Assembly: GCF_036971445.1 (NCBI RefSeq)
Contig: NC_091477.1
Span: 3,100,001 to 3,164,000, forward strand
Source of the DNA: Narcine bancroftii
Taxonomy: Eukaryota
Length of the DNA stretch: 64,000 nt
Direction: 5' to 3'
This document shows positions 1 through 64,000 of this stretch, one piece after another (within the stretch, counting starts at the first letter, position 1; each line of letters begins with the position of its first letter). A model generated the notes under the pieces. The model was not told where the DNA came from and did not search any database. It saw nothing but the letters and a program-made list of their open reading frames with translations. The position numbers were made by a program, and so were the translations under genes.

Positions 1-780
1 GATCATGAAGTCAAAGATGTACACCATACTGTGAACAATTCTGGTCAACCCATTAGAGGAAGGATATGGGGGCTTTGGAAAGGGGACAGAGGAGGTTTTC
101 TGGGATGTACTCCACAGGGTGTGTGTATGGGGAGAGTTTGGACAAACCTGGGTTATTTTCACTGGAGCTTCGGAGGCCAAGGGGAGACCTGATAGAGGTT
201 TATAAAATCATGGGAGGTGTCGATAGGGTGGAGAGTCAGAATCTTTCCCCAGGGTAAAAGTGTCATAAATGACCCTCAAGTCTCATACCCAGGTCCAGGA
301 AAAGCTGCTCCCCTCCACCATCAGACTCAACAACAAACTCAATCAGGGCTCTTGTGCACTTTATTGATTTTCTTTTAGTTCTCTCTGTATTTGTCAGTTT
401 GTTTAGTTTTGTTTGTTTACAAGTTTACACTGTGTAGAGTTTTTTCCACTACCAATTAATGTTAATTCTGCTGTGCCCACAGGAAAAAGAAATCTGTAGT
501 ATGTGATGTCATGCATGTACTCTGACAATAAATCTGAAACTAGAGGATGTGTTTCAGGTGAGAGGGAGGGAGACGTGTGGGGCAAATAATTCTCAGTGGA
601 ACAAGCTGCCTGGAGCTGTGTTGGAAGCAGACACAATGTAGATTTAAGAGGATTCTAGACAGACACATGGATATGGAGGGGGATCTCTCCGGTGCAAGCA
701 GCAAACCTATTGTTTGATTTGAACATGTTTAGCACAGATCTGTGGGCTGAAGGGCCTGTTCCTGTGCTGTCCTTGTTCTA
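1..780 (+). mobile_element. Degenerate CR1-type LINE 3' fragment, interrupted by another repeat at about 260-540
   Basis: ORF 66-257 reads LERGQRRF...LGLFSLELRRPRGDLIEVYKIM, the typical CR1 ORF2 C-terminus. A CR1-like 3' tail follows. Confidence 0.7.
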
Positions 781-1449
781 AGGCAGCCATTCTCCACTTA
801 TTTTTGGCCTTGGCTGCCTTAGGACTATGCTCAAAGTTTACAGGCCCCCTTCCCCGCGAAGCAGGGATGTTTTGCCTTCTTCAGTGTTTCTCTCCTACTG
901 ACAACATTAAAAAAAACACCACTGATATTTGTTATGTGAGGTGAAAAGAAAACAAGGCTTTTGCCTAACTGTGTTGTTGGTCCCCGTCTCTTTCTCTCCC
1001 CCCCCCCCCCCCCCCACCCTGTTGAGAATAGTTTCTCTGAGGGATAATTGATTAGTTCTGGAACCTAGTGTTGAAGCTGCAGTTTAGACACAAGGGCAGA
1101 ACTGGCTCGTTCTGCCCACATGCGAGTGTTGGATCTACCCATTCATACTTATTTTATCCTAGTTGTTTCAACCACAGAAATAATCTGACTTCAATGGCTT
1201 TTCAGGATTTCTTCCAAAGCCTAAATATTTATAAGGCCCTAAGACACAGGAGCAGAAATAGGCCATTCAGCCCATCAAGTCTGACCCACCATTTAATCAG
1301 GAGCTGATCCATTTCCCTACTCAGCCCTACTGAAGTTGTACTGAAGTTGTATAGGACCCTGGTGAGATGGAATGTCGTGGGGGAGGGGTGGGGTGGGGTG
1401 GAGGAGGGGTGGGGGAGGGGGGGAGGGGTGGGGGAGGCGCACAGTCCCA

Positions 1450-1790
1450 CAGGCAGGAGACAATAGGAGGATAAGAGAAGGAGGGGAAAACAGCAAAAAG
1501 GGGAGGGAGGGTGGCTCTATGAATGGAGAGGGAAGGGAGTGGAGAGCTGGAGCCCAGTCAGAAAACAAGGTGCTGTTTCTTTGAATTGTGGGTGGCCCCA
1601 GTTTTGGCAGTGCATGAGACCATAGACAGACACAGCGGTGTTGGAATGGGGTGTAAAAAAAAATTAAGGGTTTGGCCACTGGCAGGACCTTGTGGTTGCT
1701 GTGAACAGAACAAGGAGGCTGAATGAAATGATCTCTCAGTCCATGTCTACTCTCCCCGATGTAGAGGAGGTGGTGATGTAGTGGAAGTTG
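1450..1790 (-). mobile_element. Penelope-like element remnant (GIY-YIG endonuclease region)
   Basis: Minus frame reads LLYIGESRHGLRDHF...VLPVAK, resembling the YIGET.R.L..RF.EH...PVA.HF motif of Penelope endonucleases. Confidence 0.6.
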
Positions 1791-1879
1791 CTTTCGGTAG
1801 CCTCTCTCACCTTGGCTAAGACAGCAACAACAAACCACACCACTCGCTTCAAATGACCAAGATGGAAGGGAAAAGCTCT

Positions 1880-2270
1880 GGATTTAAAAAGTAGACGGAC
1901 TTAATAGAGGTTCAGAATATAAGATTGAGGGGCACAGATAGGGTGGACAGCCAGGACCTTTACCCCCAGGGCATTAATAACCAACGCCAGAGGACGTCTG
2001 TTTAAGGTGGGAAGTTTAGGGGAGATGTCAGAGGTAAGTTTTTTTTTAACACAGTTGGGTGATGGGGGCCTGGAATGCCTTGCCAGGGGTGGTGGTGGAG
2101 GCTGGTACAATAGGGACATTTATTTAAAAAAAACCTCTTAGATAGGCACATGGATGCAAGAAAGAGGGTCACGGATGTGAGGGAGGGAAGGGTTAGATTG
2201 TTGTGGAGTAGGTTTACATGGGTCAGCAGAACATTGTGGGCTGAAGGGCCTGTAGTGTGCTGTAATGTTC
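1880..2270 (+). mobile_element. CR1-type LINE 3' fragment
   Basis: gacttaatagagg...tttaggggagatgtcagaggtaag...gggcctgtagtgtgctgtaatgttcta, shared with many copies in this window. Confidence 0.7.
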
Positions 2271-3002
2271 TAACACATTCCTCATCAGGTAAACACAGTT
2301 ATTTAGACAGTCATGTTTCCACTTGAACTAAGTATACTTTCTGTTTTGGCATCTTAACCTGGTATAAATACTCATCTGCAGGTTTGACCAGTTTCTGTGA
2401 ACACAGGTTTGCTTTTCTTGTTTGAAATGTTAGTTAATGCTAATCATGTTATCAAAAGTCGCTCTGTGACCAAACTCTCCTCCTTCCTCTCCACCGAATC
2501 CTCATGACTTCTCCTCCCATCCCCAGCTCCATGAATGACCTATTTGTTTGCGGAATGTTTGATGGGGATTAAAGACTCGTTTGTTCACTCCTGTCCAATT
2601 TCACTGAGCGTGCACAGAGCTTACAAGACGGGGAAGGTGGGTGAAGAATTCAGCTGTTCTCTTGCCCCCCCCCCCACTCCTCAACTCTAATCCCTCATCT
2701 CATCTGGCCTTAGCCTGACCCTTTGATGCAGCCCATCTAAAATGAGAATCTGAATCAAAATGTATTGCCATGAACATGTCACAAAATTTGGAATTTTGCA
2801 GCAGCGTTACGGGTGAAAACATCGCACCAAATTATTTATTTATATGTAATTTATAGCAAAAAACAAGAGAAAGTGATGTAGGGTTTGTGGTTCATTGTCC
2901 GTTCAGAAATCGGATGGAGGAGGGGGGAGAAGCTGTTTTTGTACCACTGGGTGTTTGTCTTCAGATTCCTGGACTTCCTTCCCAATGGTAGTAGTGAGAA
3001 GC

Positions 3003-3440
3003 AATGGAGAGGGGGCAGAGAAGATTCACCAGGATGTTACCTGGATTGGAAAACTACTCTTATGAGACAAGGTTTGCAGAGCTGGGATTTTTCTCTCTGG
3101 AGTGTAGAAGGATGAGAGGAGACTTGATCGAGATCGACAAGATTATGAGAGGCATAGATGGGGTGTTCGGACAGTGCCTTTTTCCCAGGGCAGGAATAGC
3201 AAATACCAGAGGATATCAGTGAAGAGAGGAACATTTAGGGAAGACATCAGTGGTAATGTTTTTACACCGATAGTTGTGGGGGCCTGGAATGCCTTGCCAA
3301 GGGTGGTGGTGGAGGCTGGAACATTGGGAGAATTTGAGACTCTTAGACAGGCCCATGCATGAAAGAAAAATAAAGGGTTACGGGGTTTTGTGTGTTTTTG
3401 GTTTGTGTATGTATTGGTTGGTACATTGAGGGCCAGCAGA
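3003..3440 (+). mobile_element. CR1-type LINE 3' fragment
   Basis: ORF MERGQRRFTRMLPGLENYSYETRFAELGFFSLECRRMRGDLIE. Confidence 0.75.
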
Positions 3441-5534
3441 CCTGTACTGAGCTGAATGTTCCAGGTTCCTGGGTGGTGGGAGTCCTTGAGGATAGAGGCA
3501 GTTTTCTTAAGATGCCTTTTGTAGACATCCTCAATTGAGTGGAAACTGATGCCCACGATGGCACTGGCTGAGTTCACAAGAGGAACCAGGTTTAAAATGG
3601 AGGAAGGGTGGGGATGATTTAAAGGGGGCCTGAGAGGTAAAGTTCACACAGAGGTGGGTGGGGGTGGGGATGGGGGGGGGGGGGGGAATCGAGCTGCTGT
3701 AGGAAGCGGAAGAGATGTGGGCAGCTGTAACATTCAAAAGACATTGAGAGAGATGTGTAGATGTGAAAGGTTCAGAGGGATTGGGCCAATGCAGATAAAT
3801 GCAACTGCTTTAGTCAATATGGGGCCAGCTTCTGAGCTGTAGAATTCTATGCCTCTCATTCTAAGTCAAAACACAAACTTTATATAAGAAAGATACATAA
3901 CCAATGTTTTAGACGAGCCCTTCAGCAAGGTACGAGCAAAATGTAGGCAGGTGCCCAAACAGGATGGGTGGAAAGAGTGGAAAGAGGTGTGTGATGGAGG
4001 GGACTTTATCGTGTGCATCCCCTCCTGTCCGTCACGCGCATCCCCTCCCATCCGTCGCGCACCCCCCCCCCCGTCCGTCGCTTCCATCTGCACCTCCCGC
4101 TGCCTTGGAAAAGCAGCCAACACATTAAATCACCCATCCCACTCTGGCCACCATCTCTTCACCTCCACTCCCACCCCTGCCCCGGTGAGGAAGAAGATTC
4201 ACGAGTGTGATATCACGCACCCCCAGATTCAGGGGGAGGTTTCTTTCCCACCGTTATTCTGACTGCATAAGGGAACTATTCCTCCAAGAACAATAGGTAT
4301 TTCAGACAGACTTCCCCTTCCCCCAGCCTTCTCTGTTCCAAAGAAAACACCAAGTCTGCCAAACCCCTCCTCAGAGTTCAGATTCCTCTGCCTTAGCAAT
4401 ATCTCTGCACCCACCCCCCACCCCCCCACCCCCTGTCCTCCCACATCCTTCCTTCTGTGTGCTGACCAGAGCTGTACATAGTGCTCCAGCTGTGGGCTTC
4501 AGTGCATTCCCAGTGTGACCTCCCTGTTCTTGTATCCTGCCAATAAAGGCCACTCTCAAATGGAACGAACGGTCTGGATGGGGAGTACACCCAAATTTAT
4601 AACTAAAATGTAATATACTCTCAACAGCAAAAGTGCAAAACCAAAGTCTGACTTGGGGGTGGTGATTTCAGAAAGAAGCTGGTCAGATTGGTGGAAGGAC
4701 AGCACAACATCAATTATAAAAAGCAACATATGGACTGGTTCCACATAATTCTTTACACCAGTTATACCTCCCCCCACAAAAGATACACAGATCAAACACC
4801 AAAATTTCAGAGATGTGTCTCAAATGTGGGGCTGAGGCAGGAACTTTTCTACGTGCCACATGATCGTGTGTGAAAGTGAGGCCATGTGTGCAAGAAATTG
4901 CAAAACCTTTAACCAGGGTAACAGGAATGTCCTTGGCGGGTGACCCAGAGCTCTATCTACTAGGAAACAAGCAACAAATTGACCAAATATCAAACCTCAT
5001 TTATAAAAATAGCACTGGTCTTCTCCCTGTTTCTGGTGCCCTGCACTGGTCCGCTGCTCCCCTGGAGTCTGCAACCCCTCATGGCTGCTGCCGAACACGG
5101 GCACCACCATCTTGAGCGCAGAACCCCCGGTCGCAGGATTTTACTTACAAACACCATCGGCTCCATTAATAGGCCATTTAAAGCCTGTATGGAGCCGACA
5201 GCATTAGGACCAGGTGATTGGACCCGGCAGAGCAGCGCTGTGTCTCCTCTCCCTGCTCTCCTGGGTCCACATTAGTGGCAGAGATGCTGTTACAGCAGCT
5301 CTGGCAGAGCCGCCATTTTACCTGGTGCTGTTGGGGTGGAGTTTGCACGTTCTCCCTGTGACTGTGTAGATTTCCCCTACTTCTCCTGTTTCCTCCCACA
5401 TCATGAAGATGTATGGGGTTAGTAGGTTAATAGGCCATTACGTTGGTCAATGTTAATGGGAATGTGCGGACATGAGGGATAATACAGGGAGAATGGGCTT
5501 GATTAAAAATACAGCTGCTGGAAATCTACATTGA

Positions 5535-6000
5535 CAACATCATACCCCCCCTCCCCTCCATCACACCCCCCCTCCCCTCCATCACACCCCCCCTCCCCTC
5601 CATCACACACCCCTCCCCTCCATCACACCCTCCTCCACTCCATCACACCCCCCTCCCTTCCATCACACCCCCCCTCCCCTCCATCACACCCCCCTCCCCT
5701 CCATCACACCCCCCTCCCCTCCATCACACCCCCCTCCCCTCCATCACACCCCCCTCCCCTCCATCACACCCTCCTCCCCTCCATCACACCCCCCTCCCTT
5801 CCATCACACCCCCCCTCCCCTCCATCACACCCCCCTCCCCTCCATCACATCCCCCCTCCCCTCCATCACACCCCCCTCCCCTCCATCACACCCCCCTCCC
5901 CTCCATCACACCCCCCTCCCCTCCATCACACCCCCTCCCCTCCATCACACCCCCCCTCCCCTCCATCACACCCCCCCTCCCCTCCATCACACCCCCCTCC
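5535..6000. repeat. C-rich minisatellite, unit about 19-20 bp (ccctcccctccatcacacc)
   Basis: More than 20 tandem copies are visible. It explains the Pro/His-rich ORF 5531-6073. Confidence 0.95.
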
Positions 6001-6554
6001 CCAGCCCGAGGTACCAGGACAGTTACCTCCCTGCTGTTATCAGACTCTTGAACAGACCATTAGTCAAAGCTGATGTGACAAACACGACCCCATTGCTGCC
6101 CTCCTGCTGTTTTTAAGAGAAAATTCTTTCCGGAACACCACAAAATGACATCTCAATGTGAGTTGTTTGGTAAAGCTGTTTCTCCACCTGCTGGTGGGGA
6201 CGTCCCCAGCAGAAAAACCTTCCTTTGGAAATGTTCAGCACCAATCACTCCAAGCCCAGTTATATCATAACTTTTATCAGTTCAATCACCTCGAGGCCCT
6301 GCGCGGTGGAAGTGGGTTCTGGACAAAACCCCCGTATGAAACACAGAAATCTGCAGATGTTCTGATTGTCTGCTGAGCTGCTCCAGTGTAACTGTGTCTT
6401 TTGGACAAGACCTGCTCTGTTCGCTAATTAACACCACGGCAGATACAAGTGAATATTTGTTATCTACCTATTTTTTGCATTTAGTGTCTCTTCTAATTCA
6501 ATTATGGATATGATTGTGGTTGCTTTTGTCTTGGTTTTACAAAGTTCAAGTGCA

Positions 6555-7170
6555 AGGATAGTGAGAAGGCCTACGGGAGGCTGGGCTTCGTTAGTCGGGG
6601 GTGATGAAGGTCATGTCACAACTCTACAAATCTCTGGTGAGACCACACTTGGAGAATTGTGTTCAGCTCTGGTCACCTCATTACAGGAAGGATGTGGAAA
6701 GCTGTGGGGAGGGGGCAGAGGAGATTTACCAGGATGCTGTCTGGATTGGGAAACATTTTATGAGACAAGGTTCGCAGAGCTGGGACTTTACTCTTTGGAG
6801 CGTAGAAGGATGAGAGGAGACTTGATAGAGGTCTACAAGATTCTGAGAGGCATAGGTGGGGTGGACAGTCAGCACCTTTCCCCAGGGCAGGATCAGCAAA
6901 CACCAGAGGACATGTACAAAGTGAAGGGAGGGAGGTTTAGGGGAGATGTCAGGGGTAAGTATTTTTTGTGGAGCATTGTGGGGGTCTGGAATACCTTGCT
7001 GGGGGTGGTGGTGGAGGTTTAAACATTGGGGGCATTTACAGACTCTTAGACACATGGATGGCTGAAAAATAGTGGGTTACAGAGTAGGGAGGGTTTAGTT
7101 CTTTTTTAAGGAATATATGGGTCACCACAATGTCAAGGGCCAAAGGGCCTGTCCTGTGCTTTGGTGTTTT
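6555..7170 (+). mobile_element. CR1-type LINE 3' fragment
   Basis: LYKSLVRPHLENCVQLWSPHYRKDVE and LGLYSLERRRMRGDLIEVYKIL motifs. Confidence 0.8.
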
Positions 7171-8149
7171 ATGTTTAACTTCAAAGTTCAACAATGTTCA
7201 AAGTTCAAATTTATTATCAGGGTACATACATGACATCGCATACAACCCTGAGATTTATTTTCCTGTGGGTTTCCTGAGTTTGTCATTGAGGAATCTGATG
7301 GTGGAGGGGGAGCAGCTGCTCCTGAACCTGGTGGGTGCGAGTCTTGTGGCACTGATGCCTCCTTCCTGATGGCAGCAGCAAGAACAGAGCATGTGCTGGG
7401 TGGTGAGGATCCTTGATGATTGCTGCTGCTCTCTGACGGCACCGTTCCGTGTACATATTCTAAATGGTGGGGAGGGTTTTGCCTGTGCTGTCCTGGACTG
7501 TGTCCACTATCTGTTTGACTGCAGCAAGTAAGAATCCTGGTGCATATGTATATTGTGCAATGTCTATGACAATATACTCCTATTCAATGAACCTTCATGC
7601 AAATTCCTGGACTCCCAGGACGGCGTGAGAGATGATTGGAAAGGTCGCAGACCCTCTGTGAACATTTGAAAGGGTTACAGTTCAGCCCCAGAGCCCTGTT
7701 CTTTGGGCACCTAGTGTGGCTGGGTTTGGGTTGGTTGACTGAGAGATTTCCTTGCCAGTCTCTCCAGGCAGGAGAGAGTTTAAATTTAAATTTAGATATA
7801 TTGCACAGTCAGTAACAGGCCCTTTCAGCCCACGAGTCCATGCTGCCCAATTACACCCAATTGACATATGTGACAGTATATAGATATGTTTTTGGGAGAT
7901 AAATTGGGCCATGTGCGGCCTAATTCGGGGGCAATAGGGCCTTGTGCGGCCTAATTCAGAAGGAAAAAAGTCTTTGAAAACCCAGTGGGGTTGAGAGCTA
8001 ATGTTTCCTCTGGGCCTACGGACCTGCATCCAGGGGTTTGGAAAGGTGACAATGGAGAAATCAAATCCATTAGTTTCTCTCTTTCAAAATTCCATGAATT
8101 TTAAATTTTTACATTTTTTAATTTAACATTTTAACTTTAACTTTAAATT

Positions 8150-8385
8150 TAGTCAGACATGCAGCCATTTCGGCCCACAAGTGCCGCCCAATTTACACCC
8201 CATTAACCTACAACCCCTTGTGCGTTTTGAACAGTGGGGAGGAAACCAGAGCCCGTGGGGAAAACCCACGCAGACACAGGAAGAACATCCACACTCCTTA
8301 CAGACAGGGCGGGATTCGAACCCCGGTCCCGATCGCTGGCACCGTAAAGGCGCTGCACTAAATGCTACGCCAACCGTACTCCCGT
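8150..8385 (-). mobile_element. tRNA-derived SINE
   Basis: Minus strand has A-box-like GGTTGGCGTAGC and B-box GGTTCGAATCCC. The body matches copies near 18790, 29260, 32965, 49355, 50520 and 52950. Confidence 0.75.
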
Positions 8386-9201
8386 AAATTGCAATGAACC
8401 CCACAGAGTAGAAAGTAGCAAAAATATCCCCGCAATTTAAGAAAATAAAAGGAAGAAAGAAACAGGAATTAGTCAAATGGAAAATGCCAGAACCTACCAA
8501 TAAGGAAGTGGTTTCACGGCTCTTAGGAACTAATACAAAGGGAGAGATTAGTAGATTCAACATCATATCAGAGTGTTTTGAGATTGTGGCCAACAGAACA
8601 GGGGTTGGACCACTGATTCACCAAAGGTTGGGTTGCAGGTGCAACAGGTCATCAAGAAGGCAAATGCTGGGGGGATTGAATTTAAGAGCAGGGAGGTTCT
8701 GCTGTAACTGTAAAGGGGACTGGTGAGGCCACTCCTGGAGAACTGTGTGCAGTTCTGGTCTCCTTGGTTGAGGGTGGATAGACTGGGTTTGGTGGCAGTG
8801 CAGAGAAGGTTCACCAGGTCAATTCTGGAGATGAGGGGGGTTAACATGAGAAGAGCTTGAGTTGCCTGGGACTTTTCTCAATGGAGTTTAGGAGGAGAGG
8901 GGATCATACAGAGGCATTAAATTATGAAACAAATATATAAGGAAGGAGCAGAGAGGTTGTTTCCACTGGCAGGTGAGACTAGATCTAAGCTAGTACAGCA
9001 CCCGTGAACAGGTTTGAACTCGGCACTGTCGCAGGCGATTTTACATTCTCCCTGTGTCTGTGTGAATTTTTCCTGGATGTTCCAGCTTCCTCCCACATTC
9101 CAAAACATATGGGTTACAGATTAATTTGTGTGTAATTTGACGACGTGGGTTTAAATGGCTGGAATTGGCTTTTACTGTGCTGTAAGTAAAATTTAAATAT
9201 C

Positions 9202-9552
9202 GTGACAGAGGTGCACCAAAGAAAAGGTACAAGGACTGCCTAAAGAAATCTCTTGGTGCCTGCCACATTGACCACCGCCAGTGGGCTGATAACGCCTCAA
9301 ACCGTGCATCTTGGCGCCTCACAGTTTGGCGGGCAGCAGCCTCCTTTGAAGAAGACCGCAGAGCCCACCTCACTGACAAAAGGCAAAGGAGGAAAAACCC
9401 AACACCCAACCCCAACCAACCAATTTTCCCTTGCAACCGCTGCAATCGTGTCTGCCTGTCCCGCATCGGACTTGTCAGCCACAAACGAGCCTGCAGCTGA
9501 CGTGGACTTTTTACCCCCTCCATAAATCTTCGTCCGCGAAGCCAAGCCAAAG
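9202..9552 (+). mobile_element. 5'-truncated RTE-clade LINE with perfect 18-bp TSD
   Basis: Encodes RGAPKKRYKDCLKKSL...CNRCNRVCLSRIGLVSHKRAC. TSD aagtaaaatttaaatatc at 9184-9201 and 9553-9570. Nearly identical to 52590-52940. Confidence 0.85.
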
Positions 9553-10769
9553 AAGTAAAATTTAAATATCCTCCAGATTCGGGGGAGCAGGTCGCAGATG
9601 AGAAGGAACTGCTTCTCCCAGAGTGGTGAATCTGTGAAATTCACTGCCCAAGGAAGCCGTGCAGGCTGCCTCACTGAATAGATTTAAGATGCAGAGAAGA
9701 GGCTTCAAACTCTGGATTGTGGAGCAACGTACACTCTGCTGGGGTAACACAGCCGGTCGAGCAGCATCCGTGGGAGCAAAGGAATGGTTGACGTTTCAGA
9801 CCAGATCCTTTCATCAGGGTGGAGAGGATATACAGGTTACCCACTCCAAGCCCAGTACCCTCCCTATCTCCAGACCATCTCCAACTCCTTAACTCCCTTC
9901 AATCCCCACTCATTCCCATCCCATGGTTCTTATTGCCCCCATCGCTGCTTGCAGCTTGTACCTGGTAACAGGCCCTTTCAGTCCTCCAGCCCGTGCCACC
10001 CAATTAACCTACAACTCCTGGTACATTTTGAACGGTGGGAGGAAACCAAAGCCCCCAGGGGAAACCCACTCAGACACAGGAAGAATGTGCCAACTCCTTA
10101 CAGACAGGGTGGGATTCAAACCCCGGACCCGATAGGTGGCGCTGTAACAGCATTGAGCTCAACGCACGAACCCTGCATCCCTTAAATGTTCCTGAAATAT
10201 CATGTGTGGATTGACTGTACTCAACGTGGTGATAAGAGGGAAGTGGGCGAGCTCGGGAGAGGAAGCGGCCATATCCTGGATCATGTCAACGGTAAAGAGG
10301 AAGAGGAGGTTGTGAGATGCTGGGGCCCTGGCAGAGATGGTTGTACCTTTGTTGGCCACATGAGGTACAGGAAGACTGGCTAATAGAACATGGTACATAA
10401 AGTGATACAGACCTGCCTGTGTTTGGCCTAAATCCCTCTCAACCCATCCTATCCTATCCTCTCCAGGCGGCCTGTTCCAGACGCCCACCACTCTCAGTGT
10501 AAAAAGGGTGCCTTATTCAGAGTTATAGGGAAATGTTAAACAGATTAGGACTTTGTTCCCTGGAGCTTTGGAGATTTGATAGAGGTAGACAAAATTATCA
10601 GGGGTATAGATGGGGTAAATGCAAGCAGGCTTTTCCCACTGAGGTTGGGTGAAACAAGGACTAGAGCACATGGGTTCAGGGTGAGAAGGGGGAACATTAG
10701 AGGGAACTTCATGCAGAGGGTGGTGGGGGTGTGGAACGAGCTGCCAGCTGAGGTGAAGCCAGCCCTGGC

Positions 10770-11190
10770 CAGCTGTTTCACCGTGTGGATACGGTTACTG
10801 CAGAGAAATAGATCGGAGGTTAATCTACAGGACCAGAAGAAAGTCAGAGAGGATCACTGGAGTCTCCCTGCCCCCCATCAACATGATCTACTGGGATCAT
10901 TGTCTGAAGAGGGAGTGCAAAATCATCGAGGACCCCTTCCACCCCGCACACAGCATCTTTCAGCTGCTCCCGTCGGGGAAGAGATAACAGGAGGATCAGA
11001 GCCAGCACCGCCAGGCGGAGGAACAGCTTCTTCCCACGGGCAGTGAGAACGCTGAACGACCAAAGGAACTGCTCAAACTAACCCTCCCAGACTTTCATAT
11101 GTGCAAAACAATATTTCTTTATGTATTGGTAGAGATGAAATATTTGTCCTGCATGTGTATTGTGTGTCGGTATGTGTGTTCTGTCTGGTT
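10770..11190 (+). mobile_element. Rex1/Babar-type LINE 3' fragment
   Basis: KIIEDPFHP.HSIFQLLPSG.R..RIRAST.R.RNSFFP motif, same family as 29630-32215, 51860-52320 and 56270-56680. Confidence 0.7.
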
Positions 11191-11628
11191 GATGCGCAGA
11201 CGTTGGGTCTGTTCAACCGACCTAAAAATGTTTTGCCGCTGATTTGCGTTTGTACTCAGCATCTGATGCCTCTCATGTCAGTGTCGAACAATAGTCGGCC
11301 GGCAGTGATGGATTCCAGTTGGCTGATACGGCTTTTCCATGGTCACAATGTCCTGGTGAAACATTTCACCGTGTCCGACACTGAGTGCACTAGGATCAGT
11401 AGGGAAGACGTCCAAGAGAGAATCCAGAAAATGAAATTTCAATGACATGTTGCACTTCATGGTTTTATATGTTTAAAGCAGGTTAAAAATATGACAGGAA
11501 ATCACAAAAACAGGTTACATCTAAAAAATGGTCAGTGAAATGTTACAGTGATTCTTGCGATCAGCAACCCAAAATCTGCAAAAATCCACCCAAAAGAGTC
11601 TGGGAGTCAAAATCATAATCGTCCAGTG
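11190..11628 (-). mobile_element. Internally deleted DNA transposon remnant, probably Chapaev/CMC-type
   Basis: Minus frame SLKFHFLDSLLDVFP...HGEMFHQDIVTMEKPYQ, then after a frameshift ADYCSTL...YKRKSAAKHF. The end at 11628 reads CACTGG on the minus strand. Family name is from recall. Confidence 0.55.
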
Positions 11629-12119
11629 AAATCGGAGGACCCAGGGAAAACCCATCTTTCCAAGGGGTGAGGGGTGTGGGGGGGAGTGGGTGAAATGAGT
11701 GTGGCTGGGGTGGGCTACTTTTAAGTGTAGTGGATGGGGGTGGGGGTGTGCTGTGCGTGAGCACCAGATTAGTGTTCACGCCCCTCTGTGGGTTTTTTGT
11801 GGTCTTGGGCGGAGCGGTTCCCCTGCTGGCGAGGTGGGCCAAAAGGCTGCCCTGTGCAGCTCAGTGTTCTGTACCCTCAGCCTCTCAGATCCAGCTCATG
11901 TCTGATTCCACGGTGCATGGAAACAGGAGCCACAGTGAGAAAAGAACATGAATTCATCACTTCCCATATTGAAAGGGGAATGAATAATGACGAGGGGCTC
12001 ACTTTGTTCCTGTCAGAGAGGAAGCATCTGCTTCTATTGTTGCATTTCAGACCCAGAAATTAATATGTTTACATCAGTCCTGCCCCAGGTTCCTCATCAG
12101 AGGTGTCAGATAGCTCATA

Positions 12120-12725
12120 CTAGGAATGAGGGCATTGTGTACAGGAGCTGGGGCATCATGTTACCACTGCACAGGGCGTTGGCAAGGCAGCACTGTGTGC
12201 AGATCTGGTCAGCCAGCATGAGGAAGGATGTGGAGGGTATGGAGAGAGGGCAGAGGAGATTCACCAGGATGCTGCCTGGATTGGAAAATAAATCTGATGA
12301 AGCATTGTTAGCAGAGCTGGGACTTTTCACTTTGGAGCGTAGAAGGATAAGAGGTAACTTGATAAAGGTCAACAAGATTATGAAAGGCATGGACTGGGTG
12401 GACAACCAGCGCCTGTTTCCCAGGGGCAGGATCAGCAAACACCAGAGGAGGTGTGCACAAAGTGAAAGGAGGGAAGTTTAGGGGAGACGTCAGGGGTAAG
12501 TATTTTTTACACAGAGAGTTGTGGGTGCCTAGAATGCCTTGCCTGGGATGATGGTGGAGGCTGGAACATTTGGGGCATTTAAGAGGTTCTTAGACAGGCA
12601 CACGGATGGAAGCAAAATAGAGGATTATGGGACAGGGAGGGTTTAGTTTTTTTTCAAGGAATATATGGGTCGGCACAACATTGAGGGCCAAAGGGCCTCC
12701 ACTGTGATGTAGTGTTCTATGTTCT
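12120..12725 (+). mobile_element. CR1-type LINE 3' fragment
   Basis: RKDVEGMERGQRRFTRMLPGLENK...RRRIRGNLIKVNKIMKG. Confidence 0.8.
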
Positions 12726-13409
12726 AAGGATGTTGTGAAGCTGGAGAAGGAGCAGTTGATTTTACCAGGACTGGAAGACTTAAGTGATACAGAGAGGCTT
12801 AGATACAGACACTAAAGTTAGTCAGTCCTAGTGCAGGATTAGTGCAGGTGGGCAGAAGGGTTGGTGTGGACTCAGGAGTAGGGTTGTCCTGGAGATTAAT
12901 TCTGGATGAAGTTGAGGCAATCACAGGATTAGATTAAAACAGAACATTCCAGCATGGTCCAGGCCCTTCAGCCCCTGATGTTGTGCCAGCCCATGTAAAT
13001 CTACTCCACAACAATCTAAATCTTCCCTCCCTCACCCCCATAGCCCTCTACTGTGACTGTCCAAGAGTCTTTTACATGTCCCTATTGTGCCAGTCTCCAG
13101 CAACACCTCTGGCAACGCATTCCAGGCACCCACCATTTTTTTTAAATAAAAGAACCTTGCACCTGGCGTCTCTCCTTTTCTGTCCAAAATCTCTATTTGC
13201 ATGCCTGATCCTCATTCAGCCGCAAACCTATTGATGTCGCTGGACATGGAACGGTAGTTGCCACTCCTACAGACAGATCTCAGAGCCCAAATCCCCACTC
13301 AACCTTTCTGGAACGGTCTCAGCTCAGTTAGTTAGTAGCTTCGCTCGTGTGTTACATGGACTCTGGTGATCTCAGACTTGGCACAGCATGTACAAAAGTG
13401 AGTACAGAA

Positions 13410-13608
13410 TGCACACATGCACGCGGTCTCGCTCACACACACACACACACACACGCGCATGCGGTCTCGCTCACACACACATGCATGGTCTCGCTCACAC
13501 ACATACACACACACGCGTGCGGTCTCGCTCACACACATACACACACGCGCGCGGTCTCGCTCACACACACACACACGGTCTCGCTCACACACACACACAC
13601 ACACACAC
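13410..13608. repeat. Compound (CA)n minisatellite punctuated by ggtctcgct
   Basis: About six units of ggtctcgct(ca)n. Confidence 0.9.
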
Positions 13609-15502
13609 AAGCCCTCCATGAGGGCTCCGTGCATACAAGCCTTTCATTACGCCAAGGGACACTGGGACACAGGGGCTTTAAAGGAAAGTTTTAAAATTTA
13701 AAGTGTAGCTTCTTTCAATGTAACATGACCATCTTGTTATATGGTTATGATACCTTGGTGAAGGGCTCAAGCCTGAATTGTTGGTTCTGTAGCCTTATCT
13801 TTGCTCTATAAAGTTCCCTGTCTGACCTGATGAATTTCTCCAGCATCGTGTTTTTCATGAGGTCATGTTGCAGTTCTATAAAACTCTAGTTAGACCACAT
13901 TTGGAGTATTGTGTTCATTTCTGATCGCCTCATTACAGGAAGGACGTGGAAGCTGTGGAGAGGGTGCAGAGGAGATTCACCAGGATGTGGCCTGGGTTGG
14001 AGCACGTGTCTTATGAGCAAGTTTAGCAGAGCTGGAACATTTCTCTTTGGAGCAAAGAAGGATGAGAGAAGACTTGATAGCGGTCTCCAAGATAATGAGA
14101 GGCATCGATAGGGTGCAGTCCTTTACTTAGACCGTACCATGGAAACATTATATTTCCTCAAGTTATGTCAGGGTCAAGTTTCAGTTTTGTAAAACAAGCA
14201 TCAAAACTCGGGTAAAAACTCTGTGTTAGTTATAGAGCCAACATCTTTATCCCAGGTCAAGACTAGCAAACACCAAAGGAGATCTGCACAAGGTGTGAGG
14301 GGGACTGTTTAGGGGTAATTTTAGACAGGGTAGTGGGTGTCTGGAAAGCATTGCCAGGCCTGGTGGTGGAGGCTGCGAAAAAAGGGACATGGACACAAGA
14401 AAAATAGAGGGTTGTGGGAATGAGGGAGGGAAGGTTTAGATTGTTGAGTAAGTTCCCAGCACATCCTCATTACCCTGGCTCTCAGTCCCGACGAAAGGCT
14501 CTGGCCCACAGCGCTGACCATTCTTTCTTTCCCACTGACATTGCGCGATCCACTGAGTTCCCAGATCAGGCTGCACGTTGCCACAGGTTCCAGCACCCGC
14601 AGTCTCCCATGTTTCCCTCCATTCCCTAATGGTCCAAAGGCCACTATCATACCTGCTTCCACCACCACTCCTGGCAGCCCGTTCCACGCACCCACCACTC
14701 TGTGTAAAATATCTTGCCTTGTAAATCTCCTTTAAACTTTAAAAGGCTCATTCCACCCTGGCCACACTCCCTTTGCCCCCTCCCGTCAAGAAGTTTCATG
14801 AGTATGAGATCACACACTCCCAGATCCAAGGGCAGATTCTCTCCTACTGTTACCAGGCTCCTGAATGGACCCCATGCCTGTAAAGTGATGCTGCCTTTGC
14901 TCTGTTTTAACTGCTCTCTCTCTGTAACTCTCCATTTCTGAACGGTGTAGTACCTGCTGTACTGTGCTTGGGTTGGTGAGCTGGTCAGCTCGCTAAAGAA
15001 ACCTCTTCACCACAGTACATGTGTCAATGACGTTCAACTTGAACTCATAACTCATCATATAAGTTGAAGTGAGTTATCCTGTTCTTTGGCAAATGGAAAA
15101 CCAAGATAATTTTGTCATGTTTTATTTCACACGTCCATTTGGATCCCTTCTCTCCTCATAATGAAAACCACCTTGATCCTCAACAGTGCAGGTTACCAGC
15201 TCCCATGGGTCATACTGGTAGCAGTCTTTGAGCTTTCATTGTATCACATAACCCATCCCCTTTCCCCCACCATTGGTTGCACCTTGAGGCCATTGGTAGA
15301 AAAATACCCTCTGAACTTGTGATTGGTTGACACTTATGTCAACCTGCCATGATATCACCAGCCTTGGGAATCCTGAAGTTGAATAGAGGCCCGAATTACA
15401 CGTGAACATCATTGAGTCCTCAGGATCATGAACCCAAATCCTAGGCTGTCCAATCTGGAGCCTGCACACATGATGCAGATTTACACCTGGGTTGTGTCTC
15501 TC

Positions 15503-15698
15503 NNNNNNNNNNNNNNNNNNNNNNNNNNNNNNNNNNNNNNNNNNNNNNNNNNNNNNNNNNNNNNNNNNNNNNNNNNNNNNNNNNNNNNNNNNNNNNNNNN
15601 NNNNNNNNNNNNNNNNNNNNNNNNNNNNNNNNNNNNNNNNNNNNNNNNNNNNNNNNNNNNNNNNNNNNNNNNNNNNNNNNNNNNNNNNNNNNNNNNNN
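15503..15698. other. Assembly gap (N run)
   Basis: 196 Ns next to simple-repeat sequence. Confidence 1.
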
Positions 15699-15728
15699 TA
15701 AGCATACATGCACTCATGCACACATATA

Positions 15729-15768
<40 letters not shown>

Positions 15769-15906
15769 ACCCCTCCCCTCCTACAAACACTAACGCATTG
15801 TGGTTCACAGGACCCATAACATGCCAAATGTTCACTTTCCACTCAAACATTCCAATTATTTTCATATTCCAAAAGAATTTTAAAAAACAAAATAAAATCC
15901 ACACCA

Positions 15907-15912
15907 TTTATT
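15907..15912 (-). terminator. CD74: Candidate CD74 polyadenylation signal AATAAA
   Basis: tttatt on the plus strand, followed on the minus strand by a GU/U-rich tract. About 1.15 kb past the stop. Confidence 0.5.
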
Positions 15913-17071
15913 GCGAAATAGTATCTCCCAGCAGAAGAGAGCAGTTACTAATCAGAAAATATTAATAAGATCAATCAATATTATTGTTTTAATTAATAAC
16001 AGGCTGAAAACATAATGATAAATAAAGTTATGATGTTAATATTCTTTAAATTGTCCAGTGAAAGAGCATTGGAGAAAATCCTAACGTGTACCCCAATAAC
16101 TGGCTGTAACCAGTGAACCCCACTGAGTGGGAGGGACAGATGATGGGCTAGAGAGAGAAATCACTTCAGATAAAATAATACTCCACGGGAACTGGGTCAG
16201 CTCTCATTGTGCATCCCATATGCCCGTTTGGAGATTGATTTCTCCCATGGGTGTTCCTCATGGTCCCAGTACTGAGTAGATGTTCTGGGATGATGGACCA
16301 AGTTTTAGGAAGTGCGGGTCATGGACAGAAGTGATGGTGTGGGGGCCAGTCGGAGTAACAGCTCCATCAAAGTGACCAGCGCAGAGTTGCCCCTGTCCTC
16401 TGGATGTTGTGCCTTGCCAGGGCTCACCTTCCCCGACTGCAGACCTACGCCCAAGGACACATCTGCATGAGATTACCACCTTAAAACCCAGCCATAAATC
16501 CCTAAAATTTCCACCAATGCTCTTTGTTGGCCTTCAGTTGCTCATCCAAGCGAATTTTACCACAAGCCTTCTAGGAGCTCCCAAAGGATACATTTTCTAC
16601 TCCAAACAAGTCCTTACAGATGACATGGTCATCAAGGATTGATGGGCCGAAAGGCCTGTTTTTGTGCTGCAAAACTCTAATCATCTAAGTAAGGAAAGGA
16701 AATAGATCTGTTCGGTACACATCAGCTGCTAAAAATGAACAATCAAACACAATGTTAATGAAGAATTAATCTTTGCAATTAATGTCTGGGGAGAAAAGCT
16801 GATGAAGATCATCTGTGTCCCCCAACGGTTCATGCTTAATCAATATCTGTGGTAAGAAAAGAAAAAAAATTTGCATCAGTTTTGGAAATATCTCCACATA
16901 CTTGATTCAACAATTCCCTTTTTTTGATGCAGAACTGAATAAATTCCGAATAAGCAATGGGAGAGAGGTTACAGGTGTGGAGCAGGACTACAGAGGGCTC
17001 AGATTCCCTGTGAAATTAGTGCAGAGAGGTCACGAGCTCTACTCTCGCTCTGGCTACGGCCCTTGCTCAGT

Positions 17072-17103
17072 TCAACTCGGGATTCCTTCAGCTTTGGTTT
17101 CCT
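17072..17103 (-). CDS. CD74: CD74 probable terminal exon, coding part (x|AG ETKAEGIPS*)
   Basis: Strong acceptor ctttctatctctccgattccag|. The phase-1 entry matches the upstream donors. The peptide itself is poorly conserved. Confidence 0.55.
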
Positions 17104-17159
17104 CTGGAATCGGAGAGATAGAAAGAGGTGACACATTGATGGGGTGAGGCACAGGCAAT

Positions 17160-17400
17160 GTGGGGAGAGTGGGAGATGGGGGAGAGTGACCATGTGGAGA
17201 GTGTCTATGGGGGAGTGTCTATGGGGGAGTGTCTATGGGGGAGAGTATCTGTGCCGGAGTGTCCATGGGGGAGAGTGACCATGGGGAAGTGAGTCCTTGG
17301 AGAGAGTGTCCGTGGGGGAAGAGTATCTGTAGGGAGAGTGTCTGTGGGGGAGAGTGTCGGTGGGGGACAGTGTCTGTGGGGAGACTGTGACTGGGGAGAA
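17160..17400. repeat. G-rich degenerate minisatellite (ggggagagtgtc..) on the 3' side of the Tg exon
   Basis: Tandem units of about 15-17 bp, same family as 17930-18285. Confidence 0.85.
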
Positions 17401-17562
17401 ATAATCTATTCCCACTGCTCACTACTGTCCCCTACCACAGTAGGCTGAGTCAGTGAATCTGTGAATGCGGGAGCTGCATTTGGGGTTTCAGTAACTCTGT
17501 TGAGGGGCTGTGTAATCGCAGCCTCGGGTTGCAGGTCCTTGGCTCATCTCAATCCCACTTAC

Positions 17563-17790
17563 AGGCTGGTGAATGCAGCTGAAGTCTACTTTCACAATTA
17601 TCCAGGTGGTCACGAGTTGCTGTTCCCTTGACTTCAGTTCCATTGGGGTAGGAGCACCAGCAAAAGCCAGTGCTGGGCCAACATTGCTTGGGCTCAAAGT
17701 TCCCATCCGTATTACAAGAGGGATAGAAACTGCCAGGTTTTCTCTTCACCATTTTCCTCTTCCTCTCACACAGAGTCTCTGCCCTCTGAA
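17563..17790 (-). CDS. CD74: CD74 thyroglobulin type-1 domain exon (p41-type, 6b equivalent)
   Basis: [75 protein letters not shown] has six Cys and the QC..STG.CWC motif. Acceptor cgtgcag|, donor |gtaagt, 228 nt, phase 1-1. Confidence 0.92.
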
Positions 17791-17929
17791 CTGCACGGGG
17801 AAAATAAGGAGGGTGTCACAATGGATCCATTTGTGACTGGGATTCTCTGCTCTGTCCCACCCCCCAAACCTTCAAATGCTCCTTGTTCCAAAATCCACTC
17901 ATTGTGCAGAGATCATCAGGGAGAGTCTT

Positions 17930-18285
17930 TGGGAAGAATGTCCATGAGGGTAGAGTGTCCGTGGGGTGAGTGTCCGTGGGGATAGTGTCCATGAGGGTGG
18001 AGAGTGTCCGTGAGGGGGGAGAGTGTCCATGAGGAGAGAGTGTCATGGGGAGAGTGTCCGTGAGGTGAGTGTCCATGGGAAGAGAATCCGTGGGGAAGAC
18101 AGTGTCCATGGGGAGAGTGTCCGTCGGGGTAGTGTTCATGAGGAGAGTGTCCATGGGGGAGAGTGTGTCCATGGGGAGAGTGTCCATGAGGAGTGTGTCC
18201 ACGGGGAGAGTGTCCGTGGGGAGAGTTTCCGTGGGGAGAGTGTCCGTGGGGAGAGCGTCTGTGGGGAGAGTGTCCATGGGGAGAT
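17930..18285. repeat. G-rich minisatellite (gagagtgtccatggg / gagagtgtccgtggg) on the 5' side of the Tg exon
   Basis: More than 20 tandem units of about 15 bp. Confidence 0.9.
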
Positions 18286-18789
18286 TGGATGATGGGGGTG
18301 AGATTCCATGGGCTGTGGGGGGAGGGGATTCAGTGGGTAGAGATGAGACAAGCTGTACTCATAGAATGTTCAACGTTCCACTGTGCAGATTGTGGACGCA
18401 GATTGTACAAAGCTCTTCTTGGTGTCCGTGGCCCAAAATTGGAGTTTGTTGGAATGATTAAAGAAGAATTTGGAATATGGGCAAAGGAATAGCGATGGGA
18501 ATGGGGCAAGTGCAATCAGTTACACCAGGGCAGGACTTACACGGTAATTGGTGGGGCCCTGGGAGGAGCTGTAGAGAGAGACTATGGGGGTAGAGATAAA
18601 GAGTTCCAGGAAGGTGAGTAATGAAACCGTTTGTCACGCTTGTCTGCATTATACAAGATGTTGGTGAGTCCACACTTGGGGTATTGTGTACAATCTTGTT
18701 TGCCCAGCTACAAGAAAGGGGACAAGAAATAATATTCCCAGTAATGAGGAGTTTCATTAATAAGGTGGATCGGTTTGGACTTGGGCAGC

Positions 18790-19035
18790 AGGGTTGGCAC
18801 ACCGGTTAGTGCAACACCTTTACAGCGCCAGCGATCGGGGCCAGACCGGGGTTTAAATCATGCACTGTCTGTAAGGAGTATGTATGTTCTCCCCGTGTCT
18901 GCACAGGTTTTCCCCGGGGGCTCCGGTTTCCTCCCACTGTTTGAAATGTACCAGGGGGTGTAGGTTAATGGGGTGTAATTTGGCGGCACGGGCTCATGGG
19001 CTGAATTGGCCTGTATGTCTACAGTAAAAATTTAA
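18790..19035 (+). mobile_element. tRNA-derived SINE
   Basis: Same family as 8150-8385 (ctttacagcgccagcgatcggg...ctgtctgtaaggagt). Confidence 0.7.
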
Positions 19036-20159
19036 AAGCAACTAACACATTTAAGGGCTCATCTCACTCTCTTCACTCCACTTCCAAGAGGAAGAAGGTT
19101 CACAAGTGTGAGATCACACCCCCCCACCCCCACCGCCCCGATTCAAAGGCAGATTCTTTCCTGCCATAATCAGAATAATCAGACATTTGAATAATCCCTA
19201 CGCCTGTAAGGTGATGCTGCCTTTCCTTTAACTGCCCTCTCTGTAACTCTGTAGTGCTGAACAGTGGACATGTACAGGAATGTTCAGAAGGAAAAGGGCC
19301 AATAAGACCATAAGACATAGGAGCAGAAATAGGCCATTCAGCCCATCGAGTCTGTCCCACCATTTAATCAGGAGCTGATCCATTTTCCCAACTGCCCGGC
19401 CTTCTCCCCATAACCTTTGATGCCCTATTAATCTCTGCCTTAAACTCAGGAAAATGGGACTAGCTCAGGTAGACAACTTGGATAGCATGGACAAGTTGGG
19501 GTGTAGGGCCTGTTTCTGTGCTGTAGAACTCGTGTCATTCTGATAAGGCTTTGGTTTTCCCAATATACCTACTCAGCTTGAGCCCAGGGTTGTCACCATC
19601 TCTCAGGTCAGCAAGCAACATGTGTGATGCCAATTGTGAGAGTCCCCTCTGGTTGGCACTGTTTGACATCAACCCCTCCAGCAGAATAGCAATGGAACCT
19701 CATGGCGCATCAAGCAATCTCAATGGTGGAGAATCTTGTTAGTCTTCAATTACTTCCAAAGAAATCAACACTGCACCACCAGGATTGGTGGATGGATTTA
19801 GCACTGAATGGAATTCCGACTCCAGGTCCTGATCAGACTTCCCCTCTACACAAACTGGTTTGGCCTCGAGGTGGAGAAAGGTCCCCAGCAGTGGTGGTCG
19901 GCAGAACTGGAATTCAGCAGTGGAGCTGCACACGTGGACATATGAACCTGGAGCAGAAGTGGGCTTTTCTCCTCTTCTAGTCTGCTCCCCCATTGGTTGG
20001 GAGTGTAACCTTTCACCAGCTTGCTTAAGAGGAAATTCCCTAACTCTGCCTTGCAAATATTCAGAAATGCTGTTTCCACCATCTTTGAGGAAGAGAGCGT
20101 TCATGATTCCCAAAACTGAGAAAAGATTTGTCTCCCACAAATGAACCCCTCAGTCGTCA

Positions 20160-21510
20160 GGGATTGAGTTCAAGGGCCACAAGGTAATGTTGAAGCTCTA
20201 CAAGACCCTGGTTAGTCCACAGAGTATTGTGTTCCATTGTGGTTATCTCATTATGGGAAGATGTGGAAGCTTTGGAGATGGTGCAGAGGAGATTTACCTG
20301 GATAGATTAAATGAGTGGGAAAGGGTCTGGCAGATGGAGTACAATGACGGTTAATGTGAGGTTATCCATTTTGGAAAGCAAAATGGAAGATCAGAATATT
20401 ATTTAAATGGCAAGTGATTGCATTATTGCTGCCATCCAGAAAGACTTGGGAGCGCTTGTGCATGGACTCGCAAAAGGTTGGTTTACAGGTGCAGCAGGTA
20501 ATCATGAAGGCAAATGGAATGTTGGCCTTCACTGCCAGAGGGATTGAGTTTAAGAGCAGGGAGGTTATGCTGCAACTGTACAAGGTCCTGATGAGGCCGC
20601 GTCTGGAGTAGAAGAAGGGGGTTCACCTTCAAGGAGAGATCGAGCCGTTTGGGACTGTACTTGCTGGAATTTAGAAGAATGAGAGGGATCTTATAGAAAA
20701 GTATAAAATGATGAAAAGTGCAGATAAGATGGAGGTTGGTAAGTTGCTACCATTGGTGGAGACCAGAACTAGGGGACTGAGAGTAGTAGATTGAGAGTAG
20801 TAGATTTAGGACGGAGATGAGGGGGTACTGCTTTTCCCAGAGGATGGGGAATCTGTGGAATTCACTGCTCTTTGAAACAGTGGAGGTTTCCTCAGTAAAT
20901 ACATTTAAGACGAGGTTGGATAGATTTTTACATAGTCGGGGAATTAAGGAATATGGGCAAAAGGCAGGTCGGTGGAGATGAGCCCATCATCAGATCAGCT
21001 GTGATCACATTGAATGGTGGAACAGGCTTGACGGGCCGGATGGCCGACTCCCACTCCTATTTCTTGTGTTCTTATGTTGCCTGGATTGGAGAACATGTCT
21101 TATGAAGAAAGAAAGAATGAGCTAGGGCTTTTCTCTTTGGAGCGATAAAGGATGAGATGGAACTTAATTGAGGTGTTTAAGTTATGAGGGACGTAGATAA
21201 GGTGGACAACCAGCATCTTTTTCCCAAGGCACCAAAGGCCAATACCAGAGGACATATGTACCAGGTGAGTGGAGGAAAGTTTAGGGGAGACATCAAGGAT
21301 AAGGTATTTACACAGAGAGCAGTGGGGGCCTGAGATGCATTGCTGGTGGTGGAGGCTGGTACAATAGGGACTCTGAGACAGGCCGATGGATGGAAGAGAA
21401 AGAGAGTTATGGGAAAGAGGAAGGGAAGAGTTAGATTGGTGTGGAGAAGGCGTACAGAGGTTGGCACAACATCGTGGGCCAAAGGGCCTGTACCATTCCA
21501 CATTCTTACA
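20160..21510 (+). mobile_element. Nested CR1-type LINE fragments from two subfamilies
   Basis: KANGMLAFTARGIEFKSREVMLQLYKVLMRPRLE motif and two separate CR1 3' tails. Confidence 0.75.
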
Positions 21511-21995
21511 TTTAATATGTTCCAATATCATGGGTTTAGAAAAAAGAACAATCCAGAAGGATACAGGCCCTTCAGTCCATGATGCTGTACTGACCTATAT
21601 TAACCAACTCAACAAACTAACCCTCCCCTCCTTCCTTCCCATAACCCTCTGTTTCTCTTCCATCCATCGGCCTGTCTAAGAGACCCTGTTGTACCAGCCA
21701 CCACCACCAACCCACACCAATGCATTCCAGGCACCCACCACTCTCCATGTTTATTTTCTAATTTAATTTTTTTAGATTTAAATTTAAATCTTAAATTTAG
21801 ACGTACAGCATGGTAACAGACCCTTTCGGCCTATGAGCCCGTGCCACCCAATTACACCCAACTGACCTAAAGCCCCCCCTTAATTCACCTTCCTTTCGGA
21901 TTCTAGATTCCCCTTTTCCCAACCACATGGATTTCCTCACACCCAGTGGTTGACGCGCGCCATTCCCCAATCCCAGTGTTTGTGGTCATAGTTAC

Positions 21996-22106
21996 TCTTT
22001 ATTCCTGGCATCACTAGGGGCTTTTTGGGTTCTCCAGCTGCCTCGTCCAGTTTTTCCTTGGCTTGCATCATTGGTTGCTTCGCCATGTTGGAGAATAGGT
22101 TTCTCC
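21996..22106 (-). CDS. CD74: Candidate extra CD74 cassette exon (RNLFSNMAKQPMMQAKEKLDEAAGEPKKPLVMPGIK)
   Basis: Acceptor ctttttccaacag|, donor AAGA|gtaact. 111 nt, phase 1-1, open in the CD74 frame, in non-repeat sequence. Confidence 0.6.
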
Positions 22107-22285
22107 CTGTTGGAAAAAGTAATGGTTCACTTATTTGAATGTGGGTAATGTGATGCAAAGCTCTGCCTAAGGTGGGGAGGGGGGAGAATTCAAAGGAGAA
22201 ATGTGGGGCAAGCTCACAGAAAAGTGATGAGTGGGGAGTTGACGGAGGGATGCTGGGGTGAGTGGGGTTTAGAGCAGCATTTCTT

Positions 22286-25200
22286 TTTTTTTTAAATTTT
22301 TCAAACTATGAACCAAAATACACATAAACATTTCCCTCTTGAATATCTCCCCTTTTCCCCCATCCCTTCCCTCCCTCCTTCATTCCCCCCTCCCCACTCA
22401 CTCAATGTTCAACCTATATGATACATTAAACCCATTAAACAATGTCATCACAAAATGATAATAAACAAGAAATTTGTGACATCGACTTTTACACACTGGG
22501 TCAGTTCATTTCGTCTTCTCCTTCTGTCATTTTAGGCGGTGGAGGTCCACGGTTTGACTTCTCTGTTGTGTTCCATGTATGGTTTCCAAATTTGTTCGAA
22601 TACTGTGATGTTATTTCTTAAATTATATGTTATTTTTTCCAATGGAATACATTTATTCATATCTATGTACCATTGCTGTATTCTCAGGCTATCTTCTAAT
22701 TTCCAGGTTGACATAATACATTTTTTTGCTACAGCTAAGGCTATCATAATAAATCTTTTTTGTGCTTCATCCAAATCGAATCCAAGTTCTTTACATCTTG
22801 TATTACTTAGAAGAAAGATCTCTGGATTTTTTGGAATGTTGCTTTTTTGTGATTTTATTTAATACCTGATTTAGATCTTCCCAAAACTTTTCCACTTTCT
22901 CACATGCCCTAATTGCATGTACTGTTGTTCCCGTTTCCTTCTAACAGCGAAAACATCTGTCTGATATTGTTGGGTCCCATTTATTTAACTTTTGGGGTGT
23001 GATGTATAGCCTGTGTAACCAATTATATTGTATCATGCGTAACCTCGTGTTTATTGTATTTCTCATAGTTCTGGAGCATAGCTTTTCCCATGTTTCATTC
23101 TTTATCTTTATGTTTAGATCTTGTTCCCATTTTTGTTTGGGTTTACAACTTATTTCCTCGTTCTCTTTCAGTTTGATGTACATGTTGGTTATAAATCTTT
23201 TAATTATCATTGTGTCTGTAATCACATATTCAAAATTGCTTCCTTCTGGTAATCTCAGACTGCTTCCCAATTTGTCCTTTAAGTAAGTTTTCAGTTGATG
23301 GTATGCAAACATTGTACCATTAGTGATTCCATATTTGTACTTCATTTGTTCGAATGTTAATAAATTATTTCCCAAAAAGCAATTTTCTATTCTTTTGATC
23401 CCTTTTCTCTCCCATTCTCTAAAGGAAAGATTATCTATTGTGAAAGGGATTAGTTGATTTTGCGTCAATATTTATTTTGGTAGTTGATAATTTGTTTTTT
23501 TCTTTTCTACGTGAATCTTCTTCCAAATGTTGAGCAGATGGTGCAGTACTGGTGAATTCCTATGTTGCACCAGCTTTTCATCCCACTTGTATAGTATATG
23601 TTCAGGTATCTTCTCCCCTATTTTATCTAGCTCTAATCTGGTCCAATCTGGTTTTTCCTTCATTTGATAAAAATCTGATAGGTATCTTAATTGTGTTGCT
23701 CTATAATAATTCTTAAAGTTTGGTAGCTGTAAGCCTCCTTGTTTGTACCATTCTGTTAATTTATCTAGCACTATCCCCGGTTTCCCCCCTTTCCATAAGA
23801 ATTTCCTTATTATTTTCTTTAGCTCCTTGAAGAATTTCTCTGTTAGGTAAATTGGTAATGATTGAAATAGGTATTGTATCCTTGGGAAGATATTCATTTT
23901 AATGCAATTTACCCTTCCTATCAGTGTTAATGGTAAATCTTTCCAATGTTCTAAGTCGTCTTGTAATTTCTTCATTAATGGCTGATAATTTAATTTGTAT
24001 AGATGGCCTAGATTAGTATCTAGTTGAATACCTAGTAATTGGATTGCTTGTGTTTGCCATTTAAATGGTGATCCTTTCTTAAACTTTGTGAAATCCATAT
24101 TATTCATTGGCATCGCTTCACTTTTATTTGCATTGATTTTGTACCCCGATACTTCTCCATATTCCTTCAATTTTTTATGTAATTCTTTTATTGATAATTC
24201 TGGTTCTGTTAAGTATACTATGATGTCATCTGCAAATAGACTGATTTTATACTCCTTCTCTTTTATTTTTATCCCTCTTATTTAATTTTCTGTTCTTATC
24301 AGTTCTGCCAAGGGTTCTATAGCTAACACAAACAGTGAGGGAGATAGTGGACATCCCTGCCTAGTTGACCTGCTTAATTTAAATTAGTTTGATATATATC
24401 CATTTACTGTCACCTTCGCCAATGGTCCCTTATATAATGCTTTAATCCAATTAATATATTTCTCTGGTAGGTTGAACCTCTGTAGTATTTTGAATAGATA
24501 ATTCCATTCTACTCTGTCAAAGGCTTTCTCTGCGTCTAAGGCAACTGCCACTGTTGGTGCCTTGTTTCCTTGTACTTCATGGATTAAGTTAATGAACTTG
24601 CAGATATTGTCCGTTGTTCATCTTAATAAATTCAGTTTGGTCTAGTTTTACTATTTTTGGTACACAATCGGCCAATCTGTTTGCTAATAGTTTAGCTATT
24701 ATCTTATAATCTGTGTTGAGTAGAGATATTGGTCTATACGATGCTGGTGTTAGTGGATCTTTCCCCATCTTTAGTATTACTGTAATTATTGCTGTTTTGC
24801 ATGAATCTGGTATGTTTTGTGTTTCTTCAATCTGGTTCATTACTTCCAGGAGAGGAGGAATTAATAAGTCTTTAAATGTTTTATAGAATTCTATTGGGAG
24901 TCTGTCCTCTCTCAGCGTTTTATTGTTCGGTAGTTTTTTTAATATATCGTGTATTTCCTCTATTTCAAATGATTTTATTAATTTGTTTTTCTCCTCTTCT
25001 TGCAATTTCGGTAGTTCAATTTTAGCTAGAAACTCAACTATTTTGTCTTCTTTCCCTTCGTTCTCAGTTCGATATAGTTGCTCGTAGAATTCCTTGAAGT
25101 TTTCATTGATTTCTGTTGGGTTATATGTAATTTGTTTGTCCTTTTTCCTTGATGCCAATACCATTCTTTTAGCTTGTTTTAGCTTCTCTTAGCTTGTTAA

Positions 25201-27447
25201 GCTGCCAAGCTAATATTTTGTGCGTTTTTTCTCCTAGCTCATATTACTTCTGCTTTGTCTTCATTATGTTCTTCTCCACCTTGTATGTTTGTAGTGTTTC
25301 ATATTTTATTTTTTTGTCCACCAATTCTCTTCTTTTTGTTGTATCTTCTCTTATTGCTAATTCTTTTTCTCTACTTGCTATTTCCCTTTCCAACTGTTCT
25401 ATTTCCCGATTGTAGTCCTTCTTCATCTTAGTTACATAACTTATTATCTGCCCTCTGATGAAGGCTTTCATTGCATCCCATAGTATAAATTTATCTTTCA
25501 CTGATTCCGTATTTATTTCAAAGTACATTTTAATTTGGCGCTCAATGAATTCTCTAAAATCCTGTCTTTTAAGTAGCATGGAGTTTAATCTCCATCTTGA
25601 CATTCTTGGTGGGATGTCCTCTAGCTCTATTGCTAATAACAGGGGTGAGTGATCTGATAACAATTTAACTTTATATTCCGTTTTTCTAACTCTTCCTTGG
25701 ATGTGGGCTGACAACAGGAACAGGTCTATCCTTGAGTATGTTTCATGTCTACCCGAATAATAGGAGTATTCTTTCTCCTTTGGGTGTTGTCTCCTCCATA
25801 TATCCAAAAGTTGCATTTCCTGCATCGGTTTAACCATAAATTTGGTTACTTTGTTCTTTCTGCTAGTTTTATCTGCATCCAGTTTTATCCATCTTTGAGT
25901 ACAAATTAAGGTTGAAGTCCCCTCCTATCAATATATTCCTCTGTATATCTGCAATCTTCAAAAAGATATCTTGCATAAATTTTTGATCCTCTTCATTAGG
26001 TTAATGGGATAACTATTTTAAGCACCACTGGATATCTTAACATAAATTTATAGCCTTTCTTCCAAAGGATCGATTTTGCTGCATTAAACTCCTTCCTCTT
26101 CTTCAGGAGCTCAAAACTTATGACTGGGTAGACAAAAAACTTTTGACTTTTGTATTCCAGTGGTTTTTTGTCTTCTCTCATTTGTTTCATTGCCCTCTCC
26201 AATATATTTTCTCTTGTCGTGTATCTCAGGAATTTTACTAAAACAGATCTTGGTTTTTGTTGTGACTGTGGTTTCGGGGCTAATGTTCTGTGTGCCCTTT
26301 CTATTTCCATTCCTTCCTGCATTTCTGGCATTCCCAGGACGTTTGGGATCCATTCTTTTATAAATTCTTTCATATCTTTGCCTTCTTCATCTTCCTTAAG
26401 GCCCACTATCTTTATCTTGTTTCGCCTACTATAGTTTTCCATTATATCCATCTTCTGAGCTAACAACTCCTGTGTTTCTTTAACTTTTATCAGTTTCTTC
26501 CAATTTTCTTTTTAAGTCGTTCACTTCCATTTTTACGGCTGTTTCTCGTTCTTCCACATTTTCTAATCTTTTCCCTACATCTGCTATAACCAGCTCTAAT
26601 CTACACACTTTTTCTTCTTTTCATTTTTCCTTTCATTTCACTAAATTCTCGTGTCAGCCATTCTTTTAACGCTTCCATATATTCTTGAAATTTTTTTAAA
26701 TCTATGTACTGTCCATTCCCTTTATCTTCTATTTCTCGGTGCAGAGCTTGATGTTCTCCTTCTTCTTCTTCTGTGTCTGCTCTAGGGTTTGTGTCCTCTA
26801 CCTCTCTTCCTTGTATCTGTGTCTCTTCTGACTTTCTTGTTGGGCTGTTTATCTCAGTTTGCTGGGGTTTTTTTTAATGGTGTCTTGATGTTGGTCCTCT
26901 TCCTCTGGGCTGGTCATCTGCTGTTTCTCTTATTTCCTCTTTTCATTCTCACCCCTTCTGTTCCCGTTATTTTCTATATCTTCCTGCTGGGAGCCCTGCT
27001 CTCGGGTCTTTCTCAGCTGTTCGTGCTGTAGAGTTCCACTCCACAGCTGGTCCCCCCTCCCGTCGGTGTGGTCTTTGCCGTGTGCATAGCACATCCACAA
27101 TTCCTCATGCATGCGCGGTTGCGCACCTCTGTTTGGCTCCGTGAGCCATCTTTGCAGTCCTGCATTCAGTGGGTCGCGACCCTGCGGGGTCTCCACTGAC
27201 CTCGGGGAGTGGGCTCCTCTTTCCATGGCAGGTCCCTGCTTTTTCAAACAGGTAAGGCCTTCACCTTTCTCTTCCAGCGCCTTTCTTTCTTTTTTTCTTC
27301 CCGTTGTTTTTGGCTTTTCTTTCTTAGGTGCCATTTTCTCCACACCTTTATTTTTAATTTGTTGTGATTTGTGTGCCTGGGACTTTATTTTTTCCTCACT
27401 TTTTTCCTTTTCTGGAGAAGGCCACTACTCCATCATGTGACTCCTCC
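22286..27447 (-). mobile_element. Near full-length L1-clade LINE (ORF1 plus ORF2 EN-RT), disabled by frameshifts
   Basis: ORF1 25996-26466 (ENYSRRNKIKIVGL, IERAHR). Endonuclease end YSRIDLFL..LSDHSPL. RT motifs YRPISLLNTDYKIIAK and GYKINANKS. Poly(A) near 22290. Imperfect TSD agagcagcatttctt (22271-22285) / agagcagccattctt (27448-27462). Confidence 0.92.
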
Positions 27448-28089
27448 AGAGCAGCCATTCTTGATGGGGCAACATATCCCCGGGGCCAAAACACACTTGT
27501 GGGGCACTGCTTTTTATGTAGTCGGTAGGAGAGATGTAAGAAGAAACCAACTAAACTTGACTGCTTCACAGGAAAGGGGCCTGTAAACTTTGAGCAGAGT
27601 CCAAAGGGGGGAGTCAAAGCAAAAATATGGACATACAGCACGGTAACAGGCCCTTTCAGCCCATGAAACTGCCCCTCATTAACCTGGTGGGTGGAAGGAA
27701 ACTGGAGCCCCCAGGGAAAACCCACACAGACACGGGGAGAATGTACAAACTCCTTGTAGACAATGTGGGATTCAAACCCTGGTCCTAATTGTTGGCACTG
27801 TAACAGCGGTGCACGAAACACCTCGCGAACTGTGCCACTCCTAGATTGAGACAGGAGACTGGAGGGAGTGGGGGGGGGGGGGGGGGTTGTGGTTATCAAT
27901 TGTGTGCAGGCAGCAGTTTTAGTTTGATTTAGACAATGTGAGGCACTGCCTTGAGAAGGCAGCCAACATCATCAAGGACCCCCATCACCCTGGTCTCAAC
28001 CTCTCCTCACTGCTCCCTTCAGGCAGAAAGTACAGATGTGTGAAGACCAGCACCTCCAGGTTCAAGAACAGGTTCTTTACACCAGTTCT

Positions 28090-28610
28090 GTCATGTTCAA
28101 TTCTGGTCACCTCCTTGCAGGAAGGATGTGGAAACTTTAGAGAGAGTTCAGATGAGATTTACCAGGATGCTGCCTGGATTGGAGAACTTGACTTCTGAAG
28201 CAAAGTTGACCGAACTGGGGGTTTTCTCTTTGGTGAGACAAAGGATGATGGGTGACTTAACGTATAAAATTATGAGGGGCATGGATAAGATGGCCAGCCA
28301 GCACCTTTTTACCTGGGGAAACATTAGCAAACACCAGAGGACATCTGTCTAAGGTGAGGGGTGGGAAATTTAGTGGAGACATCAGGGGTACGGTTTTTTA
28401 TACAGAGAGTGCTGGGTGCCTGGGATGCCTTGCTGGGGGTGATGGTGGAGGCTGGTCCAATAGGGACACTCAAAAGACTCTTGGACTGGCCCATGGATCT
28501 AAGAAAGTTAAAGGGTTCTGGGTGTGAGGGAGGGAAGGGTTCAATTGTTGTGGAGTAGATTTAGATGGGTCAGCACAAGATCGGGCCTGTACTGTGCTGG
28601 AACATTCTAT
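28090..28610 (+). mobile_element. CR1-type LINE 3' fragment
   Basis: ETLERVQMRFTRMLPGLENL motif and CR1 tail. Confidence 0.75.
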
Positions 28611-29077
28611 CAGGGTCTTGAACCTCACAGAACTACCTTAACACTCGCCATAAACTACTCCAGAACCACCCAAATGATCTGTCTTCACTTTTGAGGCGAT
28701 TATTTGGCACTAACTGAAGCTATGAATATTTATCTATTCATTGGAGCAATGCGCCATGTGCTGGAGAAACCCAGTGGGTCAGGCAGCATCCGCGGAGAGT
28801 CAGACAGCCGACGTTTTGGGCCACCATCCTCTCTGCGTTTTGTGGGATCTTGCTGTGCAGTGGCTGGCCTCTGTCAAGGGACAGAACCTTGAGAGGAATT
28901 CCCTGTGGGGATTTTTCTTCAGTTTCTGACAGAACCCCTGTCCCTCCCTCTCCCTGGAGATCAATCATTTCCAGTGGGTCTCTGCCCTCAGGGGAGGGGT
29001 TGGCCATCAATGGGAGGGATTGTTGAGGGGAGTGTTGGAGTGGTCGGAAGAGCATGGTCAATCACTAGAGTGCATAC

Positions 29078-29192
29078 CACTGGGCTTGGGGTCACGCCAG
29101 GGTTGGACGTGGGGTGCACTGGTTGGAGCTTCTTCCTTCTTGTTTTGAACCAGTTGGAACAGAAGCCAATTCTGAAGCCAAGACTCAAAGTC
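29078..29192 (-). CDS. CD74: CD74 exon 6 (end of trimerisation domain)
   Basis: DFESWLQNWLLFQLVQNKKEEAPTSAPHVQPWRDPKPS matches human VFESWMHHWLLFEM. Acceptor ttttgcag|, donor G|gtatgc, 115 nt, phase 0-1. Not shown in this frame by the ORF track. Confidence 0.95.
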
Positions 29193-30187
29193 CTGCAAAA
29201 CACACAAAGCACAAAGCATAAGACATGTTAAAATTTTATATTTTTAAAAATTTAGACATACAGCATTGCCTGTGCCACCCAAATTACACCCAATTACCCT
29301 ACAACCTCTGGAATGTTTTGAAGTGTGGGAGGAAACCAGAGCCCCCAGGAGAAACGCACACAAACACGAGGAGAACGTGCCAACTCCTTACAGACAGCAC
29401 CAGATTCGAACCCTGGTTCTGATTGCTGAGGCTGTAACCGCTACGCCAACCATGCCACCTCATATGAGAATATTGAGATCATTCAACCTGTCAAGTCTTC
29501 TTCACCATTCAAATCATGGCTGATGTATTTTCCCTCTCAATACCATTATCCCCATAACCTTCAACACCCTTATTAAGCCATTTTAACCTAACCAATGACA
29601 TGGCCTCCACAGCTGCCAGCGTTCACCGGTTCTCAGTGTAAATACACAAACCCACAGTCAGACAGAACACACATATGCAAGTATACAAATAAACAAACAA
29701 ATCAATAATTTTTTTTGTGAATATGAGAATCTCGGAGGGTCAGTGTGAGCAGTTCCTTTGATCGTTCACCATTCTCACTGCCGGTGGGAAGAAGCTCTTC
29801 CTCAGCCTGGTGGTGCTGGCTCTGATCCTCCTGGATCTCTTCCCTGATGGGAGCAACTGAAAGATGCCATGTGCAGGGGGAAGGGGTCCTCAATGATTTT
29901 GCACGCCCTCTTCAGACAGCGATCCTGGTCGATCACATTGATGGGGAGGAGGGAGACTCCAGTGATCCTCTCCTCCACTCTTATGGTCCTGTGAATTGAC
30001 CTCCAATCCATTTCTCTGCAGTAACCGTACACAGACTGTAATGCAGTAGGCCAGGACACTCCTGATGGAGCCCCTATAGAAGGTTGACATGATGGCCGGT
30101 AGACTTACCTTTTTAAGTCTTTTCAGGAAGTGCAGTCACTGACAAGTGAGGAGCTGTTGAGTGTCCATGATAGGTCACTAGTTAAAT

Positions 30188-30847
30188 CAGGACTTCTCAA
30201 ACATTTTAGCTGATGAAACCCTTTTGTGGAGCACTTGGAAATCACGGAGCCCAATCATTCATCACAGTTTAAACGGCCTGGTATATACACAAGCACAGTA
30301 AGAAAGTAACTAAACTCACCAATAGCCTCCCCTGAACTTGCCTGTCCATGGGCCTGAACTACCCCCGCCACACCTCACTCCTGCCACGGGTCCAGGCTGC
30401 CCCCGCCACAGGCCCAGGCTGACCCAGCCACACCTCACCCCCGCCACAGGCCAGGCTGCCCCCGCCGCACCTCTCTCACAGCCGTGGCCCGGGCTGCCCC
30501 CGACACACCTCACTCCCGCCACAGGCCCAGGCTGCACCCGCCACACCTCACCCCCACACAGCCCAGGCTGCCACAGCCGCACCTCGCTCACAGCTGTGGC
30601 CTGGGCTGCCACTGCCACGTCAGACACTGCTGGCCGCATACCCCACCTGTTGTGACAAGCTGGACACTGGTATTTTGGAACCCCCTCCTTGCACACGGGG
30701 CAAATCTTCATGCTGCCACTGCTAGCTCCCAGAAAGCACCGCACACGTCATCCCGGCAACAGCACAGCGCCGACTCTGGCCCACAGTCACCGGCTTTGCC
30801 CATGCAGATCATCATTGCTTCCACAGAACCCAGTTTAGGAAATGTTG
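30188..30847. mobile_element. Non-autonomous hAT-type element carrying captured host sequence (Pack-type)
   Basis: Imperfect terminal inverted repeats caggacttctcaaac / gtttaggaaatgttg. 8-bp TSD agttaaat (30180-30187) / agttaagt (30848-30855). It cleanly interrupts the LINE reading frame. Confidence 0.75.
30647..30711 (-). pseudogene. Captured first-exon fragment of a zinc-finger HIT gene (ZNHIT3-like)
   Basis: MKICPVCKEGVPKYQCPACHNR followed by |gtgggg; compare human ZNHIT3 CVICLEKPKYRCPAC. CpG-containing upstream sequence with TGACGT. Only the first four zinc ligands are present. Confidence 0.7.
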
Positions 30848-32262
30848 AGTTAAGTGAACTCCAAGGAACTTGGTGCTCTCCACTCTCCCCACTACAGAGT
30901 GGTTGATGTGTAGTGGAGGGTGGTCATTCCTGGTCCTTATGAAGTTTACGATCATTTCCTTCATCTTGTCCATGTTGAGATTCAGGTTGTTCCTCTCACA
31001 CCAACTCATGAGATTTTCCTCCTTTTCTCTGTAGTGCGACTCATTGTTGTTGCTGTTGTATTATCTGCAAACGGTGACACTGATGAAGCTGGATCAGGTG
31101 ATGCAGTCGTGGATCAGTAGCGTGAACAGGAGTGGACTGACCACACAGCCCTAAGGTACACCAGTGCGTGATATTCTGTTACTGACCCAAATAGACAGTG
31201 GTCGTCTTTCTGTTAGAAAATCCAAGATTCATTTAGAGAGAGGAGTGTTGAGTCCCAATGAGGTCAACTTCTCCACTAACCTCTGGGGAATGATCATATT
31301 AAACACTGAGCTGAAGTCAATGAAGAGCAGTCTGGCATACGAGGCGTCATTCTCCAGATGGGCCAGGACGGAGTGAAGTGACAGCATCGTCTGTGGAACA
31401 GTTTCTACTATAGGCAAATTGAACTGAATTCAGCATCTCTGGGAAGTGTGCTTTAATACGTTCCATCACCAGACCTCAAAGCATTTCATAATGGTGGAGG
31501 TCAGTGCCAGAGGGCAGTAGTCATTGAGGCTTGTGGTCATCACCCTCTTGGGTATTGGGATAATGATGGCTCTCTTGAACCCTACGTGAATGATGGACTG
31601 CTGCAGTGAGGTGTTGAAGATGTCCGAGGAGATCTCCATCAATTGGTCTGTTCAATCCTTTAGTACCTGACCAGGTCTGTTGTCTGGTCCCACCACCTCG
31701 TGTGGGTTCTCCTCACCTCGGTCGTGGTTATGTAGGAGGCCAGTTGATCAGGGGAACATGAAGCTTTCTTTATCATCATCCTGTTCTTCTCATCAAAAGT
31801 GCAGAGAAGGGAGGTGTTGTTTTCTTAAATTCGCAAGGTTGACGTGATCTGTAATAGTCTTCATCCCTTGGCACATGAACCTTGAGTCACTGGTGTTGCA
31901 CAGCTGACTTCTGTGGATCTTCAGCGCTTACCCTTGCTTTGCCTTCCCGACAGCACAGTGGAGTTCAGCCCTGGCTCATCTTAGTGCCATCCTATCCCCT
32001 GTCCTGAAGGCAGCATCATGAGCTGAGAAGGGCCCGGACCTCTGCATCCAACTATGGTTTCCGGTTAGCCCTGGTTGTGAAGTATTTGATCTTGGTGACA
32101 TCCTCGATGCACTTGCTGATGTAGCCAGTCACTGAGCTCATGTAGGTGTAGATGGCCACCTCCCGGAAACACCTCCAGTCCATGGTCTCAAAGCAGTCTT
32201 GCAGTAGCCTCCCCCCCACCTCACCCCACCTGCCACGTTCAGGGGAGGGCATTGGTCTAAGG

Positions 32263-32405
32263 CAGTGAATCTCAACCTTTATTTTCCACTCACATACCAC
32301 CTTGTTACTAACCACTGAGCATCTATACCACAGGTAATCCGTGGTTAGTAAGGAACTACTTAAGGTGGAATGAGAGTAGAAACAAAGAAAGATTGAGAAC
32401 CACTG
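32263..32405. mobile_element. hAT-type MITE
   Basis: TIRs cagtgaatctcaacc / gattgagaaccactg; TSD gtctaagg / atctaagg. Related to 60397-60662. Confidence 0.8.
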
Positions 32406-33495
32406 ATCTAAGGTGTGAGGGGAAAGATTCAAAGGGGGACCTGAGGGGCAACATTTTCAAACAAGGTGGAGATCTTCAGAGATTGATCGGTATATGAACA
32501 GTCAGGGAATAAAAGGTTATGGGGAGAAGGCAGGGGAGTGGAGCTGTTGGAGCATGGATCAGCTCGTGATGGAATAATGGAGTGGACAAAGGGCCAAATG
32601 GCCTACTTCTGCCCCTATAACAGTCTGATAACAGCAGGAGCCGGGAACAAAACTGTCCTTGAATCTGGAGATACGTGATCTCACACTCACGAAACAGCCA
32701 CGGAAGGAGGAGCAAGAGGGCGGGTGGGATGAGTCTTTTAATATGTCAACGGGCTTTCCAAGGCAGGGGATAAGAAAGGGGTGTTTGTGGAGGAAGGGGT
32801 GTGATGGAGGGGATGGTGGGGAGGGGGTGTGTGATGGAGGGGAGGGGGTGCACCATGGCCTAAGCCACATTCACCATCCTCTGCAGTTTCCTGTGGCCTT
32901 GGACAGAACAGTTCCCGACCCATGCAGTGACACAACCTGGCAGGATGCTCTCAGCGGGGCACCTGTGGCAGCACGGTTAGCACAGCACCAATGCAGCACC
33001 AGTGAATGGGACCGGCGTCGGAATCCCGTGCTTTCTGTAAGGAGTTTGTATGTTTTCCCAGTTTCTGCGTGGATTTTCCCCGTAGGCTACGGTTTCCTCC
33101 CACCATTCCAAACATACCAGAGTTATAGATCAATTGGGTGGCATGGGCTTGTGAGCTGAAAGGGCCTGTATGTCTAAATTAAAAATTTAAATGTAATATT
33201 TGATTATCTGGGGGATGAGACGCCAGGGGAATGGAGGCGGGACAATTAAAAGGCATTTGGGCAGAGGTAGAAAGGTGCGGCAAACACAGGCAAATGGGAC
33301 TAGCACAGGAGAGCACCTTGGTTAGTGTGGTTGAGCTTTCATGCTATAGGAGAACACTGAGCAGTGCTAGCAGTGTGGAAGAAGGGCCAAATGGCCTGTT
33401 GTGTACTGGTCATGACTGGATGTCAATAAAATCTCTTCAGCTGATAGGGAGGAACTTCTCTGCCCAGGGAGAGTGTTTGTTCAACCAGCACTCAC

Positions 33496-33591
33496 CTCCC
33501 AGTCAGATACGTTCAACGACTGTTTCACCAGCTTCAGGTTGTTGGAGAGGCTGTCACCCATCTCCGGAATCTCCTCGCTTTTGTTCCCTTC
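33496..33591 (-). CDS. CD74: CD74 exon 5 (trimerisation domain)
   Basis: EGNKSEEIPEMGDSLSNNLKLVKQSLNVSDWE, 96 nt, phase 0-0, ctgcag| and |gtgagt. Aligns with human ...[20 protein letters not shown]. Contains sequons NKS and NVS. Confidence 0.92.
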
Positions 33592-35426
33592 CTGCAGTTG
33601 AAAAGGAAAGAGTAGAGCATCTTCAGCCTGATGTTCCAGCAAAGATCTCAACATTTCCTAATCTCCAGCCTTAATGGACAGTGAGCCACATTCTAACTCT
33701 CAATGACAAGTTCTTACTATCCCCTCCCTCGATTTCTTGGTGTTGAACATCACTGAAAATGGCCCCAAGAGTGTTGGGGTAGGGGGAAAAGGGGGGTGGT
33801 AGAATCTGGGGGGAGTTGTTGAGAAGGTCGGGAGCATGGAGCCACTGTCTGCATTAGGTTCCCACCTCCCCACCACATGTGAATCTGGTCCACCTGTAAT
33901 GTTCAGATACTAGAAATCCAGTTTCAAGATTCAGGATTCCTTTTTGTCATGTAATAGTACAGAACATGTACTATTACATGAAATTGCCTTCTGCCGGCCA
34001 TAATGCAGATAAAGAGTCGCCGAATGTCCGTGGATTCACCTCCCGCAGCCTCTGCAGCCGCACAGACCCCTGTCCGATCCATCGGCCGCCCGAGCTCCAG
34101 ATTCCAACCTCCAACACGATCAGGAAGCCTTCATGCCCAAGGCCCCTTCGTGAGCTCTCCCTCCCCCTCAGCTCCCTCTCAAATCCCGGCTCTGATACCT
34201 GATTCCCAGGAGCCCGCCTCCAGCAGCCCGTGTGGCTCCCCCGACCACAAGTCGCCTGCAGCCTGTGTGGGTCCCACAGTCACTGATCCCCTCGCAGGTC
34301 GCTACCGAGCACAGGTGCAGCCATCTTGGGCACAGACCCCGCGGTTGCAGCATTTTAAATAAAACCCCGTCAGCTCCTTTAACAGGGCCATTTAAAGTCT
34401 GTCTGGACCAATTGACGGTAGGACCAAAGGGTGGAAGCTTTTGGAGTAGCGCTGTGTCCCTGCACTCCAGGGTCTATACCAGCAGCACTGCCATTACAAT
34501 AACTCTGGCAACGCCCCCATTTGTTACGATCATCAGCCTGTTACTTTGATCCTAGCACCTGTGGTTTCCTCAGAATCTAGATAGGCCCTGGAGAGGCAGG
34601 GATGATACGAGAAATGAAGATTTCTGCTATATTTTGGTTTACATGGCAGTACACTACTCAGCCTACAGTAAAGGAATTATGTAAATGGGGGCTAGCATGT
34701 GCTCAATGGGCCTAATGACCTGTATCCATGCTGCATCTCTCAAGGGCTTCAGGCTACTCCTCCAGGTTACAAAATGGCAACTCTTTGCTTTACGGCAGGC
34801 AGAAGGCAGTTTGGTGTAATATTGCAAGTTCTGTACCATTACATGACAATAAAGGGATCTTGAACTTTGGGGCGTTTACTCACTTTGCAATGTGTGGAAA
34901 CACCGTCTCCTTTGCAAGCCCAATGTACATAGCAATGATCTGCAGTCGGGGAGATTCTGCGCGAGAGGACAGTGGAAGCGGACTGCACACAGATTTCGGA
35001 GTGCAACATGGAAGTCTGCAAACGCTATGATTGCAGTAAACACATGGAGATGTTGGGTTAACAGCTGGTCTCGCACTGTCTGTGGGAGGTAGAGAGATAT
35101 CACTGATGTTTCAGCCCTGAGCCCCTCCTTAAGATCTAAACAATGCCACGAGAAAGGGCTCAGGCCTGAGACGTCGGTTCTATCTCTTCACCTCCCATGG
35201 ACGCTGTGAGACCAGCCGGGTTCCTCCAGCATCTCCGTGCGTTTGCGCAGATTTCCCCCGGGGATTGGAAGACATGGCAGGAAGAGGATTTGCAGGGATA
35301 TGGGGGAAAAGTTGTGGGGCCGGACTCATTGGAAGGGATCTTCAAGGAGCTGTCATGTTTACATTGGGCTGAAGGGCCTCCCGTTGTGCAATGTCATTTG
35401 AAGATTCTAGTCAGTTTGAGAGTTAC

Positions 35427-35486
35427 CTTCAACAGCAGCTGCACTTGCTGAACCAGGGTCAATGGTTTAGGAGATTTCGCTGGGAC
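35427..35486 (-). CDS. CD74: CD74 exon 4
   Basis: VPAKSPKPLTLVQQVQLLLK, 60 nt, phase 0-0. Acceptor cttgtttcccaaag|, donor AAG|gtaact. Corresponds to human ..TEDHVMHLLQ. Confidence 0.85.
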
Positions 35487-35729
35487 CTTTGGGAAACAAG
35501 AGGAAAGGAGGTGACATTTCTTTCTTCAGCCAAAGATACATGAACTGGGATTCCCCACTCCACGTTCAGAATGGACCACCAGCACCGGGGCTTTCGGAAG
35601 CCCGAGGATCTCAGGCAGGACAACAACTCCCACAGTTCCCCTGTTGAGATCATCCTGTCCAGATGGTATCTGCTCTGCCCAAGACCGCAAGAAACTGCAG
35701 AGGGTTGTGAATGTGGCTCAGACCCTCAC

Positions 35730-36350
35730 ACACACACCCCCCTCCCCTCCATTGACTCCATCACATACCCCCTCCCCTCCATTGTCTCCATCACATACAC
35801 CCTATCCCTCCAACTCCATCACACACCACCCTCCACTCCATCAACTCCATCCACACCCCTTCCTCTCCATCAACTCCATCCACACCCCTTCCTCTCCATC
35901 AACTCCATCACACACCCCCTCCCCTTCATCGACTCCATCACACACCCCCTCCCCTCCAACTCCATCACACAACCCCTCCCCTCCATCGACACCATCACAC
36001 ACCCCCTCCCATCCATCGACTCCATCACACACCCCCTCCCCTCCAATGACACCATCACACACCCCCTCCCCTCCATCGACTCCATCACACACCCCCTCCC
36101 ATCCATCGACTCCATCACACACCCCCTCCCCTCCAATGACACCATCACACACCCCCTCCCCTCCATCGACTCCATCACACACCCCCTCCCCTCCAACAAC
36201 ATCACACAGCCCCTCCCCTCCATTGACACCATCACACAACCCCCCTCCCCTCCATCGACCATCACACACCCCCTCCCCTCCCCTCCATCGACTCCATCAC
36301 ACACCCCCTCCCCTCCCTTCCATCGACTCCATCACACACCCCCTCCCCCC
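35730..36350. repeat. 30-bp C-rich minisatellite (ccctcccctccatcgactccatcacacacc)
   Basis: About 20 tandem units; explains ORFs 35571-36410. Confidence 0.95.
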
Positions 36351-36890
36351 ATCTCTGCTTGTGGAATGAACCCATCTCTGTCGTCGATATGGACACAACA
36401 AGAAACTTGAATTTGATACACTTCAGTCAGTTAACACATCACAGTACAGGCCTTTCAGCCCACGATGTTGTGCTGACCTGTGTAAACCTACTTCACAACA
36501 ATCTTTTAAATGTCCCTTTTGTACCAGCTTCCACCACCACCCCCAGCAATGCATTCCAGGCCCCTTCCACTCTCTGTGTAAAAAAAACAAACTATCCCCG
36601 ACAACTCCCCTAAACTTTGCTCCCCTCACCTTAAACAGATTTCCTCTGGTACATGCTACACTTGCCCTGGATTAAAGGTGCTGGCTGCCCATCCTGTATA
36701 AGCCCCCTCTCATCCTCCATCAGTCCAAAGAGAAAAGCTCCAGCTCTGTCAACCTTGCCTCATAAGACACGTTCTCCAATCCAAGCAACTGATAAAAGAG
36801 TTATTTCTCTGCAGCTTGAGGGCAAAAGGCCAGGAGTCGTGTGTCCACCTCACTCACTCTGACCATCATTACAAGCCCCTTCATGGTTAC

Positions 36891-36967
36891 CTTTGGAGCT
36901 TCTGCCTCAGGGTTTATGTAGGCAACGGGCATGTTCATCATTATGGGCCTCAGGTGCATCATTGGTT
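36891..36967 (-). CDS. CD74: CD74 exon 3 (CLIP-like segment)
   Basis: (K)PMMHLRPIMMNMPVAYINPEAEAPK is Met-rich like human PVSKMRMATPLLMQALPM. Acceptor ccttcag|, donor AAG|gtaacc, 77 nt, phase 1-0. Confidence 0.88.
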
Positions 36968-37862
36968 CTGAAGGAGTAAGATGCAAAAGGAATTATTTTC
37001 CACAAAGCAAGGGGAGAAAAGAAGTTTGCAGGGTAACTGCGAATTCACCGATACATTGGCTAATCCCAGGCCCCGGCTGGCAAGGGGATTGTTATGAGTG
37101 CAGAGCGTGGGACGGGAGCTGCACTGGGTTGGGAGAAGCTGCAGACACACAAACTTCTGTTCCCTCCGCGGACCATGTCTACATCTCCTGCTGCCCGGGA
37201 AAGGCAGCTGACCCACGAAGGACCCGTCGCCCACACCCCCCCTCCACGGACAAGCTCTCTTCTCCCTCCTCCCATCGGGGAGAAGGCTCAAGAGGATAAA
37301 ATTGTGCTCCAATAGGCTTAGTTTCTTCCACGCAGCTATCAGGTTCCTGAATGAGTTCCACAACAGTGCTCTCACCTGCCCGTGCTTGTCTTTTCCATTG
37401 TAATCCCACACCCTGTAAATTGTGCTCATTATACAGCTGTATGAATGCTCGAGCTAGCCTGTTAGCCTGCTCATAGAAGAAACCTTCTCACTGTACAAAG
37501 TAATAATGTGGCCAACTAACCAACCACTGGCACAGTGACCTGGGGAAAGCCTTTGCTCACTGCCTGTCAAAACCTTTTATAATTTGAATTCCTTCACTGA
37601 ATCTCTCTGGATCCAGATAGAATACTCAACATGCTCCGAACATTCCAAGCCAGAATCACTGGGAGCCTTGCTTCATCAGAATTGGGAGTCTTTTTGGTTT
37701 CAGAAGTATGTTTCATTTTCGTTTTGATTAGATTAGGCCAGGGTTGCTTATTCCACTTCTGGTTAACGTCCAGATGTTCCATTTCAAAAATCCCCGCACC
37801 CCTGGCCTGCTGTTCCCTAGCCGTGAAGCTAAATGTTATGGAGAGGCAAAAGGTGTGCTTAC

Positions 37863-38041
37863 TGACTGGGCCCCTGTGGGCAGAGTACTTGCTCTCAATG
37901 CGCTTCGTTGTCTTCTGGAGGTTCGTAATCTTGTCCTGTTGTTTCAGGAGGAACATGATGCTGGCCACTTGGCCAGCGATCAGCATCGCCACCAGGATGG
38001 ACACGCCCGTGTAGAGGAGGCCTCGAGCCCAGCTGCGGCTC
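37863..38041 (-). CDS. CD74: CD74 exon 2 (transmembrane segment)
   Basis: SRSWARGLLYTGVSILVAMLIAGQVASIMFLLKQQDKITNLQKTTKRIESK; human has [30 protein letters not shown]. Acceptor tctttcag|, donor |gtaagc, 179 nt, phase 2-1. Confidence 0.96.
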
Positions 38042-40322
38042 CTGAAAGACACAGCTCACTGGTAAGGAAGAGGGACACTCTGACATTCCCCAAACAGGAG
38101 CGTCTCCCAACCTGCAGTCTGCGAACCATTGATCATCCAAGGGTTTGCATGGAAGATCCTCGACGATAAGCAAAGATGTGTAATTACTGATGTAATAAAT
38201 AGCAAAATAGAACATAAATGAGAAAGTCTGTAGTCGCTGGGGAAGAGTGCAACACACAAACGTGCTGGAGAAAAGGATGAGGGGGGACCTCGTGGAGACA
38301 CTTCCAATGCTGAAAGGCCTGGACAGAGTCGATGTGACAAAGTTGTTTCCTGCGGTCGGGGAGTCTAGGACAAGGGGGCACAATCTCAAGATAAAAGGGC
38401 ATCAAATGAAAGCAGAAATTTCTTTCATCAGAGGGTCGTGAGTCTGTGGAACTTGTTGGGTGTACATTACGCAGAGATTGACAAGTATTTGACAAGTCAG
38501 AGCATCAAGGGTTACGGGGGAGAAGGCTGGGGAGTGGGGCTCAGTGATAATATCAGCTCATGATGGGCCGATTGACCTACTTCTGTTCTTGTGATCTTGT
38601 GAATTCAGCAGATCACACTACAATGTTCCCTCTTGTCTTTAGTCATCAGTTTGACCAAAAATCTTACGTTATGCAAATTGTTGTCCTGTGACAAAGGTCT
38701 GTGCGGACTGAACACTTGTGTACATGGAAAGCTCTCTCATGGCTAATAAAACTGTACTGGCATGTTTTGTTTAACCGACTAACTAGTTAACAGAAACAGT
38801 TAGCTAAGAGATGATTTTCAATAAGTATTACGAATTACTACATTATTTTAGGTCACTAATAATCAGTGCACATTGATTTCCTTTGTGCGCTGGTGGCAAA
38901 ACATGTGGGTGCGCCACACACGCTCACAGGGGTCACACAGCATCCACCGCCTCCCCGTCTCTCTCTTTCCCTCCAGCTCCCCTTCTCCTTCCCTTTCTTC
39001 TTCTATCACACTGCCACCCTCTCCAGCCAGAGAAGAATAACGGGCCTGGGAACTTCATCAGGTGTGAGAAAAAGCAATCGGGCACCTAAATATAAAAGGT
39101 GGGGGGGAGGGGGAGGAGGGAGGATGGGGAAAGAGGAGGAGACAGGCTAAAAGGTAAGTGGTCTTAAGTGTAGTGGACCGTAGAGAACATCTGGCTGGTT
39201 GCATCACTGCCTGGTATGGAGGTGCCAACTCCAGGACATGAACAAACTCCAGAGGGTTGTTAACTCGGCCTGCGACATCACGGGCACCAGACGTCACTCC
39301 ATCAAGGACATCGACATGAGGCGGTGTCTTAAAAATGCAGCCTCTATCCTCAAAGACCCCCCCCCCCCCACCTAGGCCACGCCCTCTTCACTCTGCTACC
39401 CTCGGGGAAAAGGTACAGGAGCCGAAAGACGAACACTGAACTGCACAAGGACAGCTTCTTCCCCTCTGCCATCAGATTCCTGAATGATCAATGAACCACA
39501 AACACGGCCTGACTGACTTTTTCTTGCACTGTTATTTTTTAAATTTATTGTTCTAAGGTGGTTTATGTGAATATTTGAAGTGTGAAGCTGACGCAAAACA
39601 ACGAATTTCATGACATGTCCTTGATAATAAATCCTGATTCTGAAAGAAGCTGAGAAGTGATTGGGGGACAGGTCTTCTCTCTGATAGAAGGAAGGGAGTG
39701 GGTGGAAAGCTGGAGGAAGGGAGACGGAGGGTTGAAAGGACAAGAGAGACACGGGGTGGGGGGGAGATTAGGCTCAATTTTAACATTTAATAAAAAATTG
39801 GACAGGTACATGCATGAGAGAGATATGGAGGGATAGACCAGGTGCAGGTCAATTGGACTGGGCAGAATAATAGTTTAACACAGACTAGAAGGGACGAAGG
39901 GCCTGTTTTTGTGCCATAGTGTTCTATGATTCTATGCGGTTAACTGAAATTGTTAATGTCATCTGGTTGTCGAACTCCATTTTGTGGAGGAACTCAGCAG
40001 GTCAAACAACATCTGTGGGTGGGAAGGGTCAGTCAACATTTCAAATTGGGACCCAGTATTGAGACTGAGAATGTTTGGGTAGCAGGGTGAATGGACAAAG
40101 GGAGCATACAAATCATGTGGGGTAAAACAGGAACTACACTGTTATCTTGCCCAGAATTTCATGTCCTTCTGACATCCGTAGAACCAACCCTGCTATAATC
40201 AGAGCAGCTCAGCTGTCTGAAACCAAAGCCCATTCCCCCTCCAGGGAGGGAAGCATCTCAGGAGACTATGAGAGGTGTTGGTGTGTGACTAGCCGAGGTT
40301 CAGGAGCACACAGAGGGCTTTA

Positions 40323-40324
<2 letters not shown>

Positions 40325-40359
<35 letters not shown>

Positions 40360-40500
40360 TCACACCCACTCTCACTCTCTCAATCGCTCTCTCTGACACA
40401 CTCTCTCCCTCTGTCTCTCTCTATCTCTCTAATTCTCTCTCCCTCTCTCTTCTCTCTTTCTTTTTACCTCTCTCTCTCTCTCCCCCCCCCCCCCCCCATT
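40325..40500. repeat. (CT)n microsatellite and poly-C
   Basis: Directly visible. Confidence 0.9.
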
Positions 40501-41019
40501 TATCTTCATCTCCATAAAGGGTCCTGACACGAATCAATGACCATCTCTCCCCATAGATGCTGCCTGACCTGCTAAGTCCCTCTAGAAGCTTATTGGATGC
40601 TCATTCTGAAGGCAGTTCTATCCAGGGATCAACATGTAGCCATGATTCAAAGTTATTGTCATATGTAGCAAATATGCAGTGATAGTTTGTTTGGCAAGCA
40701 GTCTAGTTAAACATTCCATACATAGTACAAGAAGTCAGACACAGAACAGAAGTACAGAGACAAAGAGAATGCAGCTGAGATGGAACAAAGACAGCATGAC
40801 TTTACAATTGGAGTTTTTATATCTTTAAGTCAGAAGTAGGTTGGATGATATTTGGAGCATGGAGATGGCAGGTTACAAGGTTGGTCATGGACGTGGCAAA
40901 TTATGATCACATTGAGGGTCAGGGCCAGGCTGAAGGGGATGTGTGGTCTCCCCATGTTCAAAATTTAATGGTTTCTACAGGATACGTGGTGGAGGCAAAT
41001 TCACCCAGACGGTACAGCA

Positions 41020-41985
41020 GATCACAGTTCACACCAGTGCAGCACACTCAGCGAGTGTGAACATCGCTTGGAAGTACAAAACATGAGGCTTCATTGATGC
41101 ATAGGTTCTGGGCTTGCCCTAGTTTAAAACATTTTTGGAAAAACATCTTTCAAACTTGATCAGTTATTTTTAAGGTCAAATTAGAGCCATGGCCCCTCAA
41201 ATACTTTATTTGGTTTTCCTCCAGAATAGGAAATATTCTCCACTTCATCTCAAAGTGAATCTTAGCTTTTACCTCTCTGGTAAATGGACAATGAAATGGA
41301 AAGACAGTGATCACCTACTCATGCTCAGTGGCTGTGGGATATCGTGTCTTCCCTCAGTTTATAAAAAAAATCAGAATATTAAAAATGAAAAGTTTCATTT
41401 TCATAAGACATGAAATTACTATTCATAATATAAAGAATGAAGGGGGTTGGATGCTCCAGAGACATGCTGACTGGTTTCTGAAGTCGTCATTCGATTCTTA
41501 TGTGAATTATTTATATAAATTAACCATGTTTAGAGGGAGGGGTTTAATTAAATGACTTTTTTTTCTCTTCATTTCTTTTTTTACATTAGAGACATAAAAA
41601 ATAAATGTGAGTTTAGTTGAGAATTGTAAACTTTGATCATATTACAGAAAGTAAAGTTAATATCTGAGAAGTACAAATCCTCTTTTGTTTTATTTATAAC
41701 CTAACTTAAAAGAAAGTTTGTTTTTGGCTCAGGTTTTTATTTACTTTCCCCCTTTTTGGGGTTTGTCCCTTTTCTTTTCAATATTACCGTTGATATATTA
41801 TGAAGAAAGTGTCAAATGTTAACTCAATCTAATCCTAGATTTAATGTTTTGGATAAGATTTAGAAATGAATGATGATCATGTTTTAGATTTACAATTAAC
41901 GTATGTTCTGTACAAAATATGTTTTAGGCCATTTAGTAGATTATTATGTGTAAAGTTTTTTATTAAATTCAATAAAATATTTTAA
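41020..41985 (+). mobile_element. Old L1/Tx1-type LINE 3' fragment
   Basis: Degenerate ORF2 C-terminal sequence followed by an AT-rich tail with aataaa. Boundaries are rough. Confidence 0.5.
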
Positions 41986-42445
41986 AAAGAAAGGAAGTAG
42001 GAGATGGTGGAGAGGCCGAATTTCTTTACTGCTGTTATCAGATTCTTGAATGGACTCCTCACTGTGTTTTTCACCACGCCCCGCATTGTGCCTTTGTAGC
42101 ACCACACCCTGCAATCTGACTCACTATGACCACAAGAACATAGGACATCAGAGTAGAGATAGGCCATTGATTCTGCCCCCTTCCCCATTTAATCATGAGC
42201 TGATCCATTCTCCCACTCAGCCCCACTGCCCAACCTTCTCCCCATAACCTTTGATGCCCTGGCTTATCAAGAACTTGTCAATCACTGCCTTAAATACACC
42301 CAATGAACTGGCCTCCACCACTGCCTGTGGCAACATGTTCCACAGATTCAACACCAAACCCTGCACTTAAGTATAGGTTGACCTATCTGGATAGCACACA
42401 GAACAAAGATTTCCACTGTATCTTGGTATACATGACAATAAATAA

Positions 42446-42448
<3 letters not shown>

Positions 42449-42514
<66 letters not shown>

Positions 42515-42522
42515 TGCGTGTG
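42449..42522. repeat. (GT)n(GCGT)n microsatellite
   Basis: Directly visible. Confidence 0.95.
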
Positions 42523-43149
42523 CATCTATATGCTTGCACACAGGTATACATGCCCTACATTTTGCATGGGGGCATTTTTAACATTTTTCACATCCTACAG
42601 ACCTCCTTGATGGTCATTTTCAACCCCCCCCTCTCCTGCCTTCACCCCATATCCCTTGATTCCCCTCCTGATCAAGAATCTATCCTCCTCCTTCTTAAAT
42701 ATTCCTGATGTCCTGGCCTCCACAGGTCCACGGCAACAAACTCCACCCCCCCCCCCCCCCCACTGGGTGAAGAAACTCCTCCTCATTTGTGTTCTGAAAG
42801 AGTTGCACAAGGAAGTCTGCAGACCTTGGGGTCAAGCCCAAGAACAAGCGTGCTGGTGGAACTCAGCAGGTCACGCAGCTCCCCTTGGACACGAAGGAGC
42901 ACCGACACTTTGGGTCAGGATGAAAGGGTAATGGAAGTGGTAATAATAAGCACATGATGGCAGGACCAAAGTGAGAAAGTTTCGGGCAGAAGGACGTTTT
43001 TGTTCCCTCTGCACCCAGACTCTCCCGCCAGGAAACAATCCTCTCCACACCCACTGGACCCGGTCCATGTCGACCCAAACTGCTTGTAAAACAAACTTTA
43101 CCACTGCATCTTGGCGCTTGTAACAATAAAATGAGAGCTTGTATTGTTC

Positions 43150-44200
43150 TTTTTATAATTTTTAATTTGATACTTCACCATGAACCATGTCAATAAAAAT
43201 ATATACAAATATTCCGCATTAAAATATACAGTGACATTTTCATTTCCCCCCCTTCCTCCCACCCTCCCCACCCCAATAACTCAAAGGATTGAAAGAGAGA
43301 AAGAAGAAAAGTAAACAATAAAAGAACACACAAGAAAAAGAAATCGTGTCGTCCAAAATTCCATATTTAAATGTTTTTGTACTTGTACCTTATGACTTTA
43401 AGAGACGGAGGCCGAAATTTGCAGGTCCCAAATTTGTTCAAATAAAGCATATTTGTCTTTTAGATTGTAGGTAATTTTTTTCTAATGGAACATACTTGTT
43501 CATTTCGATGGACCATTGTTGTATTTTTAAGGTTGTTTCCATTTTCCAAGTTATCATTATGCACTTTTTTTGCTGCTGAGAGCGCAATCATTAATAAATC
43601 TTTTTTGAATCCTGTCTAATTTTAGGCCTAATTCTTTGTCTTTATGTAGTTTAACAGGAAGATTTCTGGATCTTTTGGTATCTTATTTTTTGTAATTCTA
43701 TTTAATATTAGGTTTAAATCCTCCCAAAACTTTTCACTTTTGCACATGTCCAAATTACATGTAATGTTGTTCCAATTTCTTGTTTACAGAGGAAGCATTT
43801 GTCTGATATTGTTGGATTCCATTCTTTTAAATTTTGAGATGTAACATATAATCTATGTAGCCAATTGCATTGTCTCGTACGAAACAGAGGATTTATTGTA
43901 GTTCTCATGGTCCCTGCACATAATTCCTTCCATGTTTCATTCTTTATTTGTATATTTAATTAGTTTTCTCAACCTTGTTTGGGTTTATATATTGCTTCGT
44001 CATTTTCCTTGCATTGCAATTTGCTACACATGTTTGTAATAATTTTTTTTTACTATTGCAGTCTCTGTAATTAAGTATTTATAGCAGCTACTCTCAGGTA
44101 ATCTTAGACTAGTTCCCAACTTTTCTTTTAAATAAGTTTTCAACTGATAGTATGAAAATATTGTACCATGTGATATTCTGTATTTATTTTTTAACTGCTC
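43150..44200 (-). mobile_element. L1 3' fragment related to the 22286-27447 family
   Basis: NWLHRLYVTSQNLKEWNPTISDKCFLCKQEIGTTLHVIWTC is similar to the 22941-23468 ORF. Confidence 0.85.
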
Positions 44201-46487
44201 AAATGGATCGGAGAGGATTGACCGTAGGTCAGTGGGGGTAGGTGGGAGTAAGTGTGCGGGATGGACTGGAAGGGCCAAATTGGCTGGTTTCTATGCTGTA
44301 TATGGTTATATGTGGTTATGGTTAAATCTACTACACATAAGGTGATGTCCCTTAGTTCGAGTCTCTCCCACCGATGGAAACAACTCACCTACCTCTATCA
44401 TATCTACGCCTTTCCTAATTTTATGTTTCTATAAGACACTGGATAGGATAGAAATGAACATAACAATGTACAGTGATGGAAATGTATGGATACAAAACTA
44501 AGGGTGGGAAGAGACTTTGAACAATTTTCCTTTTGTAAATAATTTATGGTGAATAAAGTCTATTTTGGGGTAAAAAAAAAGAACCTGACAATGAGGGAAT
44601 GGAGACTAAACCAGACCCTTGAATCCATGTAGCTGTTGACCATCCCTTTCTCTCCAAGATGCTGAGTTCCTCCAGCAGTCTGCACTTTGCTCTACAATAT
44701 TGTCATCACAGGGTGTTTAAACATAGATTTGTATCAGTTCACCGCACTCAATGTTTGCCAGGTTTAAACTTCCCATTTCATATCTGCAAAACGTTTACAA
44801 TTTTAATAGACAAGATCATGAGATATAAGTACAGAAGTAGGCCAATCGGCCCATCGGGTCTGCCCTACCATTTCATCATGAGCTGATCAACACCACTCCC
44901 CGGCCGGCCTCTCCTCTTAACCCTTGATGCCCTGACTAATCTCTGCCTTAAATACACCCCATGGCCTCACTTCCACGGCTGCCTCCACAGACTCACGACC
45001 CCCTGACGAAAGAAATTTCTCCGTGTCTGTTTTAAATTGAAGCTGTTTTTAAAAAAATATATTCTAATTTGATTTTTCAATCTTAAACAGGAGAGTACAT
45101 CATTGGTTGTTACAGACCACGTCATTTTTATCCTGTGATTTACTTATATATGACGTCTCTTCATCTCCCATTCCCACCCCCCCAACCCTCCCCCCAAGAA
45201 AAGAAAGATAGACATGATATAAAACAGAAAAGTTAGAAAAGGAGAAGAACAAAGAGAAGAAATGAGAGGTTGAATGTGGTGCCACCATTTCCCACATGCG
45301 TCCATGGAGACCATGGATGGATGACCGTTTGTCCTGAAGTTGTGCCCTCTTGTCCTAGACTCCCCGACCATGGGAAACACCCTTGCCTCATCTTCTCCAT
45401 CCAGGCCTTTCAGCATCATGTCTCTACGAGTTCTCACTCATCCTTCTGCACCCCGAGTCCAGTCCAAGAGTCGGCAATCATTCCTCATATGCTAATCCTT
45501 TCATTCCTGGTATCATTCTAGTAAATCTCCTCTGAACTCTCTCCAACACCATCACATCTTTCCTCAAATACGGTGCCCAAAACTGTACCCAGTTCTCCAA
45601 ATGCGGTCTCACCGGTACCCTATATCCCTGCTCTTCTGTGCTATTTTAGAAATGAATGCCAGCATTGTATTCGCCTTTCTCACTGCGAATGCAGTGTCCC
45701 TAACCCCTTGAATGCAAGGCACAAGATTGCAGGCACCAATGAACAGAGCATTTGCCTTCTGCAAACTCTCTCCATCAACAGATACATCAACAAGCATTTA
45801 CAAAGATTACTTTAGATGGGTAGTGGGATATTCTAAAACAGAAATGCCGGAAACACACTTCAGGTGAGGCATCGCCTTTGGGGAGAGAAGAAGTTAAAGG
45901 TTTGGTGAGGTCCGGGAGGAACTCAGCATCTGTGGAGAGAGACACTGCTGATGTTTCATGACGAAGACCCTTCAAGGATGACGAGTGAACAGTCTCAGGG
46001 GTGAAACTGAGAAACACCAGAATTGTGGATGCTCGAGGGAACAACATACACCTGGAGAAGGGATTCGGTATCAAGACTCGATAAGGAGCTCTGACCTGAC
46101 CTGCAGGCTGACCACCTCTCTCCACAGACACTGTTTGACCTCCTGAGTATTTTCTGCTTTTGTTTTAGATTTCCAGCGTCTGCAGGGTTTGTGAGGGTCA
46201 GATGGAGGTCTTGGATCTCCCACACTCCTTTATGGTACATCTCAACTGTGGGATCTGTGTCCTGCCCTGGGTAAAGAGAGGGGCCAGTCTTCTTGAGGTC
46301 AGCACCTCACCTCTGAAATATTCTCCCTCCTCCCCCTCACTGCGAACCCCTCTCCAGATAATCTGCAGCGAGCAGGCTCCGCAGGCTCTTTCCTCAGCTG
46401 TGATAACCAGGTGAACCAGTCCATTTGCCTGGAGCCCGTGACACAGGGAAGCTGAACCTACAGCGGACGGCGTGGCTCGGATCTTAC

Positions 46488-46600
46488 CTCGGGCCGGGGG
46501 CAGGGTTCGAGGGAACCCCCCTGACCTCCACAGCAACATTGCTGGCAACATCCTGCTGTGAGTTACTCAGCAGAGCGTCTTGTTGGTGGTCCATGGACAT
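46488..46600 (-). CDS. CD74: CD74 exon 1 coding part (cytoplasmic tail)
   Basis: MSMDHQQDALLSNSQQDVASNVAVEVRGVPSNPAPGP(R); compare human MDDQRDLISNNEQ. The donor AG|gtaaga is phase 2 and joins exon 2 in frame. Confidence 0.9.
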
Positions 46601-46697
46601 GATGCCCTCTGCGTGGAGTAGCAAGGCGCAGCTGGCTGCAGAGACCAGTGTGCACACTACCACCTAGATACTAACGTAATCTTAAACTCTCCAAACT

Positions 46698-46731
46698 AGG
46701 AAGTTGGCTCCTGGCTTGCTTGGAAAGTCCC
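46698..46731 (-). promoter_or_regulatory. CD74 proximal promoter: NF-kB site and ETS-like site
   Basis: Perfect GGGACTTTCC on the minus strand at 46722-46731 and AGGAAGT at 46698-46704, about 100-130 bp upstream of the ATG. Confidence 0.7.
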
Positions 46732-47009
46732 TACCATACTTAACCACACAGAGTCCACCCTCGAATATAAGCTGCCAGATTGTTCTCAGGATTACACAGC
46801 ACAGGCCCTTCAGCCCAATGTCCATGCTGACCCATATGTTAATCTACTCCAATCGCCTTTACCTGCATTTGGCTCTAAGCATAGGTGCAGGTGAAGGCCA
46901 TTCAGCCCTTCGAGCCTGCACCACCATTCTCCCTCAGTGCCTTTTTCCTGCAGTGACTTCCGATAATTTGATTCCCTTAAAGCTCACAAATAGAATAACA
47001 GAACATTAT

Positions 47010-47445
47010 ATCATAAATAAACAGGACCTTCGGCCCTTCTAAATCAGTGCCAAACCATTTTTTTGGCTGAGTACCACTACCTGCACCCAGTCCATATCCC
47101 TTCATCCATTTTCCTGCCCAAATCCTTCTTAAATGTTAAATTTGAACCCACATTCACTACCTCAGCTGGCAGCTCGTTCCACGCCCCCACCACTCTCTGT
47201 GTCAAGAAGTTCCCCATGAACTTTTCCCCTTTTATCCTTAACCCTTGTCTTCTGGTTTGTATCTCACCCACCCTCAGTGGAAAAAGCCAGTCTCCATTTA
47301 CTGTCTCTACCCCCCCACTCATAATTTTAAATTCCTCTATCAAATCTCCCCTCATTCTTCTACGCTCCAGGGAATACAGTCCTAACCTGTTTAACCTTTC
47401 CCTGTGACTCAGTTCCTGAAGCACGGGCAACAACCTAGTAAATCA
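47010..47445 (-). mobile_element. CR1-type LINE 3' fragment
   Basis: LNRLGLYSLERRRMRGDLIEEFKIM...FLTQRVVGAWNELP. Confidence 0.8.
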
Positions 47446-48537
47446 TGGTCGATGTTTTGTTCCTCTGAACCCCATTCTCCTGCCTTCTCCCCATAACCCC
47501 TGATGACCTCATTAACTGAAAAATCTACCTTCCTCCACTTTAATTCTAACCAGTGATGTGGCTTCCACAGGCACCTGTGGCAATGAACCCCAGAGATTCA
47601 CCACCCCGTGGATGAAGAAACTTCTTATCTCTGCTCTAAAGGGCCATCCTGAGGCTGTGCCCTCTGGTCTTTGACTCTCCCACCATTGGAAACATCTTCT
47701 CCACGTCCACTCATTTCAGCCCTTTCAATATTCAGAAGGTTTCAATGGGATTCCCCCTCCCCACAACCACCTCAACCTTCTAAACTCCAGCAAGTAAGGT
47801 TTACAGAGCCAGAGCGACAAAGGACAAGAGAAGACTTCATGAAGTGTGTAAGATTATGAGGGGCTTAGATGGAGTGGACAGCCATCAGCTGTCTCTCAGG
47901 GCAACAATAGCAAATAGCAGAGGACGTCTGTTTAAGGAGAGGGGAGGATAGTTTAGGGGAGACGTCAGGGGTAAGTTTTTAACACGGAGAGTGGCGGGGG
48001 CCTGGAATGCATGGCTGGGGGTGGTGATGGAGGCTGGAACAATAGAGACATTTATAAAACTCTTTGACAGGCACATGGATGGAAGAAAAATACAGGGCTG
48101 TGGGTGTGAGGGAGAGAAGGGTTAGAATGTTGTGGTGCAGGTTTACATGGGTCAGCACAGCACCGTGGGCTGAAGAGCCTGTGCTGTGCTGGAATGTTCT
48201 GTGAGTACAGGCCCAGAACCATCAAACAATCCTCATAACCAGGAGCTAATCCTGCAAATACCTTCTGTTTCCTATTGCTGATCCAGTTTACCAAGTTGAC
48301 CGAGATCCCAAAACCCCTAACCTTTTGGGTCGAGGACCAGTGTGGGACCTTGTCAAAGGTTGGTCCCATGTAAACCAGTTCTCGTCGATACACCGCTGCT
48401 TCCTCCATGGTTCGCAAGGGTGAAGTCTGCTGTGAGAGCTGTGGTGAGTCTGCGGGACACGCACAAACGCAGCTAATCACCTCTTCATTACAGCCTTGGA
48501 TAGTCCTTCAAAACTGTGTCTCATCTGCAGACCTTTG

Positions 48538-48571
48538 CCTAGCAACCACTGAGTCACCGGTCACAGCCAAT
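48538..48571 (+). promoter_or_regulatory. MHC-II-type X1-X2-Y module 1
   Basis: CCTAGCAAC-cac-TGAGTCA, then 10 nt, then CCAAT. The X1 core and X1-X2 spacing match HLA-DRA CCTAGCAAC-aga-TGCGTCA. Confidence 0.75.
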
Positions 48572-49354
48572 GGCTGCCGCTTGCCCATGGCCCTTGTCTC
48601 AGCCATTGCAGAAGTAAAACCATTCAACCAAGCCCCTGTAGGCTGTCAGCCTTGGCTCGGTTCCAGTACTCGGTTCTCCTCAGTTCGAACGGCTGCAAGC
48701 ACAGGATAGGACCGTGGGTTTATTGGAATCGTGGGGAGAACCACAGAACATTAGAGCACAGAAAAGAACTGTGGCCCTTCTAGTCTGTGCTGAACTATTA
48801 TCCTGCCTCGTCCCACTGACCTGCACTGAGTCCATACCCCTCCATACCCCTCCCATCCAAGTACCTGTCCAAATTCTTCTTAAATGTTAACATTGAGCCC
48901 GTATTCACCATCACAGCTGGCAGCTCGTCCCACGCCCCCACCCCTCAGCAGATTAAATGTTGTCCTTTATATAGCCAACATTTTGGGCTTGAGTCCTTTA
49001 TCAAGGTATGGCGTAGATAGGTCAGCACAACATTGTGGGCTGAAGGGCCGGTACTGAGTTTACATTCCATAAAGGGAGCCGCCATTCTAAACCTTTATTT
49101 GGGTATGGCCCCCACTTGGGAACTGGAAAGGCAGGTCGGTGGAGATGAGCCCATCATCAGATCACCCATGACCACATTGAATGGTAGAGCAGGCTTGACG
49201 GGCCGAATGGCTTCCACCTGCATTTATTTCTTGGGTTCCCTGTGAAGCAGCTAGAATTTAGTTTCTTCCGTCCTTCTCTCCTACCGACTAAAAAAAATTT
49301 AATGATTTCAGCCTGTGACACCCCCACCCCGCACACCCCCTCCCCTCACACACA

Positions 49355-49615
49355 GCACGGTTGGTGTAGCGGTTAACCTCACGCCTTTACAGTGCCAGCG
49401 ATCAGGACCAGGGTTTGAATCCCGCCCTGTCTGTAAGGAGTGTGTACATTCTCCCTGAGACTGCGTGGGTTTTCCCCAGGGGCTCCGGTTTCCTCCCAGT
49501 GTTCAAAATGTACAGGGTGTGTAGGTTAATGGGGTGTGATTTGGGCAGCATGGGCTTGTGGGGCGGAATGGCCTGTTACCATGTTGTGTGTCCAAATTTA
49601 AAAAAATAAATTTAA
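49355..49615 (+). mobile_element. tRNA-derived SINE
   Basis: ggttggtgtagcggtt...gggtttgaatccc A/B boxes; same family as 8150-8385. Confidence 0.75.
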
Positions 49616-50299
49616 ATGTGGTGTGGCCCCCGTTGAGAATGGCTGGTTTATAAGTATAGGGGCTGCATGCAGACAGATGGGACTAGTATGGCCAGTACGG
49701 TGAGTCTGGGCCAAAGGGCCTGTTCCCGTGCTATCAGTATCTGGGACAAACGCTGTGAAAACAGGATACGGATGGAATCAAAGCCCAGAGTCAGCATCTT
49801 CCTGCAGTGAAAACAGAACATGGATCCCAACCCAGCTTTCACATCCACAAGATGTCCCAGTGTGGTCTGTAACATGGTCCACGTGCTTCAGGGGGAAGGG
49901 GCTCATTTCCGAGTCAGTGCAGAGAATGCTGCAACAACAATTTGCATTCATATAGCGCTTTCATCCAGTAAAGGAGAATGGATTAAAGGTGCGGCTTGTA
50001 TACGAAGGAGAGGCCAAGAGGGCGATGGACCCTCAGTCACTGACAATGTTGACAGACTGATAGATTATGTGGACAGTCAGGCCATCAAGGGGCATGGGGT
50101 GAGTGTAGGAAAGTGGTGTGAAGATGGATCAAATGTTCACAGATGGGACTTGAGAGGCTGAATGGCCCCCACTTGTTTCTACTTCCTCGAACTTTCCATT
50201 CTGTGTAGTGAGTTGCAGTGTGGGCGACTTGAAACTGCCCAGGGGAAGGACAGGCTTGGTTTCCTTCCCCAATTCTACAAAGCACAACCAAAGATTCTA

Positions 50300-50331
50300 C
50301 CCAACAACTGATGAATCACACAACAGCCAAT
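50300..50331 (+). promoter_or_regulatory. MHC-II-type X1-X2-Y module 2
   Basis: CCCAACAAC-tga-TGAATCA, then 8 nt, then CCAATCAG. Confidence 0.6.
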
Positions 50332-50520
50332 CAGGACTCCAAACAGGCAATCAGGGCTCCAAACAGGCAATCAGGGCTCCAAACAGCCAATCAGGACTCC
50401 AAACAGGCAATCAGGGCTCCAAACAGTCAATCAGGGCTCCAACAGGCAATCAGGGCTCCAAGCAGCCAATCAGGGCTCCAAACAGCCAATCAGGGCTCCA
50501 AACAGCCAATCAGGGCTCCA
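50321..50520 (+). repeat. 20-bp CCAAT-box minisatellite (aaacagccaatcagggctcc), 10 units
   Basis: Five units keep AGCCAATCAG; the others have GCAAT or TCAAT. Confidence 0.95.
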
Positions 50521-51794
50521 TTGGTTTGCAGTCAGTGCAACACTGTTACAGCACCAGTGACCAGGGTCTGAATCTAGTGCTGTCAGGGAGGAGTTTGTAT
50601 GTTCTCCCGTGTCTGCGAGGGTTTTCCCTGGGGACTCCAGTTTCCTCCCTCCGTTCAAAATGTACCTGGATTGTAGGTCAATAGGGTGTAATTGAGCAGC
50701 ACAAGCTCATGGGCTGGAAGGGCCTGTTACCGCACTGTGGGTCTAAATTAAATATCAAACTGCAGAAAACTTCTTTCCCCTCACACTCTCTCCCATCTCC
50801 ACTCTTCTCAGGACTCCTCCCCATGAAAACATGGATGAACATCTGCTCTCCATAATCTATGGACCCAAACACTCCTTCCAAGCAATTAGATCTCACAGAG
50901 TCGTGCAGCACAGAACAGGCCCTTTGGCCCAACACATTCATGCCAACCCACTGATATTCTGGGCTAGTCCCATTTGCCTCCATTTGATCTATATCCTTAG
51001 AACATAGAACATTCCAGCGCAGTACAGGCTCTTTAGCCCATGACATTGTGCCTTCCTCTATGAACTATAGAACACTACAGCACAGAAAACAGGACATACA
51101 GCCCTTCTAGTCTGTGCCAAAACATCATTCTGCTATTTCCACTGGTCTGCACCAATTCCATAACCTACTCAACAATCTAACCCTTCCCTCCCTCACACCC
51201 ATAACCCTCTATTTTCCTTGCATCCATGTACCTGTCCATACGTGTTTTAAATGTCTCTATTGTACCAGCCTTCAGTACCCATGGCAAGGCATTCAAGGTA
51301 CCCACCATACAAACTGTGTAAAAAACATACCCCTGATATCTCCCCAAACTTCCCTTCCTTCACTTTGTAGATATGCCCTCTGGTGTTTGCTACTCCCACC
51401 CTGGGAGAAAGGAGATGGCTGTTCACCCTATCTCCTCTCAGAATCTTGTAAACCTCTTCTAAACCCTTCCTGTCTGTATGTCTGACCAAATGTCATTTGA
51501 ATGTCTTAATTGTTCCCACTTCTAGTTTCCTCTGGCAATTCATTCCAGATATGGACCACCCTCTGTGTGAAAAGGTTACCCCCGGCCCCTCTTAAATCTC
51601 TCCCCTCTCACCTTCAACCCGTGACCCTCTCGTTATAGAACCATCTACCATGGGGACTGATGGTGCTGGCCCTCCCACAATGGAATGCTCTCCCATCCAC
51701 CACCTTCATGGTGCACTCTCTGCGCACCACACGAGGCCAGTTTATAGAATCTTTTCTTAATTTTCCGAAACCTAAACTCAACCAAGACCCTCTG

Positions 51795-51830
51795 CCCAGC
51801 AACTGGTGAGTCATACAGCAGCCAATCAGG
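51795..51830 (+). promoter_or_regulatory. MHC-II-type X1-X2-Y module 3
   Basis: CCCAGCAAC-tgg-TGAGTCA, then 8 nt, then CCAATCAG. Confidence 0.72.
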
Positions 51831-52327
51831 CTTTAGTGTTGGAGTTCAAAGTCCAATGAATGGAAGTTCAAGTTTATTGTCATTTGATTTGACAACGAAA
51901 CAGGTTTTCCAGTCTTCAGTGTTAACATGCAGACACACAGCCAGATGAACTATACATAGGCAGGACAAGTATTCATCTATGCAAATAAATATTGCTTCAT
52001 GAATATGAGAGTCTGGGAGGGTCAGTGTGAACAATTCCTTTGGTCGTTCAGCGTTCTCACTGCCCATGGGTAGAAGCTGCTCCTCAGCCTGGTGGTGCTG
52101 GCGCTGATACTCCTGGATCTCTTCCCCGACGAGAGCAGCTGAAAGATGCTGTGTGAGGGGTGGAAGGGGTCCTCAATGATTTTGTGCACCCCCTTCAGAC
52201 AACGATCCAGGTCGATCACGTTGATGGAGAAGAGAGAGACTTTCACGTCAACGGGGTTGGGGAGGGAGACTCCAGTGATCCACTCAGTGATCCACTGTTA
52301 AGGTCCTGAGATTGACCTCTGATCCAG

Positions 52328-52946
52328 TGTCAGGCTCCGAATCATGGGTCCTCTACCGGCATCACCTACGGCTCCTAGAACGCTTCCACCAGCGTTGTCT
52401 CCGCTCCATCCTCAACATTCATTGGAGCGACTTCATCCCAAACATCGAAGTACTCGAGATGGCAGAGGCCAACAGCATCGAATCCACGCTGCTGAAGATC
52501 CAACTGCGCTGGGTAGGTCACGTCTCCAGAATGGAGGACCATCGCCTTCCCAAGATCGTGTTATATGGCGAGCTCTCCACTGGCCACTGAGACAGAGGTG
52601 CACCAAAGAAGAGGTACAAGGACTGCCTAAAGAAATCTCTTGGTGCCTGCCACATTGACCACCGCCAGTGGGCTGATATCGCCTCAAACCGTGCATCTTG
52701 GCGCCTCACAGTTTGGCGGGCAGCAACCTCCTTTGAAGAAGACCGCAGAACCCACCTCACTGACAAAAGGCAAAGGAGGAAAAACCCAACGCCCAACCCC
52801 AACCCACCAATTTTCCCCTGCAACCGCTGCAACCGTGTCTGCCTGTCCCGCATCGGACTTGTCAGCCACAAACGAGCCTGCAGCTGACGTGGACTTTTAC
52901 CCCCTCCATAAATCTTCGTCCGCGAAGCCAAGCCAAAGAAGAAGAA
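52328..52946 (+). mobile_element. RTE-clade LINE 3' fragment
   Basis: GSESWVLYRHHLRLLERFHQRCLRSILNIHW...QLRWVGHVSRMEDHRLPKIVLYGEL, a C-terminal zinc finger and a (gaa)n tail. Confidence 0.88.
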
Positions 52947-54294
52947 GGCGCAATAGTGTTAGTGTCAGCAACCAGGGTTCGAATCCCGCGCTGTCTGCAA
53001 GGAGTTTGTACTTTCTCCCCGTGGGTTTTCAACAGTTCTGGTGTACTCCCACCCTTCAAAACTAACGGGGTTGTAGGTTAATTGTGGGGTGGGGCCAAAG
53101 GCTTGTGGGGTAGAAGTTACCGGGCGGTATGTCTGAATTTAAATTTAAAACAATTTGCATTGCAGTGAAGCTGCTTCTCCCAGAGATTAGTGAATGTGGA
53201 ATTCTCTAGAAAAGGATGCAGCCCTCGTGAAATATTTTTAACAGATTTTTGCTTGGCGGGAATTGGGGAAAAGGCAGGTAGGTGGGGGGTATGTCTACGG
53301 GCAGAACCACCCTGATCTTATTTGAAGGAATGTTAGAGCAGGTTGGATGGCAGACTCTTGTTTATAGACGAAAGGGGAACCATGGATGTTCCACCCAAGG
53401 CTTAGAAAATAGTGTGGCTTGATTTTGGGGAAGATGGTGAACTGCAGATGGAATGTGAGTCAACATTTAGAAGCTGGAGGAACTCAGCAGGTGAGGCAGG
53501 TGTCATGGTGGGAAATGGTTGTTTATCACAAAATATACCCGTATATATTCATGGTCGATACCGTGTAATAATCGACTTTCCCCCATATTTTTGGCCCCAA
53601 CTGCTCTCCCATTTGAGCTCCCAATTCCCTGACAGTGGGCTCTCACTCTGCTGCCTGCCCACTCTCAAAGCCCCGAACGTGGACTTACCATCAAGTCCCG
53701 GCTATCCAAGCACCTGATGTCTTGAACGACACAGGTAATTACCAAGGTCAAAAGTCTGACCATCTGAGGAAGGGAACAGACATATGGTTTTGGGCCGAAA
53801 CCCTTAATCAGGAATAGCAACAGCCACGGTTGACGTACAGGCAAAAGGCTGGGGTGGGGGGGGGGTGAAACAGGCTGGCAGGTGATGGGTGAATTGAGCA
53901 GCAGTGGCCGGAGGGCAGAGGAAAATGTCTTCAGGGTCAGCATTCCTCAAAGGGACTTTGCAGCAGAGCAAAACAATGAAGAAGTCTGCAGTGATAGCCA
54001 GACACCCACAGTTCACTGGCATCCTCTACTGGTGAACCATCACCATATCAAGGAGAGACATTACTGAATTCTCAAACATCCGCATTTCCTGCTTCAGGCT
54101 CATTCTGCTTCCTCCTTGAAGGACTCAGGTCCAAAACGTCCACAATAGATCTTTGTCTCCTATAGACGGTGAAAAGACCGTCCAAGTTCCTCCAGCATTT
54201 TCGTGTGTTTTTACTACATCTGCAGTTTTGTGTTTCAGACATCACTCAAATCCACTCTGATGTCAACAACCTACACTTAACATAGCAGCAAAAC

Positions 54295-54720
54295 ATTACA
54301 GCCTGCAGACACTGAGGTTGAAGTAAAAGCAGGTCAGTGTGTTTAATATAGCAAAGGTAAAAATACAGAACCAAAGTTTAGGGGCCTAAGCTCTTCATCA
54401 AGGTATGGAAAAATGTCAGCAGGCATCCAAATAAAAAGGGGGCGAGGTCTGAGGGAGGAGCCTGGTTGCAAAGGCAGAAGGTAATACGTGGAGAAGGGAG
54501 GACACGGCAGTGAGCAGGGGGAGGAGGGACAGCTGGATGAATAGAGAGGGAAGGGGATGGAGAGCTGAGGGAAATAAGACAGGGGGAAGTAGGTTTACAT
54601 TTTGTTCATACCCTGATGAAGGGCTCCAGCCCATAACATTGGTTCGGTATTTTTATCTTGGCTATATAAAGTTCACTGTCTGACCTGCTGAGTTTCTGCA
54701 GCGTTGAGGTTTACTTCACA
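54295..54720. mobile_element. Penelope-derived element with inverted arms
   Basis: About 54300-54416 and about 54597-54718 are imperfect inverted copies. Each has a hammerhead-like TGATGAAG-stem motif. Confidence 0.55.
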
Positions 54721-54949
54721 TAGGAGCAGTGCAGCATAAGATGTAGGACTGAGCTTTAGTTCCTTGCTTAAATTCTATGGCAGAGATTGGGGCAGCTCTT
54801 TGGAAGGTCAGTATCCCATCTCAGCTGCCCCCTTAAACCAGATCATTTTTCCTTTCTGGTGTATTTGGTCCATGCTGCCCATCCATACTAATCCCCCTCC
54901 TGCTCCAACAAAAGCAAACTCAGCCTATTCTCACCTCATAACTAAGACC

Positions 54950-56175
54950 CCCCCCAGGCAGCATCCGGTCCAGTACCATAATCCACCCCCAGGCAGCATC
55001 TGATCCAGTACCATGACCCCCCCCCCCCCCCCAGGCAGCATCCTGTCCGGTACCATTACCCCCCCAGACAGCATCCTGTCCAGTACCATGACTCCCCCAG
55101 GCAGTAAGTATCCTGTCCAGTACCATGACCCCCTCAGGCAGTATCCTGTCCAATACCATGACCCCCCCAGGCAGTATCCTGTTCAGTACCATGACCCCCC
55201 CAGGCAGTATCCTGTCCAGTACCATGACCCCCCCCCCCCAGGCAGCATCCTGTCCAGTACCATGACCCCCCCCAGGCAGCATCCTGTCCAGTACCATGAC
55301 CCCCCCCCCCCAGACAGCATCCAGTCCAGTACCATGACCACCCACCCCCCCAGGCAGCATCCAGTCCAGTACCATGACCACCCACCCCCCCAGGCAGCAT
55401 CCTGTCCAGTACCATGACCCCCCCCCCAGGCAGCATCCAGTCCAGTACCATGACCACCCACCCCCCCCAGGCAGCATCCTGTCCAGTACCATGACCACCC
55501 CCCCCAGGCAGCATCCAGCCCAGTACCATGACCACCCACCCCCCCCCAGGCAGCATCCTGTCCAGTACCATGACCACCCCCCCCAGGCAGTATCCTGTCC
55601 AATACCATGACCCCCCCAGGCAGTATCCTGTTCAGTACCATGACCCCCCCCCCCCCCAGGCAGCATCCTGTCCAGTACCATGACCCCCCCCAGGCAGCAT
55701 CCTGTCCAGTACCATGACCCCCCCCCCCCAGACAGCATCCAGTCCAGTACCATGACCACCCACCCCCCCAGGCAGCATCCAGTCCAGTACCATGACCACC
55801 CACCCCCCCAGGCAGCATCCTGTCCAGTACCATGACCCCCCCCCCCAGGCAGCATCCAGTCCAGTACCATGACCACCCACCCCCCCCAGGCAGCATCCAG
55901 TCCAGTACCATGACCACCCCCCCCAGGCAGCATCCAGCCCAGTACCATGACCACCCACCCCCCCCCAGGCAGCATCCTGTCCAGTACCATGACCACCCCC
56001 CCCAGGCAGCATCCGGTCCAGTACCATGACCCCACCCCCAGGCAGCATCCTGTCCAGAACCATGACCCCCCCCCCAGGCAGCATCCTGTCCAGTACCATG
56101 ACCCCCCCCCCAGGCAGCATCCTGTCCAATACCATGACCACCCCCCCCCCCAGGCAGCATCCGGTCCAGTACCAT
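54950..56175. repeat. Minisatellite, unit about 30-37 bp (ccaggcagcatcctgtccagtaccatgac plus C-run)
   Basis: More than 30 tandem units; explains the 433-aa and 330-aa low-complexity ORFs. Confidence 0.96.
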
Positions 56176-57369
56176 ACCTTTCCAGCAGTGTGGTAATCAG
56201 AGCTGCCCACAGCGCTTCCAAGAGTGGTCTAAACAGTGTTTGTCAAGTTGAAACATCCCAGACTATACGATCCTATGGATCGGAGGTCAATCGTATGAAG
56301 AGGGTGTGTAAAATCATTGAGGACCCCTTCCACCCTGCACACAGCATCCTTCAGCTGCTCCCGTCGGGCAAGAGACACAGGAGGATCAGAGCCAGCACCC
56401 CCAGGCTGAGGAACAGCTTCTTCCCACGGGCAGTGAGAATGCTGAATGACCAAAGGAACTGCTCACACTGACCATCAGAGACTCTCATATTCATAAAACA
56501 GTATTTATTTATATTACCCCTCCATAAATCTTCATCCGCAAAGCCAAGCCAAAGATATAGTTAAAATACTTGTCCTGCATATGTATATTTCTCAGTGTGT
56601 GTGTGTCTGCATGTTTTGCACCGAGGACCAGAGAACAGTGTTTCATCAGGTTGTACAGTACGTGTACAGATGACATAAACTTGACTTTTGACGGGTTTCC
56701 ATCCTCAACTTCTTTAGTTCTCGGTGACTGTTGCCTGGCCTGCTTAGTTCCTCCAGTGCAGTTTTACATTCCGAGGTAAGCATGCCCACACCCAAATGGT
56801 GAAGCTGGAAATGAACATTGCAACATAGAAAAATAGGCCCTTCTAGTCTGTGCTGAACTTGATTCTGCCAAGTCCCACTAACTTGCACCCAGTTCATATA
56901 TCTGCCCTAATTTTTCTTGGTGTTAAAATTGAGCCCACATTCACTTCAGCTGGCAGTTCATTTCACACTCCCAGTGTGAAGAAATTCCCCCTACATCTTT
57001 CCACCCTCAGTGAAAAAAGCCCTTTCATTTACTGCCAATTCCCATTATTCTGTATACTCATTATCTTTGCATTTGAAGTTCAGGGATTGTCCCAGAAATC
57101 AGTGCAGAATGTCAGGGTGTTGTACTGAATAAGGATCCTTACACCTGCTGCTCCAGTCTCAGCAACATCACCCCCAGGGATGAACCTCCTGATGCTTCCC
57201 TCTAGAAAGAAACACATTGAATGGGGCGAGCCAGTCCACAGGAGTCACCCTCGACTACCCGAGTGGTCATGGGTGAAAGAGAATTTCAGAGCCTTCACTT
57301 TCTGGGATGTGAAGCCATAGATCTGTTCTGGAGCCTCTACTTTGTGGAAGAGGCAGATGGATGGTCATA

Positions 57370-58110
57370 CGTTACAAAATATAGACAGGATGCAGAGTTG
57401 GGCAGAGTTCAATCTGGAAAAGTGTGAGGTGATGCATTTTGAAAGGTCAAGATGGATGGACATAATGGTCAGTTACTAAGGTGTGAAAGAGCAGAGGAAC
57501 ATCAGGATCCAAATCCATATAGATGTCTCAAGGTCACCGCGCAGGTTGATAGGATAGTCCCATGGGATATTGGGCTTCATTAGTAGGGGAATTGAGTTCG
57601 TCAAGAGGTCACGTGGCAACTCCACAAATCTGCTGAGACCACACTGAGACCATTGTGTTCAGTTCTGGTCTCCTTGTAATAGGATGTGTAGGTTATGGAG
57701 AGTGCAGATTTACCAGGATGTTGCCTGGATTAGAAAATAAGTCTTACGAGGAAAGGTTAGCAGTGCCGGGACTTTTCTCTTTGGGATGTAGAAGACAAGA
57801 TTATTAGAGGTATATAGTGTGGACAGTCAGCACCTGTTTCCCAGGGCAGGAATAACAAACACCAGAGAATGCCTGGTCAAAGTGAAGGGAGGGACGTTTA
57901 GGGGAGATGTCAGGGATATTCTTTTTACACATTTGAGGGTGCCTGGAATACCTTGCCCGGGATGGTGAAGACTGAAACATTAATGGCATTTCAGAAACTT
58001 TTAAGTCAAACACTAGGATAGAAGAAAAATAAAGGGATATAAGGTAGGAAGGGCTTAGTACTTTTGGTACTATGGGTCAGCATTGAGAAACTGTACAATG
58101 CTGTACATTC
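57370..58110 (+). mobile_element. CR1-type LINE 3' fragment
   Basis: Degenerate KCEVMHF ... FTRMLPGL motifs and a CR1 tail. Confidence 0.7.
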
Positions 58111-58129
58111 TATATCTTAAGTATCCCAC

Positions 58130-58680
58130 CACCAGACACTTTCTTTGCACCTCCCAACACAAGAACTCCCTCCCCACCCATCATCCCCTTAGCACCTACC
58201 ATTAACCACACCTCCTCCCTCACCCAATGCGGGATCTCCCAAGTTAAGCAAGGTTCATCCGGTGCTCCCATTGTGGTCTCTTCTACGTCAGAGACTGGTA
58301 GTAGACTGGGAGATCGCTCCGTTGAGCTCCTTGGCTGTCTGCTGCAATAGCATCATTTCAATCCCCATCCTAATCCCTTGCTGACACATCAGTCCATGGT
58401 CTCACGCCACCCACAAATTGGAGGAGCACTGCATCTTCCATCTGAGGACTCGTTTCCATTAGCTTCCCTCCAATTTTCTGTGTCACCCTTTCCCTCAACT
58501 TTGGATCCAGAGCCTGCCCATCACCCCACTCTCCATATCCACCTTCTGGCTGCTGATCTGTACTTGTCCAGACACCTGCCTGGTTTTTACTCAAACCTTG
58601 AGGAAGGGCTCAGGCCCAAAACATCTTTACCTCCTGTGGCCAAGTTCCTCCAGCATGTGTTTTTTCTACACTATTCCACA
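58130..58680 (+). mobile_element. Penelope-like remnant
   Basis: Degenerate RCSHCGLFYV.ETG.RLGDR sequence, followed by a pLTR-like gaggaagggctcaggcccaaaac. Confidence 0.55.
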
Positions 58681-59432
58681 CTAACAGGGCTCCAAACAGA
58701 AAAAAAAGTTCTCAATTGGACAGTTTTATTTTTTTAAAAACATGGCATTATAATATACAAAGCCACAAGGAACAAAATAATGAACAACTACCAATTAGTT
58801 CTGTTTTCATTTGACAGAAACCATGCATGGAATCTATGCCTGCTCCCAGAGCACTATCCCAGACACTACCTCACATCCATTAAATCCCTCATTTTCCTGC
58901 ACTCGAGGTAATGTAAACTTAATGAACCTTTCAGCACATCTCTGGAATGTGGAGACACAGGGCGTGGAGAGGTGGGGAAGATGAGGTGAGACACACAACC
59001 AGAAAATGTGGTATCAGGATTGAACCCAGATCACTGGAAGGTCTCACACAGTGCAACACCATAGAAACACATCTGACCAACTGGAGTGCAGACAATTGGC
59101 TAATGTGCGTCAAGGTTGGAGATCAATGCTACATTTATTTAAATAAAATACTGTGGGTACATGCACACTGCTCCAACCCTTCCAGTGACACAAAGCAGTG
59201 AGAAGTCTGCAGCCCAGGTCAGCTGAGTGCATTGACCCACCTCTACCTTGCCTCGTGTCACCAGCACCCCAACCCCCAAAAAATCCAGAGTCTGACTTTC
59301 ACAGGTCCTCCTCATTGATAGATCAAATCCAAACGCTATGCTATAGGTATTGTTTTACATGAAAGAGAACAAGTAGGTACATATTGGTGGAAGTAGGGAT
59401 GAAAATAAAAAGCATCTGGTGATCAGAATTCC

Positions 59433-59438
59433 TTTATT
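59433..59438 (-). terminator. RPS14: RPS14 polyadenylation signal AATAAA
   Basis: 27 nt after the stop codon; short 3' UTRs are typical of ribosomal protein genes. Confidence 0.85.
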
Positions 59439-59465
59439 AGTTACACTGCTACAGATGGGAAGCAT

Positions 59466-59533
59466 CTACAAACGACGACCTCGCCGACCTCCCTTCCTGC
59501 GAGTACTGTCCGATGGGATCGGAGTGACATCCT
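59466..59533 (-). CDS. RPS14: 40S ribosomal protein S14 (uS11), last coding exon
   Basis: (E)DVTPIPSDSTRRKGGRRGRRL*, acceptor cctcacag|. Confidence 0.98.
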
Positions 59534-60396
59534 CTGTGAGGTGAGAGGCAAAGTGTCAATCAGCCCATTTCCACTCAAATCAATCCCATTCTGCATCCTT
59601 CCATTTAGTAACTGACCGCACATCACTCATATACATCATCATGTTTCCCTTCCTGACTAAGATTTGCTTTTAAACATGCAGCAAGATGCTGTTAGGTGGA
59701 CGTGGCCTCAATATTGGTTTCAGAGGGACGAGGAGGAAATACTTTCCCTGAGGAGTGATGAATCTGTGGAATTCTCTGTCCAGGGAACTAATTAATGTAT
59801 TTAAAACACAGATTTTTGGAAAATAGGGGAATTTGGGGGTAAGGCAGGTAGGTGGGCCATAGTTCATGGTCAGCCATGATCTTATTCAATAGCAGAGCAG
59901 AGCAAGCTCAACAGCCCAGATGGCCAACTCCTATTTATGATCTGCCTAAAAGGCCAGAGGAATCGATTCTCCGGACATTTTTTTTATACATAGGACGCCA
60001 GTGAAATATAGAATAGTTTACATTAATGAGCTGTAAAACTTACCTGTCTGAATTGTTAATTTTACACATCTTGTCCCCCTTTTTCACAATTGCCCCAGAT
60101 GCCCTTCAATTGACTAACATTTTCTTGTTCGCTGCTTCCTTCTCTGGAAGGGAACAGAAGCCCTTCTCTTAAACCAGATCCTTCATGCAGGGAACGCCCC
60201 AAGTAATTGTCACTGGGTGTGGCTTGTCTCAACCCCCTGCACACATTTCACATGGAGTCTGTGGCCAATATCCGTAACATTCAAAAGTAATTTTTAGTTC
60301 AATTCCAGGAGGGTATATGCAAATTCCAGCCATTTAAACTGTGCTGCTCAATTACACCCAAATTAACCCAGTGGGACACGCAAGGAGAATGTACAA

Positions 60397-60662
60397 CAGT
60401 GGCTTCCAACTTTTTTCTTTCCACTCACATACCACTTTAAGTATTCCCTAGGCCATCAATGCTCTGTGAGTGGGAAGGGAAGGTTGAGAATCACTGCTCA
60501 AGACCCAATTGTTACTGAAATATTTTGCTTGAGAAAAATTGTCAGTGGCCCATTTCCTTTGGAGTTCTGAAACCGTGCACATAACGAGTCAATGAGGGAC
60601 GATTACAACAGTGGTTACTTAAAGTGGTATGTGAGTGGAAAGAAAAAGGTTGAGAACCACTG
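60397..60662. mobile_element. hAT-type MITE in the last RPS14 intron
   Basis: Ends cagtggcttccaac / ggttgagaaccactg with a long subterminal inverted repeat (tttccactcacataccac). No clear TSD. Confidence 0.7.
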
Positions 60663-60917
60663 CACGAGAGGATGTGTGTTTAAGGGGATGGGAAATTTTA
60701 AAGGAGATGTTTATGGGAGTGGTGGGTGCCTGGACTGGTTTTTGTGGGGTAGTGGTAGAAGTAGACATAATAGTAGCAATGAAGAGGCTTCTAGAAAGTC
60801 ACATGGGATGCTTATGTTGATGACGTGCAAGCAGTTATAGTCAGCAGATACACCTGAACCTCACTGTACTACATCCCCATTCTCAGTTCAACGTCCGGCA
60901 AGAGGAGCGATGTGAGT

Positions 60918-61050
60918 GGCTGTACGTGACCTAGCGTCCCCATCAACCAGGGAGTTGCTGGATAGACAAGGATAGATGGAAACGTGTTGCTTTCTGCAGG
61001 GGGAACGACACCCTTGGCACGGAGCAGCCAGGGCGTAACTTATCCTGCAC
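60918..61050 (-). ncRNA. SNORA63: H/ACA snoRNA, SNORA63/E3-like, copy A
   Basis: Hairpin tgcagg..cctgca, H box AAAGCA, second hairpin, and ACA 3 nt from the end; 133 nt. Shares GCAGGAT, GCTGCT, TGTCGTTCCCCCTGC, CTAT and GGGACGCT.GGTC blocks with human SNORA63 as recalled. Confidence 0.85.
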
Positions 61051-61053
61051 CTA

Positions 61054-61176
<123 letters not shown>

Positions 61177-61704
61177 TCAAATCCTGCACAGGTACGACCA
61201 ATAATGGGACCTGAGGCATAAACATAATGATGAAAGGATTCAGCAGGTTGAGGGGTCAATATTCTCTTTCTTCACCAACCCTGACACAGATCCAACAAAA
61301 ACAAATGCTGGACAAACTGAGGCTACACACAGGAGACTGTAGACGCTGGAATCCAGAACAACACACGATCTGCTGGAGGAACTCAGCGGGTCAATTATCA
61401 ATCAGCAGTATGGACAATATCTTGGGTTGGAATCCTTATTGAGACAGTCTTAATAAAAGGTTCTGACCCAAATTACTGGCTCTTTTACTCCCACTAATGC
61501 TGCTTGACCTGCTGAGTGTCCCCAGATTCCAGGAGCATCTGTGGAAAAAGTTAGTTAGAAGAACAGACTCTGGTCTGGTTCAAAGATTAACTAGTTCCTC
61601 TCTAACTGAACTCTTCCAGCATGTCAGTTCTTACTTCTCATTCCTGCACCTATGCTGTACATCCCCATTCTCAGTTCAACGTCTGGCAAGAGGAGTGATT
61701 GAGT

Positions 61705-61837
61705 GGCTGTTCGTGACCTAGCGTCCCCATCAACCAGGGAGTTGCTGGATAGACAAGGATAGATGGAAACGTTTTGCTTTCTGCAGGGGGAACGACACCC
61801 TTGGCACAGAGCAGCCAGGGCGTAACTTATCCTGCAC
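61705..61837 (-). ncRNA. SNORA63: H/ACA snoRNA, SNORA63/E3-like, copy B
   Basis: Near-identical to copy A; H and ACA boxes intact. Confidence 0.85.
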
Positions 61838-61875
61838 CTAACCAGGGGGTCCCATCAACTCACCGATCAGATTTA

Positions 61876-62184
<309 letters not shown>

Positions 62185-62559
62185 CTACACCCTTTTGCCA
62201 CACTGGCACCAAGCAGAGGCCACCCACAAAGTGGAGGAACAATTCTGTCTTGGCTGTTTCCAACCAGTATTGGCCTCTAATTTCTGTGAACTGCCTCCCC
62301 TGGTCCCCCTTCCCCTCCTATCATTTTCTGCCCTCTCTCTCATCACCTTGGCTTCTTTCTCTTCTACCCTCCCACCTGCCTCCACTGATTACTTATTATT
62401 GCCAATCTGCAACTCATCACTGGACTCATCACCGACATGGACATACCCCAGACCCTAGTCGTCAGAACTGGGCAGGAAGGAAAACCGTTATGCCTGCTGG
62501 AGATCAACATTCCCAGCATATCGCTGTAGGGCAGTGTCTTGAGTTCCAACATCTAGACA

Positions 62560-63155
62560 CAGGCAGGGCTTGAAAGCACTGATAATCCAGAGGGATCTGG
62601 GGATGGGTCCGGGTTAATAGCTCCTTGAAAGCAGCCATGCAGGTAGAGATAGGTTGGGAAAGGTGTGTGGTGTGCTTGCCTTCACTGGGTGGGGCATCAA
62701 ATACATTGTTGCTCTACAACACTTGGGTGAGGGTACACGTGGAATACTGTGTCCAATTCTGACTGCCCCATTACAGGAGGGAATGTGGAGGCTTTTAAAG
62801 CCACAGGAGAGATTTACCAGAGTGTGGGAAGAGCTGATGGAGATTAATAAAATTACAAAGCACTTGACAGGACAAGTATCACCCATGGGAGGATATACAT
62901 TAAGGGGAGGGGGAAGTTTAAGGGAGATGTGTGGGGAAAATATTTTACGATGTGGTGGGTGTCAGGAATGAGTTACCAGGGGTAGTGGTGGAAGCAGATA
63001 TAACTGGAGCGTTGAAGAGACATTTAGATAGAAATATGAAGGGGATGAAGGAATATCCAACAGGTGCAAGCATCAGTCTACGTTTGATTTGGGCATGTTC
63101 AGCGGACACAAGGATTGATTAGCCTGCTTTTGTGCTATAAAGTTCCAGGTTCTAT
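62560..63155 (+). mobile_element. Highly degenerate CR1-type LINE fragment in an RPS14 intron
   Basis: Residual RDLG, QERFTRV and WNELP-like sequence with a CR1 tail. Confidence 0.6.
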
Positions 63156-63294
63156 AGTGAGGACTATAGGCAGGATATTGGCCTGCCCCAGGGAGAGCAG
63201 CCAGCACAGGCCAGTCATTTTACTTCTCATTCCTGCACCTGTGCCGTACATCCCCGTACTCCTTTCAACATCTGGCAAGGGGAGAGATTTGAGT

Positions 63295-63427
63295 GGTTGT
63301 ACGTGACCTAGCGTCCCCATCAACCAGAGAGTCGCTGGATAGACAAGGATAGATGGAAACGTATTGCTTTCTGCAGGGGGAACGACACCCTTGGCACGGA
63401 GCAGCCAGGGCGTAACTTATCCTGCAC
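63295..63427 (-). ncRNA. SNORA63: H/ACA snoRNA, SNORA63/E3-like, copy C
   Basis: Near-identical to copies A and B; H and ACA boxes intact. Confidence 0.85.
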
Positions 63428-63504
63428 CTAACCAGGGGTCCCACCAACTCACCAATCAGATTTAAAGCTTAATTTTTTTTTAAACTAGAAATTAAACCAC
63501 CAAC

Positions 63505-63604
63505 CGACTGGAGTCGATGGGCTGATGAGGAGGAAACGAGTTCCTTTCTGCAGGGGGAACGACAACCGCAGCACTGAGCAGCCGGGGTGCAACTAATCCT
63601 GCAC
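63505..63604 (-). pseudogene. Diverged, 3'-truncated SNORA63-like copy D
   Basis: Keeps the 5' hairpin (tgcaggattagttg..tgtcgttccccctgca) and H box AAAGGA, but lacks the GGGACGCT and ACA end. Confidence 0.7.
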
Positions 63605-63870
63605 TCCATGGGCTGTCTGTAACCCTGGCAGACTTCTGGATCTGAGCGTCACAGATCATCCACCAAGCTTGGTCCCACATACCCTGTCTATTGGCAGAAA
63701 AACATCAATTCTCTGATACAGGTTAGACGGAGAGCCAATAACCACTTTTCACACTGTCTGATCCAGTGTGCATGTTTAGCTGATTTTTCATGCTGTTCTC
63801 AGTGGGTACTTCAATTTGTTTATGTATTTTTGATCTCTCCCCCACCAACATCCGTGTTACTGCTCACTCA

Positions 63871-64000
<130 letters not shown>

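What the first reader, a model, noticed from the sequence alone, without database searches (positions are those of the whole stretch)
30180..30855. Pack-type hAT transposon carrying a ZNHIT3-like promoter and first exon inside CD74 intron 5
Seen: a 660-bp insert with hAT-like TIRs and an 8-bp TSD (7/8 match) splits a LINE frame exactly (GVHLT|SDLSW). The cargo is a CpG-containing upstream region with TGACGT, an ATG-initiated CxxC..PKYxCPAC half zinc finger, a GT donor and a GC-rich intron-like repeat. Keeping promoter-like and intron-like sequence points to DNA-level capture rather than retrotransposition. The cargo has the same orientation as CD74, so it could act as an internal promoter. Splicing its phase-2 donor to exon 6 would be out of the CD74 frame but stays open through that exon. 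Inference: gene capture by a TIR element, well known in plants and much less documented in vertebrates.
Basis: partly seen in the sequence, partly recalled or inferred. Interest (0 to 1): 0.75.

Follow-up and report, generated by a model that had tools for sequence, protein, structure and literature searches.

The report
Amplified transposon carrying ZNHIT3's first exon
A 660-base cut-and-paste transposon in intron 5 of the immune gene CD74 carries the start of the housekeeping gene ZNHIT3, a piece that recurs at dozens of places in this genome and was likely spread by the transposon, while this copy has a likely later GC-rich insert inside the exon and no shown effect on CD74.

Summary
The element is real: 30188-30847, 8-bp TA-centred duplication (7/8), degenerate 15-bp TIRs (10/15). 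Contigs of other copies of the host LINE skip exactly 668 bases there. The cargo matches ZNHIT3 from Met1 without gaps. Two corrections. (1) It is not a one-off: the right end plus exon and the left end are each covered by about 25-38 distinct contigs in one DNA run (81 nearer the left TIR), so the cargo is repeated, most likely as a ~340-bp hAT family. (2) The GC-rich repeat is probably not ZNHIT3 intron 1. It is low-copy, 321 nt, in frame, and the ZNHIT3 reading resumes after it with Tyr23-Cys24 and a GTGAGT donor at 30319 (one such site in 128,001 positions). So it is likely a second insert inside exon 1. Vertebrate Pack-TIRs are published (370, 208 hAT), but only 4 of 281 are multicopy, with 3-5 copies in the cases described; bat Helitrons amplified a promoter-exon-1 piece the same way. 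The parent locus, whole sister copies, promoter activity and CD74 chimeras are untested. Interest 0.45.

The parts
30188..30847 (-). Non-autonomous hAT (Buster-type target) element, 660 bp in this copy; about 339 bp without the GC-rich insert
   Evidence: empty-site joint 30179->30848 skipping 668 in 43/11/18/12 contigs of four runs; lengths
30180..30187 (+). Left target-site duplication AGTTAAAT (one change from the right copy)
   Evidence: loose ends show the LINE target reads like the right copy
30848..30855 (+). Right target-site duplication AGTTAAGT, TA at positions 4-5
30188..30202 (+). Left TIR CAGGACTTCTCAAAC
   Evidence: 10/15 to right TIR
30833..30847 (-). Right TIR CAACATTTCCTAAAC
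30822..30831 (+). Subterminal motif CACAGAACCC, echoed at 30243-30252 (CACGGAGCCC) near the other end; possible transposase-binding motif (inferred)
30712..30800 (-). Sequence upstream of the ATG with TGACGT at 30750-30745; likely ZNHIT3 proximal promoter/5' UTR (inferred); border with the hAT end not resolved; multicopy
   Evidence: 25-34 X1 contigs at 30723, 30736, 30797, 30798
30646..30711 (-). ZNHIT3 exon 1 coding part A, codons 1-22 (half zf-HIT finger); multicopy
   Evidence: 38 X1 contigs at 30698
30325..30645 (-). 321-nt GC-rich (72%) segment with 5.6 copies of a 38-bp unit; in frame, no stop; low-copy; likely second insert inside exon 1 (edges +/-2 nt)
   Evidence: (X1 depth 9.7-27.8 versus 508-1320 on both sides)
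30314..30324 (-). ZNHIT3 exon 1 part B (Tyr23 and two bases of Cys24) and donor TG|GTGAGT, GT at 30319-30318
   Evidence: Tyr 113/114 and Cys 114/114 at these positions in ZNHIT3 relatives; in frame with ATG 30711; only TAYTG|GTRAG in 128,001 positions
30203..30313 (-). AT-rich stretch behind the donor (likely start of ZNHIT3 intron 1) merging into the left hAT end; border not resolved; multicopy
   Evidence: 33-37 X1 contigs at 30274-30296, 81 at 30227
29720..30179 (-). Host LINE, 3' part (reverse-transcriptase frame resumes SDLSW)
30856..31100 (-). Host LINE, upstream part (ends ...KFLGVHL); continues further up
   Evidence: (RVT_1 E 0.09, weak)
29193..33495 (-). CD74 intron 5 (between the exon ending ...SDWE at 33496 and the exon starting DFESW at 29192)

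Best explanation
This 660-bp hAT-type insertion carries the 5' coding start of ZNHIT3, a piece repeated at dozens of loci, and is likely one decayed copy of a ~340-bp Pack-TIR family that captured the gene's promoter end, exon 1 and splice donor as DNA and was likely spread by a transposase supplied in trans. Steps: (1) inferred: template switching during repair or replication of a short hAT element copied about 200 bp of the ZNHIT3 5' end between its ends; (2) shown as repetition, inferred as transposition: the loaded element was copied to tens of loci; (3) shown: one copy inserted into a LINE in CD74 intron 5 with an 8-bp nnnTAnnn duplication; (4) inferred: a later break at codon 22 was filled with 321 nt of GC-rich repeat, the transposition-independent gap filling described for single-copy Pack-TIRs; (5) inferred: the copy then decayed (TSD 7/8, TIRs 10/15, several letters off the family majority) and is most likely a passive passenger in the intron.
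For: Boundaries and TSD from empty-site joints in all 4 of 4 runs laid. ZNHIT3 identity: gapless 12/23 from Met1 to Met1 with a teleost ZNHIT3, E 4e-8 pairwise; 112 of 114 ZNHIT3-family sequences with the finger have Met three residues before the first Cys, as the cargo does; mean 13.1/23 and best 15/23 identity versus 8-11/23 for 4 BCD1-like proteins. Repetition: 38, 32, 25 and 32-34 distinct X1 contigs at 30698, 30723, 30736 and 30797-8, and 33-37 at 30274-30296; X5, another study, shows 8, 5, 4, 4 and 4-7. Counts are similar from 50 bp inside the right TIR through the exon and again behind the donor, as expected if the cargo moves with both ends. Second insert: X1 depth drops from ~500 to 10-28 between about 30653 and 30326; an RNA?-run contig of another copy aligns to 30326 (64.8x4/67 = 3.87, the bin value); Tyr23-Cys24 and GTGAGT follow in frame; the profile score of codons 1-23 rises from 32.4 to 40.2 bits when the 321 nt are skipped. 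Buster-type TSD consensus nnnTAnnn: PMC3517528. Mechanisms: PMC8277862.
Against: No sister copy was seen whole: the contigs are short, and no displayed piece joins TIR, cargo and a different flank, so the family's structure and distinct TSDs are inferred. The parent locus was not seen and no cartilaginous-fish ZNHIT3 was among the 120 proteins listed of 242 hits. The tool states that contig depth is no copy number; only contig counts are used. Both candidate donors score 7/9 on a simple consensus. A fungal HIT1-like gene has its intron in the Tyr codon, one codon before the donor proposed here. TIRs match only 10/15. Left-end depth (1180-1320) is over twice that of the cargo (508-586), so part of the left-end signal belongs to relatives without cargo or to collapsed young copies.
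Confidence: 0.7

Rival explanations
1. One reading: the GC-rich repeat is the real ZNHIT3 intron 1 (donor at 30647), this copy is the long founder form, and the other copies are internal-deletion derivatives.
For: CAG|GTGGGG at 30647 scores 7/9 and lies where the upper multicopy zone ends; X1 depth over the repeat (10-28) is 2-5 times this locus's own contig (4.9), which leaves room for the parent; Arg22 is nearly invariant in teleosts (110/114), which could reflect an AG| donor. Missing deletion joints prove nothing: the known empty-site joint carries only 0.6% of LINE depth.
Against: It leaves unexplained that Tyr-Cys plus GTGAGT sits exactly in frame at the lower edge of the repeat, the only such site in 128,001 positions, and at the edge of the multicopy zone.
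Confidence: 0.12
2. The repeated zinc-finger piece comes from ZNHIT3 retrocopies or a segmental repeat, and only this locus is a single-copy Pack-TIR made by gap filling into a resident MITE.
For: Most animal Pack-TIRs are single-copy (277 of 281 in PMC8277862); processed copies would also stop matching near the exon end; no whole sister copy seen.
Against: The repeated zone runs to within 50 bp of the TIR (32-34 contigs at 30797-8) and includes sequence behind the GTGAGT donor (33 contigs at 30296), which a spliced copy would lack.
Confidence: 0.1
3. The zinc finger belongs to the transposon itself: the element is an internal deletion of an autonomous hAT whose transposase gene starts with this exon.
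For: TIR, short upstream region, ATG exon pointing inward and multicopy status are also what the 5' end of a transposase gene looks like (inference).
Against: zf-HIT is the best Pfam family; no BED-type family among the 23 listed; Met1-anchored match to ZNHIT3; two searches among 71-2000-aa proteins returned no transposase (no candidate; 9 hits of 61 candidates, all zf-HIT proteins), both weak negatives. A captured ZNHIT3 exon later used by an autonomous element is not excluded.
Confidence: 0.06

Closest known systems
Pack-TIRs of animals, multicopy class, e.g. Pack-hAT-N8_XT carrying 291 bp of the CAPSL 5' UTR in Xenopus tropicalis (Tan et al. 2021, PMC8277862)
   Same: Non-autonomous hAT ends around a short host fragment from a gene's 5' end; repeated copies; size near the 224-bp median; insertion into a host gene.
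   Different: Published multicopy cases are 4 of 281, with three copies in the figured case and five in another; here at least 25-38 contig variants cover the cargo. The cargo has ATG, coding exon and donor. This copy holds a likely second, nested filler. Their one cartilaginous fish (elephant shark) had 0 Pack-TIRs from 242 annotated DNA elements. Parent locus not shown here.
HelibatN3 of vespertilionid bats (Thomas et al. 2014, PMC4224331)
   Same: Promoter, 5' UTR, first exon and part of the first intron of a housekeeping gene (NUBPL) amplified by a DNA transposon; such 5'-end captures reached the highest copy numbers there.
   Different: A rolling-circle Helitron with about a thousand copies; here a cut-and-paste hAT with TIRs and an 8-bp TSD and tens of copies.
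hAT-captured histone H3 in Pseudocercospora and relatives (Dhillon et al. 2019, PMC6710886; abstract only)
   Same: A hAT captured a housekeeping gene and amplified it, copies inactivated.
   Different: Fungal, hundreds of copies, coding sequence in a complete hAT, RIP-inactivated.
Buster-family hAT MITEs such as Mar of Drosophila willistoni (PMC3517528)
   Same: Short non-autonomous element, TIRs beginning CAG on one end, 8-bp nnnTAnnn TSD.
   Different: Mar carries no described host exon; no transposase is available here to place the element on a tree.

Membership tests
hAT superfamily (non-autonomous) | 8-bp target-site duplication | tested here: met
   668-base skip with 8 letters fitting either side in X1; 7/8 match
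hAT superfamily (non-autonomous) | Short TIRs (5-27 bp, PMC3517528) | tested here: inconclusive
   15-bp ends match 10/15 and lie exactly at the junctions; degenerate, not significant alone
hAT superfamily (non-autonomous) | Ends shared with an autonomous hAT transposase element | not testable with these tools
   no genome held
Buster family of hAT | TSD consensus nnnTAnnn | tested here: met
   AGTTAAGT has TA at positions 4-5; a single site, 1/16 by chance
Pack-TIR (Tan et al. 2021) | Internal non-TE sequence of 100-5000 bp between two ends of one TIR element | tested here: met
   ZNHIT3-like exon with upstream and downstream sequence between the TIRs
Pack-TIR (Tan et al. 2021) | Unique parental locus at 90% or more identity, free of flanking TIR elements | not testable with these tools
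   no genome; no source for cargo or insert within the 64-kb window
Pack-TIR (Tan et al. 2021) | Not a retroduplicate (intron or donor kept) | tested here: met
   donor GTGAGT and the sequence behind it are inside the element and multicopy
Multicopy Pack-TIR | Several copies with the same chimeric structure and distinct TSDs | tested here: inconclusive
   25-38 contig variants over the cargo, but no whole sister copy or its TSD displayed
ZNHIT3 gene 5' end | Initiator Met three residues before CxxC-x8-CxxC, followed by R-Y-C | tested here: met
   112/114 Met position, Tyr 113/114, Cys 114/114 in relatives; in this copy Tyr-Cys follows only after the 321-nt insert
ZNHIT3 gene 5' end | Colinearity with this species' ZNHIT3 promoter and intron 1 | not testable with these tools
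   no genome; no cartilaginous-fish protein among the 120 listed
TE-derived internal promoter of CD74 | Transcription start in the element and a splice junction to exon 6 | tested here: inconclusive
   only RNA contigs of other samples could be laid; they cannot show starts or absence

The most novel reading that the evidence does not exclude
A vertebrate cut-and-paste family that spread a ready-made promoter + ATG exon + splice-donor cassette from ZNHIT3 to tens or hundreds of loci, some of which fire inside host genes (CD74 among them) to make chimeric transcripts, and in which the captured housekeeping promoter helped the family amplify, as suggested for bat Helitrons; this copy adds a second in-frame capture that lengthens the exon to a 130-codon zinc-finger fusion frame.
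Probability: 0.12. Interest if true: 0.75.

Novelty: new variant of a known kind. Interest (0 to 1): 0.45.

Why it matters
Host-gene capture by TIR transposons is documented in vertebrates but is nearly always single-copy. A hAT family that moved a housekeeping gene's start, ATG and splice donor to dozens of loci would be the cut-and-paste counterpart of the bat Helitron/NUBPL case and, if the host is a cartilaginous fish (my recalled impression of the repeats and CD74 sequence, tested by no call), it would come from a lineage with no Pack-TIR in the published survey. Many copies of one captured promoter give a natural series for testing whether such cassettes stay active and whether 5'-end cargo favours amplification. 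The nested second filler would show both proposed routes (capture plus transposition, then gap filling in place) in one element. For CD74 itself nothing functional is shown.

Tried and rejected
Whole-genome search: no genome held. Protein searches with the cargo alone: no candidate, 0 hits at E 0.001 among 1.84 billion representatives (30-aa query too short), PDB best E 0.07 and the ZNHIT3 chain only E 1.9 among 12 listed, Atlas unnamed clusters only and nothing for the CD74 exon: none informative. Metagenome motif scan: 114 loci, 12 with the CxxC upstream of the motif, none from this element; used only to seed the ZNHIT3 search. No RNA holder listed for the element. In the two RNA? runs laid (X6, X7; one study, other samples; 2 of 3 offered), 30457-30590 had no cover, no contig carried this copy's letter at 30698, 30723, 30736 or 30797, and no joint to 29192 was among the 15 joints shown (1047 not shown, 10% share filter), while CD74 exon 6 was deep: blanks, not evidence of silence. 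Absence of a family-wide deletion joint was rejected as evidence (0.6% recovery of the known joint). A 23-nt match between 30318-30340 and 32234-32256 (E 0.16) was treated as chance. Rfam: one match at E 0.37, far below its gathering score. TIR consensus scan of the window: 43 matches versus 47 expected, so the motif alone is not evidence. The open frame through the insert (163 of 2000 shuffles open; one in three for length) was not taken as selection. Earlier findings of the scan: four look-ups, nothing. Literature: 10 searches listed no paper on a ZNHIT3-carrying transposon; repeat databases such as Repbase or Dfam could not be searched, so the family may already be catalogued there.

Full report
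Observation. The insert spans 30188-30847. It is flanked by AGTTAAAT and AGTTAAGT (7/8) and begins and ends with 15-mers that are 10/15 complementary. The TIRs alone would not convince: the repeat finder did not list them and a consensus scan gave 43 matches against 47 expected. The boundaries are fixed by paralogues of the host LINE. When contigs of four public runs were laid on 29050-31050 at 80% likeness, a joint from 30179 to 30848, skipping 668 = 660 + 8 bases, appeared in 43, 11, 18 and 12 contigs, with 8 letters fitting either side in X1. The target has TA at positions 4-5, the Buster-type consensus given in PMC3517528 (passages read). The LINE frame reads KFLGVHL on one side and SDLSW on the other. 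X1 may be the sample the window was built from; the paralogue evidence does not depend on that, and X5 comes from another study.

Host gene. Pfam places the CD74 transmembrane/CLIP-side exon near 37852-38052 (E 8e-16), the trimerisation exon starting at 29192 (E 7e-7) and the thyroglobulin exon near 17600-17722 (E 2e-14). The exon before ends at 33496. By exon order the element lies in intron 5, in CD74's orientation; exon 1 was not located. That the host is a shark or ray is my recalled impression and comes from no call.

Cargo identity. From ATG 30711 the minus strand reads MKICPVCKEGVPKYQCPACHNR. zf-HIT is the best of 23 Pfam families (E 3.6e-5; 23.8 bits, cut-off 24.7). Direct searches were too short to work, so I seeded an alignment with two zf-HIT stretches from metagenome loci, which returned teleost and tunicate ZNHIT3, and then 242 relatives, 120 listed. 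The cargo aligns Met1 to Met1 without gaps to a teleost ZNHIT3 (12/23). Of 120 ZNHIT3-family proteins held, 114 had the finger pattern (6 dropped), and 112 of these have Met three residues before the first Cys. Identity over 23 positions averages 13.1 (best 15), against 8-11 for four BCD1-like proteins. A profile of these N-termini scores the cargo 36.0 bits; the next frame in the window scores 7.3 and the best of 30 shuffles 12.2. ZNHIT3 is therefore well supported, though no protein from a cartilaginous fish was among those listed and the parent locus was not seen.

First new result: the cargo is repeated. In X1 the single-copy CD74 exon has depth 7-10.5 and this locus's own 596-nt contig 4.9. 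The bins over the exon and upstream region have 508 and 586, and those over the left end 1180 and 1320. The tool warns that contig depth is no copy number, so I count contigs: 38 distinct contigs carry a different letter from this copy at 30698, 32 at 30723, 25 at 30736, 32-34 at 30797-30798, 33-37 at 30274-30296 and 81 at 30227. X5 shows the same pattern at lower counts (8, 5, 4, 4, 4-7, 16). The counts stay level from 50 bp inside the right TIR through the exon, and again behind the donor. The simplest reading is a family of at least a few dozen loaded elements; that they are whole TIR-flanked copies with their own TSDs is inferred, since no displayed piece shows one. At these positions nearly all other contigs share one letter and this copy differs, so it is a decayed member.

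Second new result: the GC-rich repeat is probably not the intron. Between about 30653 and 30326 depth falls to 10-28 in X1: the excess in bin 30591-30657 equals about 4-5 bases of the family's depth, and a contig of another copy in X7 reaches 30326 (64.8 x 4/67 = 3.87, the bin's value). Just below that edge the minus strand reads TAT TG|GTGAGT (30324-30314). TAT is codon 130 of the frame that starts at 30711, so the 321 nt between codon 22 and it are a whole number of codons. ZNHIT3 relatives have Tyr at 23 (113/114) and Cys at 24 (114/114). TAYTG|GTRAG occurs once in 128,001 positions of the window. Skipping the 321 nt raises the profile score of codons 1-23 from 32.4 to 40.2 bits. So exon 1 most likely runs to 30320, its donor is at 30319, the AT-rich stretch behind it is the start of intron 1, and the repeat is a later insert. 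Without it the element is 339 bp. Against this: both donors score 7/9 on a crude consensus; a fungal HIT1-like gene has its intron one codon earlier, in the Tyr codon; and depth over the repeat leaves room for one to four further loci, one of which could be the parent. The insert has no source in the window. It keeps the frame open, as 163 of 2000 shuffles do, which I do not read as selection.

Mechanism. Shown: insertion with an 8-bp duplication; ZNHIT3-like exon with ATG and donor; repetition of both arms; low copy of the middle. Inferred: capture by template switching, amplification by a transposase in trans, later gap filling at this locus, then decay. These follow the two routes in Tan et al. 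(PMC8277862: I read the abstract, introduction, three of four parts of Results, the Pack-TIR methods section and the Discussion, and ran two term searches of its 12 supplementary files held). Either donor is phase 2, so a join to exon 6 is out of the CD74 frame and open through it; it would not make a CD74 isoform. The upstream part has CpG o/e 0.47, consistent with decay. Expression could not be tested with the runs on offer.

Comparison with what is known. Tan et al. found 370 Pack-TIRs in 100 animal genomes, 208 of them hAT; 4 of 281 unique cases were multicopy, the figured frog case with three copies of a CAPSL 5' UTR piece and another with five; elephant shark had none, and ZNHIT occurs nowhere in the supplements searched. 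Thomas et al. (PMC4224331, passages only) report a bat Helitron that amplified the NUBPL promoter, 5' UTR, first exon and part of intron 1 to about a thousand copies, and that 5'-end captures amplify most. Dhillon et al. (PMC6710886, abstract only) report a fungal hAT amplifying histone H3. PMC6887750 was opened at abstract and outline only and not used. It works like a multicopy Pack-TIR; membership is met for ends, TSD and intron retention, and open for the parent locus and sister TSDs. Ten literature searches listed no report of a ZNHIT3-bearing transposon; subscription papers and repeat databases were out of reach.

Verdict. Real, correctly bounded, and a likely amplified Pack-hAT with a nested second filler (confidence 0.7). 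The kind is known; the copy number and the promoter-exon-donor cargo make it a variant worth a genome-wide look. No function at CD74 is shown. Interest 0.45.

Noticed in passing
window 32263-32405: A 143-bp palindromic hAT-like MITE with TIRs CAGTGAATCTCAACC / CAGTGGTTCTCAATC and an 8-bp duplication GTCTAAGG / ATCTAAGG (TA at positions 4-5), in the same CD74 intron and LINE region.
   Followed up: partly
window 60397-60496 and 60609-60662: Relatives of the 143-bp MITE (78-88% over 30-56 bp), one internally shortened and one truncated, close together.
   Followed up: no
run X5, contig over window 30372-30567: A contig from organism B is identical to the GC-rich insert over 196 nt, and its last 66 nt do not continue along this locus; at four sites outside the insert no X5 contig has this copy's letter. 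Either an orthologous allele with another repeat number or the source of the filler.
   Followed up: no
runs X6 and X7, contig over about window 30215-30326: One contig of another copy of the left arm, including the GTGAGT donor, is the deepest at that place in both RNA? runs (166 and 65); a sister copy may sit in an expressed transcript.
   Followed up: no
window 22941-27424, minus strand: A long L1/Tx1-like element in fragments (ORF1-like, endonuclease and reverse-transcriptase frames), AT-rich, between CD74 exon 6 and the thyroglobulin-domain exon; family label from recall.
   Followed up: no
window 17600-17722, minus strand: CD74 thyroglobulin type-1 exon, about 11 kb downstream of exon 6.
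   Followed up: partly
L002 1465-1620 (and L011): A fungal-looking HIT1/ZNHIT3-like gene with an intron in the Tyr codon of the finger, one codon before the donor proposed for the cargo.
   Followed up: partly
window 5538-6002, 35731-36353, 54948-56175: C-rich tandem arrays (periods 20, 30 and 40), the first two with related units; they give long low-complexity open frames. The window also has a 196-base N gap near 15500-15700.
   Followed up: no

What the first reader, a model, noticed from the sequence alone, without database searches (positions are those of the whole stretch)
48538..51830. Three X1-X2-Y enhancer modules upstream of CD74 with a non-canonical Y geometry
Seen: three motifs in short unique islands between transposons, about 1.9, 3.7 and 5.2 kb upstream of the ATG. 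They are CCTAGCAACcacTGAGTCA-N10-CCAAT, CCCAACAACtgaTGAATCA-N8-CCAAT and CCCAGCAACtggTGAGTCA-N8-CCAAT. All point away from the gene, all have CAG before CCAAT, and all have a short AGA(C/T)(C/T) plus pyrimidine stretch before X1. Established: MHC class II genes and CD74 are co-regulated by RFX (X1), CREB/ATF (X2), NF-Y (Y) and CIITA; in HLA-DRA the Y box reads ATTGG about 18 nt after X2. Here Y is inverted and about one helical turn closer, and X2 is AP-1-like. No X box was seen in the proximal promoter, which has kB and ETS sites. Inference: a distal multi-module CIITA-type control region with an alternative architecture in an early-diverging jawed-vertebrate lineage.
Basis: partly seen in the sequence, partly recalled or inferred. 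Interest (0 to 1): 0.8.

Follow-up and report, generated by a model that had tools for sequence, protein, structure and literature searches.

The report
Ray CD74 upstream X-X2-Y enhancer modules
Three near-identical 45-base clusters of binding sites for the factors that switch on MHC class II genes lie 1.9 to 5.1 kb upstream of the invariant-chain gene (CD74) of an electric ray. Their CCAAT box is flipped and about ten bases closer than in every described mammalian module, so they are probably real enhancers of a known kind in a new layout, though no binding was tested.

Summary
The window is from Narcine bancroftii. CD74 lies on the minus strand (ATG at 46600, RNA 5' end near 46675), with RPS14 upstream as in human.

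CCYARCAAC-N3-TGARTCA occurs three times (48538, 50300, 51795, all on the plus strand) against 0.01 expected. With CCAAT 8-10 nt further on, there are 3 hits against 0.00 expected. No module with the canonical geometry exists in the 64 kb.

Similarity between the copies stops at the edges of the 40-57 bp module. The flanks do not align.

Modules 1 and 2 sit in islands that are single-copy by contig depth, while neighbouring transposons reach 10^4-10^6. Two other species hold those islands as about 86-90% identical single-copy contigs. The modules are therefore not part of a dispersed repeat. Module 3's island is less clean.

RNA contigs cover exon 1 heavily and the islands hardly at all, so the modules are distal elements, not promoters.

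X1, the X1-X2 spacing and the pyrimidine tract match the published SXY module. Y orientation, X2-Y distance and distance from the start site do not.

Verdict: a probable CIITA-type distal control region and a new variant of a known kind. The scan has noted other SXY modules near MHC genes of this genome.

The parts
48528..48576 (+). Module 1: AGACC + pyrimidine tract, X1 CCTAGCAAC (48538-48546), X2 TGAGTCA (48550-48556), N10, Y CAGCCAATGG (CCAAT 48567-48571)
   Evidence: The island 48204-48736 has no in-window repeat similarity. Contig depth is 2-25 in DNA runs, against 1e4-1e6 for flanking repeats. It is covered by single-copy contigs of two other species: X7 record 18 at 48410-48765 and X8 record 27 at 48208-48635.
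50280..50336 (+). Module 2: CAACCAAAGATTCTA lead, X1 CCCAACAAC (50300-50308), X2 TGAATCA (50312-50318), N8, Y CAGCCAATCAGG (CCAAT 50327-50331)
   Evidence: There is a 57-bp, 79% match to module 3, E 2e-9, and nothing else shared. The island 49618-50320 is single-copy by depth. It is covered by X7 record 21 (50101-50334) and X8 record 28 (50219-50405).
51774..51833 (+). Module 3: CAACCAAGACCCTCTG lead, X1 CCCAGCAAC (51795-51803), X2 TGAGTCA (51807-51813), N8, Y CAGCCAATCAGG (CCAAT 51822-51826)
   Evidence: There is no in-window repeat similarity across 51458-51915. The 51600-51799 bin has depth of about 2600 in X7 and X8, so part of this island is repetitive. No long orthologous contig was listed for it.
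50322..50520 (+). 20-bp minisatellite (10 units, consensus AACAGCCAATCAGGGCTCCA) grown out of the Y box of module 2. It holds five intact CAGCCAATCAG boxes and five GGCAATCAG or GTCAATCAG variants.
   Evidence: It is also present, one unit longer, in the organism D contig X8 record 28.
46487..46679 (-). CD74 exon 1: coding 46600-46487, 5' UTR up to about 46672-46679
   Evidence: tblastn of P0014 is 100% over residues 1-38. RNA contig depth is about 29000 over exon 1, falls to 312 at 46665-46671 and to 0 at 46680.
46698..46731 (-). Core promoter sites: NF-kB GGGACTTTCC (46731-46722) and ETS ACTTCCT (46704-46698). No X or Y box.
   Evidence: Covered by the orthologous contig X7 record 16 (46480-46911).
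49940..50188 (-). Octamer ATGCAAAT (49947-49940) and PU.1-type ETS GAGGAAGT (50188-50181), in the same unique island as module 2
   Evidence: Each is expected fewer than 0.05 times in a 700-bp island. Function untested.

Best explanation
The three modules are distal cis-regulatory elements of the ray CD74 gene, of the MHC 'SXY enhanceosome' type. The inferred mechanism is as follows. An RFX complex binds the X1 half-site CCYARCAAC with its 5' pyrimidine tract. A bZIP dimer (AP-1 or CREB/ATF) binds the TRE-like X2 exactly 3 nt downstream. NF-Y binds the high-quality CAGCCAAT(C/G)(A/G)G box 8-10 nt further on. The three together form a platform for a CIITA-type co-activator, which acts over 1.9-5.1 kb on a short kB/ETS core promoter. 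This resembles the way the distal S'-Y' module acts at -2.3 kb on HLA-DRA. Transposon insertions account for about 1.4 of the 1.9 kb between the start site and module 1, and have pushed the modules away from the promoter. Modules 2 and 3, and probably module 1, descend from one ancestral module by local duplication. What is shown: the motifs, their non-random occurrence, similarity restricted to the binding-site core, single-copy status, orthology of islands 1 and 2 in relatives, their distal position, and the identity and expression of the gene. What is inferred: every protein-DNA contact and the dependence on CIITA.
For: There are 3 hits against 0.01 and 0.00 expected, none elsewhere in 64 kb. 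Identity between copies is 7-9 of 10 inside the module and at background (2-3 of 10) outside it. The only significant island-to-island alignment is the module itself, as expected if only the binding sites are constrained. Islands 1 and 2 have contig depth of 1-45 where repeats have 1e4-1e6, and are held as single-copy contigs about 86-90% identical in two other species. The target gene is CD74 and is highly expressed in the RNA run. The X1 sequence, the 3-nt X1-X2 spacing and the 5' pyrimidine tract match the published module (PMC2278383 figure 6 legend; PMC7866136). Distal SXY enhancers are established (PMC2677874, PMC4243378). Human CIITA-bound sites show X-Y spacers from 0 to 42 bp, and functional ones fall in whole helical turns (PMC4381081). 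CIITA and NLRC5 orthologues exist in an elasmobranch (PMC8455134). Unchecked scan notes report SXY-type modules near the MHC IIA, IIB and class I genes of the same genome.
Against: The Y box has the opposite orientation and lies 8-10 nt from X2 rather than about 18-22 nt. In mammals, order, orientation and spacing are described as fixed and needed for function (PMC7866136, PMC4374748, PMC4381081). The 8 and 10 nt spacers are not in the same helical phase. An S box at the canonical 16 bp could not be established. Module 2 has weakened X1 (AACAAC) and X2 (TGAATCA). No chromatin, binding or reporter data exist. Cross-species contigs are uniformly about 87% identical, so they show orthology and not selective constraint on the motifs. 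The per-base differences inside the motifs were not listed. Module 3's island is partly repetitive by depth.
Confidence: 0.6

Rival explanations
1. These are generic AP-1/NF-Y enhancers. The TRE and the CCAAT box are the working parts, bound by Fos/Jun and NF-Y. The X1-like sequence is incidental or binds another RFX family member, and CIITA is not involved.
For: X2 is a perfect TRE (TGAGTCA) in two modules. AP-1 and CCAAT sites with a precise spacing co-occur in FOS/NF-Y-bound regions in human (PMC4889920). The X2-Y geometry does not fit the CIITA enhanceosome.
Against: CCYARCAAC is kept in all three copies with exactly 3 nt to X2, together with the 5' pyrimidine tract, which is the signature of MHC X boxes (PMC2278383). 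The location upstream of CD74 is what the RFX/CIITA model predicts.
Confidence: 0.15
2. These are non-functional relics: three copies of a short segment spread by local duplication or carried by an old low-copy repeat. They look like an X-X2-Y module but are not under selection.
For: There are three copies in the same orientation within 3.3 kb. Modules 2 and 3 share 57 bp at 79%. Module 2 is fused to a minisatellite built from its own Y box. In human, AP-1/CCAAT composites occur in LTRs (PMC4889920). Module 3's island shows raised depth.
Against: If the copies were neutral, flanks and core should have decayed alike, yet similarity ends at the edges of the binding sites. Islands 1 and 2 are single-copy by depth and orthologous in two other species. 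The match to a 19-nt functional consensus next to its expected target gene would be a coincidence.
Confidence: 0.17
3. These are promoters of transcripts running away from CD74 on the plus strand. In the canonical order S-X-Y-TSS, the modules point towards higher coordinates.
For: All three have the X-to-Y direction pointing away from CD74. A scan note on another SXY module of this genome reported a non-coding RNA starting beside it.
Against: The RNA run has depth 0 over 49800-50399 and about 1.5 over 48400-48599, against about 29000 on CD74 exon 1. No joint links the islands to an exon. No coding ORF follows the modules.
Confidence: 0.05

Closest known systems
Mammalian MHC class II / CD74 S-X-X2-Y (SXY) enhanceosome module bound by RFX5-RFXAP-RFXANK, CREB/ATF1, NF-Y and CIITA
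   Same: It has an X1 box with a 5' pyrimidine tract, a bZIP site 3 nt after X1, a strong NF-Y box on the same side of X2, and association with CD74.
   Different: Y reads CCAAT (not ATTGG) on the X strand and lies 8-10 nt (not about 18-22 nt) from X2. X2 is TRE-type. An S box is not established. The modules lie 1.9-5.1 kb from the start site and point away from the gene, while human CD74 has a promoter-proximal module (PMC2677874). There are three copies.
Distal S'-Y' enhancer of HLA-DRA (-2.3 kb) and other distal RFX/CIITA-bound SXY modules of the human MHC II region
   Same: These are kilobase-distal composite modules that act with a proximal promoter and bind the same enhanceosome (PMC2677874; PMC4243378, citing Krawczyk 2004).
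   Different: The human distal modules accompany a proximal SXY module and keep the canonical internal geometry. The ray promoter has no proximal module, and the internal geometry differs.
Non-MHC CIITA-bound XY boxes with variable spacers (Scharer et al. 2015, PMC4381081)
   Same: The X-Y spacer departs from the 47-49 bp MHC II standard. Spacers of 0-42 bp are bound by CIITA in vivo.
   Different: In human, most such sites recruit CIITA without regulating the gene. In the ray, the non-standard geometry is the only one present at a core antigen-presentation gene.
AP-1 + CCAAT composites with fixed spacing in human LTR repeats (PMC4889920)
   Same: A TRE and a CCAAT box at a short, fixed distance.
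   Different: Those lie in high-copy LTRs and lack an X1 box. The ray modules 1 and 2 are single-copy and carry X1.

Membership tests
SXY (W/S-X1-X2-Y) MHC enhanceosome module | X1 box: RFX half-site RGYAAC preceded by a pyrimidine-rich stretch | tested here: met
   AGCAAC in modules 1 and 3, and AACAAC (5 of 6) in module 2, each preceded by CCTTTGCCT, TTCTACCC or CCCTCTGCCC. The py tract is described in the PMC2278383 figure 6 legend. Sequence level only.
SXY (W/S-X1-X2-Y) MHC enhanceosome module | X2 box: a CRE/TRE-like bZIP site immediately 3' of X1 at fixed spacing | tested here: met
   TGAGTCA, TGAATCA and TGAGTCA lie exactly 3 nt after CAAC in all three. They are TRE-type, not CRE-type.
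SXY (W/S-X1-X2-Y) MHC enhanceosome module | Y box: an NF-Y site present downstream of X2 | tested here: met
   CAGCCAATGG, CAGCCAATCAGG and CAGCCAATCAGG. Only 16 sites of the form RRCCAAT[CG]R exist in 64 kb, 5 of them in the minisatellite.
SXY (W/S-X1-X2-Y) MHC enhanceosome module | Y box is an inverted CCAAT (ATTGG on the strand that reads X1-X2) | tested here: not met
   CCAAT is on the X strand in all three. There is no ATTGG 14-24 nt after any X2 in the window. The canonical orientation is stated in PMC7866136.
SXY (W/S-X1-X2-Y) MHC enhanceosome module | X-Y spacing fixed: about 18-22 nt from X2 to Y, giving an XY box of 47-49 bp | tested here: not met
   The spacers are 10, 8 and 8 nt, against 20-22 bp (PMC4374748) and a 47-49 bp total (PMC4381081).
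SXY (W/S-X1-X2-Y) MHC enhanceosome module | S/W box about 16 bp upstream of X | tested here: inconclusive
   Modules 2 and 3 share CAACCAA(A)GA 5-7 nt upstream of X1. Modules 1 and 3 share about 50% identity from -60 to -1, including TTCAAAAC/TCCGAAAC at -31 to -24. No motif common to all three lies at -16. No S-box model was available to score.
SXY (W/S-X1-X2-Y) MHC enhanceosome module | Promoter-proximal position (within about 300 bp of the start site), pointing to the gene | tested here: not met
   The modules lie 1.87, 3.63 and 5.12 kb from the RNA 5' end near 46675 and point away from it. Distal modules are, however, a recognised subclass (PMC2677874, PMC4243378).
SXY (W/S-X1-X2-Y) MHC enhanceosome module | Occupied by RFX, CREB/ATF, NF-Y and CIITA, with activity dependent on RFX and CIITA | not testable with these tools
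   No ChIP, ATAC or reporter data were available. Only the presence of CIITA and NLRC5 orthologues in an elasmobranch is documented (PMC8455134).
Dispersed repeat / transposon-borne motif | Many genomic copies, with homology extending beyond the motif | tested here: not met
   There is no in-window similarity outside the module. Contig depth is 1-45 at modules 1 and 2, against 1e4-1e6 for repeats. Module 3 is less clear, at about 2600 in its bin. The short motif itself could not be counted genome-wide.

The most novel reading that the evidence does not exclude
In this ray, and perhaps in cartilaginous fishes generally, CD74 is driven by an RFX/bZIP/NF-Y/CIITA enhanceosome whose NF-Y is flipped and sits roughly one helical turn closer to X2. 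That would mean the rigid order, orientation and spacing rule of the mammalian SXY module is a derived state and not an ancestral requirement of CIITA recruitment.
Probability: 0.3. Interest if true: 0.7.

Novelty: new variant of a known kind. Interest (0 to 1): 0.5.

Why it matters
The SXY enhanceosome is a textbook case of stereospecific transcription-factor assembly, but nearly all data come from placental mammals. A cartilaginous fish in which the only X-X2-Y modules at a core antigen-presentation gene have a flipped, closer Y box raises two questions. The first is whether RFX/NF-Y cooperativity and CIITA docking tolerate another geometry. The second is which geometry is ancestral. Both can be tested by flipping or moving the Y box in reporter constructs and by comparing CD74 and MHC II loci across sharks, rays and chimaeras. 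If the modules prove inactive, the case would show that close look-alikes of composite elements can persist without function.

Tried and rejected
- **Cross-species loci.** Their upstream regions could not be fetched, so no motif-level conservation test was possible.
- **Read laying (single call, 28).** It showed orthologous contigs over modules 1 and 2, but the table of differing letters was cut (812 rows not shown). Substitutions inside the motifs are unknown.
- **Chance.** Rejected by shuffles.
- **Hidden upstream 5' UTR exon that would make module 1 a proximal promoter.** Rejected, because RNA contigs end near 46675 and no joint reaches exon 1 from upstream.
- **Dispersed repeat.** Rejected for modules 1 and 2.
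- **Additional modules in intron 1 or elsewhere, as in the mammalian intronic Ii enhancer.** None found. The hit at 22064-22079 lies inside a coding exon.
- **Canonical-geometry module.** None found.
- **S box.** No convincing common motif at the canonical distance.
- **Literature on SXY geometry in fishes or sharks.** Nothing found. The primary spacing papers (PMC359998, PMC86081) are not held.
- **NF-Y footprint relative to CCAAT.** Not documented in the paper consulted, so no claim is made that the flipped NF-Y covers the same DNA interval.
- **Scan notes.** They gave titles only, with no geometry for the other SXY modules.
Full report
**What is there**

- The pattern CCYARCAACNNNTGARTCA has three matches in the 64-kb window, at 48538, 50300 and 51795. 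All are on the plus strand. Shuffles give 0.01 expected.
- Adding the CCAAT box 8-10 nt after X2 still gives those three matches, against 0.00 expected.
- Looser scans find no further X1-X2 pair in non-coding sequence. They find no X1-X2 pair followed by ATTGG at 14-24 nt.
- Each CCAAT is preceded by CAG and has good NF-Y flanks: CAGCCAATGG once and CAGCCAATCAGG twice.
- Each X1 is preceded by AGACC or AGATT and a pyrimidine run.

**The gene and the species**

- Exon 2 matches Pfam PF09307 (CLIP, MHC2-interacting) at E 4e-15.
- A word search with a skate CD74 returned CD74 proteins of 13 elasmobranch species.
- The NCBI protein of Narcine bancroftii (P0014) matches the window's exons at 97-100%. 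The window is therefore from the lesser electric ray.
- CD74 runs on the minus strand. Exon 1 spans 46600 to 46487, exon 2 spans 38070 to 37864, the CLIP exon lies near 36968-36888, and the thyroglobulin exon spans 17791 to 17564.
- A scan note places RPS14 at 60870-63604, the same neighbour as in human by my own knowledge.

**Are the modules really distal?**

One RNA-type run of the same species (X6) was laid on 46400-52399.
- Contig depth is about 29000 on exon 1. It drops to about 312 at 46665-46671 and to zero by 46680. The transcript therefore begins near 46672-46679, and there is no sign of an upstream non-coding exon.
- The island around module 2 has depth 0, and the one around module 1 about 1.5.
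- The modules are thus 1.87, 3.63 and 5.12 kb upstream of the start. In that sample they are not promoters of abundant RNAs.
- These are contigs, so start sites and strand cannot be fixed exactly.

**The proximal promoter**

The promoter is short. It has a perfect NF-kB site GGGACTTTCC (46731-46722), an ETS core ACTTCCT (46704-46698) and no X or Y box. Repeat-derived sequence begins at about 46795.

**Is it a dispersed repeat?**

- A self-comparison of the window shows that 35% of it is repeated within itself. The modules lie in three stretches with no such similarity: 48204-48736, 49618-50320 and 51458-51915.
- In DNA contigs of four runs, the bins holding modules 1 and 2 have summed depths of 1-45. 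The flanking SINE and other repeat bins reach 10^4 to 2.5x10^6.
- Two runs labelled as other organisms (C and D) hold single contigs over module 1 (X7 at 48410-48765; X8 at 48208-48635) and module 2 (X7 at 50101-50334; X8 at 50219-50405). Their depth equals that of their own CD74 exon-1 contigs, about 25 and 9.
- Those contigs carry about 9-14% differing letters. These islands are therefore orthologous single-copy DNA in related species.
- Module 3 is less clean. Its bin has depth of about 2600 in those runs, and no long orthologous piece was listed.
- The whole unique region is alignable at similar identity. This shows orthology, not selective constraint. The table of differing letters was cut, so I cannot say whether the motifs themselves are unchanged.

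**Relationship between the three copies**

- Anchored on X1, identity is 7-9 of 10 within the module and 2-3 of 10 (background) on both sides.
- A sensitive island-against-island comparison finds only the module. Islands 2 and 3 share 57 bp at 79% (E 2e-9), and islands 1 and 3 share 41 bp at 73%.
- Modules 2 and 3 are therefore copies of one another, and module 1 is probably a more distant copy.
- Similarity that survives only over the binding sites is what constraint on those sites would produce. It is hard to reconcile with neutral relics.
- The three are not independent inventions of the geometry.
- The Y box of module 2 has been amplified into a 20-bp minisatellite of ten units. The relative labelled D also has it, one unit longer.

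**Comparison with the known module**

Published descriptions agree on the following.
- S lies about 16 bp and Y about 20-22 bp from the X box (PMC4374748).
- Human MHC II XY boxes span 47-49 bp. CIITA-regulated genes keep spacings in whole helical turns, while merely CIITA-bound sites have spacers from 0 to 42 bp (PMC4381081).
- A pyrimidine-rich stretch precedes X (PMC2278383).
- Human CD74 has a promoter-proximal module, and HLA-DRA has an additional distal one at -2.3 kb (PMC2677874). Further distal modules exist in the MHC II region (PMC4243378).

Against this, the ray modules compare as follows.

| Feature | Ray modules | Status |
|---|---|---|
| X1 box | RFX half-site present | met |
| Pyrimidine tract 5' of X1 | present in all three | met |
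| X1-X2 spacing | 3 nt in all three | met |
| NF-Y site downstream of X2 | present, good flanks | met |
| Y orientation | CCAAT, not ATTGG, on the X strand | not met |
| X2-Y distance | 8-10 nt, not about 18-22 | not met |
| Position | 1.9-5.1 kb from the start, not proximal | not met |
| S box | no common motif at the canonical distance | undecided |

X2 is a consensus AP-1 site in two modules.

However, 8 and 10 nt are not the same phase, so 'exactly one turn' should not be pressed.

CIITA and NLRC5 orthologues are reported in the whale shark (PMC8455134), so the trans-acting side plausibly exists.

**Most likely mechanism**

RFX, a bZIP dimer and NF-Y bind side by side on each module. They recruit a CIITA-type co-activator that acts at a distance on the kB/ETS core promoter.

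About 1.4 of the 1.9 kb between the start site and module 1 is repeat-derived by depth. The ancestral module probably lay within a few hundred bases of the promoter and was displaced by insertions.

The island of module 2 also carries an octamer and a PU.1-type ETS site, which would suit a B-cell or myeloid enhancer. Every binding step here is inferred.

I put this reading at 0.6. The rivals are:
- a CIITA-independent AP-1/NF-Y enhancer (0.15);
- non-functional duplicated relics (0.17);
- promoters of divergent transcripts (0.05).

**What could not be done**

The CD74 loci of other elasmobranchs could not be fetched, although their proteins were in hand.
- No tool gives access to the rest of this genome, so enrichment near MHC genes could not be computed.
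- Unchecked notes of this scan report SXY-type modules near the MHC IIA, IIB and class I genes of the same genome. One of them was followed up and judged not to be chance. They give no geometry and are leads only.
- No paper describing SXY geometry in cartilaginous or bony fishes was found.

**Verdict**

These are very probably real, single-copy, gene-associated composite elements of the SXY kind with a consistent non-canonical Y arrangement. That they work through RFX, NF-Y and CIITA, and that the arrangement is a lineage-wide architecture, remains to be shown. Novelty: a new variant of a known kind. Interest: 0.5.

Noticed in passing
window 50322-50526: The 20-bp CCAAT minisatellite ends in an oppositely oriented box (AACCAATGG on the minus strand, which reads ATTGG at 50518-50522 on the plus strand), immediately before a SINE copy. 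The array is present, one unit longer, in a contig of another species (X8 record 28).
   Followed up: partly
window 49353-49617, 50531-50755, 52965-53149: Three copies of the same SINE-like repeat (shared stretch ...CCAGGGTTYGAATCC...TCTCCC...GGTTTCCTCCC) flank the module islands. They have contig depths up to 2.5 million in the DNA runs of four organisms, so the family is shared across these species.
   Followed up: partly
window 46800-48400: About 1.4 kb of high-depth repeat sequence separates the 125-bp core promoter from module 1. Without it, module 1 would lie roughly 450 bp from the transcription start.
   Followed up: partly
window 22113-21997 (minus strand): The exon that another scan note flagged as a candidate extra CD74 exon is part of the NCBI-annotated N. 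bancroftii CD74 isoform (P0014 residues 192-230, 97% identity).
   Followed up: partly
window 54946-56176: A large C-rich minisatellite (40/78-bp period, at least 28 units; consensus contains CAGGCAGCATCCTGTCCAGTACCATGA) lies in the CD74-RPS14 intergenic region.
   Followed up: no
window 52300-52900: A LINE-like reverse-transcriptase tail with a long open frame on the plus strand. Its 5' part (52200-52399) has contig depth above 200000 in X5 and in the same-species RNA-type run X6, but only about 13000-18000 in the runs of organisms C and D. This suggests a lineage-specific, recently active family.
   Followed up: no
window 15503-15698: An assembly gap or masked run of 196 N inside the CD74 gene. 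It was left untouched.
   Followed up: no
window 46722-46731: A perfect GGGACTTTCC NF-kB site lies about 50 bp upstream of the CD74 RNA 5' end. By my own knowledge it is reminiscent of the kB elements of mammalian invariant-chain promoters. It is covered by an orthologous contig of another species (X7 record 16).
   Followed up: partly
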